DNA of 64,000 bases from Lingula anatina. Its lineage: Eukaryota; Animalia; Brachiopoda. The notes beneath the pieces were generated by a model. That model was given only the letters and a program-made list of their open reading frames with translations. It was not told the DNA's origin and did no database searches. The number at the start of each line of letters is the position of its first letter. Position 1 is the stretch's first letter. Location: the NCBI GenBank assembly GCA_051362555.1, contig CM120646.1:4278001-4342000 (forward strand), read 5' to 3'. The position numbers and the translations under genes were made by a program. Positions 1 to 64,000 of this stretch are shown in pieces.

Positions 1-743
1 GCACATTTTTTATTTTCAAGCAATATAACACACTTTCAAATGGTCCGTTTTTCTCGTAGTGACTAAGTGAAATTTTAGCACAAAATTTAGTCCAATACTT
101 GGTTGTGAATTACAATCTGGTGCCAGCAATATTGGTTTTAATATTGGTTTAGGAGACACGTGCCCTAAATTACGTTCCATTTAACATTGCTAATTCTTCT
201 ATGATATTTCTTCTCTTTAAAGTTTTTTCGTCAAATTGCACATCAAACAGATAAAAAACATGAAAGGAAACGTACATCTCGTCAAATGACTTCACAGTGA
301 GTATGGCTGAGGGAATTTCTTGTGACGATATCTAACTTTGTTTTAGGTTTTCTCGGATTCTTTCTAGTACAGCAAATTAAAAACCGGACTGGTGTTATAT
401 ACAAGGGGATATACAAATCGACTTTTTAAAATATGCCAATTTGTGGGAAATCAAAAATTCACAAACGAAGACATAACTTTGTGAAAAACATCCATCCCAG
501 CTGATTTGCGAACTTGATGTGTATTGTGAGTTTGAGAACATTTACGTTGATATCAACACAGTTCTATTTCACTGTCCTAAATTACCTTCACCAAAAGTCA
601 CAAAGATAAGCTCAGTGTGATACTTGACCTCCTCATGTCAAACCTTGTCGAAGTTTTCTGAACAAGCACGCTGTTGTTATTTAACTGGGTAAACACGGAA
701 GTAATTCAGCTCGGGGACAAAGTTGAGGTCAGCAGCGTTCAAA
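1..743 (+). promoter_or_regulatory. Conserved upstream/promoter block duplicated in front of each Ig gene (also ~5350-6046, ~12540-12893, ~18640-19022)
   Basis: Alignable sequence in all copies, e.g. aaacacggaagtaa...ggggacaaagttgaggtca...gcagcgttcaaaATG. It contains a CGGAAGT ETS-like core and an AGGTCA half-site. Function is inferred from position only. Confidence 0.55.
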
Positions 744-3700
744 ATGGGCGACAAACTGCGGGCACTGTGGGTTTACCTGGTTTGCTGCCACCAGGGTAAG
801 ATTTACATGGGATTTATGAGTTAGATAAGTTAGCTGCACTAAAAACACTACTGGAAGCAAACAGAAGCTACTTATGCCAAGTATTCCAAGGTGCAGTTTA
901 CACAGAGATACAGCTGCGAAGACTATCGAGATCATTTGGAGACCTCTTTCCAGCTCCTAATCAATTGAGGACCACTTTCTAGTGAGAAGGGGACTACCCA
1001 CGACGTACACTGGACTCTCTCTGAGAGTCGTGTGGTAGGAATGGAAGTCCGGGCTCCCATATGATCAGTATAGTATAGGTTACGGTTAGTCGGTGTATTA
1101 GAGTAAGTATATGGGACGGGTGTTACTTGTACAATATAATGGTGAACGGACTGCGATACCTAGCGGACAACCATTCCTGCCACAACGGTCGCATCCGAGA
1201 TTGCGTTTGCTATTTTTTCTTAATATCGGGTAGATCGTGTTGATTTGTTGATGTTTCAAAATATAAAATAAATTCTCTTTCAGTTCTTACGTTTGACGTG
1301 ACAAAATCTGGACAGACGTATATCAGAGCAGGATCACAGACCACGTTGACATGTCAGTGGACACCACCAGCTGGAATTGGTCCTTTGAGAGTAAACTGGA
1401 GACAAGGTTCTACAATAATAGCAACTGCTGTCTTACCCAGCTTTACACCACAGTATCCTGACACAAGTGTAAAGGACCGTGTAACACTGGGCACTCTAAC
1501 CTCTACAAGTACCAGTACATCAATAACATTAACAAGATTACAGTGTCCAAATGATATAGCTGTGTATACCTGTGATATCACAACTGATGCACTACAAGAC
1601 GACAGTGGAACAGCAAGTTTCAACGTTAATCTATTTTGTAAGTGTTATGTAAAATATATCACGTTTACATGTATAATTATTTAGCGTGATCACATGTGAT
1701 ACTCCGGTAGCATAAAATAATGTCAGCCGTACATGAACGATAAGCTTTTTGATTCCATTTATACGGTTTTAATATCATATTTGGAAAATAAGTTAACATA
1801 TTTCAGTGAATGATTCATGTATATTGTAGTAACGGGATGTAGAATGCTTGATGTTTTGTTTCGTAAATTCAGAACGATTGGTAAAGTGCCTTTTGAAAGT
1901 AAGTAACTTAATTTATTTTGCTATTCCAAATTAACAAGGTTTTGTAAAACGATTTTTTTTCTAAAGTTTTCATTGGAAACGACATCGTGATCATATCCTC
2001 ACCAAGTCAGCTGCAAGCAGGACAGCATGCTTCCCTGACTTGTACAGCCAGTAATATTGGGCGACCACCAGGCATCATGAAGTGGCAAAGAGACTCTCAA
2101 GAAATCAGCACTGGATTTACTCAGCAGACAAGTATCAATAGTGATAATTGTACCTATGATGGAGTTAGTATTCTGAGTATTACACCGACATCCCAGGATA
2201 ATGGAGTTATTTATAAGTGTGTTGTTGACCCAGATGCTACAGTGATTGGAGACTCCAGAAAGGAAGGAAGGTATACACTGGATGTACAATGTTAGTATTC
2301 CGCTGTGTCTTAAGATTTGTCTCTATACTGTTATTGTAAGAAATATATATATAATTTTTGATTGTTATTTCCTCTGCGTTATCCACAAAGGACTTGCATT
2401 ACACATTGTTTATCATCTTTCGTTTGATTTATTATTATTTGTAATATTTTCGCTGTCTCCTTAGATTTTCGTTTTGTAAAACACTTAATTCTTTTAATAT
2501 TTCTGTCCACATTTTTTAATTTTATTTATCAATGTGTTGCATATTTCAGACCCAGTGCCACAGGTGCCAAGGGTGACATCATCCACTGGTACATTTACAG
2601 TTGAGCAGGGAACAACTTTTACTCTCAACTGTCAGGCAAGCGGCAATCCAAGTCCAAGCTATGTGTGGACCAGTCCGGATAATACCAACTCTACTGGCTC
2701 TCAGCTTGTGCTGACACTGTCCAATACTGGACCTTATGTGTATACTTGCTTTGCCACCAACAGTTTGACAACATCGCCATTGCCAACAGCTGTCACAGTG
2801 ACAGTACAAGGTAGGTGCTATATCAAAATTCAAACCATGGAAAAGTTGGTCACCCTTTATGAAATATCTCCAGGTTTTTGTTATTGGTATTTGTGTTTAA
2901 GAAGGGATTCGTTAAAAAACAGAGTTCCAGGGGACCCCTAGTGCTGCTGTCTCCATCTGTTGCATTGAGAGATAAAACTCAAAGCAGAACAAAGCAGAAC
3001 AAAGATAAGCGTTATTACCAGACATCCAGGCAAGGTCTTCGCAGTCACCAAGGTGCTCATACCTTTATCACGCCGTGAAATGTTCCATAACTAAAAAAAA
3101 TCTGCCACGAGTGAAATCCACGGCCCCCATGTAAGTCTAGAAATTTACGTTTTGAGCATGGTAACAATTGTCTGAACGGTTGCGGTTGTTTCCTCTCATT
3201 TTTAAATTGCAAATGTGATGATTTAGTGACTAACATGACTTAGTAAAAATGGAAGCCGTTTGTTTTATTAAACTTACAACCAATTGATCCAATTTCTTAT
3301 TGTCCTATGCTTTATAGAGAAAACTACTACATCAACAACAACATCCACGACAACATCAACGACAACATCAACGACACCAGTAGCAGTAGCATCATCAACA
3401 GACACACTTACATGTACAGGAGGCAAGGGTCTACATAGCACAGGTAATAGGTTGGGCTGAAAAGAGATATGTGTTTAATCTTTGACCCAAAATACAATGG
3501 ATCAAATGTTTTAAAACGTATTTGGAGTACTTTGATGCAAAATGTCCTTTTTGTTGTGTTGTTCAATTTGGTGCTGTTTTGCGCCAATGTGTCTTTTTAT
3601 TTCAAGATTTTGTATCTCTAAGGCGTGTTGGTTGGCGCAGTTGTGGCAGCAGTGGTGATAACATTTGGGGTCGCGGTTGCTTTATTCGTCCTGTATCATG

Positions 3701-4318
3701 TGAGTAAAAAAATGTACAGTTACATTTTTATTCCACTTTAGTTTTCTGGTAAGAAAATACATGAGTTATTTCATGATGGTGCAAAAGTTATTAAGATTTA
3801 TTGACACGATCGTATAAAATATATTCAAGAGAAGATACATAACTAAAGCAAAAGTTTTTCAGACTTGTGTGAACATTTTGTTATGCAATAGATGTATCAT
3901 TGACATTTTTCGTTTGTAGAGGAGCATGGTGCATAGATTTCGGAAGAATAGACAATCTGCTGACACTGTTGAAGTGGAAGTTACGGAAGGCAACAATGAA
4001 TACGCCGTGCTAGAAAGAAAACCAGATGTTAATGAGGTATATTAGATAGAATCTTAACTTTGTATTACTAAACCAAAAAAATTGAATTCATCTGGTCTTT
4101 TGCTCACTGTCCTATTGTTGGACTCCTGACTTTTATTGGATGGAGAAATACATGTGATATATGTGGGTCTTTTATTATTTGACAGTAAGCTGCCATGAAA
4201 CACCTTGCGTCTTGCAAAAATATTTCATTTTTTATCCACACGTTTATTTCAGCCGGATCACACTTACGCAGCACTTCAAGGAAAGATGGCGTCATTCAAT
4301 ACACCACCAAGAAAATAA
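744..4318 (+). CDS. Ig-superfamily type I membrane receptor, copy A (V-C2-I Ig domains, Thr-rich stalk, TM, kinase-less tail with two YxxL motifs), ~458 aa
   Basis: Exons with GT-AG boundaries and continuous frame: 744-795 (MGDKLRALWVYLVCCHQ), 1284-1637 (TLTCQW...DIAVYTC), 1967-2290 (LTCTAS...GVIYKC), 2550-2810 (LNCQASGNPSP...YTC), 3318-3443 (EKTTTSTTT...), 3623-3699 (GVLVGAVVAAVVITFGVAVALFVLYH), 3920-4036 (...NEYAVLERKPDVNE), 4253-4318 (PDHTYAALQGKMASFNTPPRK*). Ig and TM exon lengths match the paralogs. Confidence 0.88.
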
Positions 4319-4922
4319 CTAGGAGAAGTTCCCAGGACAGTAAACGAACGCAACATCTACATCATCTTCACTGGACCGAAGAACGTCAATTCCTCGACTG
4401 GACAACGAACAGAATTAGAAAGAAAACTAATGTGTTAGATTTCAAAACGCTGATGTTAACAGCTGACATTAAAACGGGTTCCAGTCTGTCCAAACCTCCA
4501 AGCTAACAATTCAACGAAAGAACAGCGTATTTTGATAGTGATTTTGTCGAAAACTGGAACTGTTTATTTGAGCTCAAACGCCAAAAGAGTCCTGGTCCGA
4601 CCAATGTTCAGTCAAAATTATTTCGGAGGCTGCCTGTTCTTAATTTGTGTGAGAAGAAATTATATTTACGGCAAACGGCTGTAGGTATTATCACTCACAT
4701 TTTAAGTTTATTAACATTCGCTTTCGCTTTCATATTATTTATTTCATGATATTACCGAGGGTTATATTAAACAAGGACAGTGTCGAGTGTACTACGGAGA
4801 AAAGGACACAGTGAAAGATACACGGCCTCCGTAGCCTCAATGATTTTGGCAAGCTTAAACTTTTTAAAATCGTAAACTCGTAGGCCGTATTATTATGATA
4901 GATGACATTGCACAGTTCCCGT

Positions 4923-5083
4923 GAGGGCATGATCGAGATACGGGGCCATGGAATCGAGACACTTTTGCACGTGCGCAAGCGTCTCGATTCCATGGCCCCG
5001 TTTCTCGAAATAGAATCGGTTATGGAATCGAGACACTTGCGCACGTGCGCAACATAGCGAACCTTTCGAGATACGGAGCCCTG
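4923..5083. mobile_element. Truncated non-autonomous DNA element (same family as 17166-17517)
   Basis: Internal inverted repeats (catggaatcgagacac / gtctcgattccatgg). Ends in tcgagatacggagccctg. Shares gcgcaagcgtctcgattccat with 17184-17204. Confidence 0.55.
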
Positions 5084-6098
5084 CTTTTGTCAATAAATGT
5101 TTTTTCTATCTTTTGGGCAATAAGCTGAAGGACTTTATTTACTTGGCAATTAATATGTATTTCTTTGGACATGTCCTGTGCTTTTAAAATTGAGCAGTGA
5201 TAAAACGATAATGAAGAATGACCACATCAAGTTCGAGAAATGCAAATATCTACGGTTCCCAACCAAGTAACAACATGTATCTGTAAAGTTTTTTTCGTGC
5301 TGTTGGTGGACAGAGCATTAAATTTGTGCAATTTCGACAATCAAGCGATATATTACACTTTCACATGGCCCGTTTTTCTGGTAGTAACTAAGTTAACATT
5401 TAGCACAAAATTAAGACTTGGTTGTGAATTACGACCTAGTGCCAGGAATTGGTTTTAATTTTGGTATAGGAGATACGTGCCCTAAATCACGTTCCATTTA
5501 ACATTGCTTATTCTTCTATTATATATGTTCTCTTTAAAGATTTTTTTAGCCAAAATTGCACATCAATGAAAAATAGATAAAAACCATGAAAGGAAACGCA
5601 CATCTCGTCAAATGAATTCATAGGAAGTATGGCTGAGGGAATTTCTTGTGATGATATCAAACTTTGGTTTAGGCTCTCTCAGATGCTTTCTAGTACAGCA
5701 AATTAAAAACCGGACTGGTGTAAATATCCAAGGGGATACAAACCGACGTTTTATAATAGGTCACCTTGTGGAAAAGCAAAAATTCACAAACAAAGACATA
5801 ACCCTGTAAAAAAATATCCACTCCAGCTGATTTTCGGGCTTGAGGTGTATTGTGAGTCTGAGAATAACACAGTCCTAAACTACCTTCACCAAAAGTCACA
5901 ACGATAAGCTCAGTGTGACAGTTGACCTAATGTCAAACTTAATCAATGTTTTCTAAACAGTCACGCTGTCGTTAGGTGAGTGATAAAACACGGAATTAGT
6001 ACAGTTTGAGGACAAAGTGAAGCTCAGTTGACACGAAGCGTTCAAAATGGGCGACAAACTATATAATATTGCGAGAGTACTGTTGGCATACCTGGTTT

Positions 6099-6386
6099 CA
6101 GGGCCGTAGCCTCCGGGGGGGCAGGGGGGGCAGCTGCCCCCCCTGGGATTTTAGGTGTAAAAGAAATAATCGCAAATGCAAAATGAGCCCACAATTTCTG
6201 ACTTCTGATTGAGCAATAAATAATAGTTAAAATGCACCAGAATGCAGTATTATACATACAGTTTTTAAAATTTTTCCACACCGTGGGAGGGGGGCAACCC
6301 CTCCCACCCCCCCCCCCCCTCAGGGGCATCGCCCCCTCGTATCCGCTTACTGCCCCCCCTGGCATTTTGCTCAGGCTACGGCCCTG
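6099..6386. mobile_element. MITE inserted in the signal-peptide exon of copy B
   Basis: Perfect 13-bp TIRs CAGGGCCGTAGCC / GGCTACGGCCCTG. Target duplication GGTTT. The empty site is visible in the paralogs (tacctggtttgctgcc). Confidence 0.93.
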
Positions 6387-6567
6387 GGTTTGCTGCCACC
6401 AAGGTAAGATTTACGTGGAATTTATGGGTTAGATACAGTATCTGGAAAACAGAGGCTACTTATGCCAAATATTCCACTGTGCAGTTTTCGCAGAATGCGA
6501 TTCCTAGCGGACAACCATTCCTGTCACAACGGTCAAATCCAATATCGCGTTTGCTATTTTTTCTTAA

Positions 6568-7130
6568 CCCTCATCCACAAGGAAATGGAACCCTACGTAA
6601 ACCCTGAAACCGGGCCTCGGAGGCCCGGTGTACCATGAAAATCTGACTCCCCTAAAATGTGACTCCCCAGTCAGATTTTCATTATGAAAATGCGACTCCC
6701 CAGTCAGATTTTCATAAAGAAAATCTGACTCCCCCTATGAAATATTGACTCCCCCCCCCCCCCCCAAAAAAAAAAAAAACATTCATAAATCTCATTTAAT
6801 TTGAGTAAATGACAATGATCTTGTAGTATGCATAATGGAGGACACATTGGCACTTTTTGTAAGTGTGAAGGTGAAAATTTTCATGAAAAAATAAAAAATT
6901 AAAGATTTTTAATTTACCACCCAAGGACTCCCCTATGAAAAAGCTATTTATTTGACATTTGATGACCATTTCAACATCTTTCCTTTTAGGAAACTTTATG
7001 AAGTTTATATTGGAAGTACGTGAAAGTTTGATGGTAAAAAATTGTGTGAAAAAAAAAACACATGAAAAATGAGAAAAATTAAAGATTTATATTCTAACAC
7101 CCAATGATTCCCCTATGAAAAAGCTATTTA
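6568..7130. mobile_element. One-ended TTAA-flanked (piggyBac-like) element with subterminal repeats, at the deletion that removed the Ig exons
   Basis: Begins TTAA|CCCT exactly where intron homology ends. Contains direct and inverted copies of atgaaaatctgactcccc (6635-6755) and a ~60-bp duplication (6885-6950 / 7065-7130). No second end is seen. Confidence 0.55.
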
Positions 7131-7838
7131 CCCTGTATGTGTATACTTGCTTTGCCACCAACAGTTTGACGATAACACCATTGTCAACATATGTCACAGT
7201 GACAGTACAAGGTAGGCGGTGCATAACATATATACATATATAATCAATTTTTGAATTAAAATAGACGGAGAAAATCTTCAAATCAGCCTTCTTTCATCAG
7301 AACTTTACCTTGTGATACATGTGTTTTTTCCACCACATTTTAATGTAACAATGATGTGAAAATCAGTTCATAACATCCACTGCATTTGACGAAAAATATT
7401 TTAAAAAGAAACAATTTTAACACTTTATTTAACTAAAAAAGAAAAAAGATAAGGAAGAATGAAAGTAAGAAGAAAGAAAAAATAAAGAAATTAATCAAGA
7501 GGGATACATTGTGAATTGCAGTTTATTACCAAGGTATACCGCATCCAAAACCATTTAGAAAATTCCAATAAAAATTGTCACGACTAAAATACACTAGTCC
7601 CCATCCAAGTCTAGAAATTCAGAATTCAGAAAAGGTTTGTGCATGGTATCGATTCTTTGAACGGTTGTCGACAGGAACTAGGTACGTTTTTGATTAAAGG
7701 AAAAGTGCTGAAATTCCCTTCCTTTCAACGTGCAGATGTAATGACCTAATGACTGAAATGATTTAGTCAAAATGGAAGCCGTTTGTTTTATAAAACATAG
7801 CCAATTGATCCAATTTCTTGTTGCCCCATGCTCGATAG

Positions 7839-11753
<3,915 letters not shown>

Positions 11754-12893
11754 ACTACTGACTATGTCAAGTTTTTTTTTTTGTACAATATGTATATGCT
11801 CAACGACAAACTTATTTGGTAGATTGTTTGTTTGTTTGTGTATTTATTTATTTATTTATTTTTTTTTGGGGGGGGGGGGAGCACTAATTCAAAAACACCA
11901 GAATTGGATTTAATTCAAATGTTATTTATTACCATTGGTGAGAGTTTTCCTGGGAGAAAACACCGCGAAGTCATTCGCCAAGCCAAGCAAGTACCACTAT
12001 GACGTAACAAGTCTACTGGTACACATCAGTGCATTTTAGTTTCAAAGACTTTGGCTTATTTCACTTATGTGCTTCTTTGGCGTCCACCCTAGTTAAACAT
12101 GCAGATATGTTAATAGATGCACAATTTTTTTGAATTATTGAAGAATAAACCACTTTATAGATCTGCATTTTTTAAAATGATTGTTTTGATATTCATTGCA
12201 ACACTTAACGCTACGAGGCGAGTTTGAAAAGTATTCAAGGGACCTTCTCGCTTCCCATGCCTTTTTAAAGAAAGAAACTGTTAGAATTTATGTTTAAAAA
12301 GTATGATGATCTGAATAAAAAAATATCACTAAAACTAATGATAGTTGATTATTTTATGATATTTTTTGTATTTGAAGGTTCTGATCCAAAATTTTGCATG
12401 CATATAAAACACTAAAAGACAACAAGGTATGCATGCCTCGTCAAATAACTTCATATTTAGTATAGTTGAAGAAATATTGTTTTTGTTATCTCGGCTGGCT
12501 TCCATTACAGCAAATTTAAAACAGGACGCGGACATAAAACCGCCTTTTTAAAATGAACCAATTTGTGTAAAGGCAAAGACTCACAAAGAAGGGCATAACT
12601 CAGCGAAAATTAAAATATCTTTTCCAGCTGATTTTCGAACGTGAGGCGTATTGTGAATTTGGCAATAGATTTTTATGTTGATATCAACGCAGTTCACTAT
12701 CACGGTTCCATTGCTCTATTCTTTCTACAGCACGAGTCGTTAAGCTCAGCGCCGCAGTCAAGGTGAAATTTAGCTTCCTTACGTCAAATAATAAGTTTTC
12801 TCAACAAACATGCTGTTGTTATGTAAATGGTTAAACACGGAAGTAATGTAACTCGGGGACAAAGTTGAGGTCAGTTAACACGCAGCGTTCAAA

Positions 12894-15800
12894 ATGGGCG
12901 ACAAACTACATAATATTGTGCGGGCACTGTGGGTTTACCTGGTTTGCTGCCACCAAGGTAAGATTTACGTGCAATACAAGGACTGGATACGTCAGCTGTG
13001 CTTGAAACAAACCATGGCCATGGCCACTACTTCAAAATCTGAGATCCGCCTTTTAATCAAAATTACTAAGTTGGTGCGCGGAACGCCCTTGTTTATGTCC
13101 CGTTCACTCCGTGCTGCCACCCGTTTAACAGGGAATTTGTCCCATCCACGACCACTACGATGGTCTGTGGCGGGGTTTTTAGTTAAAACAGATTTTAACA
13201 AAGGATGAAACAATTCACAACAGGTTACTAATACTAGTTGTTACACTTGAGACCTGTTTTACTAAAGAAAGTTGGTGTTAAATTTATGTTAAATTTAGAT
13301 TCGACTCTTTCAGTTTACTTTTACCGAAGATGAACAAAAGACGCTCCCAGGAGGGGAGACCCTTCCCAAGGCAACGCAATTCAATGACCTGAAATATTGG
13401 GCTTGTTTTGTCAAATAAAAAAGCAGCTGTTTTTCAGACAATTGACCTAATCTTTAACACTAGTATCAGTATTTGCCCGAATTATTCTTTTGTAATATCG
13501 ACCCTTGGTTTTCTAGTAATCATCGGATTTTCCACATCCCCACAGTATGAAGTTAGGCCCTAGCCTATCAAACGTAAACCACATTTATTTCGTTGCATTT
13601 CTTATGAATAGTAAAAGGGGGTCCGATCATTTGCACTTAATCAAACCTGATCCACCTTTCGCTAGTCCATTTCCTTTAATCCGAGGTTACGTTTACTTAG
13701 ATTTATGTCGAATGTAAACAATTTTTGATTGTTCGGGCTATTGTCATGCACCTATTTTGTCCAGGTTTTAAAAAATTATTTCACTTGCAGTACTTTCTTT
13801 TGACGTCACAAAATCTGGACAGACATATGTTCAAGCAGGATCACAAACTACGTTGACATGTCAGTGGACACCACCAGCTGGGCTTGTACTTCTCAGAGTA
13901 AAGTGGAGACAAGGCTCTACAGTAATAGTAACTGCCATAATACCTAGCTATACACCACTGTATCATGACACCAGTATAAAAGACCGCGTGGCACTGGCCA
14001 CTCTCACCTCCACAAGTACCAGTACATCAATAACATTAACAGGATTACAGTGTCCAGGTGATATTGCAGAGTATTCATGTGAGGTGCTTACAACTTCAAT
14101 AGTAGACGATATTGGAACAGCGAGTTTCAACGTCAGTCTCTTTGGTAAGTGGAATAATAAAGACGTTTTCATGTAGTTCTTTCGCATAAAATAATGTTCT
14201 ACACACATACAAGATAGGCTGTTTAGTTACTTATATATTTGGATAATTATATATTTATGTCTTATTTCGAAAATTAGATATCAAGTTTTAATGAATGTAG
14301 TTACGGTATATTGAATGATTGACGCCTTTTTCGTGAAAACTGAATGAATAATTAAAAGAAGTCATTTTAGTTCATCTCATTCTCAAATTTGCAAGATTTG
14401 TGCGACGATTATTACTTTTCTAGATTTCCTGGGATATAATATCACAATCACATCCTCACCAAGTCAGATACAAGCAGATCAGAAGGCCTTCCTGACTTGT
14501 ACAGCCAGTAATATTGGGCGACCACCAGGCATCATGAAGTGGTACAAAGCCGACCAAGAAATCACCACTGGATTTACTCAGCAGACAAATATCAATAGTG
14601 ATGGTTGTACCTATAATGGAGTTAGTATTCTGAATATTACACCAACATCCCTGGATGATGAAGTTATGTTTAACTGTGCTGTTGAACCAAACTCTACAGT
14701 GATTGGAGACTCCTCAAAGCAAGGAAGGTATACACTGGATGTACGATGTAAGTATTTCATGTCTTTAAATTTATGTAAAAAGTGTCACCGGATAAAAGGT
14801 GCCAATTTTATTAATAACCATTAAGTTTTAAATCGCATTTAATTAGTTCATTGATGTTACCCAGATAGACTTTGACAGAAGAAATTTGTATTACACAATG
14901 TTTTTCATATCTTTAATCTTTGAGTTGAGAAACAAGAATAATGTTATTTTTCATTGTTTGTAGCATATTCCATGCCTCTGTATAAATAGTTTCAGTGATA
15001 GTGTACATGTTATGCTATGTTATGTGGTAAAACATAAAGTCATTTTCATTTGAATGTTTAATTATCTGGAATATTTTGTTCATTATATCTCAGACCCAGT
15101 GCCAGAGGTGCCAACGGTGACATCATCCACTGGTACATGGACAGTTGAGCAGGGGGCAACTTTTACTCTCAACTGTCAGGCAAGCGGCAATCCAAGTCCA
15201 AGCTTTGTGTGGACCAGTCCAGATAATACCAACTCTACTGGCTCTCAGCTTGTGCTGACACTGTCCACTACTGGAAATTATTTGTATACTTGCTTTGCCA
15301 CCAACAGTTTGACGACAACACCATTGTCAGCAGGTGTCACAGTGACAGTACAGGGTAGGTGTTATATCAAAATTCAAATCATGGAAAAGTTGGTAACGCT
15401 GTATGAAATATCTCCAGGTTTTTTATTGGTATTTGTGTTTAAGAAGGGGTTACTTGATAAACAGAGTTCCAAGGGACCCGTAGTGCTGCTTTCTCCATCT
15501 GTTGCATTGAGAGATAAAACACAAAGCAGAGCAAAGATAAGCATTGTTACCAGACATCCATGCAAGGTCTTCCCTGTCACCAAGGTGCTCATACCTTTAT
15601 CACACCATGAAATGTTCCACAACTAAAAAAAACGTGAAACGAGTGAAATCCATGGTCCCTATATAAGCCTAGAAATTTAGAAATCAGAATACGGTTTGAG
15701 CATGGTAACAATTGTCTAAACCGTTTCGGGCAGAACATACCATTTTTATTAAGGGAAAAGTGCTGAAATTTCCTTTCCTTTTTAAAGTGCAAATGTGATA

Positions 15801-16581
15801 ATTTAGTGACTAACATGACTTAGTCAAAAATGGAAGTCGTTTGTTTTATTTAACTTACAGCCAATTGATCCAATTTCTTGTTGTCCTATGCTTGATAGAG
15901 AAAACTACCACAACATCAACAACAATATCAACGACACCAGTAGCAGTAGCATCGTCAACAACTGACACACTTACAGGAGGCGAGGTTCTACATAGCACAG
16001 GTAATTGGCGGGGCTGAATGGAAATATGTTTAAGCTTTGACCCCAAATATAGTGGATTAAATATTTTAAAACGTATTTGGAGTACATAGATGCAAAATGT
16101 TCTTTTCGTTGTGTTGTTCAATTTGATGTTGTTTTGCGTCAATGTGCCTTTTTATTTCAAAATTTTGTATCTCTAAGGCGTGTTGACTGGTGCAGTTGTG
16201 GCAGCAGTGGTGATAACATTTGGAGTCGCGGTTGCTTTATTTGTCCTGTATCATGTAAGTAGAAAAAAGTACAGTTATATTTTTTATTCTACTTTAGTTT
16301 TCTGGTAAGAAAATACATGAGTTCTTTCATGATGGTGCAAAAGTTATTAAGATTTATTTACACGATCTTTTAAAATGTATTCAAGATACATAACTGAAGC
16401 AAGAGTTTTTCAGACTTGTGTGTACATTTTGTTATGCAATGGATGTATCATTAACATTTTTCGTTTGTAGAGGAGCATGGTGCATAGATTTCGGAATGAT
16501 AGACAATTTGGCGACACGCTTGAAGTGGATGTTATGGAAAGCAACAATGAATACGTCGTGCTAGAAGAAAACCATATATAA
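12894..16581 (+). CDS. Ig-superfamily membrane receptor, copy C (V-C2-I, stalk, TM, short tail with one YxxL), ~430 aa
   Basis: Exons 12894-12957, 13791-14144, 14424-14747, 15094-15354, 15899-16000, 16178-16254, 16471-16581. A 1-nt loss relative to copy A gives NEYVVLEENHI* (TAA 16579-16581). The homolog of the last exon starts at 16805, after the stop. Confidence 0.85.
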
Positions 16582-17165
16582 GTAAGCTAATAATACCAAC
16601 CAGGTAGTAGATAAAAAGTTTTGTTTAGTTTAAAAACAGTATCTCACTCTGTATTGCATATCCAAAAGGTTGCATTCGATTTACTCACTGTCCAATTGTT
16701 GGATTTCTGACTATTTGGGTTTTATGTCATTTGGTAGAAAGTTGCCATGAACCACCTTCCGTCTTGCAAAAATATGTCATTTTTTGTCCACACGTTTATT
16801 TCAGCCGGATCACGCTTACGCAGCACTTCAAGGAAGGATGACGTCATTCAATACTCCACCAAGAAAAATAACTAGGAGAAGTGCGAAGGACAGTAAACGA
16901 ACGCGACATCCACATCATCACTGCTGGACCAAAGTACGTCAATTCCTCGGCCGGACAACGAACGCACAGAATTAGAAAGAAAACTAATGTGTCAGATTTC
17001 AAAACGCTGCTGTTAACACCTGACATAAAAACGGGTCCCAATCTGTCCAAACCACCAAGCTAACAATTCAACGAAAAGATAGACAACTATCACACGCCAG
17101 TATTTTGACAGTGATTTTCTCGAAAACTGGAACTTTTTATATAAGCTGAAACGCTAAAAGTAGTC

Positions 17166-17517
17166 CAGGGCTCGTATCGACCGAGCGCAAGCGTCTCGAT
17201 TCCATAACTCGCCCTTACTCGCACCATATAATACATCGTAGCCTCTATGCGATATTGCTATTCGCAACATTTAAGACATTTTATTCATGAATTTGAAAAT
17301 TTTACATTAAAGAAACCCTGGCTTTTTTACTTTTGATTACTGTTTATTACAATTTAGTCTAGTTCTGATTTATATAAAATACATCTTCATCATTTTTATC
17401 TATAAACTTCCTTTGTATTTATGTTGTACAGTCTATTGAACATTTTATGGATTTTAGACTCGAAACAAATATACGATGAAATATTAACTTGCGATGCTTT
17501 CGAGTTACGGGGCCCTG
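17166..17517. mobile_element. MITE in the 3' flank of copy C
   Basis: Imperfect TIRs cagggctcgtatcga / tcgagttacggggccctg. Absent from the homologous position of copy A (~4590). Confidence 0.7.
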
Positions 17518-19022
17518 ATCCAACGACTGTTCAATCAAAATGACTTTGAAGGCTACCTGTTCGTAATTTGTGTGAGAAAGAAATTGTATTTTTTAACTAA
17601 GTATATGGTCAAACAGCTGTAGGTACATGTATTACCATGCATTCACCTGCAAGTGCATAAACACTCGCTTTCGCTTTTAGGTTATTTATTTCATGATACC
17701 ATTAAGTTTATATAAAGCAAAGAGAGTCCCGACTGCTCTACACAGTGAAATATACACGGCCCCCGTAGCCTTTGTGATTTTGTCAAGCTAAAACTTTTAA
17801 CAAAATTTTAAAATCGAAAGCTCGTAGCCCGTCTCATTATCGAAGATGGCACCTTGCAGTGATCGTGACAATGGTTGAAATAGTTGTTGGTCTCTTTCCC
17901 TTCCATCTTTGCTGTTTTGGGTCATAACAATGGTCAAAATGCTTGAATTTCAGTGTAATACACTTGCATGAATTTGAAGTTGTGCATTTCCTTATTCTGG
18001 TCACATGGATGAACAAAAATCGCAGGGGGCTGCACTGACAATGTATCGATCGCACGACAGGCTTACGGCAGCTGCATTGAGACCGACAACGTTCCGTACG
18101 ATTACTTTTTAACCGAAAAATGATTTTTCCTACTCGACCTACACGACAAGCTTTTCTTGTTATCTCTAGGTAGAATCTCAGTCGAATCAACGATCCAAAA
18201 AAAAAAAAAAAAAAAAAACTAGCAAAAATAAAACCTTTTCTATCTGTCAGATGTGTTTACTCGATCTAAAATAATGTCCTTATCTTTGGTGAGGACATTT
18301 CTTGTATTTCCTGATAATGTAGTCTGCTTTTCACAATAAATGTTTTTAATCCTTTGGGCAAAAAGTTGAAGGAATTTATTAGCTTCGCAATTAATATGTA
18401 TTTCTTTGCAGATGTTTCCCTGTGCTTTTAAGGGTTTTAAAAAGTTCAGCAGTGACAATGATGAAGGATGAGCACATCATGTTGGAGAAATGCAAATTAC
18501 TATGTTTCCCAACCAATTAACAACATTTATCTGTAAAGTTTATTTTCGTGCTGTCAGTGGAAGCAGAACTCGTTTAAAAAAAGACAAGATCACAGAAATT
18601 ATCGCAATTTTCGCCATTCAAGCGATCCTACGCACTTTTGCACGCCCCGTTTTTCTGATAGTACTGAGTTCGACTAATCATAAAATTAAGCATGGATCAA
18701 AACTTGGTTCTGAACTACAAGCTGGTGCCAGTAAGGTGTACTCTGCCATATTTTTAATCGTGTATAATTTTGCTCTCGTTGTCTTAAAACAGAAAATGAG
18801 GTTGTTTCATTTATACTAAATTTAAACGCCTAATACGTTGACCCTTCACGATTACACTGTCATAAATTTTCTAACCAATAACCGATAAGCGCAGTATGGT
18901 ACATGTATTACACCTCCTTCTGTCAACCCCATTCTAAGTTATCTTTTCTTGTGATATACAGCTAACGGTTTCACACGGGAGTACGTGTCAGTGGCGAGGA
19001 CAGTTGACACGCAGCGTTTAAG

Positions 19023-19133
19023 ATGGGCGACAGACTACATTATCTTGTGCTGGCACTGTGTGCTTACGTGATTTGTTGCCACCAAGGTAAGATTTACATC
19101 TAATATGTTGGGTATTTACGTAATATTAACAAT

Positions 19134-19165
<32 letters not shown>

Positions 19166-20566
19166 AGAGTCCCCCCAAGGTCATCGCATGTATAGTCAGG
19201 AGTTTATTTTTAGGGGTGGTATAGGGACAGGGAGGTCTTACCCCCCCTCCCCCATAAAAATGAAAAATTATCGAGGACAGACTGTATTATTTTATACAGA
19301 TTTCAAACTACAAAACAAATTCTCTTACAGTGCTTTCTAGTACGGTTAAAAAATCTCTACAGACTTATGTTCAAGCAGGATCACAAACCACGTTGACATA
19401 TCAATGGACACCACCAGCTGGGGTTGATCTTCTTAGAATAAACTGGAAACAAGGTTCTACAGTGATAGCAACTGCCACAACACCTAACTTTACACCACAA
19501 TATCCTGACACAAATGTAAAGGACCGTGTAACACTGGGCAGTCTTACCTCCTCCAGTACCAGAACATCAATTACATTAACAAGATTACAGTGTCCAGGTG
19601 ATATAGCTGAGTATACCTGTGAGGTGGTTACTTCTGCACTGCATGACAGCACTGGAACAGCAAGTTTCAACGTTAATCTATTTGGTAAGTGCCATATAGA
19701 ATAATAAAACTGCGTATTTACTTTGACCAGGACCAGAAAGATTAAGATCATTTTGATTGACATATGCATTTCATTAAGATGAACTAAAAGATAATTTTAT
19801 ACAAAAGTCGACCAGATGTCACCACAAAGTTTCAAGTAGTATAACTTAGAGAAATGCCAAAAGTCATCGTATTACCCGAGAAAAGAAATGGATTTTCTGC
19901 TTGCTTGCTGAGCTGTATGTAAATGGGGCAGATAAGTAAGACAAATTATAGGTCGGTCAAATTTACGACCAAAAAATTTAAAGAGGTGTCAATTTAAAGC
20001 TATTTTATGGCTTATCGATTGATTAATTCGGTTTATATCTTGGCATGTCGACTTTATTTGATTTGTATAAGAAACTAGTGGGAGTGGTTTATATATAGTG
20101 TACTGACTTGGATTCCATCGATGTTCGGTTCATATTTTACCTCTGTATCTGTATCTGTTCGTTTGTAATAATTACATCTTTAACATTAATAGTCTCTAAA
20201 ACTCGCTGTAGAGTTCCTTGGAAACGACATCACAATCACATCCTCACCAAGTCAGCTGAAAGCAGGACAGCATGCCTCCCTGACTTGTACAGCCAGTAAT
20301 ATTGGGCGACCGCCAGGCATCATGAAGTGGTACAAAGGCTATCAAGAAATCACCACTGGATTTACTCAGCAGACAAGTATCAATAGTGATGGTTGTACCT
20401 ATAATGGAGTTAGTAGTCTGAGTATTACACCGACATACCTGGATAATGGAGTTATGTATACATGTGTTGTTGAACCAAACTCTGCAGTGAGTGGAGACTC
20501 CCCAAAGCAAGGAAGGTTTACACTGGATGTACAATGTAAGGATTTTATCATAGGTTAGAATTTGTG

Positions 20567-20618
<52 letters not shown>

Positions 20619-20863
20619 TGATTCTGTGAACAGTTTCGGTTATGGTATACTTTTGTGATTAAGGGAAAAGAAGTGAAAGTTCTAAAAAAAAAAAAAAAAA
20701 AAAAAAAAACGGTTCCTTTTCATAAAAATCTCAGGGATCTCTTCTCTCATAATGACCTACTGACTAAAATGAATTTGTCAAGAATGAAAGTCGTGTGGGT
20801 TATTAGACGTAAATACACAGTGTATGGAGCCATTTTATCTTGCTGACCGTTCCTTTTACAGAG
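19023..20863 (+). CDS. Ig-superfamily copy D: signal + V + C2 only, predicted secreted (~247 aa) or a truncated pseudogene
   Basis: Exons 19023-19086, 19331-19684, 20212-20535. The Ig3 exon is absent. The next acceptor (stalk exon 20862-20915) gives T|AG = stop at the junction. No TM exon is found downstream. The V-domain B-strand Cys is replaced by Tyr (TLTYQW). Confidence 0.7.
19137..19165. repeat. (TC)n microsatellite
   Basis: Direct reading. Confidence 0.9.
20568..20616. repeat. (TA)n microsatellite in the intron where copy D lacks its Ig3 exon
   Basis: Direct reading. Confidence 0.95.
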
Positions 20864-22454
20864 AAAACTACCACGGCAACATCAACATCCACGACAACAG
20901 TCACGACACCTGACGGTATAAAGTATGATTCAGCTAGTCAAATCCTAATTTCAAGAGGGAAATATTAGTATGATTTTTTACAGCATTTTATAGCCTCGTT
21001 ACCATATGATAAAATGTTGATCTTAATAAGGGATGTAATCTTAGACAAGTATTTTTTTAACAATGGACAGAAATTATGAAATGCTTTAAAAGAATGCATT
21101 TAAATTTTCAGTATTTTTCTCAACTTGTAAAATACATAAATGCACACCACAGGGGCTCCTGCTCCTGTGTTGCCCCCGTTGTAAAAGGCTTTTTTTTTTC
21201 AAATAAATGTATTACTATTATTATTATATCTGGCAACCTTAATCCTCAACTTAACAGATATTTTTTTAAGATGGGACGTGTCATACAGTTAAAGTTACCC
21301 AAGGGGTTGAAATCACGCAATTTAGATGAACTCTCTCGTTGTTAGGTATGGTAAAGGCATTTGATTAAGTTTGGCATTAAGGCCTAAAGCAAACTATGTT
21401 GTTGTTTAAATTAGCGTATGTGAAAAGGTTTGAAATGTAATATTATTTATACAGGAGGCTAAACAAATAAATGACATGCATGGTATAATTATCATGTTAT
21501 TCTTTATTTCTCTTTCACTAATTTAACTTTATTTCAACTTCATAGCTAGATTGCTTCCATTGTCCAGCCTTTTGAAAAGTCGCAGAGTGGCACTATTATA
21601 TTTTTGACGTGACAGTATGTTTATATCTGCATTATCTAACTGGAAAAGGGAAAACTCCTAACAAACTTATTATTCTAAGAAGTACACAAAGAAATGTACA
21701 GAATCTATAATATGTGCCACTGAGTATCACTTACAGATGATAAAAAATGCTGCCTTTTTCAATTTTCTCAAACCAATTGACTTATTATCATAAAGCGAAT
21801 TAAATAATTACATATCACAATCATAAGTTGAAGTACATAAATATTATAGCTCTGAAAAACAGCATGAACAAAAATGCTGGATGTTGACAGAAATGGTCCT
21901 AAGTACAGTATATCATGGTAAAAGATTACTTTCCATGGAAAGGTTTGCATCTGAGCCGACAATTATACCATTATTATTAATCCAAGAGCATAAAACGCAC
22001 AGCAAAATTTCAAGAACTTCAGCTCAATCTCATTACATGCTGCTGTAAAATAAATAGATATATAAATGAAAAAATTATTACAATAAATTTTCCATTCAAT
22101 AATCATGCATGGGGTATGATGCTCCATGTGTTACAGCTTAAAAATCCTAAAATGTTAATAATTCCATTTAATTATTTGAGATATGATCTCAATTCATTTT
22201 GTGCTCATTACAAAGTTCTTTTTACAGATCTGCAGACATTTTTTGTAAGAAAATAATACTAAATTAAAAATACCAACATTTGGGGGGCAGAAAAATATTT
22301 CAGACTACAGAAATAAATTTGCTTTCACCAAGAATGTTTCAGGAGTAGCAAATAACATCTGTTTAGTAACCAGGCAGTATGATGGTGAACAAGATATCAA
22401 ACTTGAAAATATAGCTTGGTTAACAATACCCCTGGATGGAAAATGACATCATCA

Positions 22455-25400
22455 TTATTTACACTTCCCTTTACTTTTTGTCCTGGACTTGGTGCGATCC
22501 AAAGCTTTTACCCCCTTCTTCAAACTGTGACATCTTTTCTTAAAAGCAGAATCATTTTTATGTTTAGAAGTACTGTTGGAACTTCTTTTTGTTGGATTAG
22601 ATTTTTTCACAGAGGAATTGTGAGATGTCTTTTGATGAAGTGGACCAGATTTCTTTGTAGAAAGGCTGCCAGCTGTGTGACTGTCAGATTTATCAGCTCT
22701 CTCTAAACCACGGGACTTCTTGCTAAAACTGTTCTCTGTTTTCTTGTCACTAGTGGTGTCAGCTTCACTGCTGAGGTCAGAGATCTTCCTGAATGGCTCA
22801 CTTTTAAACAAGTTCCGTCCACACACCTTAAAAATATGTCAACTTATATTAATAAATAATAATCATAATCATAATAATAATACCACAGATTGAGATAAAT
22901 GCCCATAAATAACATACCTATAAACTAGGAAATACTACCAAAAGAGAATTAACATCTTTTCAAAATTTTTCTTTGAATTATCCTAATTGTAATAAACTTG
23001 TACCACATTTGTGATAATTATACATCACTCAATTATAATAAATTCTCATGAACTCTTACACATATGCCTGCTTTCAAACACATACTATTACTAAGGGGCA
23101 GATCCAGGATTACTTGAAGAGGGAGTCTGCAGATGCAAAGCACCTTCCCCTGGCATGGGGTTTAGGGCCCTGAAGGGCGAACAGTGCTATTTGGTATGGT
23201 TAAGAACTATGATTCAGCTAGTTAAAATTCTAATTTCAAGAGGGCCATTGGTGTGATTTTTTTTAGAAATCGAAGGGAGGGGGGGTCAGGACCCCCCTGA
23301 CCTCTCCCCCTTTAACCTGCTACTGTTACCTTCTGGTAGTGGGACTGGGCATCACTCTGCCGGTAAAAGAAGGCATTGCAGTAGTCCACGGGGCACATGT
23401 AGTTCCTGCAATGATCCTTAGTCTTTGGGTCCTTCTTGCTCAAGATGTCCCGGGCTGCAATGTCTTTAGTGTCTGGGTGATCTTTAAGAATGTGGAGCTT
23501 CACATCTAGAAAATGGGAGCATTTGAAAAATATGTCACAAGTGAATGAGAATATGAAAGTATACAATGCAAGTAAATAAACAAATGTATTATAAATCTTT
23601 TAGAAATTATTTTTTAATATCTAATGTTTTTCTGAGAATAAACATTTTTCTAAGTATCATAAATGTACCATCCAACTTTTGGTTGCAAATAAAAATTATT
23701 ATTAAATAAGCAAAAAATAAAAATCCTGGAAATTGCAGCAATTCACCAGTGATCACCAATGGTCAAAAGCAGATAATTATGACCTATAAACTCATCTTCA
23801 CATCAACAAAGAGAGAGGCAAATCCAACTCTTCAATAAGCAATGACAAATGGACTAGTTGAGCTTCTTTTGACAAAATGTCCAGATTACAAAAAGAGTTC
23901 AGTTTCATTCTCATCCTTGAACATACTTTAAATACATGTATATCAAAATGGACTCTGGGGTAGCGCTAGCAACTTTTTTCGCTTAGCCAAATCACCACTT
24001 TTTGTCATTTTGTTATCCAAATGGTGTTAATTTGACTAAAATGAGCCAAATCAAGCCCTTTTTGTTTAGCCAATTTAAGTCAGTTTTAGCATTTGGCTAA
24101 ATTGGCGGGTGTTAGCGTTACCCTAGGGACCTTATTTCATTCTTATTCTCACCACGTAAGTTCTCAGCCTGGAATGCAGGAGACCCTGGGCATTTCATAC
24201 ACTCCCACAAGTGTTTACTGGTATCTACGTGCTTTTCTCTGGGGACTTTCCTCTCCTGGTATATAGGCACTGATGAACCATTTTGCCCGTCTGATGCTTC
24301 AGTCTCAGCAACCCCTAGCTTTGTCTCTTCTGGCTTCTTTATTTCTTTTGTGTTTGACTTGGAAGAGTGGGAAGCAACAGTCTTTGGAGTTTTGTTGTCA
24401 GCTTGAGGTAGTGTAGAGGTACTTGTAGTACCAAGTTTGTGATGTCTACTATTGACAAAGGATTTTGACCTACTCTTATCGAAGAGATGTTTTTTGGGTT
24501 TTCTTTTCTTCAATGGGGAAGGTACATAAGTTTCGTCATCCAATGAATCAGAGTCGGAGAAATCTGAGGGTGGATTATTTTGGATAGAGCCATCCTTACT
24601 CCAATTCGAGGCATCATCACTGTCTGCGCCATCCTGGTTTTCTTCACAGTCCATATGTTCTTTAACCATGAGACTTTCTTCACCTGCCTCTGACTCACAC
24701 GTAAGCCTTTTTGTTTGTTTTACAGGCAGTTCTTCATCTCTTCCAGGCGAATGAGTTCTTTTCAGTACTCTTTCATTTGAACCGCTAGACTCCCCACTTT
24801 GAGGCATGATCTTTTGGGTTTGTTCCATATTAAACACAGTGCCAAATTTTTCCAAATTTTCACAAGATTTCATATGGCATGCCAATTTGTCTGCTGCCCC
24901 CTTCTTTCCTAAGACACGGAAAAAACATTCCTTTCCTGGGCAAAACCTGAGAAGAACAGCATCCCTTGCCTTAAGAGAGAACCACCCAAAGATTGTACTG
25001 GATGATGAATGGCTCTGGGCAGTATGCGACTTGATTCCTTGAACACTAGTGAATTCTTCCTTACAAAACACACAGCGCACTTTGAAAGGGTAATAGTGTG
25101 TTACAAGCCTTCCCATGGGTGATCTGCCTTCTACATAAGTCAACAGGCTCTCTGCAGTGTCTTCCCAACTGTCCACAGTGTGAAGTTCTCCCGCTACAGG
25201 TCTTGCAGGAACTGATTTCTCCCCCCTGGGGTCAGCTGGTGGACCACCATTCACCAAACTCCCAGAAGACACCTGTGTAGCCTCTGGTGTATTTGGAGAG
25301 GAACTCTGTACATCTGCACCACCTTTATAAAGGGTATTCCAATCTGTTCTACTGCTACCAGACTCACACTTGTGTGTTATCAATGGCTCCTGCTTAAGAG

Positions 25401-28400
25401 ATACAGATGTGGAGTCGTTTGAACTGTCGTCATTTGAAATCACTTCAACCTCTTCAACGCCAAGTGAGGAGTAAGAACTAATCCTTTGTGATGAAGCCAC
25501 TGTCATAGTCATGGCTGTCAAGTCCAATTTTTCCAACAGGACAACAGGATTTAGGTTTATGTTCCTTCTTGCCACATCACCTGCTGATTTTTTCGTTGTG
25601 CTGGTTCCCATTTCTATTGATTGTTCTTCATCAAGGGGATTTAGGATGTTCTCCTCCTGTTCTGTTGTGCCTGTTTCTATGCCAGTATCCTGTATACTTT
25701 CTGGTGTTTGTGTTTCCTTTTGGCCTGCGACCATGGGCTCCAATGAAACTTCTGGGATGGCAGCAGTGGCATTATAATCCACTGGTTCTGTCTTTACTTT
25801 AACAGCAACTGGCTCTACATCCTCAATGCCATTGTCAGGCTCAACTGGTTCAGTTTTCCCTTCCTCATTTCCTTGAACTCTTTCTGCAGCATCTGCATCA
25901 GGATCTCCTGGTTCACTTTTAACTTTCACCAAATCTGTTTCCATTTGCTCCGTCTTGGTCCTAGTTGCTGGACATACGATATTTGTGGTGGTAGCAGCAG
26001 CAAGACCAGCATGTCCGTGTACCTCAGAGGCATGGTAGTGCAACATGATCCTCAGCGAAAACCTCTTGTTACACCGTGGACATGTAAAAGGCTGGTGTTT
26101 TGAGCGGACGTGCTCCTCCATCTCCCGCAGCACTCTGGTCTGATAGGGACAAAAGTTACACCAGAACATCCCTTGAGAGGTAGACATAAGAAACAGCTTT
26201 ACCTTTGATGAGGGCTTGGATGATACCGATTGCCCCAGCTGTCCCGCAGTGCCCTTGGAACCCTGAGGATCAAAGCTTTTGCCAGTTGGCAATTCACTCT
26301 CTTGGTTATCCCTACACTGGGCACCTGACGTTTTATGTGACATAGAAATACCAGTCTGAGGGTTTGTGCTTGCTGGCATGGAAATTCCTAAGTTTGTGCT
26401 ACCTGACATCAGTGTGCAGGAATTTGTGCTAGCAGGTGCTTCACTTGGTTGTTTCCTCATACTCTGCCTTGGCAAAGTCTGGGTCTGCACACTTCTCACT
26501 GGTTGTGAAGAATTCAAACTGGAGGTCTGCATCTGCACTGCTGGTACTGGTGCAGTGGACTGTGTAGGTTTGGGCTTTATCGGCACTGGTAGTACTGTCG
26601 TAGCAGATTGTGCAGGCTTAGGCTGAATTTGCACTGGTTGTACTGGTGGAGCAGATTGTGAAGGCTTAGGCTGAATTTGCATTGGTTGTACTGGCGCAGG
26701 AGTTTGTGTTTGCTTAGGCTGAATCGGCCCTGGCTGTACTTGTGTAACAGATTGCGTCTGCTTAGGCTGAATTTGTAGTGGTGCAGCAGACTGTGTAGGC
26801 TTAGGCTGAATTTGTACTGGTCGCACTGGTGCAACAAATTTTGAAGGGTTTGACTGCACATGGGGAGTCTGCATTGGAAAATTTGTCTTGTAAGTATTAG
26901 ACTGAACCTGCCCTGCAGGGAGTGGGGCAGTGACCTGCATGGGAGAGTTCACAGAAAGGGGAAGCACTGGCACAGCTGACACTGGAGCAGTCAAATTCCA
27001 AGAGCCAGGATACATCTGGATGGGATAATTGGAAGAGCTTGGTTGCATTTGTACAGTTTCATTAGGCAGTGCTGAGCTCGTAGAATTCTGCTGCACTTGC
27101 CCCAAGCTGTCTGGCACCACTAAGTTCATAGGGTTCTGGGAAGTACTGAAGGATTGCAGGGGCATGCTGGGATTCCCTGCTGCTGGCAAATATTGCAATG
27201 GCACCATCACATAATCTGGAACCTGTGGAAAAAAACTAATTATTCAGAATTTTTTAATGCAGGGCTTCCTCACCATTTTTTTTTTTTTTTTTGTCCACTG
27301 TCCCCTTTGGGCCAGTGAGGTCTGGTAAATATGACAAGGGTTACTTGGTGCATTAGATTTAACTTGTCTTATTTGAGCCAGTAACCCATGTGATTCACTG
27401 TCCCATTCAACAATACAGTTTCTGACATGAAGCCAACTTTAAATTTCAAGTAAAAATAAACCTAAATCTTCTGAATTACCACCTTCAAAATTGCTTAAAA
27501 TGTGTTTTGTTGCAGGTAGTGGTGGGAGATTAATAATTTAGGTTGTTTGAAAATATTGATCAGTTACAATATGTCACTTCATAACATCTATAACTAATGA
27601 AATAACAATCACAACAAACAGTAAAGTCAATGTTACACAATCTCCCCACTTTATAAACATTTTTGCATCTCTGGGTCCATTTCCAAAAAATTAATGTACT
27701 CGGTACACTGTTCCAGCTCTGTGGGGACACTTGCTTAGGCAGGTTGGGTAACTCAGGGATGCTAGTGGGGTCCGGAAAGAAAACCTGAACTTTTTTTTGG
27801 CAAAGACCGGGGGGGGGGGTACAAATTGATTATGAAACAATTACTATATTTCAAATTTTATTTAATAAATATATTGCAATATATGTCATCACAACTTCAT
27901 GGTAATTTTCAACAGTTGTTTCCAAGGATAATCTTGACATTGACAAGATGGAAGTGCCATCAGTACATAAACACCTACCACCCATAGTAGACAGTAATGA
28001 TCCCTCACGTAAGCTTGATAATCACCAGCATGATAATGATAGTCACTAAATGTTAATCCCTTTCATTTATCATTTTCAAAGATTGGTAATGGCTAATATC
28101 GTCTGTTCCCCTCTCCGCGAAATCCATTTAGTTTGGTTTAGTTCAAAATTCCGCGCACACGGTGTCAAAACTTTCCACATGGGTGCCGACATTAAAGCCT
28201 ACATTTCCAACCAATCAAGCGCCATAAATAAATCACGTGCTACGGTTGTGACTAGATATTGTGTTGAAACGCAGCTCTGTCGCAATGGTTGAAATGCGAC
28301 GTTCCTCTTACGCATCGTTCGTCCAGTCCGCGACCACGTTAAAAACGAGAATTCCGGAACAAAATATAGTACCAGAAAATTTTATAACTGGACGCAAAAA

Positions 28401-28739
28401 ACCGGAATTCCGGTAAAAACCGGAAGACTAGCATCCCTGGTAACTAGATAGTGTGCCCTCAGTTTCCGCAAGCTTTTTCACGAATGCACACTAAAGTTTA
28501 TCACCCCAAACTGCTCATTCAGTTAATCAGATTGCATTCAGCAAGAGTCCCCACAGAGGTGGATCCATCTACATACTAGTAGTGCGATAGATTCACTGAG
28601 GGGCTGCTTTTTTTTACTTATATATATATATATATATATATGAAAAACTAGATTCAAAATTTCTTTGAAATAAGAAATAATTTTCAAGACAAACCTGATA
28701 ACTCATCACTGGTATGTTCTGTGCAAGTACTTCTTGCAT
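22455..28739 (-). CDS. Large nuclear zinc-finger protein (dispersed C2H2/C2HC fingers, P/Q-rich N-terminus, basic C-terminus), ~1220 aa
   Basis: Exons 28739-28695 (MQEVLAQNIPVMSYQ; least certain), 27222-24153, 23505-23330, 22826-22455 join in frame. Splicing completes fingers across junctions (WECMKC...LR|DVKLHILKDH; CPVDYC...HYQK|VC). Internal fingers: CNFC..H..H, CPRC..H..H, CVFC..H..H. Confidence 0.82.
23955..24126. mobile_element. Short MITE in zinc-finger gene intron
   Basis: Imperfect TIRs ctggggtagcgctagca / tgttagcgttaccctag; internal ttagccaaa / tttggctaa repeats. Confidence 0.5.
26570..26830 (-). repeat. Coding tandem repeat, ~6 x (P-V-Q-I-Q-P-K-x-x-Q-S) in the zinc-finger protein
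   Basis: Recurrent ggcttaggctgaatttg on the + strand; protein reads QIQPKPTQS / QIQPKQTQS / QIQPKPSQS / QIQPKPAQS. Confidence 0.85.
27754..28439. mobile_element. Non-autonomous DNA transposon (CAGGG ends) in zinc-finger gene intron
   Basis: Perfect TIRs CAGGGATGCTAGT / ACTAGCATCCCTG flanked by duplicated GTAACT; subterminal ccggaa repeats. Confidence 0.88.
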
Positions 28740-29454
28740 CACTCCATTATTATACTCTGGAAAAATAAAACATGAGAGTTTTAGAAAGGAAAAAAAAAGC
28801 CTTCCTCCCCACCCACCCCCAAAAAAATACCGCTCATGAATTTTGTTAGTTGCAACAGCTGTAATCAACCTTGAGTTGGTTTTCAATCTTCAACATCTCT
28901 CAGCCAATCATGACACAGCATTTTTTCACATCCTGTCCTTTACGCCATTTTTTTCTTGGAGAGACTGAATAAGTACAATGGTCAGGGCAGACATGAAGAG
29001 CATTTTTTATTTAAAAATAGATAAAAATATATTATGGAGGTCGTGAACTTTTGTATTAATATTTAGATCAAACATGTTGAATATTTATTACAGACTTGAT
29101 ACCTTAGCACATAATCCCATGTGAACTTGTGCTACTAATATGTGTAACTTTAGGAAGCCCCAGCACTGTGATTAGCCCAAGAAGGACCCAATCAATGAAT
29201 TGCTGACTGACATATAATTGATAAACTAATGTGTAAAATCTGGGGGTGGGGGTGGGGGTTGGTAAGTAACTGACCATTCTCTGAAGCACATAGTCTTTTA
29301 AAATAGTGAACCCATGTTTGCATTGTTGAATTTATAGCATGAAGAAGTTACATTCTTCTCTGTGAGCATAGTCTAGGGCATTGAACCTAGGTTATCTCTT
29401 TATCTATATCTATACAAGATCAGGGTAAAGAGGATAAGGGGATCGACCTCGACA

Positions 29455-29499
29455 GTGTGTGTGTGTGTGTGTGTGTTTGGACTATGTGTGTGTGTGTGT
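29455..29499. repeat. (GT)n microsatellite
   Basis: Direct reading. Confidence 0.9.
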
Positions 29500-30254
29500 T
29501 TGTAAGCCGTTATTCTTACAACATGTGAATATTTTAAAGAAATAGTACAGCTAAAGAGGTAATTGACTTGGTAGAGAGGGGGAATAAACCCCCTGACCCC
29601 CCCTGTCCCATTTGCCTCTGTTTTGTATTAAGTACTACTATAGAAAGATATTCAAAAGTTTTATAAACAATCTGTGCATTTGCTGAAAAGCTTTCCCCTG
29701 TGCTATCTCCATACTCAGCAAGTAGGCTCAGCATGTAGATCAATTCTGGTAAATGATCATGAATTACTCTTATATGAAACAATATATCCAAATACAATTT
29801 GTGTAATCATGGTGGTTATTTATATCATAATTAAATATGTGTATCTATTAATTGGTGTATTGTTATATAGTTAGTTGTTCTGCCATTTGTTCCTTGAGTG
29901 TGTAGGTGTGTATCAATGAAATGCTATGTAATACCATATGGACTATCAACACTGCACAGAGTAAAGTCCCCACATAAGCTGGCCGTTATTTACAGTGCGG
30001 ACATTATGTAATAGGCCGTGCTGGCGCCCCTCTAGTAGCCTACAAACATGAACGTGCTATATAAACATCTACAGCCTCAGTGGGCACCTAGATCCACTAA
30101 AGACATACCCCACTGAGGACAGTAGCATTTTGGGTACTACTGCAGTAACTTAAAGTACATTAAGCTGGCTCTGCGTGTTTAAAAACAGCCTTTCACACGG
30201 TACTCACTGTAGCAGTAAAGAGAGTAGATCAGAGTACGGGGAGTAGGCTAGTGC

Positions 30255-30257
<3 letters not shown>

Positions 30258-30286
<29 letters not shown>
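30258..30286. repeat. (GA)n microsatellite
   Basis: Direct reading. Confidence 0.9.
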
Positions 30287-30290
<4 letters not shown>

Positions 30291-30315
30291 GGGGAAAGTG
30301 AGATAATATAATTAC

Positions 30316-30510
30316 CTAATCATTTACAAATGTCTGCTACATAACTTTCAAAGTTGCTTTCTGCCTGCACCGCCGTTTGTTTTATTTGCTCTGCCTTGCT
30401 CTGCTTCGTTAGGGCACTCGCCAGTGAGGGGTGCGCACGCAGGTCAAAAACTTCAAGTGACTTCCGTCGTTGTGGTCACTCCTTTTAAAAGACCGGTGTG
30501 ACGTGACAGA
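30316..30510 (-). promoter_or_regulatory. Probable non-coding first exon and promoter of the zinc-finger gene
   Basis: Minus-strand donor ag|gtaat at 30316. Locally CpG-rich, with ACTTCCG (ETS-like, ~30460), TGCGCACGCA (NRF1-like) and GTGACGT (CRE-like) motifs. Confidence 0.4.
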
Positions 30511-31534
30511 GAGTCCCCCATGACAGAGAATTCGGTCCCCGTTTTCTCGTTAAGATAAGCCTCGCACTAGGTTTTTACCCACCTTTATCAGGCTAGATCT
30601 TACCTCAAGTTACCTGTATAATTAAATGGAGGGTGCCGTGGACTGTCTGTTACACGGGCCCTCGATCAGTTTCGTCATAGCGGCAAAGCTTTTGCTCTCT
30701 GATAGGTGTCTTACATAATAGGCCCTACATTAGCACTGTGCAAATTAAAATGAATGGTGCAATACAATGCCTGCTTTATTATTTTATAGTGGATGGCGAG
30801 AAAGAAAACAAGCTCTCGCATATCTTTGGCCCAATGCCAGTGTTACAAAAACAAACGAATCCACAACCACAGCTCAAGAGCTAGATGAGTCACGTCTGAC
30901 CAGAATTTTTTTCTCGTCAAGGATAGAGTCAGGATAGCCTACTGTAAGCGCTTACCAAAAACTCATTATTATAACTACCGTACACAGGCCCTACATTTAT
31001 TTGGATAACAGATAAATCTTCAGTGTTCAGCAACTGAATAATTAAATTTACTCATGGCATCTTGCGGGTGACGGCATAATTATTGACCATAATTGCGCTT
31101 TTGGGGGAGCCTACAAATGGAAAAATCGGTTTCTCCAATTTCTTCTTTACCTTGGCACACACAAACACCGTTTCAACGCCAATTTGATGACACCATTTAG
31201 TAGTAAAAATATTGTAATTTTGAGCTGCAAATAGGGGGTGGTTCAGAAGCAAAAAAGGATGCTTATTTTTAAAGCAGCCAGCAAAAAGTATAAGACGTGG
31301 GCTGATATTTTTAGCTACCCCATGATATGTCTTTGTTTATAAAAGTTGGATATATGATGACCTTCACTTGTAATAGGCCTACATATTGGTAATAGGCCTA
31401 TATGAATAGTAGGCCTATTGTAGGCCTACGCGTGTGTACCAAAGCCAGCCATGCAATAAATTGATTTTGTTATTACTGTCGTGTTTTAAATAATATTCTT
31501 CCAAGCGGAGATGGAACCCATTCTGATGAAACAG

Positions 31535-32934
31535 CCCGGGAGCCACCGGTCTGCCGCTAGGTGGCTTTTAACCAAACCGGAAGTTCTAGAATTTGAATTG
31601 CGTGCATTTTTTTTGAGATTTATAGGGTGTCAGAAACGGTAGAATATCTCGACTACTAAGGGTATGAGAGTTTTGTTATGTATACTGTCATCTTTAGAAA
31701 TAAATTTCAAATGATATGAGATGTTCCTCGAGTTGATCTAAACCCTACTTAGTGTTCAAAAGTGAATTTGAAATCGAAGTTTTACCAAAGCTGTCACGGG
31801 AGTTCAACTTTACCTCTAATGCTTGCATTCTTAGAGAACAGGTTCCAACTTCAAATTATCAGTAAGTTGTGGCAAATTTATTCAGCTTTCTGTCAATATA
31901 AGCATGTAAGGAACTTTACCGTTATCCAGGAATGGCACAAATCAATCCACACCCGTGTACGTAAAAAAAAATCGTACTTGCAACAACCGTAAGCCAGCCT
32001 CGTTTTGACTTAGTACATTCTTGTTGTAATCTAACCTCGTTTTGAATTCCCCACCCGCACAATATTGTCTATATAGAGAAGAGAAGCTTTCACAGGAAGA
32101 ATGGAGGGAATGAAAATATAAACATTTCATTTTTTTTTTGTAAATGAGCATTTATCTATTACATGAGGCCACCCGCTGCCAGTTTATTTTTATTGAAAGA
32201 CTAATAAAAACATAACAAACAAGACTTTTTTTATCAATTGAATTTGCTTTTTTTTTTTTTTACATATGAACAACTATATAACATTTAAAACATAATATCA
32301 TCAACAAAAATATCAATATTGTGACAGCCAACAGGGATTAAAGCTGATGCAAATATACATGTATATTTGTGGCAAAAATTATTTTTTACTTTAGCAACAC
32401 ATTGATATGGCAATTTTTTTTACACTTCTTGATCATAACATACAGTTATAGCCACAGGACGCACTACTCCTTTTAAAAATAGGATCAATATAAACAATTT
32501 TTATAATTTTATAAATTTACCTGGGATCAGCAATTTATTTCACTGATACCAGTTAGTCCTGTACCAGTCTATATTTTTATTTGAATTTATTTTTGTATGT
32601 GTCATAGTGGTGATTTCACAGCCATACTTCATTTAAAAACTTCCACATTAAATGATATTACATGAATCTGTTAATGTATTTTATTCATTAGAAAGAACTG
32701 TAACCAAGTTTTAAAAGAATGTTTGCAGTTTTAAAAGGATTAAATAACTTTATTTATGGCTTCATGATAGGTGCTTGAGCTTCTGTCATAATTGCCAAGG
32801 AATGGCAAAATGATTAATCCTGGTCCCTTTCATGTTCTTCAAGCCTAGAAAAATATTACATTAAAACATTAAAAAGATTTAAAAAGTAACATTCAAAAAC
32901 ACTTTTCTAACTGCATAGATCATTACACACACAC

Positions 32935-32967
<33 letters not shown>

Positions 32968-34904
32968 CACTAAAATCAGTATAAGTAATAAACCACAATC
33001 TTGATAATAGGGAAGCTGGTATCAATCGAATTATCTAAAATAGTAATCTAAATGTGTATCAATATTGATCAATGAGCTCATCATCAAGAGCTGAGCAGTG
33101 GCAAACATGCAAAACTTCAAATCAATTAAATTCCCATTTAAATGAAGCTCTGAAGTCTACAAACTACAGTGTTCACAACTATAATACACTAATTATTGTA
33201 CTGGTATACAATATTTATAAATTAAAACAAAGGAGGAATTTTGTTAATATAATGTTCTTTTTTTCATGAAACATTTTCCCTCACATACTTATAACCCATG
33301 TGTTTGTGGGAGATTTTAAACAAAAATAAACTGTTCCTTCTAACAAAAATTTGCCTATGATATGGCTATCACAATTTGAAACCATATACACAATGTTTTA
33401 GCACTTATGATGCACAGTATGCACGTATGTATTGCAAATGGTCAACAAATGGGGGTAAAAAATGTAATAAAACTTATTTTGACTAACAAGTTTTCCCCCA
33501 TATTGATATCGTACATTTGTACCCTGCCAAAGGAGCAAACATGTTAAAAGTCAAATTTTGTTATTCGTATTTTTGAAAAGATGCTGCAGCTTGTGGTTGG
33601 TTTTCAGTTTTGTATCACCCCATTCTCATAGATTAGATCGACCTACATTGGATCGACCTAACTCCCTGGGGGTTCACGCTAAATAGCTGTCAGCCGGGCG
33701 GACACGAAAGTTAATTACCCCTTAAAGCTTGTAGTAGGCGGGGACGGACACTTAAGGGGGATTATCTGACAGTAATCTAGTGAGACTCCCCGCGGTGATA
33801 GATCGATCTAAAAGTTGTGAGAACAGAGCCTATCTTTCACAACTATAATTTTCAAGCATGTGTGGCCCCACACTCACCCCATGCACACACATGCAGGGCA
33901 GATAACACTGCTTTTCACTAAATACTAAATAACTGATAAATATTCTTTATCAGTTTATACACTCCTTTTTCATGGAAATTTCAAAATATCACATTTTTTT
34001 TTCATCTTACTTAAATCAAAATGCAAAGAAATAGCATGAAAAGGAATATGCAGAATATCTAAAAAATGGCTTTCATATCCTCAAAAGTGACCTATCCCCC
34101 TCTCATAATATATCTATCTATACAGAATCAAGTAAACAACATGTCATTTTGCGAGCCATTTCTATTAATAAACATCAAAGCACAAAAAAAAAGCATAACA
34201 AGGCAAATACTCAATATTTTATTGTGACATTCATACAAGACATGAGGCAAGACTGCCCCCACATTCACTCTACTGTGATCGCCCCAACCACACACACTGT
34301 CATTTCATGAAGTATTTAATCTAGTTAACTTCAAAACACAAAAAAATTGCATGAAAATGCAAAAATTCAATATTAAACTTCGACATTCATTCAAGATGTA
34401 ACACAAGACTGCCCATGTAGTTACACTGAACATTGCAAAATATACTACCTGTCGGAAATGTAGAAAATCAATAAGTTACAGGTTAGGTTCCTACCTAAAT
34501 TTTTTACCTGTCCAAAATCAAATGTCAAACTATTTAAAAAACTGAACAGATAAAGAAAAATCACTGTTATCTGCATTTGGCACAATTCAAAAGAACGTGT
34601 TTACATTTGGGTTCTGTGTGCCGCCATTTTGGAACACGACAGTAACTTGATAGAAGATTCAGTGAAACCGATACTTAAACACTACTTTGGTATATAAAAC
34701 ATAGCTTGAGAATATACTTTATCGTTCTGTCAAGTGCATTAGTAAAATTATCAACATATCAGCGTATAAACGTATGTTCATCTTACCTGTCTCTATGCCT
34801 GCTTCTCCCGCCATATCTGAGTAGGCCGCCGCTTCAGGTTTTGAAAACGAGGCCAAATCTAAAGTTCTCCAAAATAACCGTCATATGAGCCGGTGGCTCC
34901 CGGG
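31535..34904. mobile_element. 3.4-kb non-autonomous/decayed TIR DNA transposon with 3-bp TSD
   Basis: Perfect 15-bp TIRs CCCGGGAGCCACCGG / CCGGTGGCTCCCGGG with CAG on both sides. No intact transposase ORF. Superfamily unresolved (CMC-EnSpm or PIF/Harbinger). Confidence 0.85.
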
Positions 34905-35016
34905 CAGAAAATTGTTACGAACTTTTGTCTCGTGTCGCGTCTCAGGTTAAGTATAGGCCTATAGAGAGTACTAATGTAAATTTTTTTGGAAGTTTTGACG
35001 TGGTAAATCAAATGCA

Positions 35017-35047
<31 letters not shown>

Positions 35048-36649
35048 ATTATTAGAAGCAGAAATATTTAAAGTAGGCCTATAAGTTTTTGAGCTGAATC
35101 AAGACCAGGAGCAAGTGCCTTGTTTTACCGCTTTAAAAAGATGATTTTTAGGTGTAAAATGCCGTGGGCTGATATCTTTAGCTGATCCCATGATATATCT
35201 CTGTTTATAAAAGTTGTATATATAATGTCTTACACATGATATACATTCACATACTTGCAATAGGCCTATGTGAATATAGTAGGCCTATTGTATTCACCGC
35301 GCACTACACCCAAGCGGACTGTGCCACCCATGCAATAAATTGATTTCTATTTTACTGTCGTATCTTTAATAATATTCTCCCGAGCGGAGATGGAAGCCAT
35401 TTTGATAGAAATGCCATAGCGATTTTATTTATGCATGCGTTAGATAAGTTTGGGGGTCAGCTTTCATCGGCAACAGACAACAATCAAGAGTGAATGGGTT
35501 TTATCAACTTAATTAATATCTAAAGGATCGAGGCTGGGAAGATCCGGAATGAGCGTTTCATGTTCATCTCTATCTCATTCTTATTTGTGGAAAATTAGAA
35601 GTGGAGGATATTCCGAATATTTGGGGATACATGTACCATCTGGAAAATACGGCCGCTGTTTGGGCGTGGTGGCCGAATAGAATAAAAAGGGGAGCGGGTT
35701 GATACCGCAACGCACATACGTTTCTGAACACCAGAGGTTACAACACGTACCACTGACCTAGCAGCCACTATTATCATCATTGAATACTGCAGAGAAGGTC
35801 TTCACTTGAATAAAATAATTTCGTAGTGAGAAAACAGCGACTGGACCTTGCGTTATTCATTCGACAAACCATATCACCGAGAAGAAGGAAAACATCGGTG
35901 ATATCTGTGGCGGAGACCTGGAAAGAGCCACAAGTACACCTGTCATCTGGTGGGGACCTCCGGCAGCCAACACGAGAGCTAGCAAAGCAATGATGTCACC
36001 GAGTGCTCCATTGTCTTCTCTACCATTTGCCATAGACAGTAACAGCGATACGGCGCTGCCCAGAAAAAAGACAAGAGACTGTAAAATCGTACATATATTA
36101 TCTAAAATTTTGAAATGACATGGATGGTAAAACTGAACTTTTATTAATCATCGTATGTGCGATTAGACTGTTTATTATATTTATACCGAGGGAAATTGGT
36201 TGTCTCTTGGCAAACAAAATTTAAACTTTATGTATATTTATATAAAGGACGATGACGCGGTGTCAAAGTTCACGGAACTCGACCTGGGCGTATACGAACT
36301 GGAAGAGGCAAAGAAAAAATATCTATCGATAACTTAAAAGACAAACAATTAATTATCTTTTACATAATATCATATTGGACCCAGATGGGATCTAAAACAG
36401 TTACAGATGTTATGCTGATTATTTAAAAGCTTCGATATAGGCGAGTGAGTTTAAGCCTTTTGTTTAATGAGTCTAATTTTATCAGTGACATGTAATGGGC
36501 TCTCGTTTTATTGAACACTAAAATTATAGTTGGTTAAATGTGAATGTATTTGTCATTCTCGGTGACATAGAGAAGAATGTGTGCCTATTGTTTTGTGTGA
36601 CTTAAAGCTTCAAACATTCACTTGTTTTCGTGGCAAGAAAAAAGACATT

Positions 36650-37165
36650 ATTAAGAGTATACATAGATAGTCTCAAAATCTTTTTTTTCAGAGACGAGGA
36701 AAAATGGGAGACCGCCATTCAAATTCGATTTTAAAAAAGAAAGCAATAGCTATCAATATCAAATACTATCAATAACAGGCGTCGTTTGACATAGAGTATA
36801 TAGAGTGTATAGAAATACCCCAGCATGACAAAAAACTGAGTTTAGAACACGAGCACCGCTTCCTCAATAGCATCAGCGTGTGGAGCCAAAACGTATTATA
36901 TCAAATGGCAATCCTAGGCTAGCCGTGCAGCAGTTTTTAGATATCTTATTTTGTAAAGCTCCAGACAGATAAGTTTGCCTGGGTCACTAAAATAGAAAAA
37001 GTACCGAAAACTAAATTAAATGGAGACGAGGGAGAAGATGAAGAAGCATTAACAAAAATAATATTTATCAAAACTTAGCCGTAGATTTAACGATTATTTA
37101 ATGGAATTGCCTGTCTTAGGTTTCAATAGCGGGCATTACGATCTTAACACCATAAAAACGTTTTT
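36650..37165 (+). mobile_element. Relic of a Polinton/Maverick (adintovirus-like) protein-primed DNA polymerase B
   Basis: 37083-37160 translates RFNDYLMELPVLGFNSGHYDLNTIKTF, resembling the exonuclease-II motif region of Polinton pPolB. Upstream sequence is frameshifted and decayed. Confidence 0.55.
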
Positions 37166-37880
37166 TTTTTCTGTGGTTGTTGGACACGTTGCAGGCCCAT
37201 AGCCAGAGGGGGTTCCGGGGGGTTCGAAAGAACCACCCTTTTGTCAGGAAAAGGTCAAAAATTGATCTAGGTGCACAAAAGTTTCATTGTAAAAGGTCCA
37301 AATTTGTCGTAAAATGCAACAGTAATGTAACACCAGTACCATGCTTTTGTCTCGTCTTGTCCAAAGGTCAGTGAAGTTTCGGGTTGGGCGCCGAGCGTAA
37401 ATTGAAAGGATATACATGTATAAACCCGAAAAATCTATTAAAAAATAAACGATATTACACTCAATAAAATGTCTTATTTAGAAAGTTGAAGAACAATAAA
37501 TCATTTCACAATCATAAGTAACACAGTCCACGTTTCTTTACTGTCTCTTCAAATATACGAAATTGGGAATATTTGGACGATTATATTTTCCTAGATATTG
37601 AGCTCAGAATATCCACGTTCTGAATGCTGCCTGACAAATAATCCACTGCTACCTCACGACAGATCAGCAGTATAAGCCGTGCATTATGAATAGTTGCGTG
37701 CGTAAGAACTGGTAAACAAAGCACTTATCAACTAGGCAATAGACAAAAATTTTCTAAACACGCATCTCACCTACTTCACACACCGAGTTGGAAGATCATA
37801 ATCACAGGCAATTGGCACTTATGGAACGTCTTAACAAAGGAATACGCTGAACTGCAGCGGTAAATTTTGTACTACAGTAA

Positions 37881-38092
37881 GGGCCCCTTTACACTGGACG
37901 GCGTTCTTTCTGCGTCCAGCAGTACGGACCCATTCGAGAGTTAAAAAATTATAATACTTTACGTGTCGACAACTGGCCGATCATTGAGCATTCATTCTGA
38001 TACAAAATCAATGCTCCTGTCTCCTTATTAAGACCACAGCGATGCTAAATTTCATGGTCGCAGAAAGGACGCCGTCCAGTGTAAAGGGGGTA
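37881..38092. mobile_element. PIF/Harbinger-like MITE
   Basis: TIRs cccctttacactggacggcg / cgccgtccagtgtaaagggg flanked by TAA on each side. Confidence 0.8.
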
Positions 38093-38432
38093 TAAGGAAG
38101 TAGGTTGTTAAGCTCTGGGTAATTGGAGAATTTCGTGTGCTCCTCAGTTGATAATGACACTGTGTACTACTTCTTTCTCATACACGTTCGTTCTAAATTC
38201 ACCATTTCGGTTATAATTACGACGTCAATGCGCGAAGGTTATTTTGGCTTGAATAGCATATTATCACTCCGAGTATTTTTGTGCAAGCTGCAGCAGGTAT
38301 CTAAATACTTTTTTTCCAATATCGTTTGTGAGATGTATGATGTGTTCATGCCCTTAATGTAGTATATCTTTAAGTTACGTTTTTAAAACTTAATGCTGAC
38401 ATTTGGTCGAGTTTAGGTCTAGTGCCAAAGTA

Positions 38433-40095
38433 CAGGGTTGCAACTTAATATGGAATATTTTTTATCATTGTTATTTTTGAGTACTGATTAATTTTTTTTT
38501 TTTGGCTTGAGTCATTAAAAAAGTATGCCACTGAGTAATAAAAACATCCAGTCTTCTGTTGTGAGATATTTTGGTCAATGATATCAAATCTGACATAAGA
38601 TGCCATTCAAAAGTAAGGAACACCCCCAGAAAACCTTATCAACAGTTTGATGTCAGTATTAACTTTAAGCTAAGGTATTAAAGTAAATGATAGCCTCCGG
38701 ACAGTGATATGTTACACAGTCAAAGAACTCACTAGTGTAAATCATGAAAAGTCAGTAATTGCGGGCATGACCTCCAGCAGCCGCTTGCAGCGCCCTCATC
38801 CTACATGGCATACTCTGTAACACGTTTTTTAGAGTTTGGATGAGGATATCATTCCACGCAGTGATATTTGCCTGTCGCAGTTCATCACTATTTACCGGCC
38901 GATGACCATAGCTATTAATTCTGTGAGTACCTTTTGCCCAAAGATTTTCAATTGGGTTCATATCTGGAGAGTTTGCAGGCCAGGGCAGTTCCTGAACACA
39001 TTGGTTTTGAAGAAAAACAGTGATTCTGCGGCCTCGATGTGGGTTGAGCAGTCGTCTTGGTACACAAAGTTGTTCCCGAAGATGGCTCTTACCAATCGAA
39101 GCATCGTTTGCTGTAGAATGTCTCTGTAGGAATCCTGGCTGAGGTTGCCTCTTAGAAAAACCAACTGGTTCTGGGCACCGACATGAAATGCTCCCCAAAC
39201 AGAGACGTTACAATCCCCTGCTTGCACCCTAGGCAGTACACAATCATCGTTTTATGCCCCTCGTACACGTCGGTGGACACAGATTCGACCATCAACCCTA
39301 AAAAAATCCATATCTGGCCTCATCATTGAAAACGACGTGATTCCAGTGTTTTGGCTGCAAACGCACGTGGTCCCCAGCCCATTGCAGACGTCGCTGTATA
39401 TGACCTGCTGCTAACAGTGGTTTCCCAACTGGCCTTCGTGCAAAATGACCGGCTTGCAGTAATCTCTTGTTCACGATTGACCTTGAAACGGGCGTTTGAA
39501 TGACAATCTGCCTCTCTTTCCTGAGGACACTGGTTGTCTTTGTACGGCCAGCACGGCGTCCTTTAAGGAGAAGGCGATCTTGTCTTCTTGGTGTGATACG
39601 CGGACACCCTGGTCAAGGTATTGGAGTAGGTGCCCCTGTTGCATCATTTCTTTGGAGGACTTTACAAACGGTTCCTGAAAAATGTTGAATTACCTGGCAA
39701 TGGCTGTCCGTTTCTGGACATTTTCTCTGAGAGCAAGAGTTCCAAAGTAAGCTGTGTTGCTTAGCTGTCGAACCATATCTTCAATAAGGTACCTGTCAAG
39801 TTTCAGAGCGATCCCTTTGTTGCTCCTCTAAACACACTCCAAAGATTGACCAAACCCATGCGTTTTTATACAAGGGCAAAAATTGCCGAAATGACCACCC
39901 CTCACATTTCTGACCACAGAACATGCAACTGCATGCATCAATTGTTTCGAGAGTTGTGTGGTAATAAGGTAACACACCTGGCTACACATGGAGTGACACC
40001 TCAGCTTTGGATTTAAAGTAGTTAGATAGAAATTAAATACTTTGTAGAAAATGTACTCGCCAAAAAATAATATTCCATATTAAGTGGTAACCCTG
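38433..40095 (-). mobile_element. Full-length but inactive Tc1/mariner element (~1.66 kb)
   Basis: TIRs cagggttgcaacttaatatggaatatt / aatattccatattaagtggtaaccctg with TA TSD. Confidence 0.93.
38752..39776 (-). pseudogene. Tc1 DD34E-type transposase pseudogene
   Basis: Motifs VVFNDE, VSVWGAF, YQDD and WPANSPDMNPIENLW lie in different frames, with stops and frameshifts. Confidence 0.9.
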
Positions 40096-40799
40096 TATTC
40101 GTGCCAAAGTTTTGACTTCATATATAACTTAAATGGTTCAAGATTTGTAACGATATACATGTTTTATATGTCACAATTAAACCAGGGGCATCTATATAGT
40201 GGGGGAATAACAACTGGGGAATAACTGTGCAGGTAAATAGCGACTTCAGACAGTAACAATACGAAATGAATAGGGCCGGTAAGATGCGCGAAACTATAGG
40301 CCTACATACTGTAGTACATGTATACAACGAGTAGTACGTAAAACTGTAAATTTTAAATCAAAAACGAGACATACTAATGATGATGATGATGATAAATGAT
40401 ATATGCATGTCGTATGTCATATGACAGTGTCGGGATGTGTCAGACTGTCAGAGAGAGTGCCTGGATCCTGTTGGGGCCAGCAGACGATTTTCATCTTTTC
40501 CATTAGAAAATTGCATTGTGGGAAGAAATGTAGCGTGTAGCATGTAGCGGTTTTAAGAACCTGGTTAATGGTCTTTTGTTAATTGGCTAGCGATGGTCAG
40601 AGAAAGAGAAAACTTCCGACAATTTGTACTTTCACGCAGCTTAATGACACGCGTATCACGAGCTTGACAAAGTAGTAAATGCAGTACATGTACATGCACT
40701 TCTACACTTATTTCTCGGAAACCATTTACATGTTAGTTCTCTCGTGTTAAAAATACTGTTTGTATGCAGAAGAATTGTCTTGTGCACATCAAGCTTAAG

Positions 40800-42167
40800 A
40801 TGGCCACAGAATCCCGGGAAGACTTTGGATTGAATGTTTCACAAGAGTTAATGCCGACTGCAAATGAAACAAAGGTTGACTCCTTTTCTTGCGTAAGTCT
40901 TCATTGCTTACCTCTTATTGTTTTCGATGCAATTTTGGCCGTTGCTGTAACGGGAGCAAATGGCCTTGTTATACTTGCCTTCGCGAAGTGTAAAGAACTA
41001 CGCGACAAGTCAAATTTTACAATCGCAAGCCTTGCCGTAGTCGGCTTTCTTACTGGAATTACTTGTATTCCGTTTAACATAGTTGCAACACTTGTGATGA
41101 AGGACCTCTCTGACAAATACCTTTGTCTTTTAAAACTATACATGACCAAGTTGGTTTCTGTGGATCACCAGTTGTTCATTGCATTTGACAGATACATGAA
41201 AATCTGTCGATATGCACGATATGTGACAATGGTAACAACAAAGAAGATCATCGCAGTAATTGCTCTCTGTTGGCTTTATCCGATGTGTCTTTTTCTCCTG
41301 CCATTTATGGGTTGGAATAGATGGACTCCGACTGTGGAATGCACGGCCCGCTATGTCCAACAGGAATTCTTGACCACAATGATAGTAATGCATTACCCAT
41401 TATTTTGTATATTAGCCTTTGGGTTTTATGCTGCCATTATTCTATACGTTAGGCGACAGAAGATGACAGTTAATGCCTATAATATCAACAAAAATAAACA
41501 AAAGTGCGCTGACATGGAACAGATGAGAGACAATCAGATTACCGAGAAAAATGACACGAACAAGATCGAATCACACCCGTCAACAGCCGGCGAACCACAG
41601 CCGTCAACATCGAGAGGATGTGATCTTTCAACCAAACCGAATGCGTTATATTTTAAAAATCAAATAGCCGTAGAGGAAATAGAGGAAGTGCCACCATCGG
41701 GGATTAAATATAAGGGGAAAGGCAAAGGACGAGGGAAGTGCTCGAAACCAGCTTCTAAAGTTGCTTGACCTTCGCCTAAGTTCCAACCGCAAAGTTCCCA
41801 AGAAACTTGTCGGGCAGAACAAGGCCAGCAGAAAAAACAAACAAAAAACATTCAAACAAACACACAAACAAACAAACAAACAAAAAACAAACAAAGACAT
41901 GAACTCGATTTGAAAGTATCGAAGATGACAGCAATTACTTTAGTAGCGTTCCTAGCCGTTTATCTTCCTACCATAGTACTTTCTCTTAGTAGAAACCTTT
42001 TCGAAAACATCACTGATATCTTGAACATTTCATCTAACATAAGTCTCAAGATTGCAATGGCAAGTTCAGTAATTAATCCAATTGTATATGGGATATTGAA
42101 TAGGCGGTTTAGAGCGGCATTTCTTGATATTTTTAAATGTAGACGTAGCGTTCAGCTACATGAATAA
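40800..42167 (+). pseudogene. Intronless class A (rhodopsin-like) GPCR with a single in-frame TGA in intracellular loop 3
   Basis: TM1 GAN, TM3 DRY, TM4 W..P, TM5 in ORF 40764-41768. TM6 and TM7 NPIVY plus helix 8 FR..F in 41910-42167, same frame. Only TGA 41766-41768 separates them. Confidence 0.8.
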
Positions 42168-43230
42168 CATAGCGTTCATCAAGTAATAATTAAACAGTAA
42201 TTCAAACCGTAATTCAAAAGTTAAGTGGAATCAGGTGTTCAGAACTGAGTATAAACATATAGTAGAACTTTTACAAAATTTTTTTTTTTCAATTTTCTAA
42301 ATATAAAAATAATGAATAAAAAAGGATGGTCGTTGTAACACGCCTCGTCCTGTCTCCACCGTACTCGTATAATCACCAGCTTTTCTGTATTCTTCTCAGT
42401 GCCAGGAGGAGGCGTGTTGATCTGTTAAACTGATTGCATTCAGCGAGAGTCAGTGCCAGGTTAGATCGATTTGCGCAGAATGAACCTTACAGTAAGCGCT
42501 GTGGTCACATATGCTACATAGGCCTTTGAATATTTATGAGGATACTATACTGCAGGTATTAAATACATGTAACACACTTAATATAAGGTTTCGGAGCCTT
42601 CAACATTTACGTTAGCTAAAGAACTAAGTTGTGCAAGGTCCAGCAATGAAACTTATCAGTCCAGCGTCTCGGCACAGTAAATGTGTTTTTAAGTGCACCG
42701 AATCACATGACCATATGGTCAGAGGTACTGTTGAATCACGTGATTGAGAGACTATATCGAGTAGCAACTTCAAGGGAGGGACAGCCGATAGCAGTAGGCA
42801 AAATGTATAACGGACATAATGTATAGCAGATAGCATAGAATGTAATCTTAATGTACTTTATACTATTAGTACACAGTATGTAGTTTAAAATGTTTATTGT
42901 TACATTTATTTTTCTTATTTACCGTATAGGCCTATATATATTTCACTTTTTATTTATTTGATTTTAGAATTGTACAAACAAAAAATGAAGCAGAGAAAGA
43001 AAAGTAACGTATCACGGTGTCAACTTGTAACAAATTGTGCTGTACATGTATACACACCCATACTATACCGCTTATCGTAAATAAAGGACATTTGTATGCA
43101 TAACGTTGTCTACAGTGTTGTGAAATGAGATAACGCCTTACGCCATACAGTGAACGTGGACGGTGTTCAATAACGCCATGCAACCCTACAGGTATAAAAA
43201 TGATAGTAGTGTGTCAAAACTCCAATTTTT

Positions 43231-43502
43231 CATGAAGGTTCCATTGGGAGGGGGGAGGGATCACAGTTTACGGGAAATAAAATCATCATTTTACAAATCA
43301 CAGGATAAAATTATATTCATAAAAACACGAATCATCCTTAAAATCGCGAATCAACGGGTATAATTACTTCGATTCACGAAAAACCGCATTCATGAGGTAT
43401 AAGGGGGGGTGCTTCACGAATCACGCTAGATAATGCGCATCTCGGGAAATAAAAAGTAGCTTTCACGGATAACGGAAATACCCAGTGGGACCCTCTTTCA
43501 TG
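43231..43502. mobile_element. Possible MITE
   Basis: Imperfect inverted ends catgaaggttccattggg / cccagtgggaccctctttcatg; internal ttcacg(a/g)a repeats. Confidence 0.4.
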
Positions 43503-44349
43503 GCACGGCGAGACTAACGACCTAAAGATTACGCCACGAACAGGATCCTTAAGGCCTATCCTTTATATTGCACGCACGGTGGTCAAGTTATCTGCATTAT
43601 AAAGGAAAAAACGCAGAAAGAATGAAAAGGAAAATTGCAAAGTAACGCATACCGTTTCGTGTTCAACCGGTCTAAAAGCGACCCCTGTAGTCAAGTTTTA
43701 CAATTGGAGCCACTTTTCGGAATAATGAATATGATTTAAAGTCTGTCAAACCTTGTTTTTTTTATCTTGCTACAACTACTTATAATAATGCACATACATT
43801 TTTTTGCAGTAAAACGGTCCACTGTTTTTTATTTATTTATTTTTTTATTTATTTGTTTTTTTTTTTTTTTTTAGGAACACCACCCCTTTAGTAAATGGCA
43901 GCATTCCTGTCGCCACAACTTCAGCTGAGGAACACCAGATTAACTGGTTCGACCTCCATAATAGTGGCTGCCCAAAGGTGGACAAAACCACGACCGGAAG
44001 CAACAATTTCCACGTCACAGTCTTAAACTACCCCCACCCCCGATGTGATATTGAGTTTGCTAACCACACGGCGAATAATCTTCTCTTTGCAGGAAAACTA
44101 GACATGCCTCCATTTGACGGCAATAAAGTAGTTTGATTCTTCCATGGACAGGTTCTTCCTCTTCTGTCTACCCTCTACCAGGGTGGCAGATTATATAGGG
44201 AAAAACGGAAAAAGCCAAATGACTGTCTATTTATCTAGAGACATATCTGTGAATATCTGCCAAAAATCAATCTGTCGCCCTGGTAGAGGATACACTGTGT
44301 CTATCTGAATGCTCCCTAACATCTGATAGAAATCTGTCATTGGTTTGAA

Positions 44350-44690
44350 CACACCTTATTATGACTAAACTTGTATTTACAGTATTAACCTGCCAGTAAA
44401 CTTTACCTATCGCTTGCCCAAACAAGATGACGACGTGTACATCCTTTATCAGTTCCAAACATAACTTGTATTTAAGTCCTCATACTACATCATACTACCG
44501 GACACACCTTAGAATCATTATGACTAAACTTGAATTCACATTATCAACCTGACAGTGAACTTTATAGGTATCAGTGGAGCCTCGGGCTAACGACCCATAA
44601 ATTATGCATTGCTTGCGCACACAATGTGTACATCCCTTATCACTTGTAAACATAACTTTATTTAAGTCCTCATCCCACCGTATGGGCAAC
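44350..44690 (+). repeat. ~170-bp tandem duplication upstream of carboxylesterase 1 (also 48100-48375)
   Basis: Two copies of ttatgactaaacttg...tgtacatcc(t)ttatca...cataactt..tatttaagtcctcat. Confidence 0.7.
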
Positions 44691-44725
44691 AGATCCTGTT
44701 TTAAACCAGTTGCTGAAAAGCGAAG

Positions 44726-46655
44726 ATGTCTTCCGCGCTTTACCTCCTGGTTTGTTTTTGTTTCATCTATGTTGATTCAAAACAGTTCATAGTTCAAACT
44801 AGTGATGGGAAATTACGGGGATTTACTGCAGAAACCATTCTGGGTCGTGTGATTCAGTTTCTTGGTGTTCCCTACGCCAAGCCACCAGTTGGTCCACTGC
44901 GTTGGAAACTACCCGAACCTCCCGACAACTGGGATGGCGTTAGAAGTGCAGAGGATTTTGGACCAAGCTGTCCGCAAAAATTCACCACGCAGCTTACTCA
45001 TATTTATCCCAAGGAATTTGTACGCGCCCGAATCCAAAATCAGAAGATTAACGAGGACTGCCTTTTCCTGAATATCTATGTTCCCAAGGCGGTACAAGTG
45101 AACAGATACGATCTTCTCCCAGTGTTTGTGTTCAAACATGGCGGGAAATATGAATGGGGATCTGGAACCGAGTACAACGGTACCTTTCTAGCTCTACAAG
45201 GTAACATTATAGTCATCTCATTCAATTATCGTTTGAATATATTTGGGTTCCTTTCAAATGGTGAACCGGAACTTGGGGGAAATTATGGAATGTTTGACAC
45301 TGTTCGGGTGCTTGAATGGGTTCAGACCAACATCCGGGCCTTTGGTGGAGATCCATCACGGGTCACTCTAGGCGGAGAATCGGCTGGCGGCGTAACGGTG
45401 GACATCTTTCTTTCAGTGAATCCAATCATGCGAAATCGACGACTATTTCAGCGGGCAATTGCTTCAGCTGGACCCCATGTGCTTCGGGGACACAAATTTT
45501 TTAAAGTATTGACAGTACAGAACACCATGAATATCGCTTCCTTGTTGAACTGTTCATTTCCAGCGGGACAGCTAATGGTGTCCTGTCTTCGACAAAAAAC
45601 AACCAGGGAGTTGATGTCGGCGTTTTATCAATATAAAGGCGAAAGCGTATTTTTAGGCAATGTCCTTGTGCCTTACGGTGACGGCATTATAATAGATAAA
45701 GAAGTAACAGAGTACCCGGGTCGGTATGTATACGGAATAGAGTATATGTTGGGAACATGTCGGCGTGATAGCGGCCTCTGGTTTGGTGTAGCAGGAAATG
45801 AATCACAACCCAACATAGAGATTGCAAAGGGTTTTACGAAGGGCCTAGTTGAGTTTCTTTACCCCGGTGCTCCTGATTACATGACCGATGTCGCAATATT
45901 CGAGTATACATCGCCCAATATAAAGTCATCTCACGAGGCATGGCTGGAACTGTGGCAAGATTTATTCTTCCTCGCCCCTGCATGGGAGCATGCTCTTCTG
46001 TGGCCAGATAATTCCAGTGTTTACTTTTATGAGTTTGTTCACAAACCCTCATTTTCGGTATACCCTCACTACGTTAATGGTGCCTCTCACATGGAAGAAC
46101 TGCATTTTTTCTTTGGTGACGTTTTGGACTCGTCACTGTTCCCTACCAAGCCAACTGAGAAGGAAGTGGAACTGAGTAAACAAGTAATGACAGCTATAGG
46201 AAATTTTGTGAGAACGGGGTAAGTTAAACATGAAAAATTTTTGATATAAATATTGAGTGAAATTCTTTGAACACGATGTTCGCACTGTGATCAAATGAAA
46301 CGTAGCTTAATTTTCAAGAGCATACAATAACGATACTATTGAAAAAGAAAAAAGAATATAGAAACCATTGTAATTTAATAAGTTTATGGGCAACCACCGC
46401 TTGCTAAAATCACTAATTGTCATCACGCTGTGTATTAGAAAAATTTTTGATCTTAGTGTATATCATCTTAAATTCAGGAACCCCAACGTCCTATCCCGTT
46501 CAGTAACGTCCTGCATGCCACACTGGCCGAGAATTGATGACGTCAGGGGGCAGTACTTGGAATGGACTGTGGAAATGACGTCCGCAAACGTAAAACGGGA
46601 CCTGAAACCGAGGAAAATGGAGTTTTGGAATGCCCTTTTTCCAAAATCCCTCTGA
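44726..46655 (+). CDS. Secreted type-B carboxylesterase/lipase, copy 1 (556 aa)
   Basis: Signal peptide; FLGVPYAKPPVG, EDCLFLN, GESAG, GASH..E motifs. Exons 44726-46218 and 46478-46655 (G|NPN...W...LFPKSL*). Confidence 0.93.
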
Positions 46656-47519
46656 GAGTAAGCACGGAACGCACAGTGCATAAAGCTTTGCCAATAGTTC
46701 ATAATCGCAAGAAGCGCTTTTGAACAATTAGATTGAATTTAATTAAGTCCACCGTACGACAAGGCAACCGAGGGGCTTCCATGCATTCTCTCAACCAGAG
46801 AGATATCTGTAAATATCCATTAAAAAACCAAATCTGTGGCCCTGGTAGAGAGGAACATTGTGCTTGGTGTGCTTGGGTGAGAGTAAGACTTTTTCCATTC
46901 ATGACATCATATATTGTGCTCAGACAACGCAGCACTTCATGCTGCATGAAATTTCAGGATGATACAATGAAAAATCTGTATTTATAGAAATTGCGACCTT
47001 AGGTCAAGTAACATACCATTGCCTAATAAGAGAATGATTATATTTTGGTAATGACGTAATGATGGAAAGTTATGGAAAAAGGGATAATCATAGACATTGT
47101 GTAAGAGCTGAGGAATTATTACATTACCAAATAAGGTAATGCAGGAGAAAGACTTTGTGATACATCATCACATTGGAATGATATATAACGATATATTATT
47201 AGCAGTAGACTAAATTGCATGCAAATTAATGTAGTGGAACTAAATTCTGTCCTTTATTTTATTATCTCTTCACAATAAAATCTTTGAAGTGCTAAAAAAA
47301 AAACGAAATATTTTCAAACAGTATACATGTGCTCTATGTGAATCACAATGTCAAGGGTTAGAGGTCGTTAGCTTTGTGGAAGCTAAATGTTTTGAGCACG
47401 GGCCATGCAAATGTCGAAAAATTTACATTCCCATTGGTGCTATAAACACGTAGAATTATAAAACTACTCCAACTCAATTTAGACAAAATTTCCACTCCTC
47501 TTTACCAGGGCCGCAGATT

Positions 47520-47630
47520 AATACTAATACACCTATTTTGCTAAATCAAACCTAATACCCTTACTTTCCTATCTCAAACCTAATACACCTATTTTACTAT
47601 ATCTTACCTAATAAACCTAAATTTTCCAAA
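47520..47630. repeat. ~24-bp minisatellite (aaacctaatacacctatttt); related array at 54045-54235
   Basis: Direct reading of repeated acctaata(c/a)acc units. Confidence 0.75.
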
Positions 47631-48429
47631 TGTTTTTTATCTTGCTATTGCTAATAATAATAAAGCAAATGCAGGTTTCGTGGTAAAACGGTCCACTTTT
47701 TTATGGAGGAAGACCACCACTTTAGCAAATGGTGAAAAAAAAACACACAATCGAAAGCAACAATTTCCACGTCACAATCTTTAACTCCCCCCCCCCCCCC
47801 CCCCCCCCCCCCCCCATGGGACATTGAGTTTGCTAACCACACAGCGAATAATCCTCTCTTTGCAGGAAAACAAGACATGCCTCCAGTGATGGCAATAAAG
47901 TGAACAGGTTCCTCTGTTGTACCAAATAAGTTCTGTTGGGAGTACACCTTGTTCCAGGCCACTAACAAGAAGTCTGATCCCCTGATTGCTCTTAGCGAGA
48001 GCCCCCTCAGAATTGGGACCTAACTAGTACACTGTGTCTATCTGAATGCTCCCTAATATCTGATCAAAATATTTCATTGGTTTGAACACACTTTAGTCCT
48101 TATTATGACCAAATTTTTATTTGACGATGTGTACAGCCTTTATCACTTACGCACATGACTTGTATTTAAGTCTTCATACTACCAGTATACTATACGACGC
48201 ACATTAGCCTCATTATGACTAAACTTGAATTCACAGTATTTACCTGGCAGTAAACTATATATAGATATCAGTGAAGCCTCGCGAACGACCCATATATAAC
48301 GTTCCGCTTGAACTGCGCAAACGTGTACATCGTTTATCACTAACATAACTTTATATAAGTCCTCATACTACCGTATGTGCAACAGATCCTGTTTTAAACC
48401 AGTTACTTTAAGCAGCCGAAGAGCGAAAG

Positions 48430-50365
48430 ATGTCTTCCGCGCTTTACCTCCTGGTCTGTTTTTGTTTCATCTATGTTGATTCGAAACAGTTCATAGTTCA
48501 AACTAATAACGGGAAATTGCGGGGATTTGCTGCAGAAACCGTTCTGGGTCGTGCAATTCAGTTTCTTGGTGTCCCCTACGCCAAGCCACCAGTTGGCCCA
48601 CTACGTTGGAAACAACCCGAACCTCCCGACAACTGGGATGGCGTAAGAAGTGCAGAATATTTCGGACCAAGCTGTCCACAAAAATTCACCACGCAGCTTA
48701 CTCATATTTATCCCAAGGAATTTGTACGCGCCCGAATCCAAAATCAGAAGATTAACGAGGACTGCCTTTTCCTGAATATCTATGTTCCTACCATGGTGGT
48801 ACCGAACAGATATGATCCTCTCCCAGTGTTTGTATTCAAACATGGCGGGAACTATGAATGGGGATCTGGGACCGAGTACAACGGTACCTTCTTAGCTTTA
48901 CAAGGTAACATTATAGTAATCTCATTTAACTATCGTTTGAATATATTTGGGTTCCTTTCAAATGGTGAACCAGAACTTGGGGGAAACTACGGAATGTTTG
49001 ACACTGTGCGGGTGCTCGAATGGGTTCAGACCAACATCCGGGCTTTTGGTGGAGATCCATCACGGGTCACTCTAGGCGGAGAATCTGCAGGCGGTTTAAC
49101 AGTGGACATCTTCCTCACATTAAGTCCAATAATGCGAAATCGACGACTGTTTCGGCGGGGAATTGCTTCAGCTGGACCCCATTTACTTCGCGGACACAAA
49201 ATTTTAAAAGAAATAACAGTAAAGAACACCATGGGAATCGTTTCCTTGTTGAACTGTTCACATCCATCGAGACAGCAAATGGTGTCCTGTCTTCGACAAA
49301 AAACAACCAGGGAGCTGATGTCGGAGTTTTATCAATACAAAGGTGATAGCATTTTTTCAGCCAATGTCCTATTGCCGTACGGCGACGGCATTATCCTAGA
49401 TGAAGAAATAACAGGCTACCCAGGTTGGGATGTAGACGGAATAGACTATATGTTGGGAACATGTCGACGTGATAGCAGCACCTGGTTTGGTGTAGCAGGA
49501 AATGAATCAGAACCCAACATTGAGATTGCAAAGGGTTTTACGAAGGGCCTAGTGGAGTGTCTTTACCCTGGTGCTCCTGATTTTATGACCGATGTCGCAG
49601 TATTCGAGTACACATCACCCGATATGAAGTCATCCCACGACGCATGGCTGGAACTGTGGCAAGATTTATTCTTCCTCGCCCCTGCATGGGAGCATGCTCT
49701 TTTGTGGCCAGATAATTCCAGTGTTTACTTTTATGAGTTTGTTCACAAACCGTCATTTTCCATATACCCTCACTACGTTAATGGTGCCTCTCATATGGAA
49801 GAACTGCACTTTTTCTTTGGTGACGTTTTGGACTCGTCACTGTTCCCTACCAAGCCAACTGAGGAGGAAGTGGAACTGAGTAAACAAGTCATGACAGCCA
49901 TAGGAAATTTCGTCAGATCGGGGTAAGTTTGACATGATACCCAGAGCTCAAAAGTTTTCAATATAAATATTGAGTAAAATTGTTTGAACGCACTGTGATT
50001 ATATGAAACGTAGCTTAATTTTCAAGAGCATACAATAACAATACTTTTGAAAAAAAAAAAAAAGAATATAGAAACAATTGTGATTTTATTAGTACATGAG
50101 CAACTGCTGCTTGTTTATATTGCTAATTTTAATCACGCTGTGTATTAGAAAATATTTTGATCTTAGTGTATATCATCATAAATACAGGAACCCCAACGCC
50201 CAATCCTGTTCAGTGTGGTCAGGTAAGCCACACTGGCCTAGAATTGATGACGTCAGGAGGCAGTACTTGGAATGGACGGTGGAAATGACGTCAGCAAACG
50301 TAAAACGGGACCTGAAACCGAGGAAAATGGAGTTTTGGAATGCCCTTTTTCCAAAATCCCTCTGA
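48430..50365 (+). CDS. Type-B carboxylesterase, copy 2 (556 aa)
   Basis: Exons 48430-49922 and 50188-50365; same motifs. Confidence 0.93.
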
Positions 50366-52199
50366 GAGTAAGCACGGAACGCACAGTGCATAAAGCTTTG
50401 CCAATAGTTTATGTTCGTCAGAAACGCTTTTAAACAATTAGATTGAATTTTATTAAGTCCACCGTACGGCAAGGCGACCGAGGGGCTTACATGCATTCTC
50501 CCCCGACCAAGTAGCCTATTTGCAACCACGGAGGCCACCTACTCCCCGCATCTTCATCTCTCCACTCTAAAACGATTCTAGTAACCTAGGACTTAATATT
50601 GAGTCCTACTAGTGACAATAGTCATTGGAATCGATTTTGAAAGATTAAATCAAATTCAACTAAACCCACCGTGCAGCATGACTGGACACCCAAGAACCTT
50701 TCTCACCAAGACAACCAGTGTCCACGGCAGACAGAATCGTCTTTTTCAGAACACAAGACACCGATTGCCGGAATCGCGATTTTTTTTTTTTTTTTTATGA
50801 AAAATGACACTGGAAACTAGACATTTTAGCACCCCAACAAGGGAAGCCTGTGCAGCAGAATACAGTATGCGTTAATGTACATGAAATATACATGTTTTTC
50901 GCTTGTACTTTTTGTATTGGTTATTGTATTTCTGGAAGGGTAAAAGTTTCCCACCGCAAAGAGAAAATACTCTGTTGACTGTTTCAAAGCATAACTGAAT
51001 ATGAATTGTGCATTACTTTTAAAAGTTTAAATAAACTCGATTGTGGTAAGAGTATTGTGTATCGCGTACTGTATGTGTTTGATGGTTTGGGAGGGGCAGA
51101 GTTCTGGTCTTATTGTGCTTTACTCTGTAAAAAGGGCCAGCGTAGTTACGACAAAACCATAAAATTCTTCTTGGATACAATCACAGAAGCGTATAGAATT
51201 AACCAGAAAAATATATCTGTGAACATCCATTGAAAACCAAATCTGTGGCCCTAGAAGAGTGCAATTGTGCCTGGTGTGCTTGGGTGAGAGTAAGACTTTT
51301 TCCATTCATGACGTTATATATTGTGCTCAGACAACGCAGCACTTCATGCTGCATGAAATTTTAGTTGTTTCTCCTGCTGTCGTCCATTCTGATCAAATAA
51401 CGTTAAGGACCCATTTTTGTTTTATTTATAATATTTGATTTCGCTTCACTTCTTAGTTTTCTTCTTTTCGTTTTGTGGTTTTCTTTGAACTCGAGTGATA
51501 TTTATTGTAAATTCATAGTTGTTTTCAATGCCACGTTGGCCTATGACAACAAAGAGTAAATGAAATTTTATGCTAAAGATATATTTAATTTATACCGATA
51601 ATCCTTAGGTACACTGACGTCCAAAAAAATCAGTACAATAGTATTGCTTTGGACTTTATTTTATTTTCTCTTCATAAAAAAAAAAAAAAAATCTTTGAAG
51701 TGTTTAAAGAAAAAATGCAATATTTTTCAACAGAAGTATACATGTGCTCTATGTGAATCACAATGCCAAGGGTTAGAGGTCGTTAGCTTTGTGGTAGCTA
51801 AATGTTTTGGGCACGGGGTGTGCGACTGTCGAAAAATTTACGTTCCCATTGGTCCTATAAACACGTAGAGTTATGAAACTACTTCAACTCAATTTAAACA
51901 AAATCTCCGCTACCCTATACCAAGGCCGCAGATTATCAACGTGCACCTTTTCTTCAGCAGAGAATTATGTCATTAATTAATTGAAACCTAGTGAAAAATC
52001 CATCTGTGACTCCCACTCGCCCAAGGCGAAAACTCAGCCCAAACCAAGCCGCTGAAATGCTGCAGAGAAGATGGTGGTTATGATGCTTTATGTCGATGAG
52101 AAGATGTGTTGGCATTCTGCCAAATATCGACATTGAGGAGGTCAAGAATGAGAGACAGAGAGGGTGATTTTGTTGGAATGATTCATATTTATATCATCA

Positions 52200-52440
52200 A
52201 TACATTGATTCTGGTCAAAACTTTGAAACTCGACACATTTTGATTTAAATATCTCCCTGCTATGTAAAATTTTAATAAAACACTGAATATTGACAAAAAG
52301 TCAGCCGTAGAAAGAAAAAAATCCATTGAATAAAATATCAACTGAACAATCTTTCAGAAGGCAGGTGGCAGACAGCAAATGGTGGCGTGCACGTGATTAC
52401 CATGTTCACCTGGAATGCGTCTGTGATGCAGGTCAGGGGC
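52200..52440. repeat. Dispersed repeat family (related copies ~58245-58600 and ~63570-63900)
   Basis: Shared ttgattctg.tcaaa..tttgaaactcgacacat and aaggc..gtgg.agacag...tggaa.gcgt.tg.gatgcaggt. Confidence 0.6.
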
Positions 52441-54283
52441 AGATTGATGCCGCCTTCTGGGACTTCCGGAAGACGGTCAGATTTTCAAGGTTACATTGGC
52501 GGGTATATAATTTTTGCTGTCGGAAGACTGACAAAAGTGGAGGATGGATCAACAAAGATAATTTGGAAGACTAAGAAGATGTCTCTGGATCCGCCCCTGA
52601 GGTGGGAATGAGTTGAGGGAATTAAGGTATAATTTGAAAGGGGCAATTGTATTACAAGCAGAACTAAAACCAGTGAATAAAAACGTGCATAGCAGTTTTT
52701 CTCGTCCAAATGTTTTGAGGTATTATGCAAACATATTTTAACAGTATTTAAACAGCTAAAGATTTTATCTGCTGAGCATGGTGTTCAAATCGGCTGTTTA
52801 ACATTGAGTTGTCTAATTCCATGGAAATATTTTTTTGTCCGTCGTAAAAAGTAGTTGACGATTTTTAACATTCACTTAATATTCAAAGATGTGCCTCAGG
52901 AGAATTCTGCGCACCTTTCATTTGTGACAGGGGTGTTGTTATGTATGAAATTAATGCCATTGCTCAGCTGACCTTTAGTATATGGTAGTCACTTGGAGGC
53001 ATAGTGGCAGTAGTAATGACTGGATATTTTCCTGATAAACATTCACAAAGACGGGATCATACCCTGGCAGAATTTGACGAAGCTATTGCCTCATGATGCC
53101 GACTGGCATTTGGGGTAGGCAGTCGGCACAGGCATATTGTTGGCTTCGTGGCTTGGGCTAGGTGGACCTTTCTCCAAACTGTTCAGTTTCACCGCTTAGT
53201 TGCTCTTGGTCATATCAGGGTTATTGGCCTGGATTGGCATTGGATAAATTCTTCCATTCTAACATGTATTTTGGATCTTTATTTTCCTCAAATATGTCAT
53301 TGTTCTGTATTTCTGTCATATTTTAAACTAATTTATGATATGAGTGAAATTTACAGAATATAACACCATGCAGAACATGGGCTAAAGAGTGCAAATCCGG
53401 TGGGTTTGTTTACGATCTCAGCACTATTTTGTTTCTCGCATGAAAACTGTAAACTATTCCAAAGCCGAGAACATATCTCCAGAAAGCTGATGAAAATGCG
53501 CCAAATTCGTGAAATTGCATGGCAAAATAATATATATTAAAAAATAGGCTAAAAGATATGTGCCTAGGTCCGTTAACGATTCCACCCGGTATAAATAGCA
53601 GAGAGGAGAGAATCTGTAAGAGAGGAAAATTGTAAGTATCACATAAGGCTAGAGAAAGATTACCAGTTAATTTCTCTTTGCCCTCCTCATCATTGCTTAT
53701 GAGGATAATAATTAATAATTAAATGAAACCAGAAATTCTGCTGGTAGGCACAGACGACTTTAAATTGGTTCATCCAATTTTTCCATAATTTGAAGAAACA
53801 GACAACAGGGGACATTTATATTAGACACCCGTAAGGACAGCGGTTTAATTCATGATCCAAACACCACTTTTAGCATTCACAGTTATGACTGTTTAATTTT
53901 TGTACCAGTGGTAATGGTGAAGAAATCCATCCAATATATATTTATAACAACATGTGTATATAAGACAACAGTCAGATGCAACCATAACCCTACAGAAGTG
54001 GGAAAAACTTTTGATAAATCAAACGTCATTAACCCTGTTTCTAAACCAAACCCAATAAACCCTAGGTTGTTAAAATAAACCTAATATACCGTCTTTGCTA
54101 AATAAAACCCTTATACACCTATTTTCCTATATCAAACCTAATACCATTATTTTCCTATATCAAACCTAATACACCCATTTTGCTATATCACACCTAATAA
54201 ACCTAAATTTTCCAAACTGAAACTAATAAACCCGCCATTACTACATTGTACAACCATATAAATTGTACGTTCTTCGATTGCTC

Positions 54284-56279
54284 TCAGAGGGATTTCGGAA
54301 AGAGGACATTCCAAAATTCCATTTTTCTCGGTTTCATGTCTTGCTTTACGTTTGCTGACGTCATTTCCACCGTCCATTCCAAGTACTGCCTCCTGACGTC
54401 ATCAATTCTTGGCCAGTGTGGCGTACCTGACGACATTGAAGGGGTTGGGGGGTTGGGATTCCTAAAATTAGATAATTAACGATAAAATGAAAAAAAAATC
54501 TTCTAATTAACATGCAATATACGTGACTTAAACTACACATTTAAAGTTAGCAGCAAATCATTGATCAGATACAAACACGATTTTCAATCTTATATTTTCT
54601 TTTCATTACCATTGTATATTCACTCTTAAATTTTTCGTATACTAATATTTTCTTAGGCAAACTCATTGTACGCTCTTAGGTATAACATGTACCTTATTTT
54701 ATCAGGGGGTGAACATATTGTTAAAAATATTGCATTCAATAGTCACATCAATAACTTTTGGGCTCTGGGTGACATATTAAACTTACCCCGATCTGACGAA
54801 ATTCCCTATGGCTGTCATGACTTGTTTACTCAGTTCCACTTCCTCCTCAGTTGGTTTGGTAGGGAACAGTGACGAGTCCAAAACGTCACCAAAGAAAAAA
54901 TGGAGCTCTTCCTGGTGAGAGGCACCATTGACGTAGTGAGGGTATATCGAAAATGAGGGTTTGTGAACAAACTCATAAAAGTAAACACTGGAATTATCTG
55001 GCCACAGAAGAGCATGCTCCCATGCAGGGGCGAGGAAGAATAAATCTTGCCATAGTTCCAACCATGACTCGTGGGATGACTCCATATCAGGCGATGTATA
55101 CTCGAATACTGCGACATCGGTCATATAATCAGGAACGCCAGGGTAAAGAAACTCGACCAGACCCTGCGCAAATCCCTTTGCAATCGCGATGTTGGGTTCT
55201 GATCCATTTCCTGCTACACCAAACCAGAAACCGCTATCACGTCGACATGTTCCCAACATATACTCTATTCCGTATACATACCGACCCGGGTACTCTGTTA
55301 CTTCTTTATCTATAATAATGCCGTCACCGTAAGGCACAAGGATATTGCTTGAAAATACGCTTTCGCCTTTATATTGATAAAACGCCGACATCAGCTCCCT
55401 GGTTGTTTTCTGTCGAAGACAGGACACCATTTGCTGTCCGGTAGGAAATGAACAGTTCAACAAGGAAGCGATATTCATGGTGTTCTGTACTGTCAATCCT
55501 TTCAGGATTTTGTGTCCTCGAAGTAAATGGGGTCCAGCCGATGCAATTCCTCTCCGAAACAGTCGTCGATTTCGCATTATTGGACTCACTGAGAGAAAGA
55601 TGTCCACTGTTACGCCACCGGCCGATTCTCCGCCTAGAGTGACCCGTGATGGATCTCCACCGAAAGCCCGGATGTTGGTCTGAATCCATTCAAGCACTCG
55701 AACAGTGTCAAACATTCCGTAATTCCCCCCAAGTTCCGCTTCACCATTTGAAAGGAACCCAAATATGTTCAAACGATAATTAAATGAGATGACAATAATG
55801 TTACCTTGTAAAGCTAAGAAGGTACCGTTGAACTCAGTCCCAGATCCCCATTCATATTTTCCGCCATGTTTGAAAACAAACACAGGAAGAGGATCATATC
55901 TGTTCACTTCTACCGTCTTGGGAACATAAATATTTAGGAAAAGACAGTCCTCGCTAATCTTCTGATTTTGGATTCGGGCACGTACAAATTCCTTGGGATA
56001 AATATGAGTAAGCTGCGTGGTGAATTTTTGTGGGCAGCTTGGTCCAAAATCCTTTGCACTTCTTACGCCATTCCAGTTATCGGGAGGTTCGGGTAGTTGC
56101 CAACGCAGTGGGCCAACTGGTGGCTTGGCGTAGGGAACACCGAGAAACTGAATTACACGACCAAGAACGGTTTCTGCAGCAAATCCCCGTAATTTTCCAT
56201 TACTAGTTTGAACTATGAACTGTTTTGAATCAACGTAAATGAAACAAAAACAGACTAGGAGATAAAGCGCGGAAGACAT
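54284..56279 (-). CDS. Type-B carboxylesterase, copy 3 (556 aa)
   Basis: Exons 56279-54787 and 54461-54284; same motifs and exon lengths. Confidence 0.93.
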
Positions 56280-57544
56280 CTTTTACTCTCTGTTACTTCA
56301 TGTAAACTGCATGTTTTAAAACAAGCTTTATAGAACAGCCTTCGAGAACTTGGTTTTCTTCCCATCTATTATGCAGCAAATATTCACATACCTTGGTAAC
56401 CTTGACAGACAGTTTTTAATGAAAAATACAAGGATTGACTTTTGTGTCAAGTACGTAAATAAATGTCAATATTTAATGGTAAAAGAGACGAATGGAGATG
56501 TAAGAAGACTTTATGAACAAAGCGTCATATTTTCTTTCAATATTCATGTTTGCCTGCTTCTGTTAGAAAGATGCTAGGGAAAGCCAATGAAATATTGGAG
56601 CTATACTACCTAAACAATATTAGCTGGTGATTGCAGAAAAATAATTGTTTTAATCTTTGCGACTATAACACAGCTGATATATATAACTGATATATATTAT
56701 ATAAATATTATCATTATTATTATTTTATTTATTTTTTTTTTTAGACAGATTTTGTCAAGCGGTATGTACGAGAAATATCATATCCTTCAAGAGGAGAAAA
56801 ACTGTAAACGACAGAAGGCTTATAGAGAAAGAGTACCACATTATTTCTCTTTGTCCTACTTTTAATTGCTTATAATAATAATTAAACAAAAAAGGAATTG
56901 TGCTGGTAGAAGCAGTCGACTTTAAATTGGTTCATCCCAAACTTGAAGGAAAATGGATATCAGAGGACGTATATTAGACACCCACAAGCACTGCAGTTTT
57001 AGACTACCTTCACATGAAAAATCTATTTTCTAAAAATCTATTTTCTGTTCGCGGTATCTGACGTGGGGATTATTCTACACTATCTAGAGCGACGGGAGCA
57101 GAGAAAGTGGGATAAAGAAATTATATAATGTTTATCATAGGCTGGATAGTCTTTTGATCTCCATGTTTGTAAATTGTTATCCAGTGGTTAAAGATAGCTG
57201 TTATCCTTAGGATATCTGGGTAGAGGATAACATTTTCATACAAAGAAAAGTGTCATCCAGTGTTATTGGAACTATCCCCATAAGTCCAAGTGAAGATTTT
57301 ATGAAAAGCCTTTAGAACGCCCTGGTGATGTCTAGTTTGGTGTTTTACATCAATACGTTCTCCAGACATCTTTTAAGACGCAAACATTTTAGTAAAACAT
57401 CAGAGACGTTATTCGAACGTCCCCCATTCTAGAAGATTTTGTGACCAAGAACAGGGTTTGACTTGTTGTAGACCCAACCCAGATACCTTCACCCCACAAA
57501 ATACTACACAGTCAGGCCTCTGTCACGTCATGTAACCCCCCCCC

Positions 57545-57592
<48 letters not shown>

Positions 57593-59041
57593 CAATAACC
57601 CATATACTCCACAGTTGAGGAATGAATGTAATTAATTCATCAACTGTATGTATGTTTTTGGAGTTTTTAGACGCGACAGCTGTCTGCGAAATGATTGGCC
57701 TACAGAGAACCAATCTAAGCGTTGGTTTATAAAGACACCGTTTTTTATGCATTACTACCTGCCTCTCATCTCTACACCTAAACCCTGGTCCCGGTGTAAC
57801 AGGAATGGGGGTACCCTAGGCACCATAGTCCATCTCCCATTACTTTGTACAGGTGACATTGAATTTCGTTCCATATACTAACCCCAATACTTGGATTAAC
57901 CCTGACCTGTACTTATCATATAGGAACCAGGACTTCCATTCCTAGGATTACCATTCCTGTCACGCCGACCATAATTCACGCCCTGACCCTAACAAATGTC
58001 ATTTATCCTAAATCATACTTAGTAAAGTTAAAGCTAGGTCTTTACTAATTTTATAATTTAAATGCAGTAGATGATTGAATCATGTGTTAGGACATTGCGA
58101 CAGCGGAGTCGAGTGTGATGCTACATTTTACAGAAAATACGGACAGCCTGCGAAAATATCGACAGCTGTGGAAGTCATGCGAGATATACAAAGATTATAT
58201 GGAAAATTTTCATACTTATATTATCTATAATATTGTAATCAAATTTATTGGATTCTGACAAAATTTGACATATTTTGAATTTGATTAAAAAGCAAGTCCA
58301 TCAATGACGAACGATTACTTAGTGGCAACTAAAGAAAAAAGAAGAAAAAAGAACTCAGACAACCCGCAGAGTTAAACCTCAATTGAACAGAAAGGTAACC
58401 TTTTAGAAGGCACGTGGCACACAGGACAGTGTTTACCTGGATAGCGTCTGCGATGCAGGTGGGAAAGAGCCAATTAAGCAACTCTATTCAAGTTATTTGC
58501 ATTAAGGTGAAGTATTGCATAACACAGTCGGTGCTTTGAGACATTAAAAAGGCATTTAATGAAGTTAAGTATTTAGGTCTCAAATTTAAACTCACGAATT
58601 AATCGTTTTAGACATGGTTAAAGAGTTGAAGTGAAAAAAAACCCAAAAAAACAAACGACATTTCATAAGCAAAAGATATGTAAGATACTTCTTTGAAAAC
58701 ATCATCCTAGCTGTTAAACAGTTTATATATTCAAACAACAAAATGTCTCATAGTCTTGAAACTGGAGTCATCAGAATATAAGAGTATGATAGGCAACATT
58801 GGTTAAAAAGAAATTAACGTATCATCCTTCTTTATCTTTCATAAATTTTATAAAAATTAATACATGTATAATGAGTAGGGCTCAAGGTTGAAGTAAATAG
58901 TTAGGTTTTGTCTTGTTTTGGTCCTCAGTCCTGATGGAGAGGGGAGGGGGGAAGGACAGTATCTAGGAAGATGATAATGACAGGTGCCCGTTGTGTCCGC
59001 TCTGGATCTGCTGTTAGCACAGCCTCCTGCTCGGTACGTTC

Positions 59042-61515
59042 TCAGAGAGATTTCGGAAAGAGGACATTCCAAAATTCCATTTTCCTCGGTTTCATATCCC
59101 GTTTTACGTTTGCTGACGTCATTCCTACCGTCCATTCCAAGTACTGCCTCCTGACGTCATCAATTCTTGGCCAGTGTGGCGTACCTGACGACATTGAAGG
59201 GGTTGGGGCGTTGGGGTTCCTAAAATGAAGATGATATACGATAAGATCAAGCCTTCTAGTTAAAAACATGCTATATGTGAGACCTAAACCACAGATTAAA
59301 AGAATCAATGATTAAATGCTAAACACATTTCGTTCTTATATTACTTTTTCATAACCACTCTATATATTGCCTTTAAAATATTCGTATATTTTTTGGCAAA
59401 CTTAGTGTTTGATTTTAAAATATAGTTAATTAAGTCTGAGCAGAAAATACGTTTAGAAAAGAGTATGCTATTCCATTTTTACAAGTGTGAAATATTGGGA
59501 GTGTTATGAACTGTAAATGTCCCAAAGTGATTACTTTTGCATCCGAGGACCTCCCCTTCAAATAATCCTGGATCCTCCCCTGAATATGCCATGATTTGAA
59601 CATTTAGACTGGATTTTTTTTCTATCAATATGGTGAGTTAGCCAGCCAATAGGAGCAGTCAAATTGACACCTACTCTCTTGTGATCTTTAGCGTTGCTAT
59701 CACAGTAAAAGTAGAAGAGCGCGAGTGAGTACTGCTAAGTAAACAAGGCAGTTCCTTCAAAAACGCCAAGAACAAATTAGCCGTTTTACCGGCAATTTAG
59801 ACCTTCCCATTGGTTAAAATGTAAAAATTGTTTCGAAAACTTAAACTTAAATTTTGCACATTTAGTGTTTTAACGTCTTTTAATATTTATTAGTTTATAC
59901 TTATTTTAGCAAATTTTATATACAGAAATTACATTCGCAAAAATGAAGTGTTATGAAACGAAACCAAGGGACACCTCGTGGACTAATATAAGCTGCATCT
60001 TATTTTATCATATTAAACTTACCCCGATCTGACGAAATTCCCTATGGCTGTCATGACTTGTTTACTCAGTTCCACTTCCTCCTCAGTTGGCTTGGTAGGG
60101 AACAGTGACGAGTCCAAAACGTCACCAAAGAAAAAATGCAGCTCTTCCATGTGAGAGGCACCATTAACGTAGTGAGGGTAAACCGAAAATGTGGGTTTGT
60201 GAACAAACTCATAAAAGTAAACACTGGAATTATCTGGCCACAGAAGAGCATGCTCCCATGCAGGGGCGAGGAAAAAGAAGTCATGCCACAATTCCAGCCA
60301 TGCCTCGTGGGACGTCTTCATGTCCGGTGATGTGTACTCAAATACTGCGACATCCATCATAAAGTCAGGCGCACCAGGGTAAAAAACGTCAACAAAGAAC
60401 TGTGCAAAATCCTTAGCTATCGTGTTGTTAGCTTCTGATTCATTTCCTGCGACACCAAACCAGACACCACTATCACGCCGACATGTTCCCAACATGTACT
60501 CGATTCCGTATGCATACCGACCCGGGTACTCTGTTACTTCTTTATCTATTATAATGTCGTCACCGTAAGGCAATAGAAGATTGGCCGAAAAAATGCTATC
60601 ACCTTTATATTGATAAAACGCCGACATCAACTCCTTGGTGGTTTTATGTCGAAGACAGGACACCATTTGCTGTCCGGTAGAAAGTGAACAGTTCAACAAG
60701 GAAGCGATATTCATGGTGTTCTGTACTGTCAATACTTTAAAGACTTTGTGTCCCCGAAGCACATGGGATCCTGCTGAAGCAATTGCCCGCTGAAACAGTC
60801 GTCGATTTCGCATTATTGGACTCACTGAAAGAAAGATGTCCACTGTCACGCCACCTGCCGATTCTCCGCCTAGAGTGACCCGTGATGGATCTCCACCAAA
60901 AGCCCGGATGTTGGTCTGAATCCATTCAAGCACTCGAACAGTGTCGAACATTCCGTAATTCCCCCCAAGTTCCGGTTCACCATTTGAAAGAAACCCAAAT
61001 ATGTTCAAACGATAATTGAATGAGATGACTATAATGTTACCTTGTAAAGCTAAGAAGGTACCGTTGTACTCGGTCCCAGATCCCCATTCATATTTCCCGC
61101 CATGTTTGAATACAAACACTGGGAGAGGATCATATCTGTTCGGTACCACCATGGTAGGAACATAGATATTCAGGAAAAGGCAGTTCTCGCTAATCTTCTG
61201 ATTTTGGATTCGGGCGCGTACAAATTCCTTGGGATAAATATGAGTAAGCTGCGTGGTGAATTTTTGTGGACAGCTTGGTCCGAAATATTCTGCACTTCTT
61301 ACGCCATCCCAGTTGTCGGGAGGTTCGGGTGGTTTCCAACGCAGTGGACCAACTGGTGGCTTGGCGTAGGGAACACCAAGAAACTGAATTACACGACCCA
61401 GAATGGTTCCTGCAGAAAATCCCCGTAAAATTCCATTATTAGTGCAGACAAATACTTCTTCAGAATTAACGGAGATGAAACAAAGACAGATCAGAAGGTT
61501 AACGGCGGAGGACAT
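59042..61515 (-). CDS. Type-B carboxylesterase, copy 4 (556 aa)
   Basis: ATG at 61515 (MSSAVNLL) aligns with the paralog starts. Exons 61515-60023 and 59219-59042; intron expanded to ~800 bp. Confidence 0.92.
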
Positions 61516-64000
61516 CTTTAGCTTCTCACCTACGTCATGCAACTGATTAAAGGCCAGCTTTATATTCCAATCTGTGCAGTAAAAATTGCACATTACTTGG
61601 TTTATCGCGCATACTAGTTTTATGTTTTTTGCCAACTATGTCAGGATACTCCTACTTGAACATTTAATGGTAAAGACTGCGAATTGTGGCGAAAAGGAAT
61701 TAGTACAACGCGTCGTTTTCCTTTCGAGAGCTTTTTAAACTCAATCGTCAATATTCACCCGGATAGACAGAGATGCTACAGAAAGAAGGTGAAATATTGG
61801 CGCTGTAAAACATTTTCAATATTAGCTCTCAACTGAAGAAAAATAGCTGCTAAAATTTAACATAAAAGCGCATGCCACTGCTGTTGAATTTATCTGAACC
61901 AGAAAATTATCAGCGGACAAATTCTGTCAGCTTTCATTTGCTGCCTCAACGCCCTTATCACACAGACAATTTTTCAGATCCAATCTCTTTCAAATTCCGC
62001 AAATCCTCGCATGACCTTACGCTTAGTAGCGAAACTTTATTTTTCTTGCTGTTGTTGCTATATGTATATTATAACCTTGAGAAGAAGGTTATGTTTTTGT
62101 TCCCGTTATTTGGTTAGTTAGTTCATTTTTTTGTTTATTTATTTGTCTGTTCGCATTAACGTTTATTTTCTTGTTCACTGCAATAGGGTTCTATAGTACC
62201 TGAATCCAGAGTTCAAATCACCATAACAAAAAAACTAGCAAGGGTACCTATAATTTTTTTAATGTTTATATGGATGCAAAAGTGTCAACTACGCATGTGA
62301 AATATCTAAGAAAAATCTATCAGACAGAAATATCACAAAAACATTACCATTAACGCGAAGTTTCTGTTAAAAACGAATATACAATTATGCTGTTTTGTTG
62401 TTTTTATACATTAATGTTTTCTCAACAGTATACAAGTAGAGTCTATGGCAGAGGCCAAGCCAATTGCCGGAATAGCAAGTGTTTTTCATAGTACTTTTTA
62501 TATTACTACTCCACGCATGGGGCTACAATCGTATTTCCTTGTTTTGAAAGCACTTTAAATAAAACACGAACTTTTAACTACCAAATGCTTCGATTCATAA
62601 TTTTAGTGAAAACATATACACACACACACTTTACCTTTAAATCCATCTAATTACGCGATTCCTTGTAATTAGATTTTATGTCCTAACATTAAAAAGACTG
62701 ACGCTAGTTCAGGGTTAATTAAAGACGCAAAGATGTAGCGGAATGCGTCCCTCTACGTGAGATTATTATGACAGTAGCTTAAATAGCTCCAACTTTAAAT
62801 GTGTGGTTTTCGTGTGAAGTGAAAGGAATAGTTGGACGAGCGACAATGACAGTGGTGGATAAACGTCTATATGTGCCTTTGACTGTGAAAAAGTAAAAGT
62901 TACTGGGCAGTTTTCTAAGGGTCTGGTGCTAAATCTTTATGCGATATTGAATAAATGCTACAAGATTTTAAATTTAATTTTTTAAAATTTTCTTCTCAGT
63001 TGGACTCATTTCCAAAGTCACCTTTCTTTACTTCACGCTCTAACGCAGGAAGTACTGTAAGAAAACCATCAAAATTGACGTAAGCAGACATACCATTGGC
63101 CTACTCCAAACCTGGTTTAGTACATGGAATACTACACGGGTAGCTGTCACATCAATAGGCCTAAAATGTCCATATGACATTATTTGTATACAGTAGACAC
63201 TACACTTGCCACGTTTTAAGTATGGAACAATTGGCCAAAAAAGTCTTAATTACGTAAACTAAACTAGTGGTAAACTAGGTTAACTAGTGGAATGACTCTC
63301 CCCAACTCCCCCCAACTCTCACACATCCCCGGCTGTGTGAGAGCGGCTGAAGATTTGAGTCTTCAAAATTATAATAAGTAACTGGGAAGAAAATTAATGT
63401 AGATATGTTGATACGACAATAATCAACTCATTATTTTTATTCTCTTTTGTCGTTTATGTTATTAGATTGTTTTAAAACAAAGTCATATCAAGTTCTTTGT
63501 TATTAAGTTAGACTCAAAAGGAGATTAAGATAGATCACGAATACGGAAATGTCGATTTTGTTAGGACTCATTTGATTCTGATCAAATGTTTGAAACTCGA
63601 CACATCTTGATCTGAATATTTTAATCTATGTAACTTAACACAATACACTGAAAAAATAAGCCCTGTGCCATAAAAGAAAGAAACAACACTCTTTCCTAAG
63701 GCGCGTGGTAGACAGCGTGATAACCGTTTTCATATGGAAAGCGTTTGTTGCGCAGGTGAGAATGAATTTTAATTTAACTTAAAAATGACTGAAATCATGC
63801 ATGTTCTTTGAATAAAGAATGATGAAGTATTTCCAAGTGTCATTAAATAGAATTATAGCTACTGCTTCGGTGCTTTTTGACATTTAATGTAGGTATTTAT
63901 TTAAATTTTAAGTGTTACATTAGGCGTTTAGAAAAAGAATACCACTGTATTTCTAATTACCAAAGAGGTTTATAACCAAGAGTGGGAGGGGGGGGGGGGG

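Follow-up and report, generated by a model that had tools for sequence, protein, structure and literature searches.

A tandem array of three-Ig receptor genes cut from a tyrosine kinase in Lingula anatina shares its ectodomain with a putative two-ITIM receptor

A 64,000-nt stretch of the genome of the brachiopod Lingula anatina (the window) carries four tandem paralogs on the plus strand, built from GT-AG exons in matching phases, of which copy A is intact and copies B, C and D are damaged (Table 1). What is new here is that the array ectodomain is also found, in public protein model P0002, on a separate gene with an unrelated tail of two predicted ITIMs that is conserved in a nemertean. Since the ectodomain is shared with this separate two-ITIM receptor, the array likely accounts for one side, activating or decoy, of a paired-receptor system. 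The reading that we favour, at a confidence just short of even, is accordingly that of a three-Ig receptor tyrosine kinase (RTK) maintained as a birth-and-death tandem array that likely supplies, or is decaying from, that side. The close relatives of the array proteins all come from L. anatina. The receptor family is young and was found in Lingula alone, with copies outside the window known from public protein models alone. No publication describing the array was found in a literature search.

Table 1. Features of the receptor array, in positions of the window
Feature	Position	Strand	Remark
Copy A, intact kinase-less receptor, 458 aa	744..4321	+	open frame, 8 exons
A exons, ectodomain	744-795, 1284-1637 (V), 1967-2290 (C-type), 2550-2810 (I/C2)	+	
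A exons, remainder	3318-3443 (stalk), 3623-3699 (TM), 3920-4036 (YxxL 1), 4253-4321 (YxxL 2, stop)	+	
Last exon of A, the first kinase exon reduced to its 5' part by a frameshift and rearrangement	4253..4321	+	alignment to B
Copy B, TM receptor without Ig domains, predicted pseudokinase	6047..11753	+	320/323 aa identical to XP_013415487.1 (P0158), element ignored
B exons 1-6	6047-6403, 7839-7961, 8128-8204, 8360-8476, 8733-8898, 9190-9306	+	
B exons 7-11	9521-9702, 10232-10354, 10906-11017, 11179-11275, 11576-11753	+	
288-bp MITE-like element in B exon 1	6099..6386	.	14-bp perfect inverted ends, 5-bp target duplication
3' remnant of B Ig3 exon, donor kept	7136..7211	+	91-93% identical to Ig3 exon ends of A and C
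Copy C, 430 aa	12894..16980 (end approximate)	+	252/254 aa identical to P0008 (same end), 266/274 to P0004
Copy D, partial duplicate, 247 aa	19023..20915	+	239/247 aa identical to P0001, same end
D exons	19023-19086, 19331-19684 (V), 20212-20535, 20862-20915 (stalk fragment)	+	
Dispersed repeat where D similarity ends	20921..20979	.	83% match to 23205-23262

Copy A encodes Ig domains in the order V-C-I, a stalk, a TM helix and two YxxL motifs (residues 426 and 442), and has no kinase, as a preliminary description of this DNA had noticed. Its last exon matches B at 8730-8789 in 45 of 60 nt and the equivalent exon of C in 56 of 60, while the next best 60-nt match beyond A, B and C, on either strand of the window, reaches 31 of 60. 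This exon match supports the earlier proposal that the kinase-less receptors are RTKs truncated at the start of the kinase domain. The tail of A (YxxL-x12-YxxL) fits a loose ITAM spacing of 6-12, and the spacers of A (12) and B (11) exceed the spacings applied to Alr (6-9) and to CEACAMs (6-8). Because the same loose pair stands ahead of the kinase in 6 of 29 related RTKs, the pair in A is best seen as an inherited docking pair and not as a new motif. The TM helix of A, checked for the charge typical of adaptor-binding receptors, contains zero Lys or Arg, and no public match to A exceeds 87% identity. A tail-shuffle test (1/20000) was post hoc and is set aside as evidence.

The preliminary description gave all four copies the same exon plan and four signalling outputs, and the remaining copies bear out the tandem arrangement but neither of these points: B lacks Ig1 and Ig2, D lacks Ig3, TM and tail, and the outputs are an overreading, since exon 1 of B is disrupted and its kinase predicted to be a pseudokinase, and what ends C and D are lesions of an ordinary sort. 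Copy B does have kinase exons and no Ig domains, and its TM-kinase frame is open across 388 codons. The remnant of its Ig3 exon, which adjoins a repeated element at about 6635-7130, indicates that the ectodomain was deleted and rules out an ancestrally Ig-less B. The element in exon 1, whose sequence also occurs in RNA reads with other flanks, places a stop at codon 21. It is not certain that B is simply null, because an in-frame ATG at 6232 inside this element could start a 487-aa ORF, a start preceded by three upstream ATGs and followed by a weakly hydrophobic leader. The kinase retains VAVK, HRD and DFG, and departs from active RTKs both in its catalytic loop (HRDLATRT), with Thr where all 30 fetched kinases matching HRD..DFG have Asn, and in its glycine loop (GEGRFW instead of GxGxxG), with Trp at the third Gly. 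Copy C does end after one YxxL, as described, and this single motif results from the loss, compared with A, of 1 nt from the juxtamembrane exon (16471-); its second-motif exon (16805-) is present and unreached, and the donor used by B is changed from GT to CT. Copy D, described as soluble, indeed ends without a TM segment, with its stop formed where Ig2 meets the stalk, Ig3 being absent. Tyr stands in place of the first V-domain Cys, and the likeness of D to the other copies stops at about 20908, just ahead of a dispersed repeat. The B kinase and the C and D lesions recur in public records at 97-99% identity, so assembly errors do not explain the Ig-less form of B or the stops of C and D.

As for the source of the array, the best matches of the B kinase are Cad96Ca-like and FGFR/RET-like RTKs (36-45% identity), which agrees in class with the Cad96Ca/RET-like origin first suggested, and invertebrate members of this class with Ig ectodomains are to that extent comparable to B. 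They differ from B in that it lacks the catalytic Asn and any cadherin domain; the array ectodomain consists of Ig domains alone, which does not correspond to Cad96Ca/RET orthologs. Among 30 rows of a kinase tree, from which 12 isoform rows and rows covering <240 aa were left out, B fell into no supported clade and formed no supported grouping with Cad96Ca-like P0128 and P0153, so that it is not established as an ortholog of Cad96Ca or RET. The public Lingula set adds a full Ig-plus-kinase copy (P0006), further A-type tails (P0005 and P0067), and, on one contig, two B-like and two C-like models. Among the array and public models no copy was found that is catalytically intact, the P0006 model having a degenerate glycine loop and stopping ahead of the catalytic loop. 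A further Lingula RTK with an Ig ectodomain, XP_013420054.1 (P0023), shares 28% identity with P0006 over its V-C-I domains.

The link to an inhibitory-type tail comes from P0002, encoded outside the window. Copies A, C and D match its ectodomain at 70-72% in V, 71-80% in Ig2 and 84-88% in Ig3, and public array copies reach up to 93% per domain, whereas the TM segment and tail are unrelated (A tail against P0002, E 7.6). Alike ectodomains on unrelated tails, the hallmark of paired receptors, are therefore seen when A, C or D is set beside P0002; the paired layout proposed earlier exists in this form, and not through the four tails of the window. P0002 carries two strict ITIMs ([ILVS]xYxx[ILV]), both kept in nemertean P0175, and over the final 44 aa P0002 is 66% identical to a nemertean receptor of three-Ig size. 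This conservation suggests that the P0002 tail is old and the sharing of the ectodomain recent. Under an HMM of the family, members score about 650 bits and the nearest outside ectodomains only 77 bits (a Lingula V-C-I RTK) and 78 bits (a non-kinase receptor of a scallop), while the ectodomain of the nemertean ITIM relative ranks 72 of 169 with 27 bits. With that rank and a tree without resolution, the ITIM gene is not established as the ectodomain donor. By its fold, the ectodomain is close to those of nectin/Necl, CD22/MAG and SIRP-alpha. The array and the ITIM gene are on different contigs, an observation that speaks against pairing.

The description of these receptors as variable holds, and the variation is concentrated in V-domain loops. 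Over seven loci, entropy is 0.94 in the BC, C'C'' and FG loops and 0.42 elsewhere in the V domain, an excess reached in 0 of 20000 permutations and 2 of 113 circular shifts, with a C''D control loop equally variable (0.91); from Ig1 to Ig3 it drops from 0.59 to 0.25. A dN/dS near 1 throughout, named beforehand as an argument against a receptor system, is found in Ig2, Ig3 and the juxtamembrane exon (A-B and B-C last-exon rows, being out of register, were excluded) but not in the V domain, where the A-C value of 0.37 (CI 0.22-0.62) denotes purifying selection. No dN/dS interval among the array copies lies above 1, and the loop pN/pS of 0.75-1.5 is also explained by relaxed constraint. Identity between A and C is uneven along the sequence (0.71-0.95 per 150 nt) and the trees of the single domains disagree, as recombination would lead one to expect. 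Copies B, C and D differ from public records by 1-3%, which for these three copies does not look like the polymorphism of Alr. RNA reads are mostly 90-99% alike, a divergence that may mix allelic, paralogous and cryptic-species components; these are not separable for want of a single-copy control, the zinc-finger exon chosen having no match at E<=1e-10 among proteins of 572-1820 aa.

Transcription was assessed in 4 of the 9 listed same-species raw-read runs, which carry no tissue label, using 6-25% of the reads of each. The family is transcribed and spliced in all four, and spliced reads span junction 2290>2550 in each, mostly from other alleles or copies. Rough exon depth is 0-6 for the A tail exons and about 1 or less for those of C, against about 124 for Ig2/Ig3 in run X1, and the V exon of D stays below 1 in all four runs at 92% likeness. 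In one of the four runs, the member with strong expression is likely the P0002 ITIM gene. In run X7, array-type TM-juxtamembrane and kinase joints are supported by three spliced reads each.

Beyond what is established, namely the gene anatomy, the cut at the first kinase exon, the common ectodomain and the concentration of variation in loops, the favoured reading of an array on the activating or decoy side of a pair implies the following mechanism. A ligand, for example a microbial adhesin, would bind the GFCC' face of the V domain of the ITIM receptor, which would then recruit an SHP-type phosphatase. A-type copies would meet related ligands and signal through the two YxxL motifs that they retain from the RTK juxtamembrane region. 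A Src-type kinase or an active RTK would phosphorylate these motifs in trans, and a tandem-SH2 kinase (Syk/Shark) would read them. As copies are gained and lost, the ectodomains would stay alike through unequal crossover and conversion; B, C and D would be relics or passive decoys.

The main competitor, which we consider possible but on balance improbable, is that the array consists of decaying duplicates of an RTK locus repeatedly copied in a repeat-rich region, with the ITIM gene as the sole working member and A as the least damaged relic. Three of the four copies are damaged, transposon-associated lesions among the damage, the B kinase has lost its catalytic Asn, dN/dS is about 1 outside the V domain, and the array tails are expressed at low levels. 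Against such decay, A is open over 8 exons and its type of stop recurs in P0067, a copy just 87% identical, the V domain is under purifying selection, the B TM-kinase frame is open, and array-type joints are spliced in X7. Rather doubtful, at the other extreme, is a stronger form of the favoured pairing, in which an independent brachiopod paired immune system arose, with an RTK cut at the first kinase exon as its ITAM-like activator and an ancient ITIM receptor sharing the fast-varying V-C-I ectodomain through recent exon exchange. If true, this would offer a traceable route from an RTK to an ITAM receptor. As it is, in one lophotrochozoan species a single ectodomain comes with a kinase, with a cut kinase and with ITIMs, and the kinase cut site is still alignable in DNA. 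If A signals, the origin of ITAM-like tails from RTK juxtamembrane regions becomes a directly testable idea; if it does not, the array amounts to a common case of duplicates in decay, next to a conserved ITIM receptor that is of interest in itself.

Two further explanations fare worse. A family for homophilic adhesion or self-recognition, on the pattern of nectins or of Hydractinia Alr1/Alr2, with V variation setting like-to-like binding and tails tuning output, seems unlikely. Nectin-like proteins use the variable face of the V domain for trans binding, and both the nectin/Necl-like V-C-I fold and the placement of variation on that face would suit it, as would the mixture of ITAM genes, ITIM genes and pseudogenes in the Alr complex; however, the B, C and D alleles are nearly identical to public records, Lingula is solitary, and it is not known to show allorecognition, on which a literature search turned up nothing. 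Least probable are four functional receptors with four selected outputs (two motifs, a kinase without ectodomain, one motif, a secreted form), since, although the B, C and D forms recur in public records and frames are open up to the lesions, these lesions are of ordinary kinds whose sharing at 97-99% identity says little on selection, B has an interrupted exon 1 and a kinase predicted to be a pseudokinase, and D has neither the canonical V-domain Cys nor appreciable V-exon depth.

Paired ITIM/ITAM receptors are best known in vertebrates, where SIRP and Siglec are among the receptor pairs, and motif-bearing Ig receptors also occur in Hydractinia, Botryllus and oyster. The Hydractinia Alr complex reportedly comprises 41 loci, against about 10 models in the Lingula family, and is marked by extreme allelic polymorphism and allorecognition; Lingula B, C and D are 97-99% identical to public records, and A has no match there above 87%. 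Like the Lingula family, Alr is a cluster of invertebrate IgSF genes whose N-terminal domains are V-set and whose tails carry ITIMs or ITAMs (in Lingula a loose ITAM-like pair), with forms that may be secreted and pseudogenes that are expressed; a kinase link is described for the Lingula array and none for Alr (bioRxiv 10.1101/2022.03.04.482883). Among lophotrochozoans, oyster CgIgR is likewise an Ig receptor with tyrosine motifs, an ITAM receptor that recruits Syk in haemocytes and has five Ig domains (PMC6994640). Oyster also has an ITIM Ig receptor, CgIgIT2. The available accounts of these oyster receptors report neither a shared ectodomain nor an RTK origin. Compared with vertebrate pairs, the putative activating-side tail in Lingula is what remains of an RTK juxtamembrane region and has a long spacer, the partners lie on different contigs, and the likeness, known from genes alone, is not one of sequence orthology. 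Paired receptors are defined by being alike outside and opposite inside, and CEACAM1/CEACAM3 and the Xenopus Ceacams share with the Lingula family V-topped, alike ectodomains joined to tails of ITIM and ITAM-like type, variation that falls on the CC'C''FG side, signs of conversion, and decay within the cluster (PMC5112662).

The main new fact to emerge from this analysis is that the ectodomain of the array is also borne by P0002, a public Lingula gene with a two-ITIM tail. The three Ig domains of P0002 are those of the array (70-88% identical per domain to copies A, C and D); its contig is a different one, and its leader, TM segment and tail are unlike those of the array copies. The tail contains two strict ITIMs, and 44 aa of it align at 66% identity with a receptor of similar layout from the nemertean Tubulanus. 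A young RTK array and an inhibitory-type tail of old date have thus recently come to share an ectodomain. In the family HMM the older Lingula RTK P0023 (V-set, C-type, I/C2-type order) scored about the same as a scallop non-kinase receptor, with the nemertean ectodomain far lower, so these scores appear to favour neither direction of transfer. P0002 and its nemertean relative P0175, between which the two-ITIM tail is conserved (only 2 matches among 496 candidates), represent an apparently undescribed lophotrochozoan inhibitory-type receptor, of interest by itself.

Comparison of the window with itself identified four related units within 16-20908, and no additional kinase exons or family pieces elsewhere in the window. 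With exon edges set by coordinates and then translated, copy A has an open frame of 458 aa, encoding a leader, V-set, C-type and I/C2-type Ig domains, a Thr-rich stalk, a TM segment and a tail of 60 aa that bears two YxxL motifs. The key alignment of the preliminary description, between the last exon of A and the first kinase exon of B, is correct, since 45 of 60 nt are identical, against 31 for the closest other stretch of the window once A, B and C are set aside.

In copy B, Ig1 and Ig2 have been lost and Ig3 is reduced to a 76-nt remnant at 7136-7211; exon 1 of this copy is interrupted by a 288-bp element (14-bp inverted ends, 5-bp target duplication) that stops the frame at codon 21. An in-frame ATG within this element could yield 487 aa; three ATGs precede it and the leader is weak. 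In the B kinase, Thr replaces the catalytic-loop Asn, a residue with an established role in kinases and present in 30 of 30 comparators, and Trp occupies the third glycine-loop position; on both grounds the kinase is predicted to be inactive. The RTKs that it matches best are Cad96Ca-like and FGFR/RET-like, with no supported clade. Separately, the mussel and pearl-oyster Ig RTK-like proteins P0049 and P0120 have YYRL where the HRD motif is expected; bivalves too have Ig-bearing pseudokinases. A 1-nt deletion in copy C leads to a stop after one motif. In copy D the absence of Ig3 brings about a stop where Ig2 meets the stalk; the first V-domain Cys is also missing, and a repeat marks the end of the copy.

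A single public contig (275,867 bp) bears near-identical models of B (320/323 aa, Ig-less, kinase changes shared), C (252/254 aa, same end) and D (239/247 aa, same end and Cys>Tyr). Because these models carry them too, the lesions are not errors of this assembly. The public B model has an intact leader and appears to be missing the exon-1 element. The contig models further include second B-like and C-like copies, A-type tails and one full Ig+kinase copy, whose model ends ahead of the catalytic loop; all public models are at most 87% identical to copy A. In one A-type model, P0005 (XP_013415486.1), the first 51 aa are 92% identical to the last kinase exon of B and are joined to an A-type gene. 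The model was probably joined wrongly, and so implies that a kinase copy is situated immediately upstream of an A-type copy; such a kinase copy may lie just left of the window.

A search with the Ig2 exon retained 8 proteins from 109 candidates, all from Lingula anatina (72-81%), and a full HMMER scan with P0006, a Lingula Ig+kinase copy, added two close pieces, both Lingula, the others among the best 150 being at most 44% identical. Family proteins are already in NCBI under generic names; no publication describing the locus was among the matches listed by a full-text literature search, which covers few subscription papers and does not prove absence from print.

RNA reads from four runs were aligned at 92% likeness, a threshold that more divergent copies would escape. 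Every run contained Ig2-Ig3 spliced reads, numbering 85, 6, 7 and 2 at the A junction. Aligned reads, many of them repeats and without a control, were mostly 90-99% alike and so derive from other alleles, copies or populations. In run X1, 219 reads extend beyond Ig3; the stalk that follows was read as Glu-Lys-Thr7-Ser, as in P0002 and unlike all four window stalks. As the basis is 30 low-complexity letters, P0002 is the likely, not certain, source of the abundant transcript. Rough exon depths lay at 0-6 for the A tail and did not exceed about 1 for the C tail; kinase exons reached 2-5 in run X7 alone (3 spliced kinase reads), where scattered intergenic depth also occurs. Dispersed repeats at 4893-5105, 6099-6386, 6635-7130 and 17178-17519 attract many reads, on both strands and with foreign flanks; two coincide with B lesions.

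In the V domain, the BC, C'C'' and FG loops are the focus of variation among 7 loci (entropy 0.94 vs 0.42); these loops were delimited on an AlphaFold model of mean pLDDT 65, and the C''D loop is equally variable. Between the copies in the window, V gives a dN/dS of 0.37-0.69, Ig2 of 1.1-1.7 and Ig3 of 1.0 (pooled 0.65-0.90), with no interval above 1. The top ectodomains in a fold search (MAG, nectins, CD22, Necl, SIRP-alpha) inform on shape, not function.

We tentatively favour an RTK array that would turn over by birth-and-death, its intact kinase-less copies serving, or having once served, as activating or decoy partners of the ITIM receptor; the ligand, the phosphorylation, the SH2 partners and the cell type are inferred throughout. 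Pure decay is less likely. Homophilic self-recognition is quite improbable. Least probable are the four selected outputs of the preliminary description, of which the tandem array, the cut at the kinase exon and, through P0002, the paired-receptor-like layout stand, while B, C and D are damaged.

Features of the array and of the remaining window
Feature	Position	Strand	Remarks
Copy A	744-4321	+	
Copy B	6047-11753	+	
Copy C	12894-~16980	+	
Copy D	19023-20915	+	
1041-codon open exon	24118-27243	-	weak C2H2 zinc-finger matches, Gln/Pro-rich repeats
Three broken ORF pieces	38752-39612	-	presumably Tc1/mariner transposase
Rhodopsin-family GPCR	40737-42167	+	in-frame TGA 41766-41768, long third intracellular loop
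Carboxylesterase-family copy	44717-46222	+	single large exon; Pfam COesterase match, tested on this copy alone
Carboxylesterase-family copy	48412-49926	+	single large exon
Carboxylesterase-family copy	54783-56282	-	single large exon
Carboxylesterase-family copy	60019-61635	-	single large exon

The four carboxylesterase-family copies (DNA identity 87-90%, two per strand) form a second tandem array. The GPCR frame resumes past its TGA into the apparent last two helices, the TGA reflecting a pseudogene, an intron or read-through. The 1041-codon exon had no homologs at E<=1e-10 (proteins of 572-1820 aa).

In layout the locus works like a paired-receptor cluster, and it is a candidate member of that class. 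The YxxL pairs of A (12 residues) and B (11) satisfy a loose pattern of spacing 6-12. This pattern also occurs in 6 of 29 related RTKs, which argues that the motifs are inherited docking sites, with reuse possible. The literature consulted also included PMC6994640 and PMC11999971. Both spacings are longer than, and fall outside, the 6-9 used for Alr (bioRxiv 10.1101/2022.03.04.482883) and the 6-8 used for CEACAMs (PMC5112662).
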